Shown here: one piece after another, positions 1 to 64,000 of the stretch
Layout: every line of letters begins with the position of its first letter
Numbering within the stretch: position 1 is the first letter of the stretch
Origin: Alphaproteobacteria bacterium
Lineage (GTDB): Bacteria > Pseudomonadota > Alphaproteobacteria > UBA828
Reading direction: 5' to 3'
NCBI GenBank assembly: GCA_965221125.1
Contig: CBDCRW010000006.1
Coordinates: 64,001-128,000, forward strand
Length of the DNA stretch: 64,000 nucleotides
Made by a program: the position numbers and the translations under genes
Notes under the pieces: generated by a model
Seen by the model: only the letters and a program-made list of their open reading frames with translations
Database searches by the model: none
Told to the model about the DNA's origin: nothing

Positions 1-2
1 AG

Positions 3-416
3 GGGCAGGTCCTCTTCGAGAACGGGCGCGTGCGCGAGGCGATCGAACCCTATGCCCGCGCGGTGGCGCTAAAGGGGGATTCCGCCCTGCTGCGCCTCGG
101 CCTCGCCCGGGCGCAGATCGAGACCGGCGAGGCCGATCTGATGCTGGAGGCCGTGGCGAACCTGGAGGCGGCGAGCCGGCTGGAGCCGAAGGAGCCGCAG
201 CACTGGTATCAGCTGGGCATTGCGCGGGGGCGTGCGGGCGCGCGCGCGGCCTCCTCCCTCGCCTTCGCCGAGGCGGCCTATCTGCGGGGCGACGCCCGGA
301 CGGCGCACCGCCACGCATCCATCGCGGCGGAGGGTTTGGCATACGGCAGCGCGTCCTGGCTCAGGGCCGAGGATATCCGCAACGCCGCCGAGCAGGCGAT
401 GAAGAGGCAGCGCTGA
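3..416 (+). CDS. C-terminal TPR region of a probable M48-family (BepA/YfgC-like) metalloprotease, 5'-truncated by the window edge
   Basis: Frame open from position 3 (GQVLFENGRV...); helical TPR-like repeats; end 'WLRAEDI' and position near aroQ-accBC fit the alphaproteobacterial M48-TPR gene. Confidence 0.6.
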   Translation, partial: GQVLFENGRVREAIEPYARAVALKGDSALLRLGLARAQIETGEADLMLEAVANLEAASRLEPKEPQHWYQLGIARGRAGARAASSLAFAEAAYLRGDARTAHRHASIAAEGLAYGSASWLRAEDIRNAAEQAMKRQR

Positions 417-487
417 GTCGATTCCGCGCGCCTGCCGGCGCTAACGCGATTCCGCGCGCCTTCCGGCGCGACCGGACCGCGGATCGG

Positions 488-1480
488 TCAGATGAGGCCG
501 CCGAGGGGGGACGAGGGGTCGGCGTAGCGCTTCTTCGCCATGCGGCCGGCGAGATAGGCGAGCCGGCCGGCCTCGACGGCGTGACGCATGGCGTGCGCCA
601 TCAGCACCGGGTCGCGCGCGCCGGCGATGGCGGTGTTCATCAGCACCCCGTCGCAGCCGAGCTCCATCGCCACCGCCGCGTCCGAGGCCGTGCCGACGCC
701 GGCATCGACGAGCACGGGCACGGCGCAGCGCTCGACGATGATGCGGATGCCGACGGGGTTCTGCACGCCGAGCCCGGAGCCGATGGGCGCAGCCAGCGGC
801 ATGATGGCGGCGCAGCCCATGTCCTCTAGCCGCTTGGCCATGATGGGGTCGTCGTTGCAGTAGACCATCACCTCGAAGCCGTCCGCGATCAGGATTTCGG
901 CCGCGCGCAGAGTCTCCGGCATGTTGGGGTAGAGGGTCTCCTGATCGCCGAGCACCTCGAGCTTGACCAGCGACCAGCCGCCGGCCTCGCGGGCGAGCCG
1001 GAGCGTGCGCACGGCGTCCTCGCCGGTGAAGCAGCCGGCGGTGTTGGGCAGGTAGGTGTAGCGCTTGGGATCGACGTAATCGATCAGCATCGGCGCATTG
1101 GGATCGGTGACGTTCACGCGGCGCACCGCAACCGTGACGATCTCGGCGCCCGAAGCCTCCAGCGCCGCCGCGGTCTGCTCGAAGTCCCGGTACTTGCCGG
1201 TGCCGACGATCAGCCGCGAGCGGAAGCGCCGCCCGGCGACCTCCCACGTGTCGTCGTCGGCAGCCGCCGGCGCAGGGTCGGCGCCGCCGCCGATGAAGTG
1301 CACGATTTCGAGCCGGTCGCCGGCGGCCACAGTGGTGTGGTCGTAGGCGCTGCGCGGCACGATCTCGAGGTTGTGCTCGACGGCGATCTTGCGCGGATCG
1401 AGGCCCAATCCGCTCACGATGCTGTGGACCGACTGGGGCTCCTCGAAGTCGCGGAGCTCGCCGTTTATCTGCACCTGCAT
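488..1480 (-). CDS. thiG: Fused sulfur carrier ThiS / thiazole synthase ThiG
   Basis: ThiS-like N-terminus ending IVHFIGGG, then ThiG motifs [43 protein letters not shown]; start taken at MQVQING. Confidence 0.95.
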
Positions 1481-1657
1481 GGGTGAGGTTCCGTGAAAAA
1501 TCCGCACGCTGCCGCAATGTTGCGGCCTCATCTGGAGTATTGGTGAGTAACATGGCGATTTCAACCGGCCAAGGCGGCGGCGGACACGCGGATTGAAGCC
1601 CGAGTCCCCGCCGTGCTAGACCGGACATGCGGGCGGGCATCACGACCCGGTGCGGTC

Positions 1658-2101
1658 ATGAGTCACAATATCTTGATTCTGAACGGCCCTAACCTCAATA
1701 TGCTGGGGTTGCGGGAACCTGAGATCTACGGTCGCGAGACCCTGGACGACATTCGCGCGCGGTGCGAGCGCCACGCGGAGGGTTGCGGGCTCGCGGTCGA
1801 TTTCAGGCAGAGCAACCATGAGGGCGAGCTGATCGACTGGATTCAGCAGGCGCCGAAGGCGCACGCCGGCATCATCCTCAATCCCGGCGGCTACACCCAC
1901 ACGTCGGTCGCCATCATGGACGCGCTGCGCGCCGTGGCGCTGCCTGCCATCGAGCTGCACCTCTCGAACATCCACCGGCGCGAGCCCTTCCGCCGGCGCT
2001 CCTATGTCGCGCAAGCCGTGCAGGGCTCGATCTGCGGCTTCGGCGCCGACGGCTACCTGCTCGCGCTCGACGGGATGCGCGCGCTCTTGACGGAGGACTG
2101 A
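1658..2101 (+). CDS. aroQ: Type II 3-dehydroquinate dehydratase
   Basis: [48 protein letters not shown] motifs. Confidence 0.97.
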
Positions 2102-2105
2102 CGCG

Positions 2106-2606
2106 ATGGCGGTGAAGCCTGTGCCGGATGCCCGGCCGGAAGACCCGGAGCCCGTGTTCGGACCCGATATCGAGTTGATCCGCGCGCTTGCCGCGGTGCT
2201 CGACGAGGCAGGTCTTACCGAGATCGAGATCGGCGAGGGCGCGAACCGCATCCGCATCGCGCGCCAGACGGCGGTGGGCGCAGCGCCCCCGCCTGCGGCT
2301 GCCGCGCCCCCGGTGGCGGCCGTGCCCGTGGCGCAGGCGGAGCCCCCTGCGCCGCCGGATGCGGACGACGACCCCGGCGCCGTGACCTCCCCGCTCGTCG
2401 GCGTCGTCTACGTGGCGCCGGAGCCCGGCGGGCGCCCCTTCGTCCTGGTGGGCGACGAGATCAACGAGGGCGATACGCTCTTCATCGTCGAGGCGATGAA
2501 GACGATGAACCCCGTCCGCGCCCCGCGCGGCGGCCGTGTCACGCGGATTCTCGCCGAGAACGGTGCCAGGGTCGAGTACGGCGAGGTCCTGCTGATCCTC
2601 GAGTGA
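2106..2606 (+). CDS. accB: Acetyl-CoA carboxylase biotin carboxyl carrier protein
   Basis: Ala/Pro linker and EAMKTMN biotinylation motif; lies between aroQ and accC. Confidence 0.95.
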   Translation: MAVKPVPDARPEDPEPVFGPDIELIRALAAVLDEAGLTEIEIGEGANRIRIARQTAVGAAPPPAAAAPPVAAVPVAQAEPPAPPDADDDPGAVTSPLVGVVYVAPEPGGRPFVLVGDEINEGDTLFIVEAMKTMNPVRAPRGGRVTRILAENGARVEYGEVLLILE

Positions 2607-2611
2607 GGCCG

Positions 2612-3970
2612 ATGTTCGACAAGGTCCTGATCGCCAACCGGGGGGAGATCGCGGTCCGGATCATTCGCGCCTGCCGGGAGTTCGGCATCAAGACGGTCGC
2701 CGTTCATTCCACGGCCGACGCGGAGGCGATGCACGCGAGGCTCGCGGACGAATCGGTCTGCATCGGCCCGCCTGCGCCCCGGGAGAGCTACCTCAACATC
2801 CCGGCCATCATCGCCGCCGGCGAGATCACCAACGCCGACGCGATCCACCCCGGATACGGCTTCCTCTCCGAGAGCGCCGACTTCGCGACCATCGTGGAAG
2901 AGCACGGCTTCATCTTCATCGGCCCGACGCCGTCGCACATCACGCTGATGGGCGACAAGATCCGCGCCAAGCAGACTGCGGCCGAGCTCGGCCTGCCGGT
3001 TGTGCCGGGCTCCGCGGACGCGCTGGAGGGGGCCGACGCCTTCGCCGAGGCCGCCGACGAGATCGGCTATCCGGTGCTCATCAAGGCGGTGGCCGGCGGC
3101 GGCGGGCGCGGCATGATGCGGGTCGACCGCCGCGAGGAGCTGGCCGTGGCGGCCGGCACGGCGCGCGCCGAGGCCGAGGCGGCTTTCGGCAACGACGCGC
3201 TCTATCTGGAGAAGCTGGTCGCGGCGCCGCGCCATATCGAGGTGCAGGTGCTGGCGGACCAGTTCGGCAACGCGGTGCATCTGGGCGAGCGCGACTGCTC
3301 GCTCCAGCGCCGCCACCAGAAGGTGCTGGAGGAAGCGCCCTCGCCGGCGCTCGACGCCGAGCGGCGGGCGGAAATCGGCGAGCGCGTCCGCACCGCCGTC
3401 CGCGAGCTCGGCTATCGCGGGGTCGGCACGCTGGAATTCCTCTACGAGGACGGCGCCTTCTACTTCATGGAGATGAACACGCGCATCCAGGTGGAGCATC
3501 CCGTCACCGAGATGATCACCGGGGTCGACCTCGTTCAGGAGCAGCTCCGCGTCGCCGCCGGCGAGCCCTTGGCCTTCGGCCAGGCGGACATCCGCTTCGA
3601 GGGCCACGCCATCGAATGCCGCATCACGGCGGAGGACCCCGAGACCTTTCACCCCTCGCCCGGCACCGTCAGCGGCTACCACACGCCGGGCGGGCCTGGC
3701 GTGCGCATCGATTCCGCGCTCTACGACGGCTACCGGATCCCGCCCTACTACGACAGCCTCATCAGCAAGGTGATCGCGCAGGCGGGCGACCGCTCGGCCT
3801 GCCTGATGCGGCTCCGACGGGCGCTGGAGGAATACGTCATCCAGGGCATCTCGACCACGATCCCGCTGCACCTGCGGCTGCTCGCCAGCAAGGCGTTCGC
3901 GGACAGCGCCTACGACATCCACTGGTTCGAGCGCTTCGTGACGGAGACCAGCGCAGACCCCGGCACCTGA
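2612..3970 (+). CDS. accC: Biotin carboxylase
   Basis: [49 protein letters not shown]. Confidence 0.97.
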
Positions 3971-3980
3971 CGAAGACGGC

Positions 3981-4652
3981 ATGACCACGGTCGAGCTCAC
4001 GCCCGCGCTGATTCTCAGGGCGTACGGCTGCGGTCTCTTTCCCATGGCCGAGGGCAAGGCGGAGCGGGACGTCTTCTGGGTCGACCCCGAGACGCGGGGC
4101 GTCATCCCGCTGGACCGCTTTCACGTGGCCCGGCGGCTTGCGCGCACGGTCCGCGCCGGGCGCTTCCGCGTCACCGTGGACCGCGACTTTCCCCGCGTCG
4201 TGAGGGGCTGCGCGCGGCGCACCGGGCGCAGGCCGGAATCCTGGATCAACGGGCCCATCTTCGAGGCGTACTGCGCGCTGCACCGGCAGGGGCACGCCCA
4301 CAGCGTGGAGGCCTGGTGCGACGATGCGCTGGCGGGCGGCCTCTACGGCGTGGCGCTGGGCGCGGCGTTCTTCGGCGAGAGCATGTTCAGCGCCGAGCGC
4401 GACGCCAGCAAGGTGACGCTGGTGCACCTGGTCGCGCGCCTGAGAGCGGGCGGCTACACCCTGCTGGATACCCAGTTCGTCACCCCGCACCTGCGCCGCT
4501 TCGGCGCGGTCGAGATGCCGCGGGCGCGCTACCTCTCGCAGCTCGCGGACGCGCTCTCCCGGCAGGCGACCTTCTACCCGGCGGGCTTCTCCGACGCGAC
4601 GGTATCGTCTGCCGGCGCGGCGGCGGCGCAGGCCAGCACCCAGATGTCGTAG
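3981..4652 (+). CDS. aat: Leucyl/phenylalanyl-tRNA--protein transferase
   Basis: [43 protein letters not shown]. Confidence 0.95.
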
Positions 4653-4996
4653 ACCGGGTGCTCCAGCGCCGCGAGGCCCGGCGTCGACGAGAACATCCAG
4701 CCGGTATAGAGGCGCACCGCGCTCTCGTCGTGGTGAACCTCGTCGATCTCGAGGAAGGCCGCGTTCTCCGGCGGCTCCTCCGGCGGCGCGGCATGACAGG
4801 CGCGGACGACGATACGGAGGGTGCCGAAGCGGACCGGCTGGTCGAGCGGCGCCTCCAGCTCGGAGGTGCGCGCCACCACTTTGTCGAGCGCCTGGAGCAC
4901 GGCAACAGGACGCTCGGCCGCGCCGGCGCCTGAGCCGCCGGCGAGCGCCGCGCCGAGCGCTGCGCCCGCGGCCAGCAGTACGAAACCGGGCCTCAC
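4574..4996 (-). CDS. DUF2155 family exported protein
   Basis: Signal peptide; [43 protein letters not shown]; usual neighbour of aat and mlaD. Confidence 0.85.
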
Positions 4997-5437
4997 CTAC
5001 TCGGTGCCGAACGCGAACTTGCCGATCAGCTCCTCGAGCAGGAGCGAGGATTGTGTATACGCGATGCGGCCGCCGTCCTCGATGAGCGCCTCCTCGGCGC
5101 CGGGCTGAAGGTCGATGAACTTGCCGCCGAGCAGGCCGTCGCTCACCACCGCCGCGGTGGAATCCATCGGCAGCTCGACCGTTTCGTCGATGCTCATGCG
5201 CAGCACGGCGCGGAAGGTCTCGGGCTCAAGGGTGCGCTCGATCACCGTGCCGACCTTGATGCCGCCGATGCGGACGTCGGAGCCATTGGAGATGCCGTCC
5301 ACGCGGTTGAACGCCGCGCTCACCTCGTAGCCGCTGGCCGTGGCGACGCCGCTCTTGTTGTAGGCGAAAACCAGGAAGCCGATGGCCACCGCCAGCACCA
5401 CCGCACCCAGCAGGGTCTCGACCAGGCTTCTCGACAT
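4997..5437 (-). CDS. mlaD: MCE-domain lipid asymmetry maintenance protein MlaD
   Basis: N-terminal TM (ETLLGAVVL), MCE motif GSDVRIGGIKVG, SDGLLGGKFIDLQPG. Confidence 0.9.
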   Translation of the reverse strand: MSRSLVETLLGAVVLAVAIGFLVFAYNKSGVATASGYEVSAAFNRVDGISNGSDVRIGGIKVGTVIERTLEPETFRAVLRMSIDETVELPMDSTAAVVSDGLLGGKFIDLQPGAEEALIEDGGRIAYTQSSLLLEELIGKFAFGTE

Positions 5438-5580
5438 GGCGACCTCCTTCCCTGCCACTGGCGTGACGACTGCGGCCCCGTCCGGCCGAGGCAGGGCCGC
5501 GCCGAGTCGCAGTTTGCCATAGCGTACCCGGTCTCGGGTACGGGCTGGGGCGTTTCCGTTATAGACGAAAACGCCCCAGC

Positions 5581-5691
5581 CATTTGTCGCTCACGGCGGC
5601 CGGCTTTCAGCCGGCGCCTGCGCGGGCGCGCCGCATTCGCGGCGGGCCGCGGTCGCGGCCTGTCGCGCGTCCGTCGGGGACGGACGCGCTC
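5581..5691. repeat. GC-rich multi-hairpin interspersed repeat, copy 1
   Basis: Aligns to 17714-17815 (catttRtcgctcacggc...gcgcgccgcattcgcggcgggccgcggtcgcggcctg...gcgcgtccgtc...cggacgcgctc); five consecutive short inverted repeats. Confidence 0.8.
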
Positions 5692-5715
5692 TTGGTTGCC
5701 AACGCTGGGTTGAGG

Positions 5716-8289
5716 CTAAGCGCCGGCGGACAGGTCGATGCCTCGCGCGGCGACGAAGTCGCGGTAGGGCGCGAACGCCTCGTCCACCGCGTCTGGCGTG
5801 AGGCCGTAATCCTCCAGGCTGTACTCGTGGCGCGGTTCCTGCCGGCGCTGCTCGGCCTGGAGGGCGAGCCAGTCCTCCATGGCGTCGGCAGTATCCGTGC
5901 CAAGCGGCCAGCCGAGGCGGGCGTAGATGGCCCTCACGACGGCCATCGGGTTATCGACCAGATCGGCATAGCGCACGTCGACCCAGCGCTCTTCCAGCGC
6001 GGGATTCGAGGCACGGAATTGCGTGGCGTCGTTGAGCATGCCGCTCATGAACGCCAACTGCTCGGCGCCGGTCTCGTGCGGCGGTCTCGGCTCCGTGGCG
6101 AAGCCGCGAAGCCGCTCCGCCAGGCTGTTCCAGGACGCCATGAACTGCACAGGCTCGCGGTGGGTCTGGATGAAGACCGCGTCGGGATAGGCCTCAAGCA
6201 GCGCCTCCAGTTCCTTGAGGTGGAAGGGTGCCTTGAGCAGCCAGTGCCGTTGCCCTTCCGGCTCTCGCTGCCGGTGCTGCCAGGTAAAGTTCTGCATGAC
6301 GCGCCGGTGATGCGCATAGACCTCGCGGGATCCGGCTGTGGCCAGCCAGCGGCCATACCCTGGCACGTGATGCGCGATGGTGAAGGCCCAGGTCCTGAAG
6401 GCGAGCCAAAGGAGCATGAAGTCCTCCTCCGGCTCGCTCATGTCAACGCGGTGAAGCCCGGCGAGCGCGTCGACGGCCCCGGTCGCGTTCAACACCTCTT
6501 CCGCGTAGACCCGGCGGGGATCCTCTGCCGTCCAGGCGACGGTGCCGTATTCGCCGGTGGACAGCACCGGCTCAGTCAACTCGTACCGGCGCAATGCCCA
6601 GAACTGAGGATCACGTGACAGGAGGCGATGCAGAAATGTCGTGCCGGTCCGATTGATGCCGGCGACGAAAACCGGGCGCTCGATCTCTTCTCGCTCGATT
6701 TCGGGGTGCTGCTGGCGCTCCCTCGCAAGCGTGGCGTTGTTGCGCAGCGCGCGGGTCAGCCCGTAGATAACATGACTGATCGCCTTCTCCCGCAGCCCGG
6801 CCTCGGGCGATTTCAGCGCCTCGATCAGTTGCTTGAGCCCCTCCAGCTTCCATGCGGGATAGGCCTCTTCGAAGGGGACACCCATGCGCCGGGCGTACGT
6901 CTCGGCCTGAGCGACCAGACCTTCGAAGTCCAGGCGGGCCTGCGGGACGGAGTGGGGCCATTTCTCCTCGTTTCGTCTGAGCCAGTCGTATGAGCGGGCG
7001 TGGCGGACCAGCAATGCCGGCCACTTGATCGGGCGCGGGCAGTCCTCCCGAATGGCACGATCGCTGATCGGCAACGTTTGGCGGATCTTGTCCTCGCTGA
7101 ACCAGTAGGGCGCGAAATGGTCGAACAGCACCCACTGCCCGTGCAGCGGAGACTCCTCGCCGACCGTCTGGCACGAACGCCTGAAGGACTGATACGAGAC
7201 TTCCTGCCAATAGAACCCGAACTCCGCCAATTCGAGATCCTCATGCGGCGGCTCTGGGTCACAACAGTGATAGACGGTGAAACGCCGATCAGGGTTCAGG
7301 GAGATCGCCGCACATATTTCGATAACCGTGTCCACCGGCTCGGACTGCCTTTGTGTAGTAAAGCCTCGCGGCACCTTCTCCAGTTGAGTGGCCGCAGCAA
7401 ACAGCCGGGTCGGGAAGTCGTTCGCGTGCGTATACCCTGTGCTGGGTAACCCCATCAGCGGCAGGCGAAAGATTGCGGTCGGCACGCCGGCCGACCTCGC
7501 GGACAGCACGCCTTGCTCGGCCACCAGCTTGCTCCACGGATAGCCGACGACGCCGAGCGGAAAGATATTCTTCATTTCAGTGACGTCGGGCGACATTTGA
7601 TCGTCGATGCGGCTCTGACTGTACTCCCGCGCAAAGTTGCAGAAATACGCAGGAAATATGCCCATGCTGGAGACGTAAAACAGGTGCTTGATTCGAGTCC
7701 GCAAACACAGCTCGAGCAGGGGACGAACGCCGAGCACGTTCGCCTCGCGTATGTCATCGTAGGGCACGACCAGGCCCACGTCGGCGGCGACGTGATAGAC
7801 CGCATCGATCTGCCGGGAGAAACCCTCGAACGCGACATCGCTCAGGCCGAAGCGTTCCTCGGTGACGTCGCCGGGCACCACCCGCAGGCGCGGCGCAAAC
7901 GCGTCCTCCCAGATTTCCGCCTGCTCCAGGGCATCGCGCAGCCGCTGGAAGCCGTGTTCGACGCTCTCGGCGCGGATCAGGCAGTGAACAATCAGGCGGT
8001 CGTTCTGCCGCAGAAGCTCGCGCAGGAGGAAACGCCCGACGAAGCCGGTCGCGCCCGTCAGCAGGACCTCTCGAAAGTCGTCTGGCGACACGGCCTCGGC
8101 CGGCGTCTCGCGCGAGCGCGCCGCATGAACGACGCGGCGCAACTCGTCCACGTCTTTCTGGCAGTGCGGCGGCAACCGGCCGATGAGCGGCGGCACCGCC
8201 CGGTCAGAGGCGGATGGTGCGGCCATCGTGTCGGCCCGGGATATTGCATATGCCATGGCGGAGTCCGTTCTCCTGCAGCCGGATTGCAC
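5716..8289 (-). CDS. swfB: Thioester reductase (R) - sulfotransferase (ST) fusion, SwfB-type; start uncertain (8289 GTG, 8256 or 8226 ATG)
   Basis: R domain: VLLTGATGFVG, YHVAA, GYPWSK (YxxxK); ST domain: VFVAGINRTGTTFLHRLL (PAPS loop), WLLKAPFHL, IQTHREP, HEYSLEDYGL; abuts the PKS stop codon. Confidence 0.85.
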   Translation of the reverse strand: MQSGCRRTDSAMAYAISRADTMAAPSASDRAVPPLIGRLPPHCQKDVDELRRVVHAARSRETPAEAVSPDDFREVLLTGATGFVGRFLLRELLRQNDRLIVHCLIRAESVEHGFQRLRDALEQAEIWEDAFAPRLRVVPGDVTEERFGLSDVAFEGFSRQIDAVYHVAADVGLVVPYDDIREANVLGVRPLLELCLRTRIKHLFYVSSMGIFPAYFCNFAREYSQSRIDDQMSPDVTEMKNIFPLGVVGYPWSKLVAEQGVLSARSAGVPTAIFRLPLMGLPSTGYTHANDFPTRLFAAATQLEKVPRGFTTQRQSEPVDTVIEICAAISLNPDRRFTVYHCCDPEPPHEDLELAEFGFYWQEVSYQSFRRSCQTVGEESPLHGQWVLFDHFAPYWFSEDKIRQTLPISDRAIREDCPRPIKWPALLVRHARSYDWLRRNEEKWPHSVPQARLDFEGLVAQAETYARRMGVPFEEAYPAWKLEGLKQLIEALKSPEAGLREKAISHVIYGLTRALRNNATLARERQQHPEIEREEIERPVFVAGINRTGTTFLHRLLSRDPQFWALRRYELTEPVLSTGEYGTVAWTAEDPRRVYAEEVLNATGAVDALAGLHRVDMSEPEEDFMLLWLAFRTWAFTIAHHVPGYGRWLATAGSREVYAHHRRVMQNFTWQHRQREPEGQRHWLLKAPFHLKELEALLEAYPDAVFIQTHREPVQFMASWNSLAERLRGFATEPRPPHETGAEQLAFMSGMLNDATQFRASNPALEERWVDVRYADLVDNPMAVVRAIYARLGWPLGTDTADAMEDWLALQAEQRRQEPRHEYSLEDYGLTPDAVDEAFAPYRDFVAARGIDLSAGA

Positions 8290-11200
8290 TACTCGGCCGC
8301 CATGGCCTTGGCGGCGCTATTTCCGGAGCACGGCGCCGGCGGGAAGTGATCCTCAGGCGGGCTCGCGAACACCGAGGGCTTGCGGCGAACGCGGCGCGCG
8401 GCGGCGAGGGGCGCATCCAGGGTCCCGCCGTCTTCGTCGTCGGCGTCCGTCCCGTCGTCCGTCTCCGTTCCATGGACGATGGCATGCGCCAGCGACTGGC
8501 ACGAGGCCGTGGTCATCAGCTCCAGCGCGCTCGCCTGGAAGCCGAACTCGCTCTGAATGAACGCCCCCAGCTCGGCGACGGAGATGGAGTTGAGCCCGAA
8601 GCTGGAGAGGGGCTCTTCCAGGCCGCCCTCGTCGTGGCCGCAGAGCTCGGCGACCTTGGCGGCGATCTGCGCCATCACACCATCGACCGTCAGCCGCTCG
8701 TCGGTGCCGACCGCGAACGCGTCCTGGTTGCTCATCAGGCGGCCGGTGCGCATGTGGTCGGCGGAGTCCACGCTCCAGAGGAGGCGCTTGAAGAGCGCGG
8801 TGATCAGGTGGTCGCTCCCGCCCATCGTGCGCAAGGCGTAGTCGAGGTTGGCGACCGCGAAATAGCTGCTGACCGGCGGCATGCCTGCGGCCTTCATCAG
8901 GCGGAGCACGCCGAGGTTGCGCGCGGCCATGCCCGCGTCCGCAACCGCCGCCAGGTTGTAGGAGAGCGCCGGCAGGCCGTCGCGGCGGCGGCAGGCGGCG
9001 AGGCCGTCGAGATAGGCGTTGGCGGCGCTGTAGTTGATCTGCCCCGGATTGCCGAAGGTGGACGACGTGGACGACACCATGACGAAGTGATCGAGGGCGA
9101 GGCCGGCGGTGGCGCGGTGGAGATTGAGCGCGCCCCTGGCCTTGGGCGCGAACACGCGGGCGACGGAGTCCGCCGAGAGGTCAGCCAGCAGGCAGTCGTC
9201 CAGCGCGCCGGCGAGGTGGAACACGCCCTTGAGCGGCCGCTTCACGTCGGCGACGCAGCGGCGCACGTCCGCCTCTAACGCGACGTCGCCCTGGACCAGA
9301 TCGATCTCGATCCCCTTCCCGATGTCCGCAAGCGTCGTGGACCGGCGCAGCCAGGTCTCGCTGCGCCGGCGCTCGGGGTCGCGGTCCATCAGGGTGAGGT
9401 GGCGGGCGCCGGCGGTCGCCAGGTATGGCAGGAGCCGCTGGCCGAAGCCGCCCAGACCGCCGGTCACGAGATAGGTGGCATCCGGGTCCAGCAGCGGCCG
9501 CCGGTCGTCGATGGGGAAGTCGGGAGCGGCCCCCGCCGGCGGCGCCTGCAGCACCAGCTTGCCCTGGTGCTGGCCCGAGGTCATGAGGCGGAGCGCCTTC
9601 GCATAGTCGCCGTAGGGGAAGACGGTGACCGGCAGCGGCGGCACCACGCCGCGATCGAGCAGGTCGAGGCAGGCCTGGGAAAGCTCGCGCGACAGGAGCG
9701 GATCGTCCACCATCAGGCGGTCGAGGTCGATGGCGGCGAAGCGCAGGTTCTTGCGGAAGACACGGAGGCCGAGGGCGCTGTCGGCGTAGATGTCGACCTT
9801 GCCGATCTCGCAGTGCCAGCCGCCCGGCCGCAAGGCTTCCAGGCAGAGGGACACGTGGCGGCCGGCCAGCGAGTTCAGCACGACGTCGACGCCCTGGCCG
9901 CCGGTTGCCGCCATCAGCCCCTCGTACCAGTCCTCGCTGTGGGAATCGAAGGCCGCCCGCACGCCGAGCGCGCGCAGCTGCTCGCGCTTGCTCTCGCTGC
10001 CCGCGGTGGCGTAGACCTCCGCGCCCACGTCGCCTGCGAGCGCGATGGCGGCCTGCCCGATGCCGCCCATGGCCGAGTGGATGAGGACGCGCTGGCCCTT
10101 GCGAAGCCGCGCCAGGTGAATGAGGGCGTAGTAGGAGGTGACGTAGACCGAGAGCGACGACGCGGCTTCCTCCATGCTGAGGCCGGCGGGCTTCGGGAAC
10201 ACGCGGTGCTGGCCCACCACCGCGCGGTTGGCGATGCAGCCGCCGTCCACGAAGACCACCTCGTCGCCGGGCTCCAGGCCGTCGACCGCCATGCCGGCGC
10301 GGCGGACCACGCCGCTCGCCTCCATGCCCACCTCGCGGCCGAGGGCCGAGCGCTCGTAGGCCAGCGCCGGCAGCAGGCCGAGCGTCACCATGACATCGCG
10401 GAAGTTGAGCGCCGCTGCGGCCACGTCGATCTCCACGTGGTGCGGGCCGAGCGGCGGCGGCTCGCAGGTCTTCATCTGCAGGCCGGCGATCTGGCCTGCG
10501 TTCTCCAGGAAGAGCCGATAGGGCGGGTCTTCCCCGGCAGGCACGGGCGGGAACGGCGCCCGGTCGCTCAGCACCCGCGGCGCCCAGAGCCGGCCGTCGC
10601 GCACGCCAAGCTCGCGCTCGCGCAGGTCGTGCCGCGCGAGCCACGCGAGGGTCTTCAGGTCATCGGCCGAGCCCAGGTCCACGAGGCGGAAGTCGAGCTT
10701 CGCCTCCTCGGCGACCTCCGCCGCCATGCTGCGCACCGCTCCCCAGAGCGCGCTGCCGCGCGCATCCTCGGCATCCAGGACTGCCTTGCGGGTCGCCACA
10801 GTGACGCGGCAGCGGCAACTGGCTTCGTCGATCCTGTAGGGGACCAGCGACTGGATGAAGGCGACGAAGAGCGAGACCGCCTTCTCGCCGGTCGGATCCT
10901 CCGCATCCCGGTCGAAGAAGACGTCGATCGCGTGCACGTCCGCCGCATGCGGGCAGGCCTCAGGATCGAGGCGGTCGTCGGACGCGAGGGCCTCGTAGGG
11001 GAGCGGATGGACAGAAGGATCGTCGAGCAGGTCTGCCCAGGCGGTGGCCAAGCTCTGCGGCTCGCCCAGCACCCAGCGGGGGCCCGGCAGCACCGCGTCG
11101 TCCGGCGCGTCCACGCGGTGGGGCGGCGCCTGCAGCAGGGTCGAGCGCCGGCCGGTGCGCAGCGTGGTCCAGCCGGCGGCGGGCTCGATGACGGTGCCGT

Positions 11201-14200
11201 CTTCGTGGGAGACCAGCGCCAGCGCGCCGGGGACCGCCACCGCCTGCCAGAAGTTCCACGCCTCGGGCGTGAACGCCCCTTCGTCGTGCAGGAACAGGAT
11301 TTCCGCCGCGTGCCGGCGCAGCAGGCCGTCCTCCAGCGCGGAGGGCTCGCGCGCGGCGGGATCGAGGCAGTCGAAGCGGAGCGCGGCGTCGTGCCCGTGG
11401 AAGGCGTCGAAGTGCGCACGCGCGCCCGCCTCGTCGTCGCCGACGAGCCAGAACGCGCTCTGCACCTCCTCCCGCGAGAGATGGTCGATGCAGCGGTGAA
11501 GCACGGTCTGTTCCGGCTCCCGGCCACCGGCGAACTCCACGGCGTGGCGGGCGCGCACGTCGTCGCACCCGTCCGCCTGCTCGAGCGCGGCGAGCAGGGC
11601 GGCCGGCTCGACCTCGCCGTCGGGCAACGCGTCCACGATCGCGCGGCCGTCGGCCACGAACTTCGGCTGCCAGGCGATGCGGTGCTTGGTGTACGGCAGG
11701 TCGACCCGTCGCGGGTTCGAGATGAAGGAGATGTACTTCTCGATGTGAAGGATGAGGTCTCCGGTCTCACCGTCGTAGCAACTCAAGCTGCCGGAAACCC
11801 ACTCCCCCGTCGGCACCGTGTATTGGCCCTTGTCGTCGACCTCGTACCGAATGCCGTCGGGATAGGTCACGCGGCACGTCATTCGCGGCACCGTGGGTGG
11901 GCGCAAGAAGGTCACGTTCTCGGCCCGACGCGGAATGGCAAAAAGATCGGCTCCGAGCATCAGGTCATAGAGATACGACTGCAATCCGCCGTCGAGCAGA
12001 GCCGGGAACAGGGTGTAGCCCTCTTCCTGGCCCGCTTGCCACAGGGCTTCGTCCACCTCGACATCGAAGAGCAGGAAATCGGTGGCGATCTCACGCCGCA
12101 GCCGACGCATGTTGCGGAAGTGGGGACCGTACTGGAAGGTTTCACCGAGAACCGTCTCGAAGCGTTCGTAGAGCTCGTCGTCCGACGCATAGGGCAGGGG
12201 CTCGTAGCGGGACTCGTCGATCTCCCTCACGTGTTCGGGCACGTCCGGCATGTGCTCAGGCCCGATGCGGCGCGCCCGGCCGCGGCAGTGCAGCTCGCAC
12301 TTCGCGTCGATGTCGTAGGGCTGGGTCGAGATGGTGACGGTGAATTCGCCGGGCGAGTTCGACACCGGCTGCAGGGCCGTCTGCAGCCGCAGCGGCGTCC
12401 TCGGAACAGGGCAGGGCTGGAGGAATTCCAGCATCTCGATGTGGACGGGTGCACCCTCCAGGGCCTGCAGAACAAGTTCGACAAAACCCGCGGCCGGCAT
12501 GATCGGCGCGTGGTGGACGCGATGCTCCGCCAGCCACGGAAACGCTCTTTCCGACAGCCGCGCTTCGAACAGGAGATGGTCGCTCGGGACGCGGTGGCCG
12601 ACCAGGGGCCCGTGCGCGTACTCGCTCTGCTGCAGGAAGAACTCGTCGTCCAGCGCCCTGTCGACGCTCTTCTGCTCGTCGCGCGGGTGCCCCGGCAGCA
12701 GAGGGACGATGGGGTCCGGCCTGGGATACTGGGCCGCGAAATCCAGCGATACGCCGGCCCTGAAGAGGGCGCCGAGCGCCTCGTGAAAGGCGAGGCGCGT
12801 ATCGGCGTCCCGCATGAGGGTCGGGACGGAGACGGGCGGCGATGCGGCGTCTTCCACGCATTGCGCGATGAGGGGCTGGAGCGCCGAGTGGGGTGCGAGC
12901 TCCAGCACCACGCCGGGCCGGTGCTCGCGCTTGACGGCCTCCATCGCTGCGGCAAAGCGGACCGGCTGGCGGATGTTCGACCACCAGTAGGCGCTGTCCA
13001 ACCGCTCCGTCTCGGTGCCCATCACCGACGAGACGAAGGGCACGTCCGCGTCGAAGGCGCGGCCGTCGAGGAAGGCGAGCGCGGCGAAGACATCGGCCTC
13101 GATAGCGTCCATCGCCCGGGAGTGGAAGGCGATGTTGCCCGGGATCAGGCGGTTCTGGAGGTTGCGGCGATCCAGCGCCGCCATCACCGTCCGCAGGTCG
13201 TCCTCCCGGCCGCAGATGACCGTGTTGGCCGGCGCGTTCTCGCAGGCGATCTCCACCCGGACGGGCCGGCCGCCGCCCTGGCGGAAGGGAACGTCCAGGC
13301 CGTCGAGCAGCTCCTCCACGCCCGGCCGGTCGAGGCCGATCGCCAGCATGCGGCCTGACCCCGCCACGCGCTGCTGCAGGGTGGCGCGATGGAAGACCAG
13401 GCGCGTCGCATCGGCGAGCGAGAGCGCGCCGCACGCGTACGCCGCGGCGACCTCGCCGGAGCTGTGGCCCACCACGCAGTCGGGATGGACGCCCCAGGTC
13501 TTGAACAGCTCCACCAGCGCGCACTGGATCATGAAGATGGCGGGCTGGGCGAGCTGAACCTCGTCGAGCTCGTCCTGGGGAGCCGAGAAGCAGGCCGCGC
13601 GCAGGGAGGTCTCCGCGTGTTCCCGCCAGTGCTCGTCGATGGCGTCGATGGCGCGGCGGAACACGGGATGCGCCTCGTAGAGCGCTTGGCCGCAGCCAGC
13701 CCACTGCGTGCCCTGCCCGGCGAAGACCATGGCCAGCCGGCGCTCACCCTCCTCCGCGCTGGCGATGGGAGCCTCTGCCTCTGCGAAGGCATCCAGCGCC
13801 TCGGTGAGCTCGGGCACGCTCCGCGCCACGAACGACGTGCGCGCGGCGAAATGGGTGCGGCGGCGGCTGAGATTGCCGGCGAGCGCGTAGAGGTCCACCG
13901 GCTCCTCGTCGAGCAGCCGGCGCAGGCGCCCCGCGCTCTCGACCAGCGCCTTCGGCGTGCGTGCCGAGAGCGGGATCATGTAGCCCGCCTCCGGCGCGAG
14001 CGGCAGCGACCAGAGCCGGGGCCGCGCCGGGCGGTACTCGCGCACCACGCAGTGGCCATTGGCGCCGCCGAAGCCGAAGGAGTTGATGCCGACGACGACG
14101 GGATGGTCGGGGAAGGGCTCACATTCCGTCTGCACCTCCATGGGGCCGCGCGCGAAGTCGATCTCCGGATTGGGCACCTGGAAGCTCTTCGACGTGGGCG

Positions 14201-15350
14201 CGAAGGTGCGCCGCTGCATCATCAGGATCACCTTGAGCAGGGCGCAGTGGAACGCGGCGGCCTCCATGTGCCCGACGTTGCTCTTGACGCTGGAGACCCT
14301 GAGGGGGACGTCGCGCCCGGACTCGCCGAACGCCTCGGCGATGGCGTTGCCCTCGATGCGGTCGCCGACCTCGGTTCCGGTGGCGTGGGCCTCGATGTAG
14401 TCGAACTCCCCCGGCGTCCGCGCGGCGCGGGCCGCGGCCTCGCGCATCAGCTCGATCTGGGCGTGGCGGGTGGGCGCGCTGATGAAGCGCCCCGGCGCGA
14501 GGCCGGCGGAGCCGTCGGCGGCGCCAGCCGCGTTCACCGCCGTCGCCTCGATCACGGCGTAGATCGGGTCGCCGTCGCGCTCCGCCGCCGCCAGCGGCTT
14601 GACGGCGAAGACGAACGCGCCCTCGGAGCGCATGTAGCCGTTGGCTGCGGCATCGAAGGAATGGCAGACGCCGTCCGGGCTGATGATGCCCATGAGGTTG
14701 AAACCGCTGCTCATCCGGGCGCTGCCGAGATAGGTGACGGCGCCGACGAGCGCCTGGTCGCAGTCGCCGCTGCCGAGCGCGTTCATCGCCGCGTGCAGCG
14801 CGGTCACGCCGGCGGAGCAGGCGGTGCAGTAGGTCGCCGACGAGCCCATGAGGTTGAAGTGGTAGGATACCCGGTTGGCCAGCATGGCCAAGCTGATGCC
14901 GCCGACGGAATACTCCGTGACGCCATGCTGCGGCCGCCAGTTGGAGACGGCGGGAACCTGGGAGCCGATGAAGACGCCGGTGGCGCTGTTGCGCAGGGAG
15001 TGGAGGTCCCAGCCGACATGCTCGATGGCCTCCCACGCGCAGTTCAGCAGCATCCTGACCTGCGGCTCGGTCTGCCGCAGTTCGTTATGGGACATGCCGA
15101 AGAAGGTGCGGTCGAAGAGCAATTCGTCTTCGTCGCGGATGAGCCCCTCATAAGGGCTTGCGAGGCGACCGGGGCCCGAAAACTTGCCTATGGGCAGATG
15201 GCCTCGTCCATAACGAACGCTTATCGGCTCCTGGACGATATCGCGCTCGCTGAGCAGGCGCCAGAACTCCGCATCCGAACGGATGCCGCCGGGCATGCGG
15301 TAGCCGTACCCGGTGATCGCAACCCCGCCGCTGATGTCACGAGCGTCCAT
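8289..15350 (-). CDS. swfA: Monomodular fully reducing type I PKS/FAS (KS-AT-DH-pseudoMT-ER-KR-ACP), SwfA-type
   Basis: KS CTACSAG / EAHATGT / KSNVGHME; AT GHSSGE and IAFHS; DH HRVHHAPIMP and LLDGGLQ; ER LIHSAMGGIG; KR TGGLGGFG, LDD, YSAAN; ACP FGLNSISV; no TE domain. Confidence 0.9.
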   Translation of the reverse strand: MDARDISGGVAITGYGYRMPGGIRSDAEFWRLLSERDIVQEPISVRYGRGHLPIGKFSGPGRLASPYEGLIRDEDELLFDRTFFGMSHNELRQTEPQVRMLLNCAWEAIEHVGWDLHSLRNSATGVFIGSQVPAVSNWRPQHGVTEYSVGGISLAMLANRVSYHFNLMGSSATYCTACSAGVTALHAAMNALGSGDCDQALVGAVTYLGSARMSSGFNLMGIISPDGVCHSFDAAANGYMRSEGAFVFAVKPLAAAERDGDPIYAVIEATAVNAAGAADGSAGLAPGRFISAPTRHAQIELMREAAARAARTPGEFDYIEAHATGTEVGDRIEGNAIAEAFGESGRDVPLRVSSVKSNVGHMEAAAFHCALLKVILMMQRRTFAPTSKSFQVPNPEIDFARGPMEVQTECEPFPDHPVVVGINSFGFGGANGHCVVREYRPARPRLWSLPLAPEAGYMIPLSARTPKALVESAGRLRRLLDEEPVDLYALAGNLSRRRTHFAARTSFVARSVPELTEALDAFAEAEAPIASAEEGERRLAMVFAGQGTQWAGCGQALYEAHPVFRRAIDAIDEHWREHAETSLRAACFSAPQDELDEVQLAQPAIFMIQCALVELFKTWGVHPDCVVGHSSGEVAAAYACGALSLADATRLVFHRATLQQRVAGSGRMLAIGLDRPGVEELLDGLDVPFRQGGGRPVRVEIACENAPANTVICGREDDLRTVMAALDRRNLQNRLIPGNIAFHSRAMDAIEADVFAALAFLDGRAFDADVPFVSSVMGTETERLDSAYWWSNIRQPVRFAAAMEAVKREHRPGVVLELAPHSALQPLIAQCVEDAASPPVSVPTLMRDADTRLAFHEALGALFRAGVSLDFAAQYPRPDPIVPLLPGHPRDEQKSVDRALDDEFFLQQSEYAHGPLVGHRVPSDHLLFEARLSERAFPWLAEHRVHHAPIMPAAGFVELVLQALEGAPVHIEMLEFLQPCPVPRTPLRLQTALQPVSNSPGEFTVTISTQPYDIDAKCELHCRGRARRIGPEHMPDVPEHVREIDESRYEPLPYASDDELYERFETVLGETFQYGPHFRNMRRLRREIATDFLLFDVEVDEALWQAGQEEGYTLFPALLDGGLQSYLYDLMLGADLFAIPRRAENVTFLRPPTVPRMTCRVTYPDGIRYEVDDKGQYTVPTGEWVSGSLSCYDGETGDLILHIEKYISFISNPRRVDLPYTKHRIAWQPKFVADGRAIVDALPDGEVEPAALLAALEQADGCDDVRARHAVEFAGGREPEQTVLHRCIDHLSREEVQSAFWLVGDDEAGARAHFDAFHGHDAALRFDCLDPAAREPSALEDGLLRRHAAEILFLHDEGAFTPEAWNFWQAVAVPGALALVSHEDGTVIEPAAGWTTLRTGRRSTLLQAPPHRVDAPDDAVLPGPRWVLGEPQSLATAWADLLDDPSVHPLPYEALASDDRLDPEACPHAADVHAIDVFFDRDAEDPTGEKAVSLFVAFIQSLVPYRIDEASCRCRVTVATRKAVLDAEDARGSALWGAVRSMAAEVAEEAKLDFRLVDLGSADDLKTLAWLARHDLRERELGVRDGRLWAPRVLSDRAPFPPVPAGEDPPYRLFLENAGQIAGLQMKTCEPPPLGPHHVEIDVAAAALNFRDVMVTLGLLPALAYERSALGREVGMEASGVVRRAGMAVDGLEPGDEVVFVDGGCIANRAVVGQHRVFPKPAGLSMEEAASSLSVYVTSYYALIHLARLRKGQRVLIHSAMGGIGQAAIALAGDVGAEVYATAGSESKREQLRALGVRAAFDSHSEDWYEGLMAATGGQGVDVVLNSLAGRHVSLCLEALRPGGWHCEIGKVDIYADSALGLRVFRKNLRFAAIDLDRLMVDDPLLSRELSQACLDLLDRGVVPPLPVTVFPYGDYAKALRLMTSGQHQGKLVLQAPPAGAAPDFPIDDRRPLLDPDATYLVTGGLGGFGQRLLPYLATAGARHLTLMDRDPERRRSETWLRRSTTLADIGKGIEIDLVQGDVALEADVRRCVADVKRPLKGVFHLAGALDDCLLADLSADSVARVFAPKARGALNLHRATAGLALDHFVMVSSTSSTFGNPGQINYSAANAYLDGLAACRRRDGLPALSYNLAAVADAGMAARNLGVLRLMKAAGMPPVSSYFAVANLDYALRTMGGSDHLITALFKRLLWSVDSADHMRTGRLMSNQDAFAVGTDERLTVDGVMAQIAAKVAELCGHDEGGLEEPLSSFGLNSISVAELGAFIQSEFGFQASALELMTTASCQSLAHAIVHGTETDDGTDADDEDGGTLDAPLAAARRVRRKPSVFASPPEDHFPPAPCSGNSAAKAMAAE

Positions 15351-15602
15351 GCAAAAGAACCCCGGCGAAAGGTGTCATTGACTCCGCATCAGAGACTTCC
15401 GGAACGCAAGCCGGCGATATCAGGTATCCAAGCAATCGTGCCGCGTTCCAAGCCTGTTCGATTGCCCTTCCTCCCCTTGATCGACACGTTATGTCCATAT
15501 CGTATAGTCCGCAGCCGCATCACCTCCAATAGCGATTTCTTAGCCGTTCCATAAGTATCGCTGATTGAGGACAGAAGCAGGATTCGCCCGCGCCAGCCGC
15601 CA

Positions 15603-16010
15603 TCAGCCTACGATCTCGCCGTCGACCATGGCGATCGCCTCGATCTCGATTTCGAGCTCGGGCAGCGCGAGGCCCGTGATCTCGACGATGGTGTCGGCCG
15701 GGTAGGGCGGCGTGAAATACTTCTCGCGGAGCGCCACGATCTTGCCGAAGTTGCCCATGTCCTTCAGGTAGATGTTCACCTTGACGATCTTGGCCAGGCT
15801 GGAGCCGCCGGCCTCCAGCACCGCCGCCAGGTTCTTGAAGGTCTGTTCGGCCTGCGCGTCGAAGTTGCCGACGCCGACGATGGTGCCGTCGAGGTCGATG
15901 GCGGTCTGGCCGGAGACGAAGATCAAATCGCCCACGCGGTAGGCCTGCGCCAGCTTGAAGGGCTCGTAGGGATCGGGGTCGGTCTTGATGCGAACGGCGT
16001 TATCGGCCAT
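15603..16010 (-). CDS. RidA/YjgF family enamine/imine deaminase
   Basis: LIFVSGQ, IVKVNIYL, PYPADTIVEITGLALPELEIEIEAIA. Confidence 0.88.
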   Translation of the reverse strand: MADNAVRIKTDPDPYEPFKLAQAYRVGDLIFVSGQTAIDLDGTIVGVGNFDAQAEQTFKNLAAVLEAGGSSLAKIVKVNIYLKDMGNFGKIVALREKYFTPPYPADTIVEITGLALPELEIEIEAIAMVDGEIVG

Positions 16011-16130
16011 CGGTCTTCTCCCTCTCGGTCGCTGCGAAGCGGGGGTGCGAAACGGCATCCTCGCCGACCGCGCCGCCAGATGCTAGGACGCGCCGAGCCG
16101 CGACGGCGGCGCCAACAGGAGACCGACGAC

Positions 16131-16928
16131 ATGAGCGACACTGTGCTGATCGAGCGAGACGGCGGCATCGCCCGGGTGACCCTCAACCGGCCCGACGTGC
16201 TGAACGCGCTCGACGACGAGCTCTGCGATGCCCTGGTCGGCACGCTGGCCGGCGTGGAGCGCGATCCCGAGGTGCGCGTGATGGTGCTGCAGGGCGCCGG
16301 CGGCTACTTCATGGCGGGCGGCGACCTGCGCTCCTTCCACGCGCTGATCGAACGTGCGCCGGACGAGCGCCGGCGGCACTTCGAGACGATGATCGACCGG
16401 GTTCACGCGATCATCCGCATCATGCGGCGCATGCCGCAGCCGATCGTCGCCAGGATCGACGGCGCCGCCGGCGGCTTCGGGCTGAGCCTGGTTCTCGCCT
16501 GCGACCTCGCCGTCGCCGCGACCGACGCCATCTTCACCATGGCCTACTGCCGCATCGGCACCAGCCCCGACGGCTCTTCCACCTGGTTCCTGCCGCGCAC
16601 GGTGGGCGCCAAGAAGGCGATGGAGCTGGCGCTGCTCGGCGACCGCTTCGGCGCGCGCGAGGCGGAACGGCTCGGCATCGTGAACCGCGTCGTCTCCCCG
16701 CACAGGCTGGAGGAAGAGACGGACGCGCTCGCCCGCCGCCTCGCCGCCGGGCCTGCCCTGGCCTACGCCAACACCAAGCGGCTGCTCCAGGCCTCGCCCC
16801 ATGCGTCGCTCGAGGAACAGCTGCAGGCGGAAGGCGAGCGCTTCGCCGACTGCGCGGCGAGCGCGGATTTCGCCGAGGGTGTGCGCGCCTTCGTCGAGAA
16901 GCGCCGGCCCAGCTTCACCGGGCGCTGA
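16131..16928 (+). CDS. Enoyl-CoA hydratase/isomerase family protein (PaaG-like)
   Basis: TLNRPDVLNAL, FMAGGDL, AAGGFGLSLVLACD, DFAEGVRAFVEKRRPSFTG. Confidence 0.9.
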   Translation: MSDTVLIERDGGIARVTLNRPDVLNALDDELCDALVGTLAGVERDPEVRVMVLQGAGGYFMAGGDLRSFHALIERAPDERRRHFETMIDRVHAIIRIMRRMPQPIVARIDGAAGGFGLSLVLACDLAVAATDAIFTMAYCRIGTSPDGSSTWFLPRTVGAKKAMELALLGDRFGAREAERLGIVNRVVSPHRLEEETDALARRLAAGPALAYANTKRLLQASPHASLEEQLQAEGERFADCAASADFAEGVRAFVEKRRPSFTGR

Positions 16929-16931
16929 GCC

Positions 16932-17672
16932 ATGGGCGGCAGGCTCGCCGGCAAGACCGCGCTGATCACGGCGGCAGGGCAAGGGATCGGCCACGCGACC
17001 GCCGTGGCGTTCCAGAAGGAAGGGGCGCGGGTCTGGGCGACGGATATCGACGAGGCCAAACTCGCCGGCCTCGCCACGCTGGAGCGCGTCACCTGCCGGG
17101 CGCTCGACGTGCGCGACAGCGATGCCGTCGCCGCGCTGGCGGACGAGACCGGCGCGCTCGACGTGCTCTTCAACTGCGCGGGCCGGGTGCCCCACGGCGC
17201 GATCCTCGACTGCGCGGCGCAAGACTGGGCGGAGGCGCTCGACCTCAACGTGACCGCGATGTACCGGACGATCCGCGCCTTCCTGCCGGCGATGCTGGCG
17301 CAGGGCTCAGGCTCGATCATCAACATGGCGTCGGTGGTCTCGACGCTGAAGGCCGCGCCGGAGCGCTGCGCCTACCACGCCAGCAAGGCCGCGGTCTTGG
17401 GGCTCACCACGTCGGTCGCGTTCGACTACGCAGGCCGCGGCATCCGCTGCAACGCGGTCTGCCCCGGCGCGATCGATACCCCCTCCTTCGACGAGCGGAT
17501 GGATGCCCACGCCGAGCCCGAGGCCGCGCGCAGGGCCTTCATCGCGCGCCATCCGATCGGGCGGATCGGATCGCCGTCCGAGGTGGCGGCGCTCTGCGTC
17601 TATCTGGGGTCGGACGAATCCGCCTTCACCACCGGCCAGGCGCTGGTGATCGACGGCGCCTGGAGCCTGTGA
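16932..17672 (+). CDS. Short-chain dehydrogenase/reductase (BDH2/UcpA-like)
   Basis: TAAGQGIG, LFNCAG, YHASKAA, NAVCPGAIDTP, TGQALVIDG. Confidence 0.9.
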   Translation: MGGRLAGKTALITAAGQGIGHATAVAFQKEGARVWATDIDEAKLAGLATLERVTCRALDVRDSDAVAALADETGALDVLFNCAGRVPHGAILDCAAQDWAEALDLNVTAMYRTIRAFLPAMLAQGSGSIINMASVVSTLKAAPERCAYHASKAAVLGLTTSVAFDYAGRGIRCNAVCPGAIDTPSFDERMDAHAEPEAARRAFIARHPIGRIGSPSEVAALCVYLGSDESAFTTGQALVIDGAWSL

Positions 17673-17679
17673 CGGCCCG

Positions 17680-17710
17680 AGAGCGTTTCCGTCTCACACG
17701 GAAACGCTCT
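17680..17710. repeat. REP-like palindrome agagcgtttccg-N7-cggaaacgctct
   Basis: Perfect 12-bp inverted repeat just after the SDR stop; related copy at 41918-41949. Confidence 0.65.
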
Positions 17711-17713
17711 AAG

Positions 17714-17815
17714 CATTTATCGCTCACGGCAGCTGGCCGGCCTGCGCTTGCGCGCCGCATTCGCGGCGGGCCGCGGTCGCGGCCTGGAGCGCGTCCGTCA
17801 AAGCCGGACGCGCTC
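17714..17815. repeat. GC-rich multi-hairpin interspersed repeat, copy 2
   Basis: Same orientation and core sequence as 5581-5691; lies between convergent genes. Confidence 0.8.
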
Positions 17816-17833
17816 AAGACAGCCCGGACGGGG

Positions 17834-18727
17834 CTAACCCTCGGTCGCCTCCCGCGAATCCCGGCGCGATGCGACCAGCCCGAAGAGGGCGTTGGCCGCC
17901 ACCGAGGCCAGGATCACCACGGCGCCGATGAAGACCAGCGTGCCCGGAAGTTCGCCGAAGCCGAGCCAGACCCAGACCGGCGCGAAGACCGCGTCGATCA
18001 GCACGACGAAGATGAGCACCGGCGCTGGCAGGTAGCGCGCGGCGTAGAAGTAGAGGGTGAGCGCAGACGCGAGCTGCACCAGCCCGAGAGCCGCCATGAA
18101 CCCCACTTCGCGACCGGTCGCCTCGAACGGCAGCGCGAACGGCAGCGAGAGGAGGCCCGCGATCACCGCCGCCATCAGCACCGCCGGCTCCATCCGCCCG
18201 GTGCGGAAGCGGCGCGCGATCAGCGTCTGGATCGCGATAGCGGCGGCGATGGAAAGCGCGAGCAGGTTGCCGATCACGCCGCCGCCGCCCATGTCGCTCC
18301 AGAACATGACGCCGACGCCGCAGAGACTTCCCAGCATCGCGAGCCAGGTGCGGAGCGCCACCGGCTCGCCGAGGACCGGCTTGGCCAGCAACGCCACCAT
18401 GACGGTCGACGTCGTCATGATCGCGATCACGTTGGCGACCAGCGTGTACTGCATCGACAGCACGTAGGCGATGATCCCCCACGCCGTGGCGACGCCCACC
18501 GCGACCACCGGCCAGCCCGAGGCGCGGAGCAGCGGCCACACCCGCCCCCGCTCGCTCACGAGGAGGATCAGGAGGATGCCGAGCCCGGCGAAGAAGCAGC
18601 GGACGGCGATGATCTCCCACGGGTCGACCGACACCGAGCGGACGAAGAAGCCGCCCGTGCTGAAGCAGAGGCCTGAGACGATCGCGAGGCCGGCGCCGAC
18701 GAGCAGGCGGCGGCGGGCAGGGGTCAT
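17834..18727 (-). CDS. EamA/DMT family transporter
   Basis: About 10 hydrophobic segments in two repeated halves; VLGEPV and LGFGELP motifs. Confidence 0.88.
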   Translation of the reverse strand: MTPARRRLLVGAGLAIVSGLCFSTGGFFVRSVSVDPWEIIAVRCFFAGLGILLILLVSERGRVWPLLRASGWPVVAVGVATAWGIIAYVLSMQYTLVANVIAIMTTSTVMVALLAKPVLGEPVALRTWLAMLGSLCGVGVMFWSDMGGGGVIGNLLALSIAAAIAIQTLIARRFRTGRMEPAVLMAAVIAGLLSLPFALPFEATGREVGFMAALGLVQLASALTLYFYAARYLPAPVLIFVVLIDAVFAPVWVWLGFGELPGTLVFIGAVVILASVAANALFGLVASRRDSREATEG

Positions 18728-18852
18728 GGGCGGGCTCCCGTGTCACCCGATCCGTGCCGTGACTCGGGGCCGGGCGCCGGCATGGTAGCGCGTCGCGCCG
18801 TGCGGCGCTTGCCGGCGGATGACGCTGGCGCGGCGCTCTGGCATGGTGAGGC

Positions 18853-20097
18853 ATGAGCGAAGACCCGAAAATTCTTTTGCGCCGCCTGCTGGACGTGGCC
18901 CTTGCCAGCGCCCGGCCGGCGCGCTGCGTGCCGCCGCACCTGCCCGAGCCGCCCCCGGGCCGCACCGTGGTCGTCGGCGCGGGCAAGGCGGCAGCGACCA
19001 TGGCGCAGGCCGTGGAAGATCATTGGGAGGGTTCCCTCGAAGGCCTGGTCGTGACCCGCTACGGCCACCGCGTGCCGACGCGGGCGATCGAGGTGGTCGA
19101 GGCGGCGCATCCGGTGCCGGACGCCGGCGGGCGCGAGGCCGCTGCGCGTATCCTCGCCATGGCCGAGGGACTGGAGGCGGACGATCTCGCGCTCTGCCTC
19201 ATCTCGGGCGGCGGCTCGGCGCTGCTCACCCTGCCGGCGCCAGGGATCACGCTTGCGGACAAGCAGGCGGTGACCGGCGCGCTGCTTCGTTCGGGCGCCG
19301 CCATCGGCGAGATAAACGCCGTGCGCAAGCACCTCTCCGCCATCAAGGGCGGACGGCTGGGCGCGGCCTGCCACCCGGCGCGCCTCGTGAGCCTCCTGAT
19401 CTCGGACGTGCCGGGAGACGATCCCGCGGTGATCGGCTCAGGACCCACCGTGCCCGACCCCACCACCTTCGCGGACGCCCTCGGCGTGCTGCGAAAGTAC
19501 GGGATAGGCGAGCCCGCCGCCGTCATCCGGCACCTCGAGAGCGGGACGGAGGAGACGCCGAAGGAGGGCGATCCCCGGCTCGGCGGCGCCGAGACCCGGA
19601 TCGTGGCGACCCCCGCCATGGCGCTAGCCGCCGCCGCCGAGGTGGCGCGCGCGGCCGGCTACACGCCCGTCATCCTGGGCGATGCGCTGGAGGGCGAGGC
19701 GCGCGATCTCGCCCGCGAGCATGCGGCTCTCGCCCATGACGCGGCGCCCGGCACCGTGCTGCTCTCCGGCGGCGAGGCGACGGTGACCGTGACGGGCGAA
19801 GGCCGGGGCGGTCCCAACGCCGAGTACGCGCTGGCGCTCGCGCTCGCCCTCGACGGCGCGCCCGGCATCTTCGCCACCGCCTGCGACACCGACGGGATCG
19901 ACGGCACCGAGGACAACGCCGGCGCGCTCGTGGCGCCCGATACGCTCGCGCGGGGCCGGGCGGTGGGGGAGGACGCGGCAGGCCGGCTCGCCGCCAACGA
20001 CGCCTACGGCTTCTTCGCCGCGCTCGGCGACCTGGTGATGACCGGGCCGACGCTCACCAACGTCAACGACTTCCGCGCGATCCTCGTTCGCCGTTGA
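18853..20097 (+). CDS. ttuD: Glycerate kinase type 2 / hydroxypyruvate reductase (MOFRL, TtuD-like)
   Basis: GAGKAA, EAAHPVPD, LISGGGSAL, RKHLSAIKGG, GRGGPNAE, DTDGIDG, TGPTLTNVND. Confidence 0.9.
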   Translation: MSEDPKILLRRLLDVALASARPARCVPPHLPEPPPGRTVVVGAGKAAATMAQAVEDHWEGSLEGLVVTRYGHRVPTRAIEVVEAAHPVPDAGGREAAARILAMAEGLEADDLALCLISGGGSALLTLPAPGITLADKQAVTGALLRSGAAIGEINAVRKHLSAIKGGRLGAACHPARLVSLLISDVPGDDPAVIGSGPTVPDPTTFADALGVLRKYGIGEPAAVIRHLESGTEETPKEGDPRLGGAETRIVATPAMALAAAAEVARAAGYTPVILGDALEGEARDLAREHAALAHDAAPGTVLLSGGEATVTVTGEGRGGPNAEYALALALALDGAPGIFATACDTDGIDGTEDNAGALVAPDTLARGRAVGEDAAGRLAANDAYGFFAALGDLVMTGPTLTNVNDFRAILVRR

Positions 20098-20150
20098 CCG
20101 CCGGCGGCGGCCCGTCGATAACGGACACAAAGACCGCAGAGGCAGTTCCC

Positions 20151-21572
20151 GTGCGCCGACACCGCCGCGCCAAGATCGTCGCGACACTCGGGCCGTCGAG
20201 TTCCGACGAGGCGACCGTCCGCGCCCTGTTCGAGACCGGCGTGGACGTCTTCCGCCTCAATTTCAGCCACGGCACCCACGCCGAGCACCGGGCGCGTCAC
20301 GACCTGGTTCGGTCGGTGGAGGCGGCGGCGGGTAGGCCCATCGGGACTCTGGCAGACCTGCAGGGGCCGAAGCTCAGGATCGGGACGTTCCGGGGCGGCG
20401 AGACGCTGCTCGCCCAGGGCCAGCGCTTCACTCTCGACCTCGGCGATGCGCCGGGGGACGAGACCTGCGTCGGCGTGCCGCACGCCGAAGTCTTCGCGGC
20501 GCTTGAGCCCGGCGCCGACGTGCTGCTCGACGATGGCAGGGTGCGGCTACGCGTCGCCGCGTGCGGGCCGGACCGGGCCGAGACCGTGGTGGTGACGCCG
20601 GGCGTCCTCTCCGACCGCAAGGGCCTCAACCTGCCGGGCGTGACGCTCCCCATCGACGCCGTCACCGCCAAGGATCGCGACGATCTCGCCTTCGCCCTCG
20701 GCCTCGGCGTCGACTGGGTGGCGCTCTCCTTCGTCCAGGGCCCGGCGGACATCGCCTCTGCGCGCCGCCTGGTGCCGGACGACGTGGCCATCGTGGCCAA
20801 GCTGGAGAAGCCGAGCGCGCTCGACTGCCTGGAGGAGATCGTCGACCTCTCCGATGCGATCATGGTGGCGCGCGGCGACCTCGGCGTGGAGCTTGCGCCC
20901 GAGGACGTGCCGGCCGCGCAGAAGCGCATCGTCCATGCGGCGCGGAACGCCGGCAAGCCGGTGGTGATCGCGACCCAGATGCTGGATTCGATGATGAATG
21001 CGCCGGCACCCACCCGCGCCGAGGCCTCGGACGTGGCGACGGCGGTCTATGACGGGGCCGATGCGCTCATGCTCTCCGGCGAATCGGCTGCCGGCCGCTT
21101 TCCGCGCGAGGCGGTGGCGATGATGAACCGCATCATCGAGCGCGTGGAAGGCGACGACGCCTACCGGCGCCATGTTCACTGGCAGCAGCAGGACCCCGAG
21201 GCGACGACCGCCGACGCGATCACCGCCGCCGCGCGCCAGGTGGCGGACACGCTGGACGCCGCCAGCATCGTGACCTACACCACATCGGGCTCCACCGCCG
21301 TCAGGGCTGCGCGCGAGCGGCCCAGGGCGCAGATCCTCGTGCTGACGCCGTCGCGCGACACGGCGCGCCGGCTGGCGCTCGTCTGGGGGGTCCACTGCGT
21401 CCACACCGAGGATGCCACCGGGTTCACCGACATGGTGGAGCGCGCGTGCGCCCAGGCGCTCGACGCGGGCCACGCCGAGCCGGGAGAGCGCATCGTCATC
21501 ACCGCCGGCGTCCCCTTCGGCACGCCGGGTACGACCAACGTGCTCCGCATCGCGCGCGTTCAGCCTTCATAG
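20151..21572 (+). CDS. pyk: Pyruvate kinase
   Basis: KIVATLGPSS, FRLNFSHG, DLQGPKLR, IMVARGDLGVE, ATQMLDSM, MLSGESA. Confidence 0.96.
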   Translation: MRRHRRAKIVATLGPSSSDEATVRALFETGVDVFRLNFSHGTHAEHRARHDLVRSVEAAAGRPIGTLADLQGPKLRIGTFRGGETLLAQGQRFTLDLGDAPGDETCVGVPHAEVFAALEPGADVLLDDGRVRLRVAACGPDRAETVVVTPGVLSDRKGLNLPGVTLPIDAVTAKDRDDLAFALGLGVDWVALSFVQGPADIASARRLVPDDVAIVAKLEKPSALDCLEEIVDLSDAIMVARGDLGVELAPEDVPAAQKRIVHAARNAGKPVVIATQMLDSMMNAPAPTRAEASDVATAVYDGADALMLSGESAAGRFPREAVAMMNRIIERVEGDDAYRRHVHWQQQDPEATTADAITAAARQVADTLDAASIVTYTTSGSTAVRAARERPRAQILVLTPSRDTARRLALVWGVHCVHTEDATGFTDMVERACAQALDAGHAEPGERIVITAGVPFGTPGTTNVLRIARVQPS

Positions 21573-21593
21573 GCGACGACTCGTGCCGCGCGC

Positions 21594-21623
21594 TTGACCC
21601 TTGCCCGCCGCGATTTCTATGCT
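21594..21623 (+). promoter_or_regulatory. Putative sigma70 promoter for the beta-propeller operon
   Basis: TTGACC-N18-TATGCT upstream of the GGAGG RBS and ATG at 21692. Confidence 0.4.
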
Positions 21624-21691
21624 GCCGGCCTGTCCATGCCGCCGGCGGCGGAGCGGGCGGCGGCCCGCACGAACCCGAAGGAGGGGAAGTC

Positions 21692-22849
21692 ATGAATAAG
21701 CTGTTGTCCGCGGGCCTTGGTGCGCTCGCCGTGCTGGCGATGACGGCGCCAGGCGTGCACGCGCTGGACGACCTCTCGAACTACGTGTTCGTGCCGAACC
21801 GGGCGTCGGCCGACGTTGCGGTCATCGACACGCGCACCGACGCGGTGATCGCGCATATCCCGGTGGGGCAGGTGCCGCACCAGGTCGCGGTCTCGCCGAG
21901 CCTCGGCAAGATGGCGGTGACGAACACCGCCGACGACACCGTCTCCGTGATCGATCTGGCGACGCTCACGGTGACGGCCACCATCCCGCTCGGCCACGAG
22001 CCCGAGCACATGGAGATCGCCCCCTCCGGCGACGTGCTGGCCGTGGGCAACATCGGCGAGGGCACGGTCTCGCTGGTATCGCTCCTCGGCGAGCGCGAGC
22101 TCGCGCGCGTGGACGGGCTGCACGAGCCCCACAACATGACCTTCAGCCCGAACGGCGAGCGCCTCTATGTCGGCAATCTGGGCGCGAGCTTCGTCAGCAT
22201 GATCGACGTACCGCAGGCTATTGTCGCGGGCGAGATCGCCGTCGGGCCCGACCGCGCGCTCGCGCATCACGAGGACGACGAGACCGCCTACCAAGGCATC
22301 ATCAACGTCACCGCGACGCCCGACGGGCGCCTCGGCTTCGCCGCCTACGGCGAGGGCGATCGCATGGCGGTGATCGACCTTGAGGCGGGCCGGACCCTCG
22401 AGACGCTCGAACTCGGCGACACGCCCTGGCGCGCGTTCACCACCACCGACGGCCGCTACATGATCGTCCCCAACAACGGCGACGAGACGGTCTCCGTGGT
22501 CTCGACCGAGACGCTCGAGGAGGTCGCGCGCCTCGCCGGTGCGGCCGACATGACCGGCGTCAACACCGGCGCGTTCGACACGCTCGCCTACGTGATCAGC
22601 CGGGGCGACGACAAGGCGCTGGTGATCGACCTCGAGACCATGCAGCCCGCCGGCGAGGTCGCGCTGCCAGGCACGCCCGAGACCGGCGTGGTCACACCCG
22701 ACGGCACCAAGCTCTACGTCGCTTTGAGCGATGCCGGCACGGTCGCCGTGATTGACGTGGCGACGAAAGCGGTCACCGCGACGATCGACGGCGTGGGCGC
22801 GGAGCCCTGGGGCGCTCACATGGCGGGTGCGGTCAACTACTGTCACTGA
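21692..22849 (+). CDS. Secreted YVTN/YncE-type beta-propeller repeat protein
   Basis: Signal peptide; repeats such as AVTNTADDTVSVIDL, LYVGN, LYVALSDAGTVAVIDV; His at blade loops; C-terminus NYCH. Confidence 0.85.
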   Translation: MNKLLSAGLGALAVLAMTAPGVHALDDLSNYVFVPNRASADVAVIDTRTDAVIAHIPVGQVPHQVAVSPSLGKMAVTNTADDTVSVIDLATLTVTATIPLGHEPEHMEIAPSGDVLAVGNIGEGTVSLVSLLGERELARVDGLHEPHNMTFSPNGERLYVGNLGASFVSMIDVPQAIVAGEIAVGPDRALAHHEDDETAYQGIINVTATPDGRLGFAAYGEGDRMAVIDLEAGRTLETLELGDTPWRAFTTTDGRYMIVPNNGDETVSVVSTETLEEVARLAGAADMTGVNTGAFDTLAYVISRGDDKALVIDLETMQPAGEVALPGTPETGVVTPDGTKLYVALSDAGTVAVIDVATKAVTATIDGVGAEPWGAHMAGAVNYCH

Positions 22850-22899
22850 CCGCGGCGGCTTTCTCGACGGCTGCGTTCGCCCGCTTCGCGGCAGGCCTC

Positions 22900-23694
22900 T
22901 TGGCGCTGGCGGCGCTCGCCGGCGCCTCCGCTGCACACGCCGAGGCTGAGGCCCCGCGCGACCGCCTGCTCGGCGCCGTGGCACGCCACGCGGCCCTGCC
23001 GGCGACGCTCGCGGCGGACGTCGCGCGGCACTGCCCACCCGCCGATACCCGCTGCGCCGCCCGGCTGATCGCGGGCAGCCTCGCTGCCGCGCGCCTGGTT
23101 CGGGTGAACCACCCCGATACCGACACGATCCGCCGGGCGCGCACGGAGCCCTCGGTCGCCGCCGCCGAGCGGCGGGATGACGGGGCGCTGGTCGTGGTGC
23201 TCGACCGCTTCGGCCGTACGGCCGACCGCGAGGTCGCCGATGCCGTCGCCGCGCGCGGGGTCGGCGCACCGGGCCGGCTGGTGCTCGACCTTCGCGGCAA
23301 CGGCGGCGGGGACTTCGACCGGATGCGCCGGGTCGCGAGCCTCTTCACCGGACCGGTAGAGGGGGCGATCCGCTTGGTCGGCCTGAATGGCGCGACCGGC
23401 GTGGCGCTCCCCGCGCCGCTTCGAGACCTGGGGCTGGATGACGCCGCGATCGACGTGCTGATCGGCCCCGGCACGGCGAGCAGCGCGGAGGTGCTGGCGG
23501 CGCTGCTGCGCCGGCACGCCAACGCCCGGCTCGTGGGCGCACGGACAGCGGGCAAGGACTGGCTCACGCGCCTTGTCCCGGTCGATCACGACTGGCGGCT
23601 CGCGATCCCCGCCGAGCGCATCGGGGTGCCGGGCGAGCATCTGGCGGGGGGTCTTCTGCCGGATGTCGAGCTCCCGCCCACCGCCGAGCCGTGA
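22900..23694 (+). CDS. Secreted S41-family peptidase domain protein without PDZ (start uncertain, possibly 22846)
   Basis: LVLDLRGNGGG, VLIGPGTASSAEVLA (catalytic Ser), LVGARTAGK (catalytic Lys), GLLPDV. Confidence 0.75.
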   Translation: MALAALAGASAAHAEAEAPRDRLLGAVARHAALPATLAADVARHCPPADTRCAARLIAGSLAAARLVRVNHPDTDTIRRARTEPSVAAAERRDDGALVVVLDRFGRTADREVADAVAARGVGAPGRLVLDLRGNGGGDFDRMRRVASLFTGPVEGAIRLVGLNGATGVALPAPLRDLGLDDAAIDVLIGPGTASSAEVLAALLRRHANARLVGARTAGKDWLTRLVPVDHDWRLAIPAERIGVPGEHLAGGLLPDVELPPTAEP

Positions 23695-23744
23695 CCGGCG
23701 CCCTCTTCGCGTGTCTAATGCGCCCGTCAACGAGGAGAATAGGA

Positions 23745-24224
23745 ATGACACGGTTCGGTGGCGTCGCCGTTGCTCTGGTCGCCGCCCTGGCGTCAGTCGC
23801 CACGGCGGTGCCCTTGGCGGCGCACGAGGAAAAGACCGCGCACATCACGCTCGTTCACCCCTGGTCGCGGCCGGCGCCGCAGGGGCAGAACGGCGTGATC
23901 TATCTCGAAATCCGGAACGACGGCGAGGTCGACGATCGTCTGATCGGGGTCAGCACGCCTCTCGCCGAGAGGGTGGAGCTGCACCGGAGCACCATGGAGG
24001 ACGGCATCCACCGCATGGAGAAGGTGGAGAGCATCACGGTGCCGGCGGGCGGCACGGTCGAGCTCGCGCCCGGCGGCCTTCACGTCATGCTGGTCGGCCT
24101 CAAGTTCATGCTGATGGCGGAGGAAACGATTCCCGTCACCTTCACCTTCGAGCAGGCGGGCGACGTCACGGCCACGTTTGCAGTGGAGACCCGGAGCGGC
24201 GGCGATTCCGGGTACGGCCACTGA
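23745..24224 (+). CDS. Periplasmic copper chaperone PCu(A)C family
   Basis: Signal peptide; HPWSR, VELH...M...LAPGGLHVML Cu(I) ligand pattern. Confidence 0.9.
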   Translation: MTRFGGVAVALVAALASVATAVPLAAHEEKTAHITLVHPWSRPAPQGQNGVIYLEIRNDGEVDDRLIGVSTPLAERVELHRSTMEDGIHRMEKVESITVPAGGTVELAPGGLHVMLVGLKFMLMAEETIPVTFTFEQAGDVTATFAVETRSGGDSGYGH

Positions 24225-24244
24225 GGCCGCGGCAACGAAGAACG

Positions 24245-25321
24245 TCAGTCGCCGAGGCGCTGGCCGCTCTTCCGGTCGAAGAGGTGAAGCGATTCGAGGC
24301 GCGGCATCAGGCGGATCGTTTCGCCGGGCTCGAAGTCGTGCCGCTCCTTGAACTCGGCGCAGACCTCGTGCCCGGCCATCTCGCAGAACACGAGCGTGCT
24401 GGAGCCGGTCGGCTCCACCACCGAGACCGTGGCCTCGACGCCCGCGCCGTTGGCTGAAAGCGCCAGGTCCTCGGGGCGGATGCCGTAGACGATCGGCTGT
24501 CCCTCGCCCGCGCGGGCACCCGGCGGCAGCGGCAAAGCGGTGCCGTCGTCTGCGGTCGCTGCCGGCGCGTCGCCCGCCGCGCCGCCCGAGGCCTCGATGA
24601 AGTTCATCGCCGGCGAGCCGATGAAGCCCGCGACGAAGAGGTTGGCGGGGCGGTCGTAGAGATCGAGCGGGCGGCCCACCTGCTCGACCCGGCCCAGGTT
24701 CATCACCACGATGCGCTCGGCCATGGTCATGGCTTCCACCTGGTCGTGGGTGACGTAGATCGAGGTGGTGCGCAGCCGCTGGTGCAGCGCCTTGATTTCC
24801 GTCCGCATCTGCACGCGGAGCTTGGCGTCGAGGTTGGACAGCGGCTCGTCGAAGAGGAACACCTGCGGGTCACGCACGATGGCGCGCCCCATGGCGACGC
24901 GCTGGCGCTCGCCGCCCGAGAGCTGGCGCGGCAGGCGGTTGAGCAGGTTCGTCAGCCCCAGGATCTGGGCCGCGCTGTCCACCCGCTCGCGGATCAGGTT
25001 CTTGTCCTCTCGGCGCAGGCGCAGGCTGAAGCCCATGTTCTGGCGCACGGTCATGTGTGGGTAGAGGGCGTAGTTCTGAAACACCATGGCGACGTCGCGG
25101 GCCTTGGGCGCCATGTCGTTCACCACCGTGTCACCGATGGCGATCTCGCCGTCGTTGACCTCCTCGAGGCCGGCGATCATCCGCAGCAGCGTCGACTTGC
25201 CGCAGCCCGATGGGCCGACGAGAACCAGGAACTCGCCGTCGTGGATGTCGATCGAGACGCCGTGAATCACGGCCGTGTCGTCGAAGGACTTGTGGACCTC
25301 GCGGACCGATACCGTTGCCAT
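24245..25321 (-). CDS. Carbohydrate ABC transporter ATP-binding protein (MalK/UgpC family)
   Basis: GPSGCGKST, VFQNYALYPHM, LSGGERQRVAMGR, FLFDEPLSNLD. Confidence 0.95.
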   Translation of the reverse strand: MATVSVREVHKSFDDTAVIHGVSIDIHDGEFLVLVGPSGCGKSTLLRMIAGLEEVNDGEIAIGDTVVNDMAPKARDVAMVFQNYALYPHMTVRQNMGFSLRLRREDKNLIRERVDSAAQILGLTNLLNRLPRQLSGGERQRVAMGRAIVRDPQVFLFDEPLSNLDAKLRVQMRTEIKALHQRLRTTSIYVTHDQVEAMTMAERIVVMNLGRVEQVGRPLDLYDRPANLFVAGFIGSPAMNFIEASGGAAGDAPAATADDGTALPLPPGARAGEGQPIVYGIRPEDLALSANGAGVEATVSVVEPTGSSTLVFCEMAGHEVCAEFKERHDFEPGETIRLMPRLESLHLFDRKSGQRLGD

Positions 25322-25342
25322 GACTGCCTCCTACAACCCAGC

Positions 25343-26251
25343 CTAGCCCTTGACCGCACCGAGGGTAAGCCCGCGCACGATGTAGCGCTGCGCGAACAGC
25401 GCGATCAGAACCGGCGGGATCATGGCGATGAGCGAGCGCACCGCCACGAACCAGAACTGCACGCCGCGCGAATCCACGCCGCCCGCGATATGGACCGGCA
25501 TGGTCGCCGAATCCTTGATGGTCAGGATCACCGCAAACAGATACTCGTTCCAGGCGAACGCGAACATGATGAGCGCGGACGCTGCGATCGCCGGCAGCGC
25601 GAGCGGAATCGCCACGCGAAAGAACGCGATGAAGTGCGAGGCGCCGTCCACCAGCGCCGCCTCCTCCAGCTCGATCGGCAGGTCCTGGAAGGTCTGACGC
25701 ACGATCACCACCACGAAGGGCAGGATGAAGGTGGCGTTGACCAGGATCAGCGCGGCATGGGTGTCCAGCATGTCGAGGGAGGAGAAGACGATGAAGAAGG
25801 GCACCGCGGTCGCCACCGGCGGCAGCACCCGCTGCGACAGGAACCAGATCGTGAGGTCCTTGTTCTTGATGCGCTTGAAGCGGAAGCGCGCCAGCGCGTA
25901 GGCCGCCGGCAGGCCGAGGACGAGCGCGATCAGCACCGAGCAGACGGAGATGATCAGGCTATTGCCGAAGGCGTTGGCGGCCTCCGGCGTCGAAATCTGC
26001 GATATCCAGTTCTCGAGCGTCGGCGTGAAGTCGAGGAAGGGGACGCCGAGGCCGGCCACCGTGAAGGTGTCCGCCGGCGCGCGCAGGCTGTTGGAGACCG
26101 CCCAGTAGATGGGGAAGAAGAAGATCAGCGCGATGAAGATCGCGATGATCGAGAAGCCGGCATCGGCGAACCAGAGCCGCTTGCGCTTGGCCCGCGCCTG
26201 GGGGACGCCGGCGGGCTGGCCGAACAGCGACTTGCCCAAGCCGCTAAGCAT
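25343..26251 (-). CDS. Carbohydrate ABC transporter permease
   Basis: ELEEAALVDGA EAA loop, FAWNEYLFA. Confidence 0.92.
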   Translation of the reverse strand: MLSGLGKSLFGQPAGVPQARAKRKRLWFADAGFSIIAIFIALIFFFPIYWAVSNSLRAPADTFTVAGLGVPFLDFTPTLENWISQISTPEAANAFGNSLIISVCSVLIALVLGLPAAYALARFRFKRIKNKDLTIWFLSQRVLPPVATAVPFFIVFSSLDMLDTHAALILVNATFILPFVVVIVRQTFQDLPIELEEAALVDGASHFIAFFRVAIPLALPAIAASALIMFAFAWNEYLFAVILTIKDSATMPVHIAGGVDSRGVQFWFVAVRSLIAMIPPVLIALFAQRYIVRGLTLGAVKG

Positions 26252-27197
26252 AGGTCTGCCTGAGCCGGCGGAAGAAGAGCGTGACGATGATCATCACGAC
26301 GATCAGCAGCAGGTAAGCCATGGCCGACGCGTAGCCGAAGTCGTTCAGCTTGAAGCCGCGCGTGAACGCCAGGTAGCTGTATGACTGGGTGGCAATTCCG
26401 GGCCCGCCCTTGGTCAGCGTCGCGATGATGTCGAAGAGCTTGACCGCCTCCGCCAGTCGCAGCAGCAGCACGATGATGATGACCGGCTGCAGCATCGGGA
26501 TCACGACGATGCGCCACAGATCCCATGCCGAGCCGCTGTCCAATCGCGCGCACTCCACAAGATCGTCGGGGATGCTCTGAAGCCCGGCGAGGAACACAAG
26601 GAAGCAGAACGGCGTCCATTGCCATATGTCGACCAATATGACCGAGACGAGGGCCCAATCCGGGTGCGACAACCATGGTATGCCCAGGAATTCGAGCGGG
26701 CCGCCGATCTCGTAGAAGACAGTAAAGAACAGGTATCCGACCGCGATCGGAGTCGCGAAAATCGGCAATATCATGATCGTTCGCAAGACCGCTCGCCCGA
26801 ATATGTATCGGTGGAAGAGGAAGGCGAGCAGGAATCCCAGTACAATCTCGAGCGTCACCGCCGTGAACACGAAGATCGCGGTGACCTTGACCGCAGACCC
26901 CACCTCCTCGTCGCCGAAGGCACGGATGAAGCTGGCGAAGCCGTTCCAGGTGAAGTTGGTCTGAAGCTCGCGGTGCACCACGGTCTTGGTGCGGGGCTCG
27001 CCGCTCTTCTTGAGCACGGGCTCGCCGGCCTCGTTGAGCACGGGCACCTTCTCGCGCCCGGTGACGACCACCTTGCGGTCGACGTCATGGAAGCTGAGAT
27101 AGAGAGAATAGCCGAGCGGGAAGACGGTGAACGCCAGCACCCAGAAGACGGCCGGCAGCAAGAAGACGAACTTGACCGGCTTGGTCCAGCGGATCAT
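26244..27197 (-). CDS. Carbohydrate ABC transporter permease
   Basis: DIWQWTPF, AGLQSIPDDLVECARLDSG, TKGGPG. Confidence 0.92.
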   Translation of the reverse strand: MIRWTKPVKFVFLLPAVFWVLAFTVFPLGYSLYLSFHDVDRKVVVTGREKVPVLNEAGEPVLKKSGEPRTKTVVHRELQTNFTWNGFASFIRAFGDEEVGSAVKVTAIFVFTAVTLEIVLGFLLAFLFHRYIFGRAVLRTIMILPIFATPIAVGYLFFTVFYEIGGPLEFLGIPWLSHPDWALVSVILVDIWQWTPFCFLVFLAGLQSIPDDLVECARLDSGSAWDLWRIVVIPMLQPVIIIVLLLRLAEAVKLFDIIATLTKGGPGIATQSYSYLAFTRGFKLNDFGYASAMAYLLLIVVMIIVTLFFRRLRQTYA

Positions 27198-27224
27198 GGC
27201 CGGCTAGGACTCACTGAACAAGGC

Positions 27225-27269
27225 GGGGCGCAGGGCAGGCGCGGCTTGAGTGCGGCCGCCCTGCGCCCC
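27225..27269 (-). terminator. Intra-operon stem-loop downstream of the binding-protein gene
   Basis: 12-bp inverted repeat ggggcgcagggc...gccctgcgcccc between the SBP and permease genes. Confidence 0.5.
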
Positions 27270-27285
27270 AGTCGATGACCCTGGA

Positions 27286-28929
27286 CTATCCGCCGAAGCC
27301 GATCGCCTCCTGGTACTGCTGGAGGATCTTTTCACGGCCCAAACGGTCCGTGATGTCCTGCCAGGACGCTGCGGTATCGGAAAGAGCTTCCTGAGCGGTC
27401 TTCTGGCCGCTCATGGCCGCGGACAGGTTCTTGTCCATGATGTCCCAGTACGCGGGCGCGCCCTCGATCCTGAGATAGGTCAGGATCGTCGGTGCGGTGA
27501 AGTTGTCGTAGTAGGCCTGCGTGTACTCGGCGACATCGTCGGCATGCCAGCCGGCGGCCACGTAGTCCTCGATCTTCGCCTCACCCAGCGGCTCCAGGAA
27601 CTGGTAGTAGTACCCCGGATCGACACCGGTCCAGCCGTGATACGCGCCCCAGTTCGACGACGGCTTGATCGCCATCAGCGAGAGGAACGAGTAGGCGGCG
27701 TCCGGGTTCTCCGAGAAGGCCGAGATCACGCCGTGCCACGAGCCGCCGGTGGTGTTGCCGACCGGCTGCGGGTCGTCGGTCTCGACCCAGGCGCCGTTCT
27801 CGTGATCCCAGTACTTGTCGGAGCTGGGCATGAGCGCCGAACCGCAGATCCCCTTGATCTTGGAACGCGATTCATCCTGGCAGAGCGAGCCCACGTCGCC
27901 CCAGCTGAACACGAACACCGACTTGCCGCGCAGGAAGTAGTCCCACGCCTCGCCCAGGCTCCAGCCGACCTGCGCCTCGGGGCCGGTCTTGTGCAGCTCC
28001 TGCAGGAACTCGAGCGCCGCGACATGGCCGGGGCTGTCGATCAGCGGCCTCATGTCGGTGGGATCGAACCAGTAGACGTTGTGGTACTGGGTCACCGCCT
28101 CGCCCGGCGTCATGGCGAAGGACGCGGAGAGCGACTGGAAGTGATAGTGCCCCTGCTCGCCCACCTTGAGGTGGAGCACGGTGCCGCTATCGGCCTCGTC
28201 GTCGTTGGCATCCCAGTTCTTGCCGTCGAAATACTGCGAGATGTCGAGGAGCTGCTGCCATGTCTTGGGCGGGACAGGCATGTCGTAGCCCTTCTCCGCC
28301 TTGAACGCGGCCTGGTGCTCGGGGTCGTTGAGCACGTCGCGCCGGTAGTAGAGCACTTGGCCGTCGGCGTCGTTGAGCACGCCGTAGCCCACGTCCCCCC
28401 AGGTGTGCAGGGTCTTGAGCGAGTCCGGCATGGAATCGTAGGTCCATTGCGGATGCTCGCCGCTCTCCATGTACTCCTCGATGGGGAGCATGTAGTCGCC
28501 GGCGACCAGGTCGCCGTAGAAGAAGGCGCCGACGATGATCCCGTCGTAGAGGCCGGTGCCTTGACGCAGGTCGAGCATCATCTTGGCGTAGAGGTCGGTG
28601 ATCGGCGTGAGCGCGATCTCGAGCTTGCCGCCGGAAAGCTCTTCCCAGATCGGGCGGAAGCTGAAGATCGGCCCCGAGATCCCGCCGCGCGGACCCGAAT
28701 CGAGGGTGAGCACGGTGATCGTGGTGCCCTCGAACGGCGCTTCGCCGGGCCCGAAGAGGGAGCCCAGCTCATCCCGCGAGGTCTTGATTACGGCGCCGTC
28801 CTCCATGATGAGGTCGACGGAACCATCGTCGTGCCACACGACGTGGCTGTCTTGCGCCATTGCGTCTGACGCGGTCAGTGCGGCGAGCGCCACACCGGCC
28901 GAAACCAAACCGGCTCGTAAGGCCTTCAT
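27286..28929 (-). CDS. Carbohydrate ABC transporter substrate-binding protein
   Basis: Signal peptide; LYYRRD, PPKTWQQLLD motifs; first gene of the ABC operon. Confidence 0.9.
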   Translation of the reverse strand: MKALRAGLVSAGVALAALTASDAMAQDSHVVWHDDGSVDLIMEDGAVIKTSRDELGSLFGPGEAPFEGTTITVLTLDSGPRGGISGPIFSFRPIWEELSGGKLEIALTPITDLYAKMMLDLRQGTGLYDGIIVGAFFYGDLVAGDYMLPIEEYMESGEHPQWTYDSMPDSLKTLHTWGDVGYGVLNDADGQVLYYRRDVLNDPEHQAAFKAEKGYDMPVPPKTWQQLLDISQYFDGKNWDANDDEADSGTVLHLKVGEQGHYHFQSLSASFAMTPGEAVTQYHNVYWFDPTDMRPLIDSPGHVAALEFLQELHKTGPEAQVGWSLGEAWDYFLRGKSVFVFSWGDVGSLCQDESRSKIKGICGSALMPSSDKYWDHENGAWVETDDPQPVGNTTGGSWHGVISAFSENPDAAYSFLSLMAIKPSSNWGAYHGWTGVDPGYYYQFLEPLGEAKIEDYVAAGWHADDVAEYTQAYYDNFTAPTILTYLRIEGAPAYWDIMDKNLSAAMSGQKTAQEALSDTAASWQDITDRLGREKILQQYQEAIGFGG

Positions 28930-29052
28930 CTTTTCACTCTCCCTTGTCGTGAACCGTCGTCACTGCCTTCAAGGCGTGATCGGCGAATATAGACGACGCG
29001 GCCGGGACAGGAAACCGGCCGATGCCGCGCTGCGTGCTCAGAAGCGCCGCCC

Positions 29053-29742
29053 CTACATCACCAGGGCGATCGGGCGGACCGGGCAGCCGGTCCCGTCCCG
29101 CAGCTTGAGCGGGGCGGCAACGAACAGGAACTCCTTGCCCACCAGCGCGCCCAGGTTGCACATCTGCTGGACCATGCAGATGTTGGCCTCCAGCCAGATG
29201 CGGTGGGTGGGCCACCACCACTCGGTGGGGTCGTCCATGCCGATCAGGTCGGTGCCGAAGAGCGCGATCTCCTGCTCCACCAGCCAGTGGGCGGTCTCGG
29301 TGGGCACGTAAGGCCGGTTCAGGGTGAAGCCGGGCTTGCCCCAGTCGTCCTCGACCCCGGCCCAGACGAGGAGCGCCGTGCCGGGCCGAACCGCGCGGCC
29401 CGACGCTTCGGCCGCGGCTTCGAGATCGGCGATGGTGATCGCCTCGCCGTTCTGCCGGTGGGTGAGGTCGAGCAGGTGCCCGGGCAGAACGAGGCGTTCC
29501 AGCGGCACGTCGGCGACGTCGGTGGCGCCCCGCGTGCAATGGCGCGGGACATCCAGGTGGGTGCCGCAATGCTCCGGCAGCAGCATCATGCGGGATTCCA
29601 TCGAGAGCTTGCCGTCGCTCAGCGTCTCCAGCTCGTCGAAGGAGTTGACCGGCCAGAAGGCCACGGCCGCGCCGCCGATATTCGGCATGTTGTGGAACAT
29701 CGTGTGGCCGAGATCGACGATCTCCTTCGGCACCATGGTCAT
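29053..29742 (-). CDS. Cyclase family metal-dependent hydrolase (kynurenine formamidase-like)
   Basis: EHCGTHLDVPRH metal motif, GTD, APLKLRDGTGCPVRPIA. Confidence 0.88.
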   Translation of the reverse strand: MTMVPKEIVDLGHTMFHNMPNIGGAAVAFWPVNSFDELETLSDGKLSMESRMMLLPEHCGTHLDVPRHCTRGATDVADVPLERLVLPGHLLDLTHRQNGEAITIADLEAAAEASGRAVRPGTALLVWAGVEDDWGKPGFTLNRPYVPTETAHWLVEQEIALFGTDLIGMDDPTEWWWPTHRIWLEANICMVQQMCNLGALVGKEFLFVAAPLKLRDGTGCPVRPIALVM

Positions 29743-29954
29743 TGTCCGTCTCCCCTGTGCTCGCCGGCATTCGATGAGGCCGGCTGCTCCCGGCCCGGCC
29801 ATCGCGCTGCCCGAGCTTAGCCCGGAATTCTCGCCGGGGTCATGGCCTGCGCGCTGGTCCTTGTGTCTTTTGTTCCCGTTGCCGCGCTGCGGGCGGAGCC
29901 ATAATCTCTGCGGCTCGCCTCAGGCTCCCGAGGCCAGCCAGCGTGGAGGACAAC

Positions 29955-30614
29955 ATGGGCAAGATGATCGAGTTCGGCTGCCCCGGCGGCAGCGAGGCGG
30001 AGGGATACCTGGCGGAGGCGCCGGGATCGCGCGCGGGCCTCGTCGTCATCCAGGAGTGGTGGGGCCTCAACGATCAGATCAAGGGGACCGCCGACCGCTT
30101 CGCAGGAGCCGGCTTCACCGCGCTCGCCCCCGATCTCTACCACGGCCGGGTGACGCAGGAGCCCGACGAGGCCAACCACATGATGGAAGGGCTGGACTGG
30201 GTCGGCGCGACCGAGGTCGAAATCCACGGCGCCTGCACGCGGCTCAAGGAGAGCTGCGACAAGGTCGGCGTCACCGGGTTCTGCCTGGGCGGCGCGCTCA
30301 CCGTCATCGCCTGCGTGAAGGTCCCCGCGTGCGATGCCGGCGTCTCGTTCTACGGCATCCCGCCCAAGGAGCAGGCCGACCCGGCCGACATCACGGTGCC
30401 GTTCCAGGGTCATTTCGCCAACACCGACTGGTGGTGCACGCCGGAGCTGGTGACCGCGCTGGAGAACACCATGAAGGACTCCGCGTCGCCGGTGGAGATC
30501 TACCGCTACGACGCCGAGCACGCCTTCTTCAACGAGCAGGACGACGCCCACCACCCGGAGTCCGCCGCGCTCTCCTGGGAGCGGACGCTGGCGTTCTTCC
30601 GCGCGCACCTCTGA
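29955..30614 (+). CDS. Dienelactone hydrolase family protein
   Basis: VVIQEWWGLN, APDLYHG, GFCLGG nucleophile, AEHAFFNE. Confidence 0.92.
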   Translation: MGKMIEFGCPGGSEAEGYLAEAPGSRAGLVVIQEWWGLNDQIKGTADRFAGAGFTALAPDLYHGRVTQEPDEANHMMEGLDWVGATEVEIHGACTRLKESCDKVGVTGFCLGGALTVIACVKVPACDAGVSFYGIPPKEQADPADITVPFQGHFANTDWWCTPELVTALENTMKDSASPVEIYRYDAEHAFFNEQDDAHHPESAALSWERTLAFFRAHL

Positions 30615-30631
30615 CGCCGCGCAGGTCTGCG

Positions 30632-31306
30632 TCAGGTCAGGCGGTCGATCGCCTCGTCGGCCGTCAGCACGTCGCCGTAGGTGGCGAAGCAGACGGCGTA
30701 GGTCCAGGCGTCCTCTTCCGCCGAGCGGCCCGCGTTCGCGTCCGAGATCATGACCGTCCTGAAGTCGTAGGCCGCCGCCTCGCGCGCGGTCGTCTCGCAG
30801 CAGACGTTGGTGACCGTGCCGACGACGAGCACCGTGTCGACACCGCGATCGCGCAGCACTTGCTCGAGCTGCCCCTGGCTGCCGATGAAGCCGCCGAAGC
30901 GGTTCTTGTGAACGAGCGGGTCCGTCTCGCGCACGTCGAGGTCGGGCCAGATCGCGTGGCCCGCCGCGCCCTCGCTGAGCCCGCCGCGGAAGACCGCCGC
31001 GGCCTCTTCGCCGAGGACGACGTCGAGGTTGGCCCAGTTCCTCGCCTCGTCCGGGCCGTAGGTCGAGACCACCCAGACGACGTGCCCGCCGCGCGCCCGC
31101 AGCGCGGCGGCGAGCCGGTTGACCGTCGGCACGATCGCCCGTGCGCTCGGCATCTCCGACGGGCTACCCTCGCGCATGAAATGGACTTGCAAGTCCACCA
31201 CGAGGAGCGCCGTGGTTGCTGCGTCCAGGCTCTCGTACACGTGCAGCCGGCCGCGCCGGCGCAACACGCGATCGATGACGCGCTGGGGAATCTGCGGCGG
31301 TTCCAT
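30632..31306 (-). CDS. Isochorismatase-like cysteine hydrolase (amidohydrolase)
   Basis: ALLVVDLQ, KNRFGGF, GTVTNVCCETTAREA (Asp-Lys-Cys triad). Confidence 0.9.
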   Translation of the reverse strand: MEPPQIPQRVIDRVLRRRGRLHVYESLDAATTALLVVDLQVHFMREGSPSEMPSARAIVPTVNRLAAALRARGGHVVWVVSTYGPDEARNWANLDVVLGEEAAAVFRGGLSEGAAGHAIWPDLDVRETDPLVHKNRFGGFIGSQGQLEQVLRDRGVDTVLVVGTVTNVCCETTAREAAAYDFRTVMISDANAGRSAEEDAWTYAVCFATYGDVLTADEAIDRLT

Positions 31307-31371
31307 GCTCACCTCCCGTCTCCACGTACCAGGCCAATCGAGCGTGCTGCGCCCGAGGAGAGAGATTAGCG

Positions 31372-32853
31372 ATGATCCGTAGCGGTGAGGAATACCTTGA
31401 ATCGTTGCGCGACGGGCGTGCCGTCTACGTCGGCGGCGAGCGGGTCGACGACGTCACCACCCATCCCGGCTTCCGCAACGCGGCGCGCTCCTACGCGAGG
31501 GTGTTCGACGCCCGCTTCGACCCCCGTTACCGCGACCTGCTGAGCTACGAGGAGGACGGCGCGCGTCACGCCATGTACTACCTGCGGCCCCGCTCGCGCG
31601 AGGACCTGGAGCGCCGCTCGCGCTCGGCCGAGGTCATCGCCGACTTCACCTACGGCATGATGGGCCGCTCGCCCGATTTCATCGGCGGCTACGTCTCGGG
31701 CGCCGCCATACAGCCGGAAGTCTTCGACAGCGGCAGCCGGCCCTTCGCGGCCAACCTGCTCGCCTACTACGAGCAGTGCAAGCGCGAGGACCTCTTCCTC
31801 TCCCACGCGGTGACGCCGCCGCCCGGAGCCAAGGACGAGAGCTTCGCGGGCCGCGCCGCCGACACGGTGCCGACGGCGCTCGCCGTCACGGCGGAGCGGG
31901 ACGACGGCGTGGTCATCAGCGGCCTCAAGATGCTGGCCACCAGCGCCGCCTTCAGCGATCACGTCTGGATCGGCAACATTCAGCCGCTCGCCAGGGGCCA
32001 CGAGAAGGAGTCGATCACCTGCGTCATCCCGGCGAACGCGCCGGGGCTGAGCCTCTGGTCGCGCAAGCCCTTCGAGCGCTACGCCGTCAGCGAGGTCGAC
32101 AACCCGATGGCCTACCGCTTCGACGAGAGCGACTGCATCGTCGTCTGTGACGGGGTCAAGGTGCCCTGGGAGCACGTCTTCACCCTCGACGACATCGAGC
32201 TCTCCCGCCAGATCTACTTCCGCACCCCCGCGCACACGCTGTCGAACCACCAGGCCTGCGTCCGCTACCGCTCGAAGCTGCGGCTGCTGCTCGGTCTCGC
32301 ACGGCGCATGACGGAATCGTCGGGCATCGACGGCGTGCCCGCGGTGAGGGACGAGATCGGCCACCTTGCCGCGCAGTACGGCATGATCGACGGCATGATC
32401 CAGGGCCAGATCCACGACTTCCTGGACCTCGGCAACGGCTACGTGAACTACAACCGGCACATGATGTACGCGGCCATCTACTGGTGCACCCAGAACTACG
32501 ACCACATCTGCTCCAAGGTGCGCGAGCTTTCGGGCGGCGGCGTGCTGCAGATGCCGGCGGACATCTCGGTGATGGAGAACGAGGACACCCGGGAGACGTT
32601 CGAGGCGCTGTGGCGGATGCCGGGGCACGGCGCGCTCGACCGCTTCAAGCTCTACAAGCTGGCGTGGGACCTCTTGGGAAGCGACTTCGCCGGCCGCCAC
32701 GCGCAATACGAGCGCTTCTACATGGGGCCGGCCTACGTCGTCCGCAGCCACAACCACCGCGAATGCGACTGGGGAGCGGTGCTGGATTACGTGGACGAAC
32801 TGCTGCAGAGTTACGGACCCGGCCCCATGCTCGACAAGGGTGCGGCCGGATAA
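31372..32853 (+). CDS. 4-hydroxyphenylacetate 3-hydroxylase family flavin monooxygenase, oxygenase component
   Basis: YLESLRDGRAVY, GMMGRSPDF, GLKMLATSA, RFDESD, GRHAQYERFYMG. Confidence 0.88.
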   Translation: MIRSGEEYLESLRDGRAVYVGGERVDDVTTHPGFRNAARSYARVFDARFDPRYRDLLSYEEDGARHAMYYLRPRSREDLERRSRSAEVIADFTYGMMGRSPDFIGGYVSGAAIQPEVFDSGSRPFAANLLAYYEQCKREDLFLSHAVTPPPGAKDESFAGRAADTVPTALAVTAERDDGVVISGLKMLATSAAFSDHVWIGNIQPLARGHEKESITCVIPANAPGLSLWSRKPFERYAVSEVDNPMAYRFDESDCIVVCDGVKVPWEHVFTLDDIELSRQIYFRTPAHTLSNHQACVRYRSKLRLLLGLARRMTESSGIDGVPAVRDEIGHLAAQYGMIDGMIQGQIHDFLDLGNGYVNYNRHMMYAAIYWCTQNYDHICSKVRELSGGGVLQMPADISVMENEDTRETFEALWRMPGHGALDRFKLYKLAWDLLGSDFAGRHAQYERFYMGPAYVVRSHNHRECDWGAVLDYVDELLQSYGPGPMLDKGAAG

Positions 32854-32886
32854 CGCGCCCGCAATGCGGTCATGGGAGGGCAGCCG

Positions 32887-34962
32887 GTGCGACTTTCCGT
32901 CGATGTGGGGGGGACCTTCACCGACCTCGTGCAGGAGGCCGGGGACGGGACCTTCCGCCTCTTCAAGTCGCCGACGCGGCCGGACGATCCGGTTCAGGGC
33001 TGCCTCGAGGTGCTGCAGCGGGCGGCGGATGCCGACGGGCGCGACCGCGCCGCCCTGCTCGGCGCGTGCGAGCTTTTCCTCCACGCCACCACGCGCGCGA
33101 CCAATGCCGTGCTGACCGGGCGGACGGCACGGACCGCCTTCCTCACCACCGAGGGGCACCCGGATATCTTCCTGCTGCGCGAGGGCGGCCGGGTCGATCC
33201 CTTCGACAACACCGTGCCGTTCCCGGACCCGCTGGTGCCGCGCCGGCTCACCTTCGAGGTGCCGGAACGCATGCGCGCCGACGGCGTGGTCCACAAGCCG
33301 CTGGACGAAGACGCCGTCCTTACTGTGATCGAGCGGCTCAAGGGGGCGGAAGTCGAGGCCGTCGGGGTCTGCCTGCTCTGGTCGATCGTCAATCCGGACC
33401 ACGAGGAGAGGGTCGGCGCGCTCCTGGACGCCCATCTGCCGGGCGTGCCCTACACGCTCTCCCACCGCCTCAACCCCTCGCTCAGGGAGTACCGGCGGGC
33501 GTCCAGCGCCTGCATCGACGCATCCCTGAAGCCGGTCATGACCGGCTACCTGTCGTCGCTGGAAGAGCGGCTGCGCAATGCCGGCTTCAGCGGCCGGCTG
33601 CTCACCGTGACCTCGCAGGGCGGCGTGGTCGATGCGGCCGACCTGGCGGCGACGCCCATCCACTCGCTCAACTCCGGCCCGGCAATGGCGCCCGTCGCCG
33701 GTCGCAACCTGGCTGCCGCCGAGGGCGCCGAGGACATGGCCATCGTGGCTGATACCGGCGGCACCAGCTACGACGTCTCGCTGGTGCGCAAGGGGCGCAT
33801 TCCCTGGACCCGGGAGACCTGGCTCGGCTCGCGCATCCGCGGCCACATGACGGGCTTCCCCTCCGTCGACGTCCGCAGCGTCGGCGCCGGCGGCGGCTCC
33901 ATAGCCTGGGTCGATCCGGGCGGCATGCTGCATGTCGGCCCGGACAGCGCGGGCTCCGTGCCGGGTCCGGCCTGCTACGGCCAGGGCGGCACCGAGCCGA
34001 CCGTGACCGACGCGGCGCTCGCCCTCGGCTATATCGATGCCGACTTCTTCCTCGGCGGCGCCATCGCGCTGGATACGGAGCGCGCGACGGCGGCCATCGC
34101 GGACAGGATCGGCGCCCCACTCGGCGTGGGCGCGCACGAGGCTGCGGCCGCGATCCTCGACGTCGTCAGCCAGAACATGGTTCACGCCATCGAGGACATC
34201 ACGATCAACCAGGGCGTCGATCCGCGCGAGGCGGTGCTGATCGGCGGCGGCGGCGCGGCGGGCCTCAACTCGGTCCAGATCGCGCGGCGGCTCGGCTGCA
34301 AGCGGCTGGTGATTCCCGAAGTGGGCACGACGCTGAGCGCCGCCGGCGCGCTGATGTCCGACCTCAGCACCGAGTTCAGCCGCACCACGTTCACCACCAG
34401 CGACCGCTTCGATGCGGACGCGGTCAACGCGACCCTTTCAGCGCTGGAGGCGCAGTGCCGCGCCTTCCTCGAAGGGCGCGGCACCGCCGGGATGGAGCAG
34501 AGCGTCGAGTTCTCGGTCGAGGCCCGCTACCCGCACCAGGTCTGGGAGATCGAGGTACCGCTCAGCAAAAGCCGCTTCGACGGTCCTGCGGACGTCGAGC
34601 GGGTGGTGGCGGACCTCCACGACCTGCACGAAGAAATGTTCGCCGTGGCCGACCGGGATTCGCACGTGGAAGCGGTGACGTGGCGCGCGCGGGCGCGCTG
34701 CGCCATCGGCCGGCTGGCCGACGCCCGCGCCGTCGAGCCTGCGGCGGACGGCGAGGAGCGCTGGCTTCGCGCCGCCTACTTCCCCGGCGCAGGGCTTGTG
34801 GACGCCCACGTGCATCGCCTTCAGGCGATGGCCGCAGGCGAGCGCGTGGATGGGCCGGCGATCGTCGAATCGAGCTTCACCACCGTGGTCATCGATCCGG
34901 GCGCCTCGGTGGTCCGCTCGGCGAACGGCAACCTGATCGTCGAAATGAACGGGCAGACGTAG
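32887..34962 (+). CDS. Hydantoinase/oxoprolinase subunit A (ATP-binding)
   Basis: VDVGGTFTD, HATTRATNA, SGPAMA, DTGGTSYD, VGAGGGSIA, PGPACYGQGGTEPTVTDA; GTG start after GGAGG. Confidence 0.92.
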   Translation: MRLSVDVGGTFTDLVQEAGDGTFRLFKSPTRPDDPVQGCLEVLQRAADADGRDRAALLGACELFLHATTRATNAVLTGRTARTAFLTTEGHPDIFLLREGGRVDPFDNTVPFPDPLVPRRLTFEVPERMRADGVVHKPLDEDAVLTVIERLKGAEVEAVGVCLLWSIVNPDHEERVGALLDAHLPGVPYTLSHRLNPSLREYRRASSACIDASLKPVMTGYLSSLEERLRNAGFSGRLLTVTSQGGVVDAADLAATPIHSLNSGPAMAPVAGRNLAAAEGAEDMAIVADTGGTSYDVSLVRKGRIPWTRETWLGSRIRGHMTGFPSVDVRSVGAGGGSIAWVDPGGMLHVGPDSAGSVPGPACYGQGGTEPTVTDAALALGYIDADFFLGGAIALDTERATAAIADRIGAPLGVGAHEAAAAILDVVSQNMVHAIEDITINQGVDPREAVLIGGGGAAGLNSVQIARRLGCKRLVIPEVGTTLSAAGALMSDLSTEFSRTTFTTSDRFDADAVNATLSALEAQCRAFLEGRGTAGMEQSVEFSVEARYPHQVWEIEVPLSKSRFDGPADVERVVADLHDLHEEMFAVADRDSHVEAVTWRARARCAIGRLADARAVEPAADGEERWLRAAYFPGAGLVDAHVHRLQAMAAGERVDGPAIVESSFTTVVIDPGASVVRSANGNLIVEMNGQT

Positions 34963-34977
34963 AGGGAGACCGGGACC

Positions 34978-36777
34978 GTGGCCAGGAACGACACGGCAAG
35001 GAGCGCGGAGCGGACCTTTGATGGCGTCCGGCTCGCGGTGCTCTCCAAGCGCTTCGAGAGCGTGGCCTCGAAGATGGCCAACACGCTGCTGCGCACGGGG
35101 CGCTCCGGCGTGCTGAACATGGCGCGCGACTTCTCGTGCTGCATCGTCACGGCCGATTGCGAGCTGATCTCGGCGGCCGAGTGCTACCCGATCCACGTGC
35201 TGCGCGGCGCCGACATCATGGCGGCCGCGATGAAGGAGTTTCACCCCGAGCTGAGGCGGGGCGACGCCTTCCTCCACAACTCGCCCTACCACGGCAATTC
35301 GCACGCGGCCGACCACGTGATCCTGGTGCCGGTCATCGACGACGACGGCGTGCACCGCTTCACCGTGCTCGCCAAGGCCCATCAGGCGGACTGCGGCAAC
35401 TCCATGGCCACCACCTACATGGGCGCGGCGCGGGACGTGTACGAGGAGGGCGCGCTGATCTTCCCAGCCGTGCAGGTGCAGCGGGACTACGCGGACATCG
35501 GCGACATCATCCGCATGTGCGAGCTGCGCATCCGCGTGCCGTCGCAGTGGCGGGGCGACTACCTGGCCATGCTGGGCGCGGCGCGGATCGGCGAGCGCGC
35601 CATGCTGGAGATGGGCCGCGACGTGGGCTGGGAGACGCTGGAGCAGTACACCCGCGAGTACTTCGACTACGGCGAGTACCTGATGATCCAGGCGGTCGGC
35701 GAGATGCCGAGCGGCCGGGCGAGCGCCACCGCGACCCACGACCCGGTGCCGGGGACGCCGGAGCACGGCATCACGGTCAGGGCCGACGTCAGCGTGGACA
35801 GCGAGAACGCGCGGATCACCGTCGATCTGCGCGACAACCCGCAGGCCTATCCCTGCGGCCTCAATCTGTCGCAGGCGTGCGCGCTCTCCGCCTGCATGGT
35901 GGGCGTCTTCAACACCGTGGGCCACAAGGTGCCGCCCAATGCCGGCAGCTACCGGCGAATCGACGTGCTGCTGGGGGAGGGCACCGTCTGCGGCGTGCCC
36001 CGCCATCCCACCAGCACCTCGGTGGCGACCACCAACCTCGGCGACCGGGTGACCTGCGCGGTACAGCGCGCGCTCGCGGACATCGGCGACGGCATCGGCA
36101 TGGCCGACGGCGGCGCCGCGATCCCGGCGACCGGCGCGGTCATCTCGGGCAAGGATCCGCGCCACGGCGGCGCGCCCTTCTGCAACGAGGTGATCCTGCT
36201 CGGCGGCAGCGGCCCCGGCACGCCCTACACCGACGGCTGGCTCACCATGCTCACCATGGGCAATGCCGGCATGCCGCTTGTCGACAGCATCGAGGTGGAC
36301 GAGATCCATCACCCCATGCTGATCAACGAGCGCCGCCTGATACCGGATTCGGAGGGCGAGGGGCGCTTTCGCGGCGGGCCGGGCTTCCGGGTGGAATATG
36401 GCCCGGTCGACTGCGACATGGAGCTCGGCTACGTCTGCGACGGCAGCCTGAACCCGGCCAAGGGCGCGCGCGGCGGCGGCATCGGCTGCCCCGCGCGTCA
36501 CTACAAGCGGGTGGCAGGCAACGGCGACCTGGTCGAGGTGCCGGATACCAGCGCCCAGTACGTGCTGAAGCAGGGCGAGACGATCATTTCCTACACGCCC
36601 GGCGGCGGGGGCTACGGCCCGCCGCTGGAGCGCGAGCCCGCGCATGTGCAGAAGGACGTGGCCGAGGGCTGGATCACGCGCGAGCGCGCCCGCGACATCT
36701 ACGGCGTCATCATCGATGCGGACGGCGCGGTCGATGCCGACGCCACGGCAGTGCGCCGCGCCGAGATGGCCGGCTGA
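34978..36777 (+). CDS. Hydantoinase/oxoprolinase subunit B
   Basis: [46 protein letters not shown]. Confidence 0.92.
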
Positions 36778-36863
36778 ATGGGGGAATCTGCGCGCGACGC
36801 GGGCCGTGACAGTGGCAAGACAACCGGGCTAGGCTCAACAACACCGACACAGGGAGGGACGTA

Positions 36864-37730
36864 ATGAATAAGCTGGCACTCGTTTCCATGGCAATTGGCG
36901 CCGCGTTGGCGGGCTGGACGATGATCGGCACCGCGCAGGCCGCCGACCCGGCGTGCGAGCCCGACATGGTGGCCGAGAAGTATCCCGGCATCGCGGGCAA
37001 GACCATCAAGATTGGCGCGGACCCACAGACTCCGCCCTACGTGTTCCGCGACGCCGAGAATTTCGACAACGTGATCGGATACGACGCCGACCTCTCGCGT
37101 GCGGTCTTCGCGTGCGCGGGCGTCGATGTCGAGTTCGAGCTGGGCGGCTGGTCCGGCCTTCTGCCGGCGCTCGTTGCCGGGCAGATCGACGTGATGTGGG
37201 ACACCCTCTATTACACAGCCGAGCGGGCCGAGCAGGTGGACTACGTCATCTACATGCAGGCCGGCACCGGCGGCATGACCCAGAAGGGCAACCCGAAGGG
37301 CATCGGCGGCCTCGACGATGCCTGCGGCAACGTGTTCTCGGTCGGCCTCGGCACGGTCGAGGAAGCGGCCATGCGCGCCAAGAGCGAGGAGTGCACGGCG
37401 GCCGGCATGGAAGGCGTCGAGATCATGACCTATCCGGACGTCGCCGCCGGCTTCCGGCAGGTCGAGAACCAGCGCGCCGACATCATGCTCTCGGATCTCA
37501 GCCTGCTGACCAAGTACACGCTCGACAATTCGGACACCACCGAGATGGCGTTCAAGATCCTCACCGGCTTCAAGATCGGCGTGGCCGTGGTCAACGGCGC
37601 GGACGATCTGCTGCGGGCCATCGAGGACGGGCTGCGTATCATGGAGGCGAACGGCACCAAGCACGACACGTTCGTCAAGTACCAGATGGACCCCGACCTC
37701 GCGTTGCCCACAGAGGTTTTGCGCGACTAA
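36864..37730 (+). CDS. Polar amino acid ABC transporter substrate-binding protein
   Basis: Signal peptide; PPYVF, GYDADL, LLPALVAGQID, YTAERAEQVDY. Confidence 0.88.
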   Translation: MNKLALVSMAIGAALAGWTMIGTAQAADPACEPDMVAEKYPGIAGKTIKIGADPQTPPYVFRDAENFDNVIGYDADLSRAVFACAGVDVEFELGGWSGLLPALVAGQIDVMWDTLYYTAERAEQVDYVIYMQAGTGGMTQKGNPKGIGGLDDACGNVFSVGLGTVEEAAMRAKSEECTAAGMEGVEIMTYPDVAAGFRQVENQRADIMLSDLSLLTKYTLDNSDTTEMAFKILTGFKIGVAVVNGADDLLRAIEDGLRIMEANGTKHDTFVKYQMDPDLALPTEVLRD

Positions 37731-37780
37731 GTGGCGATGGGGCGCCCGGCACCGGCGCGCCCTGACACGCCGTAGCGGAG

Positions 37781-39583
37781 ATGTCGTTCGCCGAGCGTTT
37801 CGGCTGGACCCTGCTCGTCTCGTGCGTACTCGGGGTCCTGCTGATTCTCATCGGCAACGGCATCCCCGATGCCTGGGGCATCACGCTCCAGGAACTGGCG
37901 CAAGGCGAAAAGCGCGAGAAGGCCGAGACCGGCACCTTCCTCGCGTGGCTCCGCGAGTTCCTGGGCTATGTCACGTCGTCCTTCCTGCTGGAAGGCGCGT
38001 GGCTCGCCGTCAAGATCACCGTGCTCGCCATGGCGATCGGCCTGTTCCTGGGCCTTGTGCTGGCGCTCATGCGGCTTTCCGGCATCTGGCCGCTGAGTGC
38101 GACGGCCTGGTTCTACATCTGGTTCATGCGGGGCACGCCGCAGCTCCTGCAGCTGGTCTTCATCTTCGACGCGCTGCCGCTCATCGGGCTCAGGTTCGAC
38201 ACCTTCACCACCGCCGTCATCGGCTTCGCGCTGAACGAGGCGGCGTTCAGCGGCGAGATCATCCGGGGCGGCATCATCTCGGTCGACCGCAACCAGAATA
38301 TCGCCGCCAAGTCGCTCGGCATGGGCCCGACGCTGACGCTGCGCCGCATCATCATGCCGCAGGCGCTCCGCCCCATCCTGCCGGCGATCACCAACGACAC
38401 CATCAGCATGCTGAAGCTGACGTCGATCGCGTCCGTGATCTTCGTCAACGAGCTGACCTTCCGCGCCCAGCAGATCGTGGGCCAGAACTTCAAGTTCTTC
38501 ACCGTCTTCGCGGCGGCTGCGGTGATCTATCTGGTGATGACCAGCGCGATCTCGATCGTGCAGGCGATCCTCGAGCGGCGTTTCAGCCTGGAGAAGGAGC
38601 CGCTTCCGATCCCCGGCAGCGTCAACGCGCTCGGGCGCTTCTTCGGCTTCCGCGGAATGGAGAAGCCGGTGTTCCAGCCGCGGCAGCAGGCGCCGGCCGA
38701 GCCTTCGCCGCCGGAGCCGCCCACCGTGCGGGAGCAGGTGGCGGATACCAGCGACTGGATCGAGCTCCTGGCCGAGCAGCAGCGCGAGACCCGGGAGCAC
38801 AAGGACGAGCCCTTCGTGGTCTGCGGGAACGTCCACAAGTCCTATGGGCCCAACCACGTGCTGCGCGGCATCGACTTGACCGTGAAGCGGGGCGAGGTCG
38901 TGACCATCATGGGGCCGAGCGGCTCGGGCAAGAGCACCCTTCTCAGGATGGTGAACCACCTGGAGGCCATCGACGACGGCGAGATCACGGTGGACGGCAA
39001 GTACGTCGGCTACGAGATCGTGAAGGGCGAGCTGAAGCCGAGCCGCGACCTCTCCCGAGCCAGGGCCGAGGCCAGGATCGGCATGGTCTTCCAGCACTTC
39101 AACCTGTTCCACCACTTCTCGGCGCTCGAGAACGTCATGGAAGCGCCCACGCATGTCTACGGCGTGAGCAAGCAGCAGGCTGAGGAGACGGCGCGCCGCC
39201 TGCTCGTCGGCGTCGGCCTCGGCGGCCACCTGGACCACCTGCCGCATCGTCTCTCCGGCGGGCAGCAGCAGCGGGTTGCGATCTCGCGGGCGCTCGCCAT
39301 CTCGCCCCGGCTGATGCTGTTCGACGAGCCGACCTCGGCGCTCGATCCCGAGCTAGTCTCCGAGGTGCTGGCCGTGATCCGACGCCTCGCCGAAGCGGGC
39401 ATGACGCTCATCGTCGTCACCCACGAGGTCCGCTTCGCCAAGGAGGTGGCGGACCGGGTGATCTTCATGGACGAAGGGCGGATCGTGGAGGAGGGGCCGC
39501 CCTCCCAGGTCCTCGGCAATCCCAAGGAGCCGCGCACCCGGCGCTTCCTGCAGCTCGTGGAGCGCGAGGAAGGAACATTCTAG
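37781..39583 (+). CDS. Amino acid ABC transporter, fused permease and ATP-binding domains
   Basis: [22 protein letters not shown] permease; [31 protein letters not shown] ATPase. Confidence 0.93.
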
Positions 39584-39594
39584 GGAGACGCGGC

Positions 39595-40515
39595 GTGGCC
39601 CAATCGGAGGCACCCTATCCACGCGACATGGCAGGCTACGGCGCGAGGCCGCCCGACCCCCAATGGCCGGGCGGCGCCAACGTCTGCCTCACCATCGCCG
39701 TCAACTACGAGGCCGGCGGCGAGAACAGCATCCTCCATGGCGACACCCATTCCGAAGGCATGCTGACGGATACCGGCTTCCCGCCCTACGAGGGCGCGCG
39801 CAACATGATAGTGGAAAGCGCCTTCGAGTACGGCAGCCGGCGCGGCTTCTGGCGGATCATGCGCATCCTCGACGAGCGCGACATCAAGACCAGTGTCTGG
39901 GCCGTGGTCATGGGGCTGGAGCGCAATCCGGAAGCAGCCCGCGCCATCGTCGACGGCGGCCACGAGGTCGTGAGCCACGGCTGGCGCTGGTTCGACTACC
40001 AGCACGTGCCGGAGGACGTCGAACGCCAGCACATCCGCCGCGCCGTGGACGGGCTGGAGCGGCTGACCGGCGAGCGCCCCGTCGGCTGGATGACCGGCCG
40101 GCCGAGCCCCAACACCCGGCGCCTGTTGGTGGAGGAGGGCGGCTTCCTCTACGACCGCGATTCGCTCGGCGACGAGCTGCCCTACTGGGTCCGGGTCGGC
40201 GACACGCCCCACCTGGTCATCCCGATCTCCTACGAGACCAACGACAACCGCTTCAACGAGCATTCCGGCTTCGTCACGGCGGACGGCTTCTTCACCTATC
40301 TGAAGGATGCGTTCGACGTGCTCTACCGGGAGGGCGAGCGGGGCGAGCCCAAGATGATGATGCTGGGCCTGCACGACCGGATCGTCGGCCGGCCTGCACG
40401 CGCTGCCGGGCTCGAGCGCTTCCTCGACTACGTGCTGGAGCACGACAAGGTGTGGTTCGCCCGCGGCGTCGACATCGCCCGGCACTGGATGGCGGTGCAC
40501 CCGGCCGGCCGATAG
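39595..40515 (+). CDS. puuE: Allantoinase PuuE-like (polysaccharide deacetylase fold)
   Basis: YPRDMAGYG, VNYEAGGENSILHGD, FEYGSRRGFWRI, SHGWRW, GLHDRIVGRP. Confidence 0.8.
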   Translation: MAQSEAPYPRDMAGYGARPPDPQWPGGANVCLTIAVNYEAGGENSILHGDTHSEGMLTDTGFPPYEGARNMIVESAFEYGSRRGFWRIMRILDERDIKTSVWAVVMGLERNPEAARAIVDGGHEVVSHGWRWFDYQHVPEDVERQHIRRAVDGLERLTGERPVGWMTGRPSPNTRRLLVEEGGFLYDRDSLGDELPYWVRVGDTPHLVIPISYETNDNRFNEHSGFVTADGFFTYLKDAFDVLYREGERGEPKMMMLGLHDRIVGRPARAAGLERFLDYVLEHDKVWFARGVDIARHWMAVHPAGR

Positions 40516-40551
40516 CGAAGCCCGGCGCCCGCGCTGCAAAGAGGTGACACG

Positions 40552-41919
40552 ATGGACGCATGGCTGAAGGCGGCGGTGGACTACATCCCGGCGTGGCTCG
40601 ACTACCAGATGCGGCTGAGCGGGCAGCCGGGCTGCGTCCTCGCCATCGCGCACAAGGGGCGGGTCGTCCTGGAGAAGGCGTTCGGCGTTGCCGATCTCTC
40701 CACGGGGCAGGCGCTGACGCCGAGGCATCGCCTCCGCGCGGCGTCCCACACGAAGAGCTTCACCGCGGCAGGGGTGATAAAGCTCCGCGAAGCCGGCGTG
40801 CTTCGGCTGGACGATGCGGCGGGCCGCTACGTCGACGGGCTGCATCCGAGCGTGGCGGAGACGACGCTCGCGCAGCTGCTGTCGCACACCGCCGGCGTCA
40901 TTCGCGACGGCGCAGAGGGCGAGCAGTTCCTCGATCGCCGGCCCTACACGAGCGAGAAGGAGCTGCGCGCGGCGCTCGCCGAGCCGCTGACCATCGCACC
41001 CAGCACCCGCTTCAAGTACTCGAACCACGCCTTCGGGCTCGTCGGCCTCGTCATGGAGGCCGTGACCGGGGAGCCCTACCGCGCGTGGATCGCGCGCGAG
41101 ATCGTCGAACCGAGCGGGCTGCGCGAGACCACGCCCGACGCGCCGGCGCCGCCGCGCGCGCCGGTGGCGCGGGGGCACACGCGCAAGCTGCCGCTCGGAC
41201 ACAGGCTCGTCGTCCCCGGCGACAACCCGACCCATGCCATCGCGCCGGCGGGCGGCTTCGTCTCGACGGCGGGCGATCTCGCGCGCTTCTTCGCGAGCCT
41301 CGATCCTGCGGCGAAGCGGAGCGTGCTGTCGCCCGCAAGCCGGCGCGAGATGATCCGCAAGCAGTGGCACGACGAGCACGGCAGCATGAAGGGCCACTAC
41401 GGGCTCGGCATCATGGGGGGCAGGGCCGGCGCGTGGGAGTGGTTCGGCCATGCCGGCGGATTCCAGAGCTGTCTCAGCCGGACCGTCGTGCTGCCCGGCC
41501 GCGACATCGCGGTGTCGATCTTGACCAATGCGCTGGACGGGCCCGCCTGGGCCTGGTCGGACGCCGCCATCCACATCCTGCAGGCGTTCGAGAAGCGCGG
41601 CGGGCCAAGCGCCAGGACGCGTGATTGGGCCGGCCGCTGGTGGAGCATGTGGCGCACGGTCGACCTCGTGCCGATGCGCGATCACGTCCTGGTCGACGAT
41701 CCGGGCCTCGCGGTTCCGTTCTCGGACGCGAGCGAGATCGCGGTCACGGGCCGCGACGCGGGGACCATCCGTTTCGCCCCCGGTATCGCCAACTTCGGCG
41801 AGGACGCGCGCCTGGTGCGCGCCAAGAACGGCCGTGTCCGCGAGGTCTGGCTCGCCGGGACCAAGTACCTGCCGGAGCGCCGCCTCGCGACCGAGCTCAA
41901 GCGCCGCTACGGCGGCTAG
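40552..41919 (+). CDS. Serine hydrolase, beta-lactamase/PBP-like family
   Basis: ASHTKSF (SxxK), LLSHTAG, FKYSN, GHAGG. Confidence 0.88.
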   Translation: MDAWLKAAVDYIPAWLDYQMRLSGQPGCVLAIAHKGRVVLEKAFGVADLSTGQALTPRHRLRAASHTKSFTAAGVIKLREAGVLRLDDAAGRYVDGLHPSVAETTLAQLLSHTAGVIRDGAEGEQFLDRRPYTSEKELRAALAEPLTIAPSTRFKYSNHAFGLVGLVMEAVTGEPYRAWIAREIVEPSGLRETTPDAPAPPRAPVARGHTRKLPLGHRLVVPGDNPTHAIAPAGGFVSTAGDLARFFASLDPAAKRSVLSPASRREMIRKQWHDEHGSMKGHYGLGIMGGRAGAWEWFGHAGGFQSCLSRTVVLPGRDIAVSILTNALDGPAWAWSDAAIHILQAFEKRGGPSARTRDWAGRWWSMWRTVDLVPMRDHVLVDDPGLAVPFSDASEIAVTGRDAGTIRFAPGIANFGEDARLVRAKNGRVREVWLAGTKYLPERRLATELKRRYGG

Positions 41920-41949
41920 GGAGTTTCCGTGTAAAGCGGAAATGCTCTA
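41918..41949. repeat. REP-like palindrome related to 17680-17710
   Basis: agggagtttccg-N7-cggaaatgctcta at the stop of the serine hydrolase gene. Confidence 0.5.
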
Positions 41950-42009
41950 AGGTCGCGGCCGCCGCACGTGGGCGGCGATGGAACGGGGCAATCGGGGAGG
42001 CATCGAGCC

Positions 42010-42528
42010 ATGGCCGTGGTGCGCAAGGAGGTGGCCGAGCAGCGCTACCGCGAATCCTACGGGCGCTATTTCGAGGACTTCGTGGTAGGCGATGTCTACG
42101 AGCACCGGCCGGGCCGGACGCTCACCGAGTACGACAACATCTCGTTCACGCTGCTCACCATGAACACCCACCCGATCCACTTCGACAGCCACTACGCATC
42201 GCACAGCGAGTTCGGCAAGCCGCTGGTCAACAGCGCGCTGACGCTGGCCATCGTCGCCGGCATGTCGGTGAGCGACATCAGCCAGAAGGCGATCGCGAAC
42301 CTCGGCTGGAACGACATCAAGCTGACGGCGCCGGTCTACGCGGGCGACACGATCTACGCCGAATCGGAGGTGCTGGAGACACGGGAATCGCGCTCCCGCC
42401 CCACCCAGGGCATCGTGACCGTCAAGACCACGGGCAAGAAGTCCGACGGCACGGTGTTCATGACCTACGAGCGCACGGTACTGGTGCCGAAGCGCGGCCA
42501 CGCCGTGGACGACCGCGCCGAGTACTGA
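42010..42528 (+). CDS. MaoC-family (R)-specific dehydratase
   Basis: GRYFEDF, GRTLTEYDN, MNTHPIHFD, IANLGW, PVYAGDT. Confidence 0.9.
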   Translation: MAVVRKEVAEQRYRESYGRYFEDFVVGDVYEHRPGRTLTEYDNISFTLLTMNTHPIHFDSHYASHSEFGKPLVNSALTLAIVAGMSVSDISQKAIANLGWNDIKLTAPVYAGDTIYAESEVLETRESRSRPTQGIVTVKTTGKKSDGTVFMTYERTVLVPKRGHAVDDRAEY

Positions 42529-42628
42529 GCCGCACGGGCGCCCAAGGCGGCACTCGCGGATTGGAAGCGCTGAAAGCCGCTCGGCAGGCGAGGCGCGGTA
42601 CGGTATAATCGCGCGAGCGGAGGTACGC

Positions 42629-44080
42629 ATGCGCACACGAATCATCCACCTCATCAATCCCCAGACCAACCAGTTCACCACGCGCCCGATGTACTTCAAC
42701 CGGGCGCTCTACTCGCCGCTGGCGGGTCTGCTGGCGGTCGCGGCGGTAATTCCGCAGGACAAGTACGAAGTCGTGATGACCGACGAGAACATCGAGGACA
42801 TCGACTTCGACCTGAAGGTCGACATGGTCGGCATCTCGGCCATGACGAGCTACGTGAAGCGCGGCTACGAGATCGCCGACCGCTACCGCGCGCAAGGCGT
42901 GCCCGTGGTCATGGGTGGCGTGCATGCGAGCTTCATGCCGCAGGAAGCGCTCGAGCACTGCGACGCCGTGGTGATCGGCGAGGCGGAGCTGGTCATGCCC
43001 AAGCTGCTCGACGACCTGGATCGCGGCGAGGTCAAGGGCATCTACCGCGCCGACACGCTGCATCCCATGGTCGACGTGCCGATTCCCCGCTACGACCTGG
43101 TGAAGAAGAACCGCTACGTCAACCGCACCTTCGTCCAGACCTCGCGCGGCTGCCACCAGGGCTGCACCTTCTGCGCCGAGCCGCTGATGAACGGGCTCAA
43201 GTTCCGCTACCGGCCGGTCGACGAGGTGATCCGCGAGATCGAGATGTGCGGGCAGCGCACGATCTCCCTCAACGACGCCGATTTCTTCGGCACCGAGGAG
43301 CGGCCCAAGGAAGTGATGCGGGCGCTCCGGGGGCGCGGCATCCGCTGGCAGGCCGCCGCCACCAGCAAGCTCGCGCAGAAGGACGAGATGCTGGAGCTCG
43401 CGGCCGAGAGCGGCTGCTACATGCTGAGCATCGGCTTCGAATCGATCTCGCGCGAGACGCTCAAGCGCGTCCACAAGTACGTCAACCGGCCTGAGCAATT
43501 CGCCGCCCTGGTGGAGAAGATCCACAGCTACGGGATCATGGTCTTCGGGCTCTTCATGTTCGGCTTCGGCGGCGACGACGAGACCGTCTTCGACGAGACG
43601 ACGAAGTTCAACATCGACGCCAAGTACGACGCCTGCGCCTACTCGGTGCTGACCCCCTATCCCGGCACGCTCACCTGGTACGAGATGAAGAAGGCCGGGC
43701 AGATCGTCTCCTACGACTGGGACCTCTACGACCAGGGGCACATCGTCTACCAGCCGGAGAAGCTCTCCACCCAGGTGCTGCGCGAAGGCCACATGCGGGC
43801 CTACCGGAACTTCTACTCGCTCCCCTCGATCGCCAAGCGCTTCCCGCTCACCGGCTCGCGCAACCGGCTGCACTGGAGCATTTACAATGGCTTCTTCCGC
43901 CGGGGCGAGGTGACGGGACGCGAGATGGAGAAGCCCATCGCCGACGCGACGCCCGAGCCCAAGACCATCCCGGTGCCGCCGATCATGCCGCAGAAGCGCG
44001 AGTGGCGTGAGATGGTGGCCGAGGGCATCGGCCCCATGCCGGCGCCTCAGACCGAGCGGGAGCTGCGCAGCCAGGCGTAA
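42629..44080 (+). CDS. Cobalamin-binding radical SAM protein
   Basis: B12-binding N-domain (VVMGGVHAS), QTSRGCHQGCTFC (CxxxCxxC), IGFES, LTPYPGT. Confidence 0.9.
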   Translation: MRTRIIHLINPQTNQFTTRPMYFNRALYSPLAGLLAVAAVIPQDKYEVVMTDENIEDIDFDLKVDMVGISAMTSYVKRGYEIADRYRAQGVPVVMGGVHASFMPQEALEHCDAVVIGEAELVMPKLLDDLDRGEVKGIYRADTLHPMVDVPIPRYDLVKKNRYVNRTFVQTSRGCHQGCTFCAEPLMNGLKFRYRPVDEVIREIEMCGQRTISLNDADFFGTEERPKEVMRALRGRGIRWQAAATSKLAQKDEMLELAAESGCYMLSIGFESISRETLKRVHKYVNRPEQFAALVEKIHSYGIMVFGLFMFGFGGDDETVFDETTKFNIDAKYDACAYSVLTPYPGTLTWYEMKKAGQIVSYDWDLYDQGHIVYQPEKLSTQVLREGHMRAYRNFYSLPSIAKRFPLTGSRNRLHWSIYNGFFRRGEVTGREMEKPIADATPEPKTIPVPPIMPQKREWREMVAEGIGPMPAPQTERELRSQA

Positions 44081-44211
44081 GCCGCGCGCCGCTGGCGCCC
44101 CAAAAGCTTTTTTTGCAAAACGAAGCCAATTCTCGGTAATGGACTGATTCAGCTAAATTATTCGCCCAATTCGGGGAACCACCGATCGCGGCCGGTGCTC
44201 GAAACGGCGGC

Positions 44212-47200
44212 TTATTCCGCGGTGGCCGCTTCCTTCGGCGCTGCCGCGAAGCTCGGGTCGCGGCCGTAGGCGCCTAGCCCGTCGAGACTGACGAAGCCGT
44301 CCGCGAGGTCGGCGCGGAGTGCGTCGTCCGCCCGCTCGCGCGGGTCGCCGTAGCCGCCGCCGCCCGGCACGCGCACGAGGATCTGATCGCCCCGGTGCAG
44401 CCGGATGTTCACGAACTTCGTCGGGCTCACTGTGCCGTAGACCTCCTTGAAGGTGCGGAAGTCCTCGTCTTCCACGCGCTTGACGAAGAAGCCCGTGGGC
44501 GCGCCCGCCTGTCCCTTCATCAGCCCGTAGGGCCCCTCGGTGATGCGGTCGGTGAGTGCGCTCACGCTGATGGCGTCGGCGATCACCTCGAACTGCCGCC
44601 AGCAGCCGAGCCCGCCGCGCCACTTGCCGGCGCCCCCTGAATCCGGGCGGATCTCGTACTTGAGGACGCGGAGCGGAAAGCGCGTCTCGAACACCTCGAT
44701 CGGCGTCGCCCGGATGGTGCTCGCGTGCGCGCAGCAGAGCGCCGTGTTGCCGTCCTTGCCGAGCCGCCCGCCCCAGCCGCCGCCTTCGAGCTGATAGTGG
44801 GTCCAGTACTCGTCCGTATCGGGGTGGATGCCGCCCAAGAGCAGGTTGCACGCGGTGCCCCCCTCGGCGGCGCTCACCATCTCCGGCACGGCCTTCGACA
44901 GCGCGTGCTGCACCGCCGCGATGATGCGGGGCTGGCCCTCGGTGTTGCCGGCGACGCTGGGCGCGGGGAACACCGGGTTCGCCACCGTGCCGGGCGGTGC
45001 GACCACGCGGAGCGGCTTGAAGCAGCCGCTGTTCAGCGGCACGTCGCGGGCGCAGAGGGTCTGCAGCACGGCCGTGCAGCCGGCCGCCGCCGTCGCCACG
45101 TAGGTGACGTTGATCGGGCCCTGCGCCTGCTCGTCCGATTCCGAGAGATCGACCACGATCTCCTCGTCCCGGATGTGCACGGTGGGGCGGAAGTAGTAGC
45201 GCCGGGCGGTGACCCCGTCGTCCTCGAAATAGTCCTCGGCCTTGTAGATGCCGTTGGGGAGCTTCCTGATCTCGTTCCGCATCCAGTGCTCGGCGTGGTC
45301 GACGAGGGCGTCGCAGATATTCTCGAACGTATCCACGCCGAGCCTCTTGACCAGCGCGCCCAGCCGCTGCTCGGCGGTGTTCAGCGAGCCGATCATCGCG
45401 TGGAAGTCGCCCCAGGTGGTGTTCGGCGTGCGGTGGTTGGCGAGCGTGATGCGCCAGACGTCCTTCACGTACTCGCCGCGCGAGAGCAGCTTCACGGGCG
45501 GCAGCCGGAGCCCTTCCTGAAACACCTCCGTGGCGGTGCTGGCGAAGGAGCCCACCGCCATGCCGCCGATCTCGGCGATATGGGCGATGTTGGCGGCGTA
45601 GCCGATCAGCGTGCCGTCGACGAAGACCGGCTTCATCAGCAGGTGCTCCGGCATGTGGCACTGGCCGCGGTAGGGATCGTTGTGGACGATCACGTCGCCC
45701 GGCTCGATCGGCTCCTCCATCTCTTTTACGCAAAGCGGCACCGTGTGCAGGCCGGCGCAGATGATCGCGGGGTTCATCTCCGCCTGCCCCACCATGCGCA
45801 GGCGGCGGTCGAACAGGCAGCACGAGAAGTCCCGCGACTCGCTGAAGATCGGCGAGTACGCGGTGCGCACCATGGCGCTTTCCATCTCGTTGCAGATGTT
45901 GCTGAGCGCGTTGTTGACCACGGTGAGCGTGACCGGGTCCTTCTCCGGCGCGAGCCGCCCGGTGCCGACTGTTGCTTCCGCCGCCCTGGGCAGGCTCACG
46001 ATGAGGCTGCCGTCGGCGCCGATCTCGACCTCGCTCCCCGGCGGCACGAGGGTGGTCGAATCCATCTCGTCGATGATCGCAGGCCCTGCGACCGCGCTGC
46101 CGGCGGGCAGTTCCGCCCGGCGGTAGATCGGCGTCTCCAGCGGCGCCTCGCCGTCGAAATAGACCTCGCGGTGGGCGTGCGCCCGGCCTGTGCCCGAGGC
46201 CGGCGCGCGCAGCGTCGCGTCGGTGCGCTCCTCGCCGACCGCGATCACGCGCACCTCGGTCATCTCGACGACCTTGTCGCGGAGCGCGTAGCCGTAGAGC
46301 TCCTCGTGCTGGCGGTGGAGGCTCTCCAGCGCCCGCGCGAAGCTCTCCGCATCGAGCTCCAGCGTCTCGAGCTGCACGAGTTCGCCGAAGTTCTGGCCCA
46401 TGTAGCGCATGCTGAGGTAGCCGGTAACCCGCGCTTCGCCCTCCAGCCCCTCGCGTCGCAGCTCCTCCACCGCCGCGCGGGCGAGCGCCCGCAGCTGGCC
46501 GTTGAGCGCGTCGAGGTCCGCCGAGTCCGAGCGGTGATTGACCGTCCGCGCGCGGTCGACGCGGAGGTCGGTGAGCAGCGTGCCGAGCGCCGAGCAGAGC
46601 CCCGGATGGGGCGGAACGACGACCTTCTTCATCTCGAGCGGCGCCGCCACGTCGACCGCATGGAGCGGGCCCGCGCCGCCGAAGGCGATCAGCGCATAGT
46701 CGCGGTGGTCGATGCCGCGCTCGACCGTCATCAGGCGGATCGCGTCCGCCATGTTCTCGGCCGCGGTCTCCAGGATCGCGCGCGCCGTCTCCACCGCCGT
46801 CAGCCCGAGCGTCTCTCCGAGCCCGGCCACCGCCGCGTGCGCGCTCGCGGCGTCGAGCGCCATCCCGCCGCCGAGGAAGTAATCGGGGTCGAGCCGGCCC
46901 AGCACCACGTTGGCGTCGGTCACCGTGGGTTCCGTGCCCCCCTTGCCGTAGCAGGCGGGGCCGGGGTCGGCACCGGCGCTGCGCGGTCCCACGCGCAGCA
47001 GGCCGCCCGCGTCGACGTAGGCGATGGACCCCCCGCCCGCGCCGATGGTGGTGTAGTCGATGAAGAGCGCGCTCACCGGCACGCCCCATTCCACCTCGTA
47101 CTCGGTGGTGGAGCCGAAGGCGCCGTCGGTGACGAGGCCCACATCGCAGCTCGTGCCCCCCATGTCGAGGGTGACGCCGTTGCCGTCCGCGTGGTCGCGG

Positions 47201-48027
47201 GCGAAGCGGGCGCCGGCGATGACGCCGCCGGCGAGGCCGGACAGCAGGAGCTGCACCGGCGCGTCGCCGGCGGACTCCGCCTGCAGGTGGCCGCCGTTGG
47301 ACTTCATGATTGAGAGCGGCGCTTCGATCCCCGCCGTCTGCAGGTCGGCCGAGACCCGGCCCACGAAGCGGTCGATGATGCGCTTGATGAAGGCGTCGGT
47401 GATGACCGTGGCGCTCCGCTCAAACTCGCGCCAGATCGGGCAGACGTGGCAGGAGAGCGAGACCGGCAGGTCGGGGAAGCGCTCGGCGAGGTAGGCGCCG
47501 ATGGCCTCCTCGTGGGCCGGATCGACGTAGGAGAAGAGCAGGTTGACCGCCACCGCCCACTCCTGCGCGGGCGCGCTCACGAGCCATCCGTCGATCCAGT
47601 CGCCGAGGCGTTCCAGCTCCGCCCGCTCCAGCGCGATCAGGATGTTGCCCTTGTGATCGACGCGCTCCTTGATGCCGAACACGTGGCGGCGCAGCACGCC
47701 CGCCGAGGGCTTCTCCCAGGCCGGGTTGTAGGCCTCCTTGCGGGCGATGATGCCGATGATGGGGACGTCCTGCACGCCGTCGGTCCCGACGTAGAGCACG
47801 GTCGCGCCCTTCTTCTGCAGGCGCGCGTTGGTGGCGATGGTGGTGCCGAGCACGATGCGGCCGATCTCGTCCGGCGTGAGCGCGCTCTGGCCGATGGCGT
47901 CGAGCGGCGCGGCGGCGGGCTGCTGCGGCGTCGACGGGACCTTGACCGTGCGGATCCGCCCGCTCCGGTCGTCCAGCGCCACGAGGTCGGTGAAGGTGCC
48001 GCCGGTGTCGATGCCGACCCTATACAT
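44212..48027 (-). CDS. Fused hydantoinase A+B / 5-oxoprolinase-like ATP-dependent amidohydrolase
   Basis: IDTGGTFTD, DMGGTSCD, IGAGGGS, FGGAGPLHA followed by RDFSC, NDPYRGQCHMPE, DSGGAGKWRGG, PGGGGYGDP. Confidence 0.93.
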   Translation of the reverse strand: MYRVGIDTGGTFTDLVALDDRSGRIRTVKVPSTPQQPAAAPLDAIGQSALTPDEIGRIVLGTTIATNARLQKKGATVLYVGTDGVQDVPIIGIIARKEAYNPAWEKPSAGVLRRHVFGIKERVDHKGNILIALERAELERLGDWIDGWLVSAPAQEWAVAVNLLFSYVDPAHEEAIGAYLAERFPDLPVSLSCHVCPIWREFERSATVITDAFIKRIIDRFVGRVSADLQTAGIEAPLSIMKSNGGHLQAESAGDAPVQLLLSGLAGGVIAGARFARDHADGNGVTLDMGGTSCDVGLVTDGAFGSTTEYEVEWGVPVSALFIDYTTIGAGGGSIAYVDAGGLLRVGPRSAGADPGPACYGKGGTEPTVTDANVVLGRLDPDYFLGGGMALDAASAHAAVAGLGETLGLTAVETARAILETAAENMADAIRLMTVERGIDHRDYALIAFGGAGPLHAVDVAAPLEMKKVVVPPHPGLCSALGTLLTDLRVDRARTVNHRSDSADLDALNGQLRALARAAVEELRREGLEGEARVTGYLSMRYMGQNFGELVQLETLELDAESFARALESLHRQHEELYGYALRDKVVEMTEVRVIAVGEERTDATLRAPASGTGRAHAHREVYFDGEAPLETPIYRRAELPAGSAVAGPAIIDEMDSTTLVPPGSEVEIGADGSLIVSLPRAAEATVGTGRLAPEKDPVTLTVVNNALSNICNEMESAMVRTAYSPIFSESRDFSCCLFDRRLRMVGQAEMNPAIICAGLHTVPLCVKEMEEPIEPGDVIVHNDPYRGQCHMPEHLLMKPVFVDGTLIGYAANIAHIAEIGGMAVGSFASTATEVFQEGLRLPPVKLLSRGEYVKDVWRITLANHRTPNTTWGDFHAMIGSLNTAEQRLGALVKRLGVDTFENICDALVDHAEHWMRNEIRKLPNGIYKAEDYFEDDGVTARRYYFRPTVHIRDEEIVVDLSESDEQAQGPINVTYVATAAAGCTAVLQTLCARDVPLNSGCFKPLRVVAPPGTVANPVFPAPSVAGNTEGQPRIIAAVQHALSKAVPEMVSAAEGGTACNLLLGGIHPDTDEYWTHYQLEGGGWGGRLGKDGNTALCCAHASTIRATPIEVFETRFPLRVLKYEIRPDSGGAGKWRGGLGCWRQFEVIADAISVSALTDRITEGPYGLMKGQAGAPTGFFVKRVEDEDFRTFKEVYGTVSPTKFVNIRLHRGDQILVRVPGGGGYGDPRERADDALRADLADGFVSLDGLGAYGRDPSFAAAPKEAATAE

Positions 48028-48259
48028 CCTTGGCCTCCCCGGCCTGGCCTGCGTCCTCGACGCGGCCGGCGGCCTTCGCCGCGGCGAACTCCGCCCGGAC
48101 GCGCCGCTTCACGTCGGCGCACCTGTCCTCGCAGTACATCTCGCCGGGAAACTCGTCGTCCGCCCAGTATTCCCGCGCCATCATGATGCCGCAGAAGGAG
48201 CAGTTGAAAATCCGCGTGTCGTACCAGGCAAGGTCGAACGGGACCCACTTGCCGCTCAT
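48020..48259 (-). CDS. Small Cys-rich protein with CxxC-x19-CxxxC (TRASH-like) metal-binding motif
   Basis: GGAGG upstream of ATG 48259; stop overlaps the oxoprolinase start; CSFC...CEDRC. Confidence 0.7.
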   Translation of the reverse strand: MSGKWVPFDLAWYDTRIFNCSFCGIMMAREYWADDEFPGEMYCEDRCADVKRRVRAEFAAAKAAGRVEDAGQAGEAKDV

Positions 48260-48350
48260 CTCAGGCCGCCTCCCACCAGTCTCGGACGGCCGAGACACTT
48301 TCACGAGAGGGCAGGAGGGTCAACGGCGGCTGTCTTGCCGCCCGGCGCAC

Positions 48351-49319
48351 TTACCAGCCGCGCGCCTGCTCGATGACGCGCACGTTGCGGAGCCCGTCCT
48401 CGGCGCTGACCGCGAGCGGCTCGGCGCGGGCTATGGCGCGGGTGACGCTCTCCACCTGCGCCTTGTAGGTGTCGTGACCCTTGAGCGGCGCGGTGCGCGC
48501 CTCGCCGCCCTTGCGCACCGTGGTGACGGTGCCGGGGAGGCCGACGAAGCCGCCTTCGATCCGGCAGTAGCCTTCGCTGCCGAGCAGCTCGATGCCGCCG
48601 CCGCTGGTGACCGCAGTCGACGCCGAGATGGTGCCGACGGCGCCGTTCTCGAAGCCGATGGTGAGGAAGGCGGTGTCGGCGGAGCGCCCATACGCCTTGT
48701 TGGAGAGATGGGCGTGCACCGACTTCGCTTCCCCGTTGAACCAGCGCAGCAGGTCGATGAAATGCGTGCCGACGTCGCCCAGCACCCAGCAGCCGGAGGT
48801 TTCGTCGTCGAGCCGCCACCAGTCGTCCGGCACGTGCGGGTAGCGGTAGTGGAACTGGCCGTGCATGCGCACCGGCGCGCCGAAGCGGCCCGCCTGCCAC
48901 TGCTCGCGGAATCTGCTGAGCCTCGGGTGGTGGCGGCTGTTGTAGCCGATGGTGAGCAGGCGCCCGGCCTTGCGCGCGGCCCGGATCATGGAGCGGCACT
49001 CGGCCTGGCTCATCGCCATGGGCTTCTCGCAGAGCACGTGCTTGCCGGCATTGAGCGCCGCGATGGCCTGCTCCTTGTGCAGGTGGTTGGGGCTCGCGAT
49101 CCACACCACGTCGATCGCGTCGTCAGCGAGGAAGGCGCGGATGTCGGTGTAGCCCCGTGCTGCGCCGTGGCGCGCGCAGTAGCGCTCCGCGCCCTCCGGC
49201 GAGGACGAGAGCACGGCGTTGAGCCGGGCGCCCCGCGCCGCATTCACCGCCGGGCCCAGGACCATGTCGCTCCAGCCCCGCGTGCCGATCATGCCCCAGC
49301 CGACCGCCTTCGCCGCCAT
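48351..49319 (-). CDS. Gfo/Idh/MocA family oxidoreductase
   Basis: WGMIG, IASPNHLH, GKHVLCEKPMA, DVGTHFID. Confidence 0.92.
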   Translation of the reverse strand: MAAKAVGWGMIGTRGWSDMVLGPAVNAARGARLNAVLSSSPEGAERYCARHGAARGYTDIRAFLADDAIDVVWIASPNHLHKEQAIAALNAGKHVLCEKPMAMSQAECRSMIRAARKAGRLLTIGYNSRHHPRLSRFREQWQAGRFGAPVRMHGQFHYRYPHVPDDWWRLDDETSGCWVLGDVGTHFIDLLRWFNGEAKSVHAHLSNKAYGRSADTAFLTIGFENGAVGTISASTAVTSGGGIELLGSEGYCRIEGGFVGLPGTVTTVRKGGEARTAPLKGHDTYKAQVESVTRAIARAEPLAVSAEDGLRNVRVIEQARGW

Positions 49320-49453
49320 GCTCCCCTCCCGCATGCCTGCTGCCGCCGGGCGATGGTATCACGGCGCGTCCTGCCGGACCGGCCGCATTGACCGCTCGCG
49401 GCGGCTACCCATACAGTGTGCGCCCTTCCCACCAGCGCACGCCCGACGCCCCG

Positions 49454-50653
49454 ATGAAAGCCCTCTCGGACATCGTGATGCTCGACCTGACGCACATGCT
49501 GTCGGGCCCCTTCGCAGGCATGCTGCTGGCCGACCTCGGCGCGCAGACGATCAAGGTGGAGCCGCCCGGCACCGGGGAGATGACCCGCGGCCTGCTGGGG
49601 GACGACCCCCGCTACTCCTACAAGGGCATGGGCCCCTACTTCCTCACCCTCAACCGCAACAAGAAGAGCGTCTGCATCGACCTCAAGCGCACGCAGGGGC
49701 GCGCCCTCTTCCACGAGCTGGCAGTCAGGGCCGACATCGTCGTCAACAACTTCCGCCCCGGCGTGACCGAGCGCCTCGGCATCGACCACGCGACGCTCAG
49801 CGCGATCAACCCCCGCATCGTCACCTGCAGCGTGACCGGATTCGGCGAGGAGGGCCCGGACTGCGACCGCACCGCCTTCGACGTGGTGGCGCAGGGCTAC
49901 GGCGGCGGCATGTCGATCACCGGGGAGGCCGGCGGCCCGCCCATCCGCGCCGGCGTGCCCATGGGCGACCTCACCAGCGGGCTCTTCGGCGCCGTCGCCA
50001 TGCTGGCGGCGCTGCACGCGCGCAACGTGACCGGGCAGGGCCAGCACGTCGACCTCTCCATGCAGGACTGCCAGGTCTCGCTCTTGAGCTACATCGCGGC
50101 GATGCACCTGCTCTCGGGCGAGGTGCCGCGCCAGTTCGGCAACGCGCATCCGATCTATGTCCCCTACAACGCGTTCCCGACTGCGGACCGCTGGCTCATC
50201 ATCGCGGTGGTGAAGGACGACCAGTGGGCGCGGCTGCGGGGCGTGTTGGGGAGCCCGGCGCTCGAGGATGCGCGCTTCGACGGCTACGAGGGCCGGCGCG
50301 ACAACCGTGAAGCGGTGGACGGCGCCATCACGCAGGCGCTGGCGGCGCGCGGCTGCGACGAGTGGCTGGAGCTGATGCGCGCGGCCAGGGTGCCCTGCGG
50401 CCCCGTGAACGACGTGGCCCGCGCGCTCACCGACGTTCAGGTGCAGGCCCGCGACATGGTGGTCGAGATCGCGCACCCGGAGGGCGGCTCGTTCCGCACC
50501 ACGGGCAATCCGATCAAGCTGAGCGGCTCGCCCGGCGAGAGCTACGGCCCGCCGCCGCTCCTCGGCCAGCACACGGACGAGGTGCTGGCGGGCCTCTGCG
50601 GCAAGAGCGACGCCGATCTCGCGCGTCTGCGCGAGGCCGGTGTGATAGCCTGA
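49454..50653 (+). CDS. CaiB/BaiF family (class III) CoA transferase
   Basis: LDLTHMLSGP, LADLGA, NRNKKSVCIDLK, NFRPGV, PPLLGQHT. Confidence 0.93.
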   Translation: MKALSDIVMLDLTHMLSGPFAGMLLADLGAQTIKVEPPGTGEMTRGLLGDDPRYSYKGMGPYFLTLNRNKKSVCIDLKRTQGRALFHELAVRADIVVNNFRPGVTERLGIDHATLSAINPRIVTCSVTGFGEEGPDCDRTAFDVVAQGYGGGMSITGEAGGPPIRAGVPMGDLTSGLFGAVAMLAALHARNVTGQGQHVDLSMQDCQVSLLSYIAAMHLLSGEVPRQFGNAHPIYVPYNAFPTADRWLIIAVVKDDQWARLRGVLGSPALEDARFDGYEGRRDNREAVDGAITQALAARGCDEWLELMRAARVPCGPVNDVARALTDVQVQARDMVVEIAHPEGGSFRTTGNPIKLSGSPGESYGPPPLLGQHTDEVLAGLCGKSDADLARLREAGVIA

Positions 50654-50680
50654 GCCGCAGGCAGGACGGAAGGAAGAGAG

Positions 50681-51595
50681 ATGGGCGACGCGATCACCGT
50701 GCACGAGGTGGGGCTCCGCGACGGGCTCCAGAACCAGCCGCGCGTCGTGCCGACCGAGGGCAAGCTCAGGCTGCTCGACGCCCTGCTCGATGCGGGACTC
50801 CGCTCCGTCGAGGCCGCGAGCTTCGTCTCGCCCAAGGCGGTGCCGCAGATGGCGGACGCGGCGGATATCTTCGCCCGGCTGCCGGAAGACCGGGATGTCG
50901 GCTACGAGGCGCTGGTGCCCAACGAGAAGGGATACGAGCGCGCGGTGGATGCCGGGGTCACCACTGTGGCGCTGGTGCTCGCTACCACGGACACTTTCAA
51001 CCGGCGCAACATCAACATGTCGCTGGCGGAGGCGATCCGCGTCAACGAGACGGTGATCCGCCGCGCGAAGGCGGACGGCATCCGCGCCCGCTCCTACCTC
51101 TCCGTGGTCGCCGCCTGCCCCTACGAGGGCGTGGTGCCGCCGGAGACGGTGCTCGATCTCGCAGCCCGCATGTTCGACGCCGGCGCCGACGAGCTTGCGC
51201 TGGGCGATTCCACCGGGGCGGGCACGCCGCCGCAGATGGCGCACCTCTTCGAGACGCTGGCGCACCGCTACGGGCCGGAGCGCTTGGCCGGCCACTTCCA
51301 CGACACCCGCGCCATGGGTCTCACGCTCACCTGGGTCGCCATCGAGTGCGGCATCCGCAAGTTCGACAGCTCCATCGGCGGCCTCGGCGGCTGCCCCTTC
51401 GCGCCCGGCGCCACCGGCAACCTCGCCACCGAGGACCTGGTGTTCATGCTGAGCGAGGCCGGCTTCGAGACCGGCATCGACGTGGGTGGCCTGCGCCGCG
51501 CCGTCGCTATCGCCGAGGAGCTGACCGGCCAGAGCCTGGGCGGCCGGATCACGCCCTTCCTGGACTCGCAGCAGAAGCGCGCTTTAGCGAGTTAA
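50681..51595 (+). CDS. Hydroxymethylglutaryl-CoA lyase family
   Basis: [44 protein letters not shown]. Confidence 0.92.
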
Positions 51596-52239
51596 TCCGT
51601 ACCAAAGAGCCGGTCGCCGGCGTCCCCTAAACCCGGCACGATATAGGCCTTCTCGTTCAGGCAGTCGTCGAGGGAGGCCGCCCACACCTCGACACGCGCG
51701 TGCTTCTCGTTGAAGGCGCGCATGCCCTCGGGCGATGCGACCATGGCCATGAAGCGGACGTTGCCGTCGTCGATGCCGTTCCGGTTGAGCAGGTCGACCG
51801 CGTAGGAGGCGGAGTAGCCGGTCGCCAGCATCGGGTCGACCAGGATGAAGAGGCGGTTCGTGTCCGCCGGCAGCCTCACGTAGTACTCCACGGGGCGGTG
51901 CGTCTTGGGGTCGCGGTAGAGCCCGATGTGGCCGAGCGGCGCGGTCGGCAGCAGTTCCGCCAGCCCTTCCGCCATGCCGAGGCCGGCGCGCAGGATGGGG
52001 ACGATGGCGGGCTTGTGGCCGCGCAGGAAAGGGGCCTCCATCTCCGTCAGCGGCGTCTCGATGGTCCGCGAGTCCATCGGCAGGCCGCGCGTGATCTCGT
52101 AGCCGATGAGCAGCGCGATCTCGCGCAAGAGCGCGCGGAACAGCGGGGTCCACGTCGTCCTGTCGCGCAGGTGGCTCAGCTTGTGCTGCACCAGCGGGTG
52201 GTCGACCAGGTGGAGGTTGGGAAACGGGTTCTCGCTCAT
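51592..52239 (-). CDS. upp: Uracil phosphoribosyltransferase
   Basis: [42 protein letters not shown]. Confidence 0.97.
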
Positions 52240-52243
52240 GGGC

Positions 52244-52828
52244 TTATCGGCTCGCTTGCGTTTGGGGGTCGTTGTAGAGCGACGGGACGATCCAGGGCAT
52301 CAGCAGCCGGAAGGGGATCAGCAGCACCGCCGCCATGCCGACCTTGACCCCGAAGTCGCCGAGCGCCCAGGTCACCCACGGCAGTCCGGTCAGCGCGAAG
52401 GCCGCGCTGAAGAAGATGGCGGTATCGAGCGCCGACGCCGACAGCGAGGAGACCAGCGGCGCCCGCCACCAGAGGCCCCGCCTCAGCCGGTGGAAGAGCG
52501 CGATGTCGAAGAGCTGCGCGCAGATGAAGGCGAAGCCCGACGCCAATGCCACGCGCACGCCTTCCCACAGCGGAATGTCCGCCGCCACGGCGAGCACGAT
52601 GGAGAGCCCCATCCCGAACGGGAAGCCCACGTAGGCCACCGTGCGCGCCCGCGCTGGCCCCCACGCCCGGTTGGTGAGGTCGGTCACCAGGAACGCCAGC
52701 GGGTAGGTGAACGCGCCCCAGGTCAGCCAGTCGTTGATCGCGTGCTGGACGGCGACGTTGGAGACCCCGATCACCGCCATCATCGCGGCGATGGGGAGCC
52801 ACAGCGCCGCGGGCACGCTCGCCTTCAT
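52244..52828 (-). CDS. VUT family / queuosine-precursor transporter (YhhQ-like)
   Basis: [34 protein letters not shown]. Confidence 0.85.
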
Positions 52829-52902
52829 GGCCGCGGACTATACGGCGCAGGCCCTGCGCGGCCAACGCGCGCGGACACACGGGGGGCTAACGTGCATTGG
52901 GG

Positions 52903-53000
52903 CCGGGCCGCAGGCCCGGACGGCGCGACCGTGCGTCGCACGGTCACGTGCGCAGGCGCACGATGCGCCGAAGGCGCGTAGCGTCGCGCGTCCACGCGCG
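52903..53000. repeat. Array of five back-to-back GC-rich mini-hairpins
   Basis: ccgggcc-gca-ggcccgg; gaccgtgc-gtc-gcacggtc; cgtgcgc-ag-gcgcacg; atgcgcc-gaa-ggcgcgt; cgcgcgt-cc-acgcgcg. Confidence 0.65.
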
Positions 53001-53054
53001 CGGAGCGCACGATCGAGCGGAGTGAGCGCCCGGCGCCTGAGGGAACGACTAAAG

Positions 53055-53345
53055 CTACTCGCTCGCCGCGCGCGCGCTCTTCACCTGGCGCTTGATGCGC
53101 CGCGCACCCTGGGAGAGCCGGTCGTCCGAGGTCCTGAGCAGGTAGTTGTCGAGCCCGCCGTGGCGCTCCACCGTGCGGATCGCGCTGGTCGACACCTTGA
53201 GCCGCACCATCCGCCCGAGCGATTCGCTGTGCAGCGCCTTGTCGTGCAGATTGGGCAGGAACCGCCGGCGGGTCTTGTTGTGGGCGTGGCTCACGTTGTT
53301 GCCGGTCAGGACGCCCTTGCCGGTCAGCTCGCAGCGGCGTGCCAT
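53055..53345 (-). CDS. rpmB: 50S ribosomal protein L28
   Basis: [29 protein letters not shown]. Confidence 0.98.
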
Positions 53346-53375
53346 GGGTCTCGCTCCGTGCAGGAAAGAGCGGGC

Positions 53376-53404
53376 TATTTAGAGGGTGCACGCGAGTCCG
53401 TCAA
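53376..53404 (-). promoter_or_regulatory. Putative sigma70 promoter of rpmB
   Basis: TTGACG-N17-TAAATA on the minus strand. Confidence 0.55.
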
Positions 53405-53456
53405 GCGCGCGCACCAGCGCGCCACCAGCGTTCGCGCGACGCATTCCCGCCCCGCC

Positions 53457-53484
53457 CTTGACCGTGCGCGCGGAATACCCACAT
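53457..53484 (+). promoter_or_regulatory. Putative RpoH (sigma32) promoter of hslVU
   Basis: CTTG-N17-CCCACAT resembles the alphaproteobacterial RpoH consensus and precedes a heat-shock operon. Confidence 0.65.
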
Positions 53485-53519
53485 GGTGCGGCGCGGCACA
53501 GCGGCTTCGGCAGGAGGAC

Positions 53520-54083
53520 ATGAGCGAGGACGAACGACGCGGCGGGGCGGTGTGGCACGGGACGACCGTGCTTTCCGTCCGCAAGGGGGGCCAGGTGGTC
53601 GTCGCGGGCGACGGCCAGGTCACGCTCGGGCAGACGGTCATCAAGGCGAACGCCCGCAAGGTCCGGCGCCTCGGCGAGGGCAACATCGTCGCGGGCTTCG
53701 CGGGTGCGACGGCGGACGCCTTCACCCTCTTCGAGCGGCTCGAGGCCAAGCTGGAGCAGCACCCCGGCCAGCTCACCCGTGCCTGCGTCGAGCTTGCGAA
53801 GGACTGGCGCACGGACCGCTACCTGCGCCGGCTGGAGGCGATGATGGCGGTCGCCGACGCCGAGGCCTCGCTCGTGCTCACCGGCACCGGCGACGTGCTG
53901 GAGCCGGCGGACGGGCTGATCGGCATCGGCTCCGGCGGCTCGTACGCGCTGGCCGCCGCGCGGGCGCTGATCGATGTGGAAGGCCTCGACGCCGAGGCGG
54001 TCGCGCGCCGCGCCATGGCCATCGCCGCCGACATCTGCATCTACACCAACACCGAGATCGTGCTGGAGAAGATCGGGTCATGA
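53520..54083 (+). CDS. hslV: ATP-dependent protease subunit HslV
   Basis: HGTTVL (N-terminal Thr), [28 protein letters not shown]. Confidence 0.97.
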
Positions 54084-55390
54084 CGAGCTTCAGCCCTCGC
54101 GAGATCGTCTCCGAGCTCGACCGCTTCATCATCGGCCAGGACGACGCCAAGCGCTCGGTCGCCATCGCGCTCCGCAACCGCTGGCGCCGCCAGCAGCTCG
54201 CGGACGACCTGCGCGAGGAGGTGCTGCCCAAGAACATCCTGATGATCGGGCCGACCGGCGTCGGCAAGACCGAGATCGCGCGGCGCCTCGCGCGCCTCGC
54301 CCAGGCACCCTTCATGAAGGTCGAGGCGACCAAGTTCACCGAGGTGGGCTACGTCGGCCGCGACGTGGAGCAGATCGTCCGCGACCTCGTCGAGGTCTCG
54401 ATCCACATGACCCGCGAGCGCATGCGCAAGGAGGTCGCCGCCAGGGCCGAGCTCAACGCGGAGGAGCGGGTGCTGGACGCGCTCGTCGGCAAGAACGCGG
54501 CCAAGGAGACCCGCGGCAAGTTCCGCAAGATGCTCCGCGACGGCTCGCTCGCCGAGAAGGAGGTGGATATCGAGGTGAGCGAATCCGCGGCCTCGTCGCT
54601 GCCGACCTTCGACATTCCCGGCATGCCGGGCGCCCAGATGGGCATGGTCAACCTCGGCGACATGCTCGGCAAGGCTTTTGGCGAGCAGAAGAAGATCAAG
54701 CGCATGTCGGTCGAGGACTCCTACGAGACCCTGATGGCGGAGGAGAGCGACCGCCTGCTGGATCAGGACGTGGTCGTGCGCAGCGCGCTGGAGAGCGCCG
54801 AGAACGACGGCATCGTCTTCATCGACGAGATCGACAAGATTTGCGCCCGCTCGGACCGCCTCGGCGCCGACGTGAGCCGCGAGGGCGTGCAGCGCGACCT
54901 GCTACCGCTGATCGAGGGCACCACGGTCACCACCAAGCACGGCGCGATCACCACCGACCACATCCTCTTCATCGCGTCCGGCGCCTTCCACCTGGCGAAG
55001 CCGGCGGACCTGCTGCCCGAGCTGCAGGGCCGGCTGCCGATCCGGGTCGAGCTCAGCTCGCTCGCCCGCGACGACCTGAAGAAGATCCTGACCGAGCCCG
55101 AGAACAGCCTGATCCGCCAGTACCGCGCGCTGATGGAGACCGAGAACGTCACCCTCGACTTCAGCGACTGCGCCATCGACGCGCTCTCGGACCTCGCCGC
55201 CGAGGTCAACCGCGCGGTCGAGAACATCGGCGCGCGCCGGCTGCACACGGTGATGGAGAAGCTGCTGGAGGAGATCAGCTTCGAGGCCGCCGACCGCTCC
55301 GGCGAGACCATCACCATCGATGCGGCCTACGTGGAGGCTCACGTGGGCGACCTCGCCAAGGACGCGGACCTCAGCAAGTTCATCCTCTGA
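54080..55390 (+). CDS. hslU: ATP-dependent protease ATPase subunit HslU
   Basis: [48 protein letters not shown] end. Confidence 0.98.
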
Positions 55391-55450
55391 TCCGGCGCGC
55401 CCGCCGCTCCGGGCTGCAGGACGAAAGCGGGATTCGGCGGCGGCGTGTTT

Positions 55451-55563
55451 TTGCTGGAAAAGCCGAGATTTTCCGAGACAAGGCGATATATACCGAGACA
55501 AAGTGGGATATTCGAGGGCAAAGAGGTGGGATAATCCGAGACAGTCTGGGACGTTCCCGGATG
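55451..55563. repeat. Degenerate decamer array with about 10-bp periodicity (CCGAGACA / GTGGGATA cores)
   Basis: agccgagatt ttccgagaca aggcgatata taccgagaca aagtgggata ttcgagggca (aag) aggtgggata atccgagaca gtctgggacg ttcccggatg. Confidence 0.65.
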
Positions 55564-55803
55564 CCGCGCGGCCCATGACCTTGGTGAGAAATGCGGCCTG
55601 GGCCGCGAGCGCCTATGCTGTTTCCGCCCGTCGTGGCGTTCTCGTTGCCGTGCTGCATGGCGCGATGATGGCGCACCCGCCGCCCGCCGTGCACCGCACC
55701 ATGGTCCGGGGAAACTTGGCGGAGTCACCCTTGGAAATGCAGTAGGCGACGCCTCTTACTTGTCTTCCAAGCTCTCTGGAAAGGAGGCTTGATGGCGTCT
55801 AGC

Positions 55804-55893
55804 TTATCTGCTCCTAGCGGCGATATGCGCCTCCAGCACCGCCAGCGACGCGCCGAGGCAGTAGTGATTGCCGCGCCCGAATGGAGCCTCCTC
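55804..55893 (-). pseudogene. Cytochrome P450 C-terminal relic
   Basis: Minus strand reads EEAPFGRGNHYCLGASLAVLEAHIAARSR*, the FxxGxHxCxG heme-thiolate signature, with stops on both sides. Confidence 0.7.
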
Positions 55894-56204
55894 TCACTCA
55901 AATCCCAGAGTGCTAATCGGCGCGCGAGTTGGACGCCGATCGGCGTGCTAACTCATTGATCTGGCATGACTCGGTAGGGCTAAAATTGGGCGCCGAACAG
56001 CACATTTGACGTGGCCACGCTGGCGACATAGTGCGTGTACCCCGTCGCCAGCTGCCTGCGGTCCGGCTCCATCGCGGCGATGACGTTGCCCTCGGTTCGA
56101 TCCTCGCAGGGGTGAGCGCTTGAAAATTTCGCGCGATCCAGCAGGGCGCTGCACACCTGCGCGAGCACTGAGCTTGCAGGCGGTAGGGTTGAACAGCAGT
56201 ATCT

Positions 56205-58685
56205 GTGCACGGCTGGATGCCGCGCGTCGCGTGTGCCGTGAGACCGAAAGAGAGCGGAACGATCGACACCTTCTACGCCGATCTCGGCGAGGTCATCGAG
56301 TTCGACGAGCGCCTGGCGGCGCTTTCCGGGCTGATCGAATCGGTGTCCCGGCCCGGCGACTACTGCGTTCATGGGCGCCTGTTCGCCCCGATGCCGCGCA
56401 TCGAGGCCGGCACGGCCGGCGTTCTCTCGTTCCCGATTCCGCAGTCGCAGGCGCAGGCCCTGGTCGCCGATGCGGACCGCGCGCCCTACGGCAGAGGCCA
56501 GGAGACCATCGTCGACCCGTCGGTGCGCGATTGCTGGCAGCTTGCGCCCGCAAGAGTGCGCATAGGAGGCCGGGCCTGGGCCGACACATTCGGCGACATT
56601 CTCGACCGGACCACCGTCGGCCTCGGCTGCCCTGAGGGCGCCGTCACGGCGGAGTTGTACAAGCTCCTGATCTATGAGCCGGGCGGCTTCTTCGCGCCCC
56701 ACCGCGACACGGAGAAGGCGGACGGCATGGTGGCGACGCTGGTCATCTCGCTGCCCGTGCCCGGCGCAGGAGGTGAGCTGGTCATTCGCCACCAGGGCCG
56801 CGAAACCGCGGTCGACATGAGGACCGACGAGCCGTCGGAGCTGGTCTACGCCGCCTTCTACGCGGATTGCGAGCACGAAATTCTTCCCGTCACGGACGGC
56901 CATCGCGTTTGCCTCGTCTACAACCTGATGCTGCAGGACGGGAGCGACGCGCCGTTGGACGCGCCCGACTACGGCGCGGAGATCGACCGTATCGCTGCCG
57001 AACTTGGCGCCAGATGCCGCGATCCCGGCGCAAGCGGGAAGCTGGTCTGGCTCCTGGAGCACGATTACAGCGCGGCGGGCCTCTCGTTCGGCGCGCTGAA
57101 GAACGTGGATGCGGCGATCGGGCGCGTGCTGACGGCGGCGGCGGAGCGCGCCGGTTGCGCCTTGCACGCGGCGATCGTGCGCGTGGAGGAGACGGGTGCG
57201 GGTTGGTACGACGGTCACGCAGACGTGGTCGAGGACGTCGCCGACGACGCGTTCGAGCTCTACGATATCGTCGACGTCGATTGCCGGCTCGACGGTTGGG
57301 CGCGCCCGGACGGTGCTCCTGCTGACTATGGCGATCTCCCGTTGCTGCCGGGGGAGCTGATGCCGGCGGGCCGGCTCGATCCCGGGCGGCCCGACAGCCA
57401 GCGGCTGTTCGAGGCGAGCGGCAACGAGGGCGCGACGATCGAGCGGTTCTACCGCCGCGCGGCCCTGGTCGTCTGGCCGAAGGCGGACAGCGCGCGCCTT
57501 CTGGCGCAGGGCGGTGCAGGCTCTCTTGCGGCGTTTCTTGCGGAAGAGTGGCAGCGGGCCTCGGAGGGCGCGCCGACGTGCGGTCCGATCCGGAACCTGG
57601 CATCCCAGGCGGTGGACCTCTGGCCCTCGTGCGAGTCGCGCCTGAGGCGGTCGGAAGGAGACAGCTGGGAAGGACACAGCGCGCGAGCCCTGGAACTGCT
57701 GTGCTCCATCGGCAACCGGGAGGCCACGGCTCGCTTCCTGAGCGACGTGGTGCTGCCCAACTACGACGGCGAGATGAACCGTGCGCTGGTGGCCGCTGCG
57801 GCCGAAATGGGCGTCGGCGAGACGGGGGCGTTCCTCAGCGCGCTTGCTGCATCCAGGACTTCGCTGCAGCCCGAGGGCATCGTCGACCTCGCGAGCCGGC
57901 TCTGCGAGAGGCTGGACGACGGCAATGACGGAGCCTGGCACGATGCGCTGCGGCAGATGGTCGCGACCGTCTGCACCCGGATGCCCTCGGTTCACCGCCC
58001 GTCGAAGCGCGACGACTACGACGGCTACGTCGACCCGTACCATTGGCACGCGCCCGTCGAGCCCGTCCCCCTGCCGACGGCCACGCTACGGCATTTCTTC
58101 CTCCTGCTTCGACGCTTCGACATGGAACGCGAGGCCGACGCCGCGGCGTCGCTGTTCATAGAACGCGCGGATCTGGTGCCGCCGGACCGCACGATTCCGG
58201 CCCTCATGGAGGCGCTGAGCGCGGAGCGGGGAGAGCCGTTCCGGGCCAGTCCCGCCGTCGGCGCGCTCTGGCTTCACGGCGCGCGGGTCCTGCTGTCGCG
58301 CAGCCGGCTCCCGCCCGCTCCTCCGACGGACTGGATCATCTCGGCGGAAGGCCTGTCCTGCGATTGCGAGCATTGTGCCGAGCTTCGCCGGTTCTGTGCG
58401 GACCCTGGCTCCCAGACCCTGCGCATACCCGTCCGCAAGGAGCTCAGGCGGCACCTGCGGCGTGAAATCGAGCAGGGCAAGATCGACATCGTCTGCGAGA
58501 CCGAGAGGTGCGGCAGGCCGTTCACGCTCGTGTGCGCGAAGACCCGCGGGGCGTTCGAGAGGCGGCTTCGGCAATACGAAGGAGACGTCGCCGCGATGCG
58601 CCGACTGCACGATGCTTGCGGGTCCGTCCCGGGCTCTGCCGACACGGAGCGCGCACTTCGAGACGCGATTGCGAGAACCCACTGA
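56205..58685 (+). CDS. Large 2OG-Fe(II) oxygenase-domain protein (start uncertain)
   Basis: LYKLLIYEPGGFFAPHRD (HxD), GGEL, DCEHEI (distal His), GHRVCLVYNL (2OG-binding Arg); C-terminal CDCEHC. Confidence 0.85.
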   Translation: MHGWMPRVACAVRPKESGTIDTFYADLGEVIEFDERLAALSGLIESVSRPGDYCVHGRLFAPMPRIEAGTAGVLSFPIPQSQAQALVADADRAPYGRGQETIVDPSVRDCWQLAPARVRIGGRAWADTFGDILDRTTVGLGCPEGAVTAELYKLLIYEPGGFFAPHRDTEKADGMVATLVISLPVPGAGGELVIRHQGRETAVDMRTDEPSELVYAAFYADCEHEILPVTDGHRVCLVYNLMLQDGSDAPLDAPDYGAEIDRIAAELGARCRDPGASGKLVWLLEHDYSAAGLSFGALKNVDAAIGRVLTAAAERAGCALHAAIVRVEETGAGWYDGHADVVEDVADDAFELYDIVDVDCRLDGWARPDGAPADYGDLPLLPGELMPAGRLDPGRPDSQRLFEASGNEGATIERFYRRAALVVWPKADSARLLAQGGAGSLAAFLAEEWQRASEGAPTCGPIRNLASQAVDLWPSCESRLRRSEGDSWEGHSARALELLCSIGNREATARFLSDVVLPNYDGEMNRALVAAAAEMGVGETGAFLSALAASRTSLQPEGIVDLASRLCERLDDGNDGAWHDALRQMVATVCTRMPSVHRPSKRDDYDGYVDPYHWHAPVEPVPLPTATLRHFFLLLRRFDMEREADAAASLFIERADLVPPDRTIPALMEALSAERGEPFRASPAVGALWLHGARVLLSRSRLPPAPPTDWIISAEGLSCDCEHCAELRRFCADPGSQTLRIPVRKELRRHLRREIEQGKIDIVCETERCGRPFTLVCAKTRGAFERRLRQYEGDVAAMRRLHDACGSVPGSADTERALRDAIARTH

Positions 58686-58777
58686 CCGAGAAGCGCCATG
58701 CTCCCAACGTCATTCGAGCTGCTCCAGGGATCAACCACGACAGAAGTGTCCACTGATCAGGCGTGGCGCGGGGCAGG

Positions 58778-58800
58778 AGGGTAAGGATTGCGCTTACCCT
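58778..58800. terminator. Stem-loop between the convergent oxygenase and folE genes
   Basis: agggtaag-N7-cttaccct perfect 8-bp stem. Confidence 0.35.
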
Positions 58801-59005
58801 TGAGAGCACCGCGTCTACTGTCAGAACGACACTGGATTGACCGAATGCCAGGCGAGGAGAAAACGACGGAGGAGCTGGCTCGCCATGGCCGACCGACCAA
58901 TCGTCTCCCAAGTGCAACAGGCCGGGTGAGCGGGGCAAGGCTCTCTTCGACCTGCTCGACCGTCATGCGGAGGCGAATGCTGTCGAACCCGTAGCGGAGA
59001 GGCGT

Positions 59006-59659
59006 TCAACCCTCGTGTGGCGCACTCCCCGGAGCGCCGATCATCGACAGGAACTCCCGCCGCGTCGTCGGGTCGTCGCGGAAGCAGCCGAGCATGCGGC
59101 TGGTTACCAGACTGACCCCCGGCTTGCGGATACCGCGCGTGGTCATGCACTGGTGCGCCGCATCGATGACCACGCCGACGCCACGTGGCATGAGCACGTC
59201 CTGGATCGTGTCCGCGATCTGCGATGTCAGCGCTTCCTGGATCTGCATCCGCTTCGCGAAGACCTCGACAACGCGCACGAGCTTGGAGATGCCCACGACC
59301 CGTTCCGCCGGCAAGTACCCGACATGCGCTTTTCCCAGGATGGGAACGATGTGGTGCTCGCAGTGGGATTCGAGGCGAATGTCGCGCAGGACGATCATCT
59401 GGTCACAGGCGGCCGTCTTCTGGAGCGTCGTGGCCAACAGAGCGGCCGGGTCTTCGCCGTATCCGGCGAAGAATTCCTCGTAGGCGCGCACGACACGATC
59501 GGGCGTTCCCTTCAGCCCCTCCCGGTCGGGATCGTCCCCGGCCCACTCGATCAGCGTGCGAACGGCGGCCTCCGCCTCGGCGCGGCGCGGCCGACGACGT
59601 GCTGCCGACCCGCCGCGCGATGGGGTCGAGGTTCGATGCTCGACAACTGTACTGTCCAT
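59006..59659 (-). CDS. folE: GTP cyclohydrolase I (type IA)
   Basis: [44 protein letters not shown]. Confidence 0.95.
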
Positions 59660-59719
59660 ATCCCGGCCTTTCGTCGATGTCGGGCCGCCCCGGATAGCGG
59701 CTTTTTTGCGAAATACTGC

Positions 59720-59742
59720 GGAATGTTATAATGTATCTTTTC
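59720..59742. promoter_or_regulatory. Putative Zur box
   Basis: GGAATGTTATA-A-TGTATCTTTTC, an imperfect match to the Zur palindrome (AATGTTATA-N-TATAACATT), between divergent folE and zur. Confidence 0.6.
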
Positions 59743-59766
59743 TGCACCGCAAGGTTGAGACAAGCG

Positions 59767-60273
59767 ATGACGAAGCCGCCGACCCGACCCCGGCTCTGCA
59801 CCGATACGGACCGCCGCGGGCGGCGCCCGGCGCGCGAAAGGGTCGCGCTGGCGGTATCGATTTGCGAGAGACGCGGCGTACAGATGACGGCGTTGCGGAG
59901 GCGTGTGCTGGAGCTGCTTTGGGCGAGCGGTCGGCCGACGGGCGCCTACGAGTTGATCGAGGCGATCAAGCCCAGGAATTCGCGTCCGGTCGGGCCGCCG
60001 ACCGTGTACCGGGCACTGGAGTTTCTGATCGCGCAGGGCCTCGTTGCCAGGATCGAAAGCCTGAACGCCTACGTCCCCTGCGCCCATCCCGAGCGAGACC
60101 ACGACTGCCTGTTCTTCATCTGCGGCGGCTGCCGGGTATCGGTCGAGCTCGAGGATCCGCGGATCGGAGGGCTGCTTGCCGAGGATGCCGCCGCGCTCGG
60201 GTTCGTCGCGACACGTCGCACGGTCGAGATCCAGGGCATGTGCGCGCGCTGCGCGGCAGCCGGGGCGGCCTAG
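59767..60273 (+). CDS. zur: Zinc uptake regulator (Fur family)
   Basis: MTALRRRVLELL, GAYELI, PPTVYRALEFL, RIESLNAYVPC, CGGC and CARC. Confidence 0.88.
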   Translation: MTKPPTRPRLCTDTDRRGRRPARERVALAVSICERRGVQMTALRRRVLELLWASGRPTGAYELIEAIKPRNSRPVGPPTVYRALEFLIAQGLVARIESLNAYVPCAHPERDHDCLFFICGGCRVSVELEDPRIGGLLAEDAAALGFVATRRTVEIQGMCARCAAAGAA

Positions 60274-60369
60274 GCGGGAGCGAGGGGCTCCACCCATGGA
60301 GTGCCGGTATCGGGAGGGACCGTCGCGGCGGCCGGGCGTGAGCGCCACCGCTCGGCAGGGAGCGCCGGC

Positions 60370-60504
60370 ATGAAGGCGCGGCACACGCCCTCGATCCGGC
60401 TGCTGCCGCTCGGCGCCAGCGCCCGGCTGCTCGGCGCGGCCCTGATCGTCGCCGCGCTCTGGGGCGCGTTCTTCTGGGCGACGTCCACGCCGGGTGGGCC
60501 ATGA
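60370..60504 (+). CDS. Small membrane protein coupled to the metal ABC ATPase
   Basis: 44 aa with a single TM (RLLGAALIVAALWGAFFWA); stop overlaps the next ATG (ATGA). Confidence 0.55.
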   Translation: MKARHTPSIRLLPLGASARLLGAALIVAALWGAFFWATSTPGGP

Positions 60505-61244
60505 CCTACGCCCTCAAGTTTCAGGACCTGAGCCTCGGCTACGACCGGCAACCGGCCGTGCATCGCCTGCAGGGCGAGATCGCCGAGGGCAGCCTGACGG
60601 CTATCGTCGGACCCAACGGGGCCGGCAAGTCCACGGTGTTGAAGGGGGTGACCGGCTCGCTCCGCCCGCTCGAAGGACGGATCGCCTTCGGCAGGCTCGC
60701 GCGGGATGACATCGCCTACCTGCCGCAGCAATCGGACGTCGATCGTTCTTTCCCGATCGTCGTCTCCGACCTGGTGGCGATGGGCCTCTGGCGGGAGATC
60801 GGCGGCTTTGCCGGCTTGCGCGCCGTTCACCGCGAACGCGTCGCCGAGGCGATTTCCGCGGTCGGCCTCGACGGGTTCGAGGGACGGCCGATCGGCTCGC
60901 TGTCGGGGGGGCAGGTACAGCGCGCGCTCTTTGCCCGCCTGCTGCTGCAGGACGCACGGCTCGTCCTGCTCGACGAGCCCTTCACGGCAATCGACGCGAG
61001 AACGGCGGCGGACCTGATCGGCGTGGTGCGGCGCTGGCACGGCGAAGGCCGCACGGTGCTCGCCGTCCTGCACGACGTCGACACGGTGCGGGCTCACTTC
61101 CCCCGCACGCTGATGCTGGCGCGCGAACTCGTCGCTCATGGACCCACGGCGCAGGTGCTGACGGCCGAAAACCAGTTCCGCGCGCGCCAGATGTGCGAGG
61201 CCTGCGCCGGCCCCCCGCACACATGCGGGCGTGACGCTGCATGA
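60501..61244 (+). CDS. Zn/Mn ABC transporter ATP-binding protein (ZnuC/AztA-like)
   Basis: GPNGAGKST, AYLPQ, LSGGQVQR, LLDEPF; C-terminal CEAC...C. Confidence 0.92.
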   Translation: MTYALKFQDLSLGYDRQPAVHRLQGEIAEGSLTAIVGPNGAGKSTVLKGVTGSLRPLEGRIAFGRLARDDIAYLPQQSDVDRSFPIVVSDLVAMGLWREIGGFAGLRAVHRERVAEAISAVGLDGFEGRPIGSLSGGQVQRALFARLLLQDARLVLLDEPFTAIDARTAADLIGVVRRWHGEGRTVLAVLHDVDTVRAHFPRTLMLARELVAHGPTAQVLTAENQFRARQMCEACAGPPHTCGRDAA

Positions 61245-62110
61245 TCTGGGAGTTCCTCGTCCAGCCCTTCGCCGATTTCGGCTTCATGCGGCGCGCGCTG
61301 ATGGGCTGTATTGCGATCTCGGTCGGCGCGACTCCGGTCGGGGTGTTCCTGATGCTGCGCCGCATGAGCCTGACGGGCGACGCGATGGCCCATGCGATCC
61401 TGCCGGGTGCGGCCGTCGGCTATCTCGTCTCGGGCCTCTCTCTCGGGGCGATGACCATCGGCGGGCTGATCGCGGGCATGGCCGTGGCGCTCCTCGCGGG
61501 CTTCGTGACCCGGGTCACGGCGCTGCGCGAGGACGCGAGCCTCGCGGCCTTCTACCTGATCTCGCTGGCGGTGGGCGTGCTGATCGTGTCTACCCGGGGC
61601 AGCAACGTCGACCTCATGCACGTGCTCTTCGGGACCGTGCTCGCGCTTGACGACGACGCCCTGATCCTGCTCTGTTCCATCGCGAGCATTTCGGTCTTCG
61701 CGCTCGCGGCCCTGTTCCGGCCGCTCGTGCTCGAATGCGCGGACCCGCAGTTCCTGCGCTCGGTGAGCGGGCTCAGCGCCGTGACGCATTTCGCGTTTCT
61801 TGCCCTCGTCGTGGTCAACCTCGTGGCCGGCTTTCACGCGCTCGGCACGCTGATGGCCGTCGGCATCATGATCCTTCCCGCCGCCGCCGCGCGGTTCTGG
61901 GCAGTCGGCATCGGCGCCCTGATCGCCGTCGCGGTCTTGGTCGCGATGCTCTCGAGCCTGACCGGCCTTCTGCTCTCCTACCACTTCAGCCTGCCGTCCG
62001 GGCCGGCGATCATCCTTGTCGCGGGTCTCGCCTACGCGCTGTCGCTGGTCTTCGGACCGGTGGGCGGTCTCGCCACGCGGGCCTTCCCGCGCCGCCATCT
62101 CGAAGCATAA
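61241..62110 (+). CDS. Zn/Mn ABC transporter permease (ZnuB/AztB-like)
   Basis: FMRRAL, RRMSLTGDAMAHAILPG, DLMHVLFG, LPSGPAII. Confidence 0.93.
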   Translation: MIWEFLVQPFADFGFMRRALMGCIAISVGATPVGVFLMLRRMSLTGDAMAHAILPGAAVGYLVSGLSLGAMTIGGLIAGMAVALLAGFVTRVTALREDASLAAFYLISLAVGVLIVSTRGSNVDLMHVLFGTVLALDDDALILLCSIASISVFALAALFRPLVLECADPQFLRSVSGLSAVTHFAFLALVVVNLVAGFHALGTLMAVGIMILPAAAARFWAVGIGALIAVAVLVAMLSSLTGLLLSYHFSLPSGPAIILVAGLAYALSLVFGPVGGLATRAFPRRHLEA

Positions 62111-62290
62111 GTGGCTTGGTTCGGCGCCCGGAACCGCCGTCAGCCTGTGTCCCGGCCGCAGAGCCGCAACACGTGCGGGCATGACGGAGTGGGTGCAAGG
62201 GAGAGGTGAGCCCCTTTATGCGGACGCACTCCGCTTGCCGGGCGCTCCGACCGCTCCCATGTCTCGCCCGACACCGAACCGAGGCCCACG

Positions 62291-62389
62291 ATGGAACGCG
62301 TTGGCGTCACCGAGGCCAGACGGCACCTGCCCCGGCTGCTCGACCGCGCAGCCCAGGGCGAGAGCCTGACCATCACGCGCCACGGCAAG
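62291..62389 (+). pseudogene. Truncated Phd/YefM-family antitoxin
   Basis: MERVGVTEARRHLPRLLDRAAQGESLTITRHGK is a typical Phd N-domain; similarity stops where the PVARLVP-type segment is expected and GC drops; no toxin gene follows. Confidence 0.8.
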
Positions 62390-62535
62390 GATATCCCACG
62401 CAGTTTTCCCTCACCGACGAGCGTGACGCTTACTTCAAAGCGCCACATGCAGATAATATGCCTGTTTGCGAGCTTACTAAACGTACTCCGTCAGTACCAA
62501 AATAAATCAAGGCTGTTTTTGTGGCTTACCCTTAT

Positions 62536-63999
62536 TCACTTTCCAAATATTGCTTCTTCCAACATATTCAATGAACTTCGAAAACCCTCAAAGACATCTA
62601 CATTTCTCTCAGTTTCACACAGATACGTACACAGCTTGACCTTATTGAGCTTGCGCACAATGGCGGTGTTTGCGCCTCCCATTCTCTTTTCGCTGCTACT
62701 AAAGAATTTCTCTTCAAACACTCTCTCTGGTAACAGATTCTCGACACCATCGTTACACGTTTTGTTTGCCTCGTTACGTTCTAGTCCCCGAATGCATAAC
62801 ATGCCCTCATCGGAATTCATAACGTTCGCATCACAATCAAAAAGCAATACCACTGTTGACTTGCAGAGACTAGGATTATTGCGAAGCAACGTTTTTGCGT
62901 GTTTCAACCGATCCTTTCCTCCATCAGTTGCCCCCTTGTCTGTCTCTGTTCCCACCCAATCAAAATCTACACCTCCGACAATACGTTCGTATCCCAGCAA
63001 TTGAGCTGCCGCAGAAAAGTATTTTGGATCCGTCTGCCCCTCGAAAAGCACGAGTGGCCGATTTAGTTGCTTCACTTTTTCCGATATGCTCTCATCAAAT
63101 AGCTTCGTTCTCGATACCGCGTCGGCACAACTCATGAACTCCTTGAATCTTTCCGCCTCTATTCGTCTACCCGAAGGCAACTCTACAATCTGCACATTGT
63201 TCTCACCGTACGCATCTTCTAGTCCCAATGGCACGAATGGCGAATGACAAGATAGAATGAACTGAATTCTCGGAAACAGTTGCATCAGATGCGGTAACGT
63301 CCTTAGCTGAAAGTCACTGTGTAAGTGGGCGTCCACTTCATCCACGAGAACAATGCCAGTCATATTCTGGGTGGGACTCGCTGTAACGCCTGTATCGGCA
63401 TATCGAAGAATTGCAAAAAACATTGATAACAGTGTCGCCTGACCCGAGGATAATGCTTCGAGACTTGGCATGATTAGTTCTTTGTCTCGTACAATCTGTA
63501 GCTTTCTATCCCTCATGACCCTCCCTGTGCGCACTAACCGCGCGCTTGGTTCATTAAGGATAATCCTAAGTATGGTATTTATGTTAGCCAGCGCTGTCGA
63601 ATTGGCGGTGACATTCGTCACAATCTTATCTAAATTTGACATGCTTGACCGAAGAGAGAAGGCATCAATAGACTGATCGAGAAAAACATCGATTAGCCAG
63701 GGCTTCAGATCGTGAAACGTGCGATTCAAAACTATCGGTTTGTTTAGCTCATCTGCAAGAAGAATTTCGAAATGTGCCTGCTCTTTAGTACGATCTTCGG
63801 TTGACCAGTACGGCTCCTCTGCTCGACTTGAGGGGAAGAATGCATAACAACCGCGGCGGAATATTCTCGTAATACCATCCTTGGGACCTGTTGTCCTCTT
63901 GAATGGTTCCGATTCATCCCAGCGAAAATTGGTTGGAAACTCTGTGAACCGAGTTCGGGCAAGTTCTGATCCCACAGTGCCAGACTTGCTCACACAAAA
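62536..63999 (-). CDS. ABC/AAA_21-type ATPase fused to a TOPRIM domain (OLD-like nuclease), 5' end outside the window
   Basis: LSSGQ signature, GIVLVDEVDAHLH Walker B/D-loop, QFILSCHSP H-loop; TOPRIM LFEGQTD and LFDCD, GVENLLP; Walker A not in the window; frame open to the edge; markedly low GC. Confidence 0.8.
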   Translation of the reverse strand, partial: FCVSKSGTVGSELARTRFTEFPTNFRWDESEPFKRTTGPKDGITRIFRRGCYAFFPSSRAEEPYWSTEDRTKEQAHFEILLADELNKPIVLNRTFHDLKPWLIDVFLDQSIDAFSLRSSMSNLDKIVTNVTANSTALANINTILRIILNEPSARLVRTGRVMRDRKLQIVRDKELIMPSLEALSSGQATLLSMFFAILRYADTGVTASPTQNMTGIVLVDEVDAHLHSDFQLRTLPHLMQLFPRIQFILSCHSPFVPLGLEDAYGENNVQIVELPSGRRIEAERFKEFMSCADAVSRTKLFDESISEKVKQLNRPLVLFEGQTDPKYFSAAAQLLGYERIVGGVDFDWVGTETDKGATDGGKDRLKHAKTLLRNNPSLCKSTVVLLFDCDANVMNSDEGMLCIRGLERNEANKTCNDGVENLLPERVFEEKFFSSSEKRMGGANTAIVRKLNKVKLCTYLCETERNVDVFEGFRSSLNMLEEAIFGK

Positions 64000-64000
64000 A

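Follow-up and report, generated by a model that had tools for sequence, protein, structure and literature searches.

Identified by their sequence signatures, the two genes analysed here are swfA and swfB, a minimal two-gene cluster of the 'sponge symbiont widespread FAS' (swf) family. This family was described in 2013 (Della Sala et al., PMC3908369; GenBank JX946307, JX946308) and was called widespread in marine sponges by papers of 2013 and 2014. Genes 96–98% identical to those in the window (the whole 64-kb stretch of DNA analysed) are already public, and the window is an added member of the described family. We lean towards the reading that this minimal pair would make a primary alkyl sulfate, by building a fatty chain, releasing it reductively as an alcohol and sulfating it.

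The two ORFs are co-directional on the minus strand and lie exactly where the earlier note had placed them (Table 1). As that note had read them, the larger encodes one complete KS-AT-DH-ER-KR-ACP module, with the domains in this order by Pfam within a single 2353-aa ORF, and the smaller fuses an R domain to a sulfotransferase (ST); all catalytic motifs were found in both. SwfA begins straight with its KS and has no loading module. Its ACP motif, GLNSIS, carries Asn where Asp usually precedes the Ser, and its best NCBIfam model is Pks2_ls1_myc, at 847 bits against a cut-off of 2400. In SwfB, Pfam places NAD_binding_4 at residues 77–324 (E 2e-53) and Sulfotransfer_3 (PF13469) at residues 539–795 (E 1e-36), and the NCBIfam thioester-reductase model TIGR01746 just reaches its cut-off of 213.35 bits, with a score of 213.4. 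Pfam found no thioesterase domain in either protein; the arrangement of CurM and olefin synthase (OLS), in which a cis thioesterase follows the sulfotransferase, is not present here.

Table 1. Positions of genes, domains and non-coding features in the window.
Feature	Positions	Strand	Description	Basis or details
swfA	8289..15350	-	Monomodular type I PKS/FAS, KS-AT-DH-ER-KR-ACP, no TE	ORF, translation, Pfam, motifs
KS	14031..15323	-	aa 10-440 (Pfam 10-387)	EPQVR at 95, TACSAG at 176, Cys178, HATGT at 322, NVGH at 358
AT	12750..13727	-	aa 542-867	FAGQGTQW at 543, QCALVEL at 609, GHSSGE at 628, IAFHS at 740
DH	11868..12608	-	aa 915-1161	H943...P952, DGGLQ at 1120
ER	9546..10505	-	aa 1616-1935	MGGIG at 1761
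KR	8940..9479	-	aa 1958-2137	TGGLGGFG at 1963, YSAAN at 2107
ACP	8478..8669	-	aa 2228-2291	GLNSIS at 2252
swfB	5716..8289	-	Thioester reductase + sulfotransferase fusion	857 aa from GTG 8289
R domain	7243..8067	-	aa 75-349	TGATGFVG at 78, Ser in YVSS at 205, YPWSK at 250
ST domain	5905..6675	-	aa 539-795	NRTGTT at 546, KAPFH at 686, THREP...S at 709
Hairpin, G+C-rich	5665..5689		27 nt 3' of the swfB stop	
Second hairpin	5543-5581		Also downstream of swfB	
Conserved non-coding block	15429..15592	-	79-242 nt 5' of the swfA start	

The overlap said to join the two genes holds in part. The TAGTG string is present (TAG at 8291–8289, GTG at 8287–8289 read on the minus strand as 8289–8287), but swfB may not in fact begin at its GTG. 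Most SwfB homologues start at the position equivalent to M22 (ATG at 8226), and P0003, which is 98% identical to SwfB, has the length expected from an M12 start (ATG at 8256). Given these homologues, the real start perhaps lies 33 or 63 nt past the swfA stop, with no overlap, and a protein of 846 aa or 836 aa is more likely than one of 857 aa. Whichever start is used, the gap between the genes is at most 62 nt.

The pair of hairpins beyond swfB is the probable end of the swfAB transcript; because their T-rich tail is on the plus strand only, a terminator role for swfB is something that we infer. Upstream of swfA, the conserved non-coding block is about 70% identical to the regions preceding swfA in five related loci (L001, L004, L006, L007 and L008) and is probably a promoter/operator region that travels with the cluster. 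A riboswitch or structured leader at this site was rejected: the block has no Rfam match, the fold of its alignment shows hardly any covariation (-0.23), and its single-sequence fold is not more stable than mononucleotide shuffles (z = +1.6). A 10-codon ORF within the block is, by eye, conserved at all codon positions, which makes a DNA or RNA sequence signal likelier than a peptide.

Assignment to swf, which the earlier note had proposed, agrees with all five published SwfA signatures, found here as EPQVR (for DPQQR), HATGT, GHSSGE, IAFH and QCALVEL, and with the adjoining gene for R and ST domains. In the published KS signature the second Q of DPQQR becomes I or V, and HGTGT becomes HATGT (PMC3908369). 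Across 51 full-length SwfA-like ORFs, DPQQR never occurs and [DE]PQ[IV]R occurs in 34, the remainder carrying an H, L or M variant or showing no recognizable motif; HATGT is present in all 51 and HGTGT in none. GHSSGE and IAFHS are likewise in 51/51, and QCALVEL is in 38/51. Gene order points the same way: in 72 of 80 related loci swfA lies directly 5' of swfB, or of swfC-swfB, with all genes on one strand, and the remaining 8 are cut by contig ends. FAGQGTQW at residue 543 differs by one change from the published primer motif FSGQGTQW. The KS-AT region is 73–96% identical to that of 119 other listed homologues, and it scores 1500–2000 bits within the swf family; the best cis-AT PKS of solved structure reaches about 400 bits. 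The swf clusters of sponge metagenomes encode SwfA proteins of 2349 and 2361 aa with the same domain order and SwfB proteins of 832–839 aa, compared to 2353 aa and, depending on the start, 836–857 aa here; this likeness to the published clones rests on reported sizes, domains and motifs.

Gene content around the core pair varies. We found no SwfC orthologue in the 64-kb window. A B12-radical-SAM gene at 42464–44080 was considered and rejected as a paralogue, being 27–31% identical to 41 SwfC proteins that share at least 59.5% identity with each other. Clone pPSA11D7, whose neighbouring ORFs had best hits to Sphingomonas and Erythrobacter, is also without swfC (PMC3908369), so we treat swfC as a variable feature, the lack of which does not exclude a locus from swf. 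SwfC is encoded in 33 of the 56 loci with enough flanking sequence and in 9 of the 26 alphaproteobacterial ones; the swfC-less form predominates among alphaproteobacterial swf loci. In clone PS11G3, swfA is preceded by a 92-aa ORF and a STAS gene, both of which are missing in the window; among the best 80 related loci, to which all our neighbour counts refer, the former occurs before swfA in 28 and the latter is present in 19.

A relative is encoded in each of 286 GTDB species genomes, and MAG-based swf hosts have been in print since 2022, so the earlier statement that the host lineages are poorly resolved no longer stands. The best 80 related loci are all MAG records, some of them named (for example, Candidatus Poriferihabitaceae), and 39 have titles naming Alphaproteobacteria or a member of the class, which is the most frequent taxon. 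The SwfB tree does not track taxonomy, a pattern consistent with gene exchange among co-resident bacteria. None of the 80 loci holds an independent PKS; there are only three KS fragments, those of L005 and L013 near swfC and that of L054 upstream of a truncated swfA. Some related loci hold such fragments or split swfA genes.

Unlike the published swf entries, the window cluster is embedded in a long stretch of chromosome among core genes (accBC, aat, thiG, aroQ, pyk). One flank carries accB, accC, aat, MlaD, DUF2155, aroQ and thiS/G and the other RidA, an enoyl-CoA hydratase and an SDR, and the alphaproteobacterial surroundings reported from the first reading (accBC, aat, mlaD) are as named. 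As part of our preferred explanation, the host would be a Rhodospirillales-like alphaproteobacterium with the cluster on its chromosome. The first reading had also remarked that the cluster lies next to the malonyl-CoA supply genes; we reject a functional link to that supply. Of all 80 related loci, L001, a near relative that shares both flanks, is alone in matching the left flank across accBC; the adjacency looks incidental.

In the proposed pathway, the ACP of SwfA would be phosphopantetheinylated, and the malonyl-type AT with KR, DH and ER would run iteratively to give a largely saturated acyl-ACP; we infer both the iterative use of the module and the length of the chain. The IAFH motif of the AT has been read as malonyl-CoA specificity (PMC3908369), and in the same 2013 study Svp converted a SwfA ACP to its holo-form. 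Given the lack of a thioesterase, release would fall to the SwfB R domain, which would carry out NAD(P)H reduction through an aldehyde intermediate to a primary fatty alcohol. The Stf-type ST domain would then transfer sulfate from PAPS onto this alcohol, yielding a long-chain primary alkyl sulfate. Such an anionic amphiphile would probably be set in, or exported across, the envelope. With swfC, which encodes a putative B12-radical-SAM methylase, missing, the product here would be without any modification that SwfC adds.

For the release step, the best relatives of the R domain among solved structures are MxaA (4u7w, E 8e-42), which yields an alcohol, a PKS thioreductase of S. coelicolor (8v1x) and the NRPS R domain of M. 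tuberculosis (4dqv). The motif TGATGFVG, the YVSS Ser, Y250 and K254 align to MxaA; the Rossmann motif and the Ser, Tyr and Lys are invariant in 24 homologues. These relatives and invariant motifs make an alcohol-forming reduction plausible. MxaA, the M. tuberculosis R domain and the TR domain of T. gondii TgPKS2 likewise have an SDR-type R domain, with TGxxGxxG and Ser/Thr-Tyr-Lys, at the synthase C-terminus, whereas SwfB is separate from its synthase and carries a sulfotransferase. Two-step, four-electron reduction to the alcohol is described for the M. tuberculosis domain, and TgTR, too, is documented to carry a four-electron reduction through to a primary alcohol.

The match of the ST domain to STF1 (2zq5, E 3e-37) and STF9 (2z6v, E 3e-27) in the PDB favours PAPS-dependent sulfation, as do its motifs and the genes near some relatives. 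The 5'-phosphosulfate loop GINRTGTT (544–551) and the 3'-phosphate motif THREP...S (709–719) align to STF1, and G544, R547, G549, T550, T551, T709, H710, R711 and S719 are invariant in the 24-homologue alignment. An AlphaFold2 model of SwfB, built from a 24-sequence alignment, has a mean pLDDT of 56, with residues 141–364 in the R domain below 50; as the R domain is unmodelled, the model was taken for the ST fold match only. In Foldseek, the modelled ST domain reaches a TM-score (target) of 0.84 to STF1 and 0.81 to STF9. These two enzymes share fold and PAPS-binding motifs with the SwfB ST but are free-standing proteins of about 380–410 aa with no PKS link.

Comparison among relatives also suggests that the R-ST pair works on the SwfA product. 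In P0124, P0128 and P0136 (about 2930–3180 aa), R-ST is fused to KS-AT-DH-ER-KR in a single protein. R-ST also ends multimodular PKSs, on Pfam evidence in P0139 (Rhytidocystis) and by alignment position alone in P0141 (Gregarina) and P0163 (Chromera). The di-domains of these apicomplexan and chromerid PKS/FAS proteins are 31–34% identical to SwfB over its full length; they belong to eukaryotic, multimodular proteins of 4100–6700 aa with R-ST in cis, whereas SwfB is separate. Coccidian examples of R-ST were noted in the 2013 paper (PMC3908369).

Some relatives have neighbouring genes that fit sulfation and export. A gene for cysNC (fused sulfate adenylyltransferase/APS kinase) adjoins swfB in 9 of the 80 loci. 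RND pump genes occur in 17, in three arrangements, with an MFP partner detected in 10, and MFS transporter genes in 11; such neighbours favour export of an amphiphile. In the 64-kb window we found no PAPS-synthesis gene, PPTase, or RND or MFS neighbour, so these associations come from the relatives and not from the window locus. Taken together, the fusions and the cysNC, RND and MFS neighbours favour the sequence of malonyl extension, reductive release and PAPS-dependent sulfation that the first reading had put forward. This stays a predicted route, and it is the one hypothesized in 2013. When a whole swf cluster was expressed in E. coli BAP1 in 2013, no new compound showed up by LC-MS in either ion mode, positive or negative (PMC3908369), and our literature search found no later report of a swf product.

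Other explanations should be considered, and the first concerns how the chain is built. Rather than making the chain de novo, SwfA could take a fatty acyl starter from primary metabolism and add just one or a few C2 units ahead of release by SwfB, a mode that a single module might also follow. We regard this as a lesser possibility, and it overlaps with our preferred explanation, as only the chain-building step changes and the release chemistry is the same. Mycocerosic acid synthase (MAS), which extends fatty acyl primers, is among the closest solved KS-AT relatives (402 bits). Pks2 and MAS are also single-module and fully reducing, but their AT is of the methylmalonyl type rather than the malonyl type of SwfA, and they differ in how the product is released and sulfated, sulfolipid-1 bearing its sulfate on trehalose. 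Arguing further for a pre-made starter, SwfA opens with its KS, an AMP-binding enzyme gene (family 23) accompanies four related loci, and the 2013 authors left 'iterative mode of action or a single elongation' open (PMC3908369). Counter to this, no acyl-activating enzyme is conserved beside the cluster in the 80 loci, and none adjoins it in the window. A different departure concerns the sulfate acceptor. If DH or ER were skipped, the hydroxyls left behind may be the real acceptors; the R domain would stop at the aldehyde, or make an alcohol that is not the acceptor, and the ST would sulfate a secondary hydroxyl. In place of a simple primary alkyl sulfate, the cluster would then make a sulfated hydroxy-aldehyde, diol sulfate or similar compound. 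Use of the reducing domains may be optional in iterative PKSs (PMC3908369), and two- and four-electron thioester reductases cannot be told apart from sequence, according to the TgTR preprint. An accessory SDR gene (76–89% mutual identity) accompanies the cluster in 9 of the 80 loci, which could mean that an extra reduction step is sometimes needed. Nevertheless, we think sulfation of a secondary hydroxyl unlikely here, because that SDR is missing in the window, where the only SDR (16932–17672) was rejected at 29–32% identity to it, and because the nearest solved R domains include alcohol-forming ones.

Sulfation could instead be an activating step, with the sulfate as a leaving group for an elimination or substitution that would give a terminal alkene, ether or other alkylated compound. 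A precedent was raised in 2013: CurM and OLS (4gbm, 4gox) likewise have a PAPS-type sulfotransferase at the release end of a type I PKS, where it sulfates a beta-hydroxyl on the ACP-bound chain before a thioesterase decarboxylates and eliminates to the alkene (PMC3908369). Both appear, with retinol dehydratase and the strigolactone enzyme LGS1, among the distant Foldseek matches of the ST domain. Their TM-scores to target are only 0.50–0.51, against those of STF1 and STF9 given above, and they are missing from the PDB sequence search of SwfB at E <= 0.01. In swf, moreover, no thioesterase or other eliminating domain is present in SwfA or SwfB, the R domain comes ahead of the ST, and none of the 80 loci has a conserved neighbour able to use an alkyl sulfate as alkyl donor. 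An activating role is, on this evidence, quite improbable. Least credible, to the point of being nearly negligible, is a chimeric assembly of this locus or its decay to a non-functional remnant. Its G+C falls to 0.636 in the interval 6001–8000, from about 0.70 around it, and some relatives have the broken genes mentioned above. Set against this, the ORFs are intact with all catalytic motifs, the third-codon-position G+C of swfA (0.91) matches that of neighbouring genes, and a search for direct or inverted repeats on either side of the cluster found no convincing ones; there is also no tRNA gene anywhere in the 64-kb window. A possible chimera at the mlaD-swfB junction had been raised as a concern, and it is settled by the independent Rhodospirillales MAG L001, which reproduces both junctions and shares both flanks, at 92% (window 1042–5541) and 89% nucleotide identity (window 15435–17668). 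The locus is not chimeric and its assembly is genuine.

Returning to the primary alkyl sulfate reading, the window offers a minimal two-gene swf in a clean chromosomal context, and thus a simple construct for expression. The cysNC, RND and MFS neighbours and the R-ST fusions in relatives suggest that the failure in E. coli in 2013 may reflect limits of PAPS supply and export. More broadly, and tentatively, swfAB could be a self-sufficient, horizontally exchanged two-gene cassette making primary long-chain alkyl sulfates that are pumped to the envelope, a surface trait shared by uncultivated symbionts from at least nine named phyla. If so, this would be the first genetically defined bacterial route to natural detergent-like anionic lipids, and the surface trait might serve host recognition or avoidance of digestion.

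The window locus is a new member of the known swf ("sponge symbiont widespread FAS") family. ORF calling and translation place its two genes, co-directional, at exactly the coordinates tabulated here. ORFs, Pfam domains and motifs together confirm the complete KS-AT-DH-ER-KR-ACP module without a thioesterase, next to a fusion of thioester reductase (R) and sulfotransferase (ST) domains, that the earlier note had described; Pfam found no thioesterase domain in the swfA product. A motif scan of the window proteins recovered every catalytic motif sought in SwfA and SwfB. Among NCBIfam models, the thioester-reductase domain TIGR01746 matches SwfB just at threshold (213.4 bits against a cut-off of 213.35), and SwfA scores far under the cut-offs of both its nearest models, mycobacterial Pks2 and a generic type I PKS.

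Coordinates of the two swf genes in the window
Gene	Coordinates	Strand	Product
swfA	8289..15350	minus	2353-aa ORF; Pfam order KS, AT, DH, ER, KR, ACP
swfB	5716..8289	minus	857-aa ORF from GTG; Pfam 'male sterility'/NAD_binding_4, then Sulfotransfer_3

In the paper that defined the family (Della Sala et al. 2013, PMC3908369), SwfA consists of one KS-AT-DH-ER-KR-ACP module and measures 2349 or 2361 aa. Its KS has DPQQR with the second Q replaced by I or V and HGTGT changed to HATGT, its AT has IAFH, an unusual GHSSGE and the signature QCALVEL, and the gene that follows encodes R and ST domains in 832-839 aa. Window SwfA has EPQVR, HATGT, IAFHS, GHSSGE and QCALVEL. Across the 51 full-length SwfA-like ORFs of related loci, the window included, HATGT, GHSSGE and IAFHS are universal (51/51) and QCALVEL occurs in 38, with DPQQR and HGTGT in none. 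The KS-AT region is 73-96% identical to 119 other homologues among the matches listed; of the PKSs with solved structures, the top-scoring ones (CurL, mycocerosic acid synthase and DEBS modules) reach only about 400 bits. The proposed swfA/swfB identification is thus borne out, the window proteins carrying the published SwfA signatures and the R/ST partner gene.

The TAGTG string at the gene junction, previously taken as an overlap, is real (TAG 8291-8289, GTG 8289-8287), but swfB may well not begin there. Because the 24-homologue consensus begins where Met22 lies, and homologues are mostly 831-836 aa long, ATG 8226 or ATG 8256 appears the more likely start; the operon reading is unaffected by this choice. 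Two G+C-rich hairpins lie 3' of the swfB stop. On the minus strand, 79-242 nt upstream of swfA (window 15429-15592), a non-coding block shares about 70% identity with the swfA upstream regions of five related loci (L001, L004, L006, L007 and L008) and includes the near-invariant stretch CTTATGGAAC...AAGAAATCGnTATTGGAG. A comparison with Rfam gave no match for this block, nor was a structure signal seen; it may be a promoter or operator travelling with the swf cluster.

Concern about a chimeric assembly at the mlaD-swfB junction is answered by L001, a locus from a MAG titled Rhodospirillales bacterium. The left flank (window 1042-5541) and the right flank (15435-17668) are 92% and 89% identical to it in nucleotides, with swfA and swfB between the flanks there too; thus, an independent assembly reproduces both junctions. 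This sequence agreement supports an alphaproteobacterial host. The flanks are ordinary core genes: thiS/thiG, aroQ, accB, accC, aat, DUF2155 and a small MlaD protein beyond swfB, and RidA, enoyl-CoA hydratase, SDR, EamA transporter, glycerate kinase and pyruvate kinase beyond swfA. The alphaproteobacterial core-gene setting of the earlier note therefore stands, with accB, accC, aat and MlaD seen as neighbours and the flanks shared with L001; its side claim linking accBC to the cluster is corrected. Neither flanking repeats nor tRNA genes were found as insertion marks at the cluster.

Elsewhere in the window, one ORF at 488-1564 (minus strand) contains ThiS (residues 31-94) and ThiG (109-353), and is either a thiS-thiG fusion or an ORF called too long. 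Two sets of genes of the hydantoinase/oxoprolinase type (caprolactamase- or acetophenone-carboxylase-like) are present, at 32854-36777 (plus) and 44212-48108 (minus); one consists of a pair of genes, the other of one fused ORF of 1298 aa. In 62001-64000, where G+C falls to 0.505 against about 0.70 elsewhere, there are ORFs for a Phd/YefM-like antitoxin (62291-63004) and an AAA_21 ATPase (62536-63993); this part may mark the border of a mobile or defence island.

SwfB relatives numbered 618 at E <= 0.001 among 8000 candidates scored, and the 120 matches listed all have both domains, at 61-98% identity. A survey of 185,579 species, each represented by a single genome, gave 286 stretches that encode a relative. 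The 80 best of these 286 loci are all MAG records and, by record title, comprise 47 Pseudomonadota (39 Alphaproteobacteria, 8 Gammaproteobacteria), 10 Nitrospirota, 6 Acidobacteriota, 6 Latescibacterota, 3 Rhodothermota, one each of Binatota, Gemmatimonadota, Thermodesulfobacteriota and Tectimicrobiota, and 4 without a taxon label. In the accessible parts of the literature, the hosts named were Poribacteria in 2013 (withdrawn in 2014), Nitrospirota, Latescibacterota and Acidobacteriota in 2022, and 'Thalassonella' in 2023; no link between swf and Alphaproteobacteria was found there. With 286 stretches encoding relatives and MAG-era literature naming several phyla, the earlier view of poorly resolved host lineages needs correction.

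A quick maximum-likelihood SwfB tree was built from 78 rows: 69 SwfB of 780-960 aa (the window's among them), five R-ST parts of fused proteins and four divergent stand-alone forms, leaving out L001 and other ORFs beyond the length range. The window groups with loci L027, L002, L003 and L005 with full support, and this group lies within a clade of 35 rows, most of them proteobacterial. The tree needs 11 label changes for Alphaproteobacteria and 7 for Gammaproteobacteria, which is consistent with exchange between lineages, given the usual caution on MAG binning. Two divergent swf loci, L027 and L033, lie on one 4.15-Mb MAG chromosome (OY763937.1), their SwfB 83% and 61% identical to that of the window.

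We scored neighbour genes by tblastn in the best 80 of the 286 loci, with Pfam on representatives. Immediately upstream on the same strand, swfA is present in 72, and the remaining 8 end at contig edges. The B12-radical-SAM gene swfC occurs in 43 of the 80. When only the 56 loci with a complete swfA and no less than 2 kb of flank are counted, 33 have it, including 9 of the 26 alphaproteobacterial ones. A small 92-aa ORF is found in 28/80 and a STAS-domain gene in 19/80; both were present in the 2013 clone (PMC3908369). Genes for an AcrB-type RND pump (17/80) and a HlyD-type partner (10/80) lie upstream, downstream or on the opposite strand, and an MFS transporter gene is present in 11/80. Nine loci have a gene that fuses CysN (sulfate adenylyltransferase subunit) with CysC (APS kinase), mostly right after swfB. 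A well-conserved accessory SDR, 76-89% identical between loci and often sitting between the RND pump gene and swfA, occurs in nine loci of various taxa (L003, L005, L010, L014, L015, L016, L032, L043 and L047; a fragment in L011). The window itself has none of these accessory genes, and its scanned ORFs included no PPTase.

In four Acidobacteriota-type loci (L039, L041, L044 and L048), swfA and swfB are separated by two swfC copies in tandem. Short KS-like fragments lie near swfC in L005 (14549-14950) and L013 (6959-7471), and L054 (fragment 6734-7483) retains about 45% of swfA; all three appear to be what is left of swfA copies after rearrangement or decay.

The gene swfC is present in two of three published swf examples, and is missing from clone pPSA11D7, whose adjoining ORFs have best hits to Sphingomonas and Erythrobacter (PMC3908369). 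A tblastn search with SwfC found no orthologue in the 64-kb window. The window locus therefore corresponds to the same two-gene type as that clone. A gene for a B12-binding radical SAM protein lies 27 kb away (42464-44080, plus strand). It was considered as SwfC and rejected: its identity to 41 SwfC proteins is 27-31%, whereas these proteins are at least 59.5% identical to one another, and by this comparison it is a paralogue, not an orthologue. The NCBIfam models that fit it best, HpnJ and 'lipid biosynthesis B12/rSAM', score far under their cut-offs, and it adjoins genes for an (R)-specific enoyl-CoA hydratase (RipB/Ich-like; 41935-42528) and a beta-lactamase-family protein (40516-41919).

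We suggest that SwfA supplies the substrate of the R-ST di-domain in SwfB. Three single proteins of about 2930-3180 aa (P0124, P0128 and P0136) have this pair of domains fused behind KS-AT-DH-ER-KR, and it terminates multimodular PKSs of Rhytidocystis, Gregarina and Chromera. The R domain would plausibly reduce the chain to an alcohol. Among solved structures it is closest to MxaA, a thioreductase from a Streptomyces coelicolor PKS and the R domain of an M. tuberculosis NRPS, this last one described as a four-electron reductase; apicomplexan TgTR also makes an alcohol (TgTR preprint). Two- and four-electron thioester reductases are not distinguishable from sequence (TgTR preprint), and the R domain was too poorly modelled in the predicted SwfB structure for a pocket argument.

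The ST domain would then carry out PAPS-dependent sulfation. Both its sequence and its fold match those of mycobacterial STF1 (E 3e-37, TM-score to target 0.84) and STF9 (E 3e-27, TM-score to target 0.81), and both PAPS-binding motifs are invariant in 24 homologues. An alternative is the logic of CurM and olefin synthase, PKSs with ACP-ST-TE off-loading in which sulfate is eliminated. This is less likely, because SwfA and SwfB lack a thioesterase and those ST domains are far more distant (TM-score 0.50-0.51). The amphiphilic product of reduction and sulfation would leave the cytoplasm; exporter genes in about one third of the 80 loci appear to agree with this, and the cysNC neighbours (9/80) would fit a demand for PAPS. 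The R-ST fusions and both sets of neighbours favour the reductive release and PAPS-dependent sulfation that had been proposed. A later identification of the swf product was absent from the literature searched, and the sole expression attempt reported yielded nothing (PMC3908369). The value of the window locus lies mainly in a clean minimal construct, together with comparative clues on PAPS supply and export.
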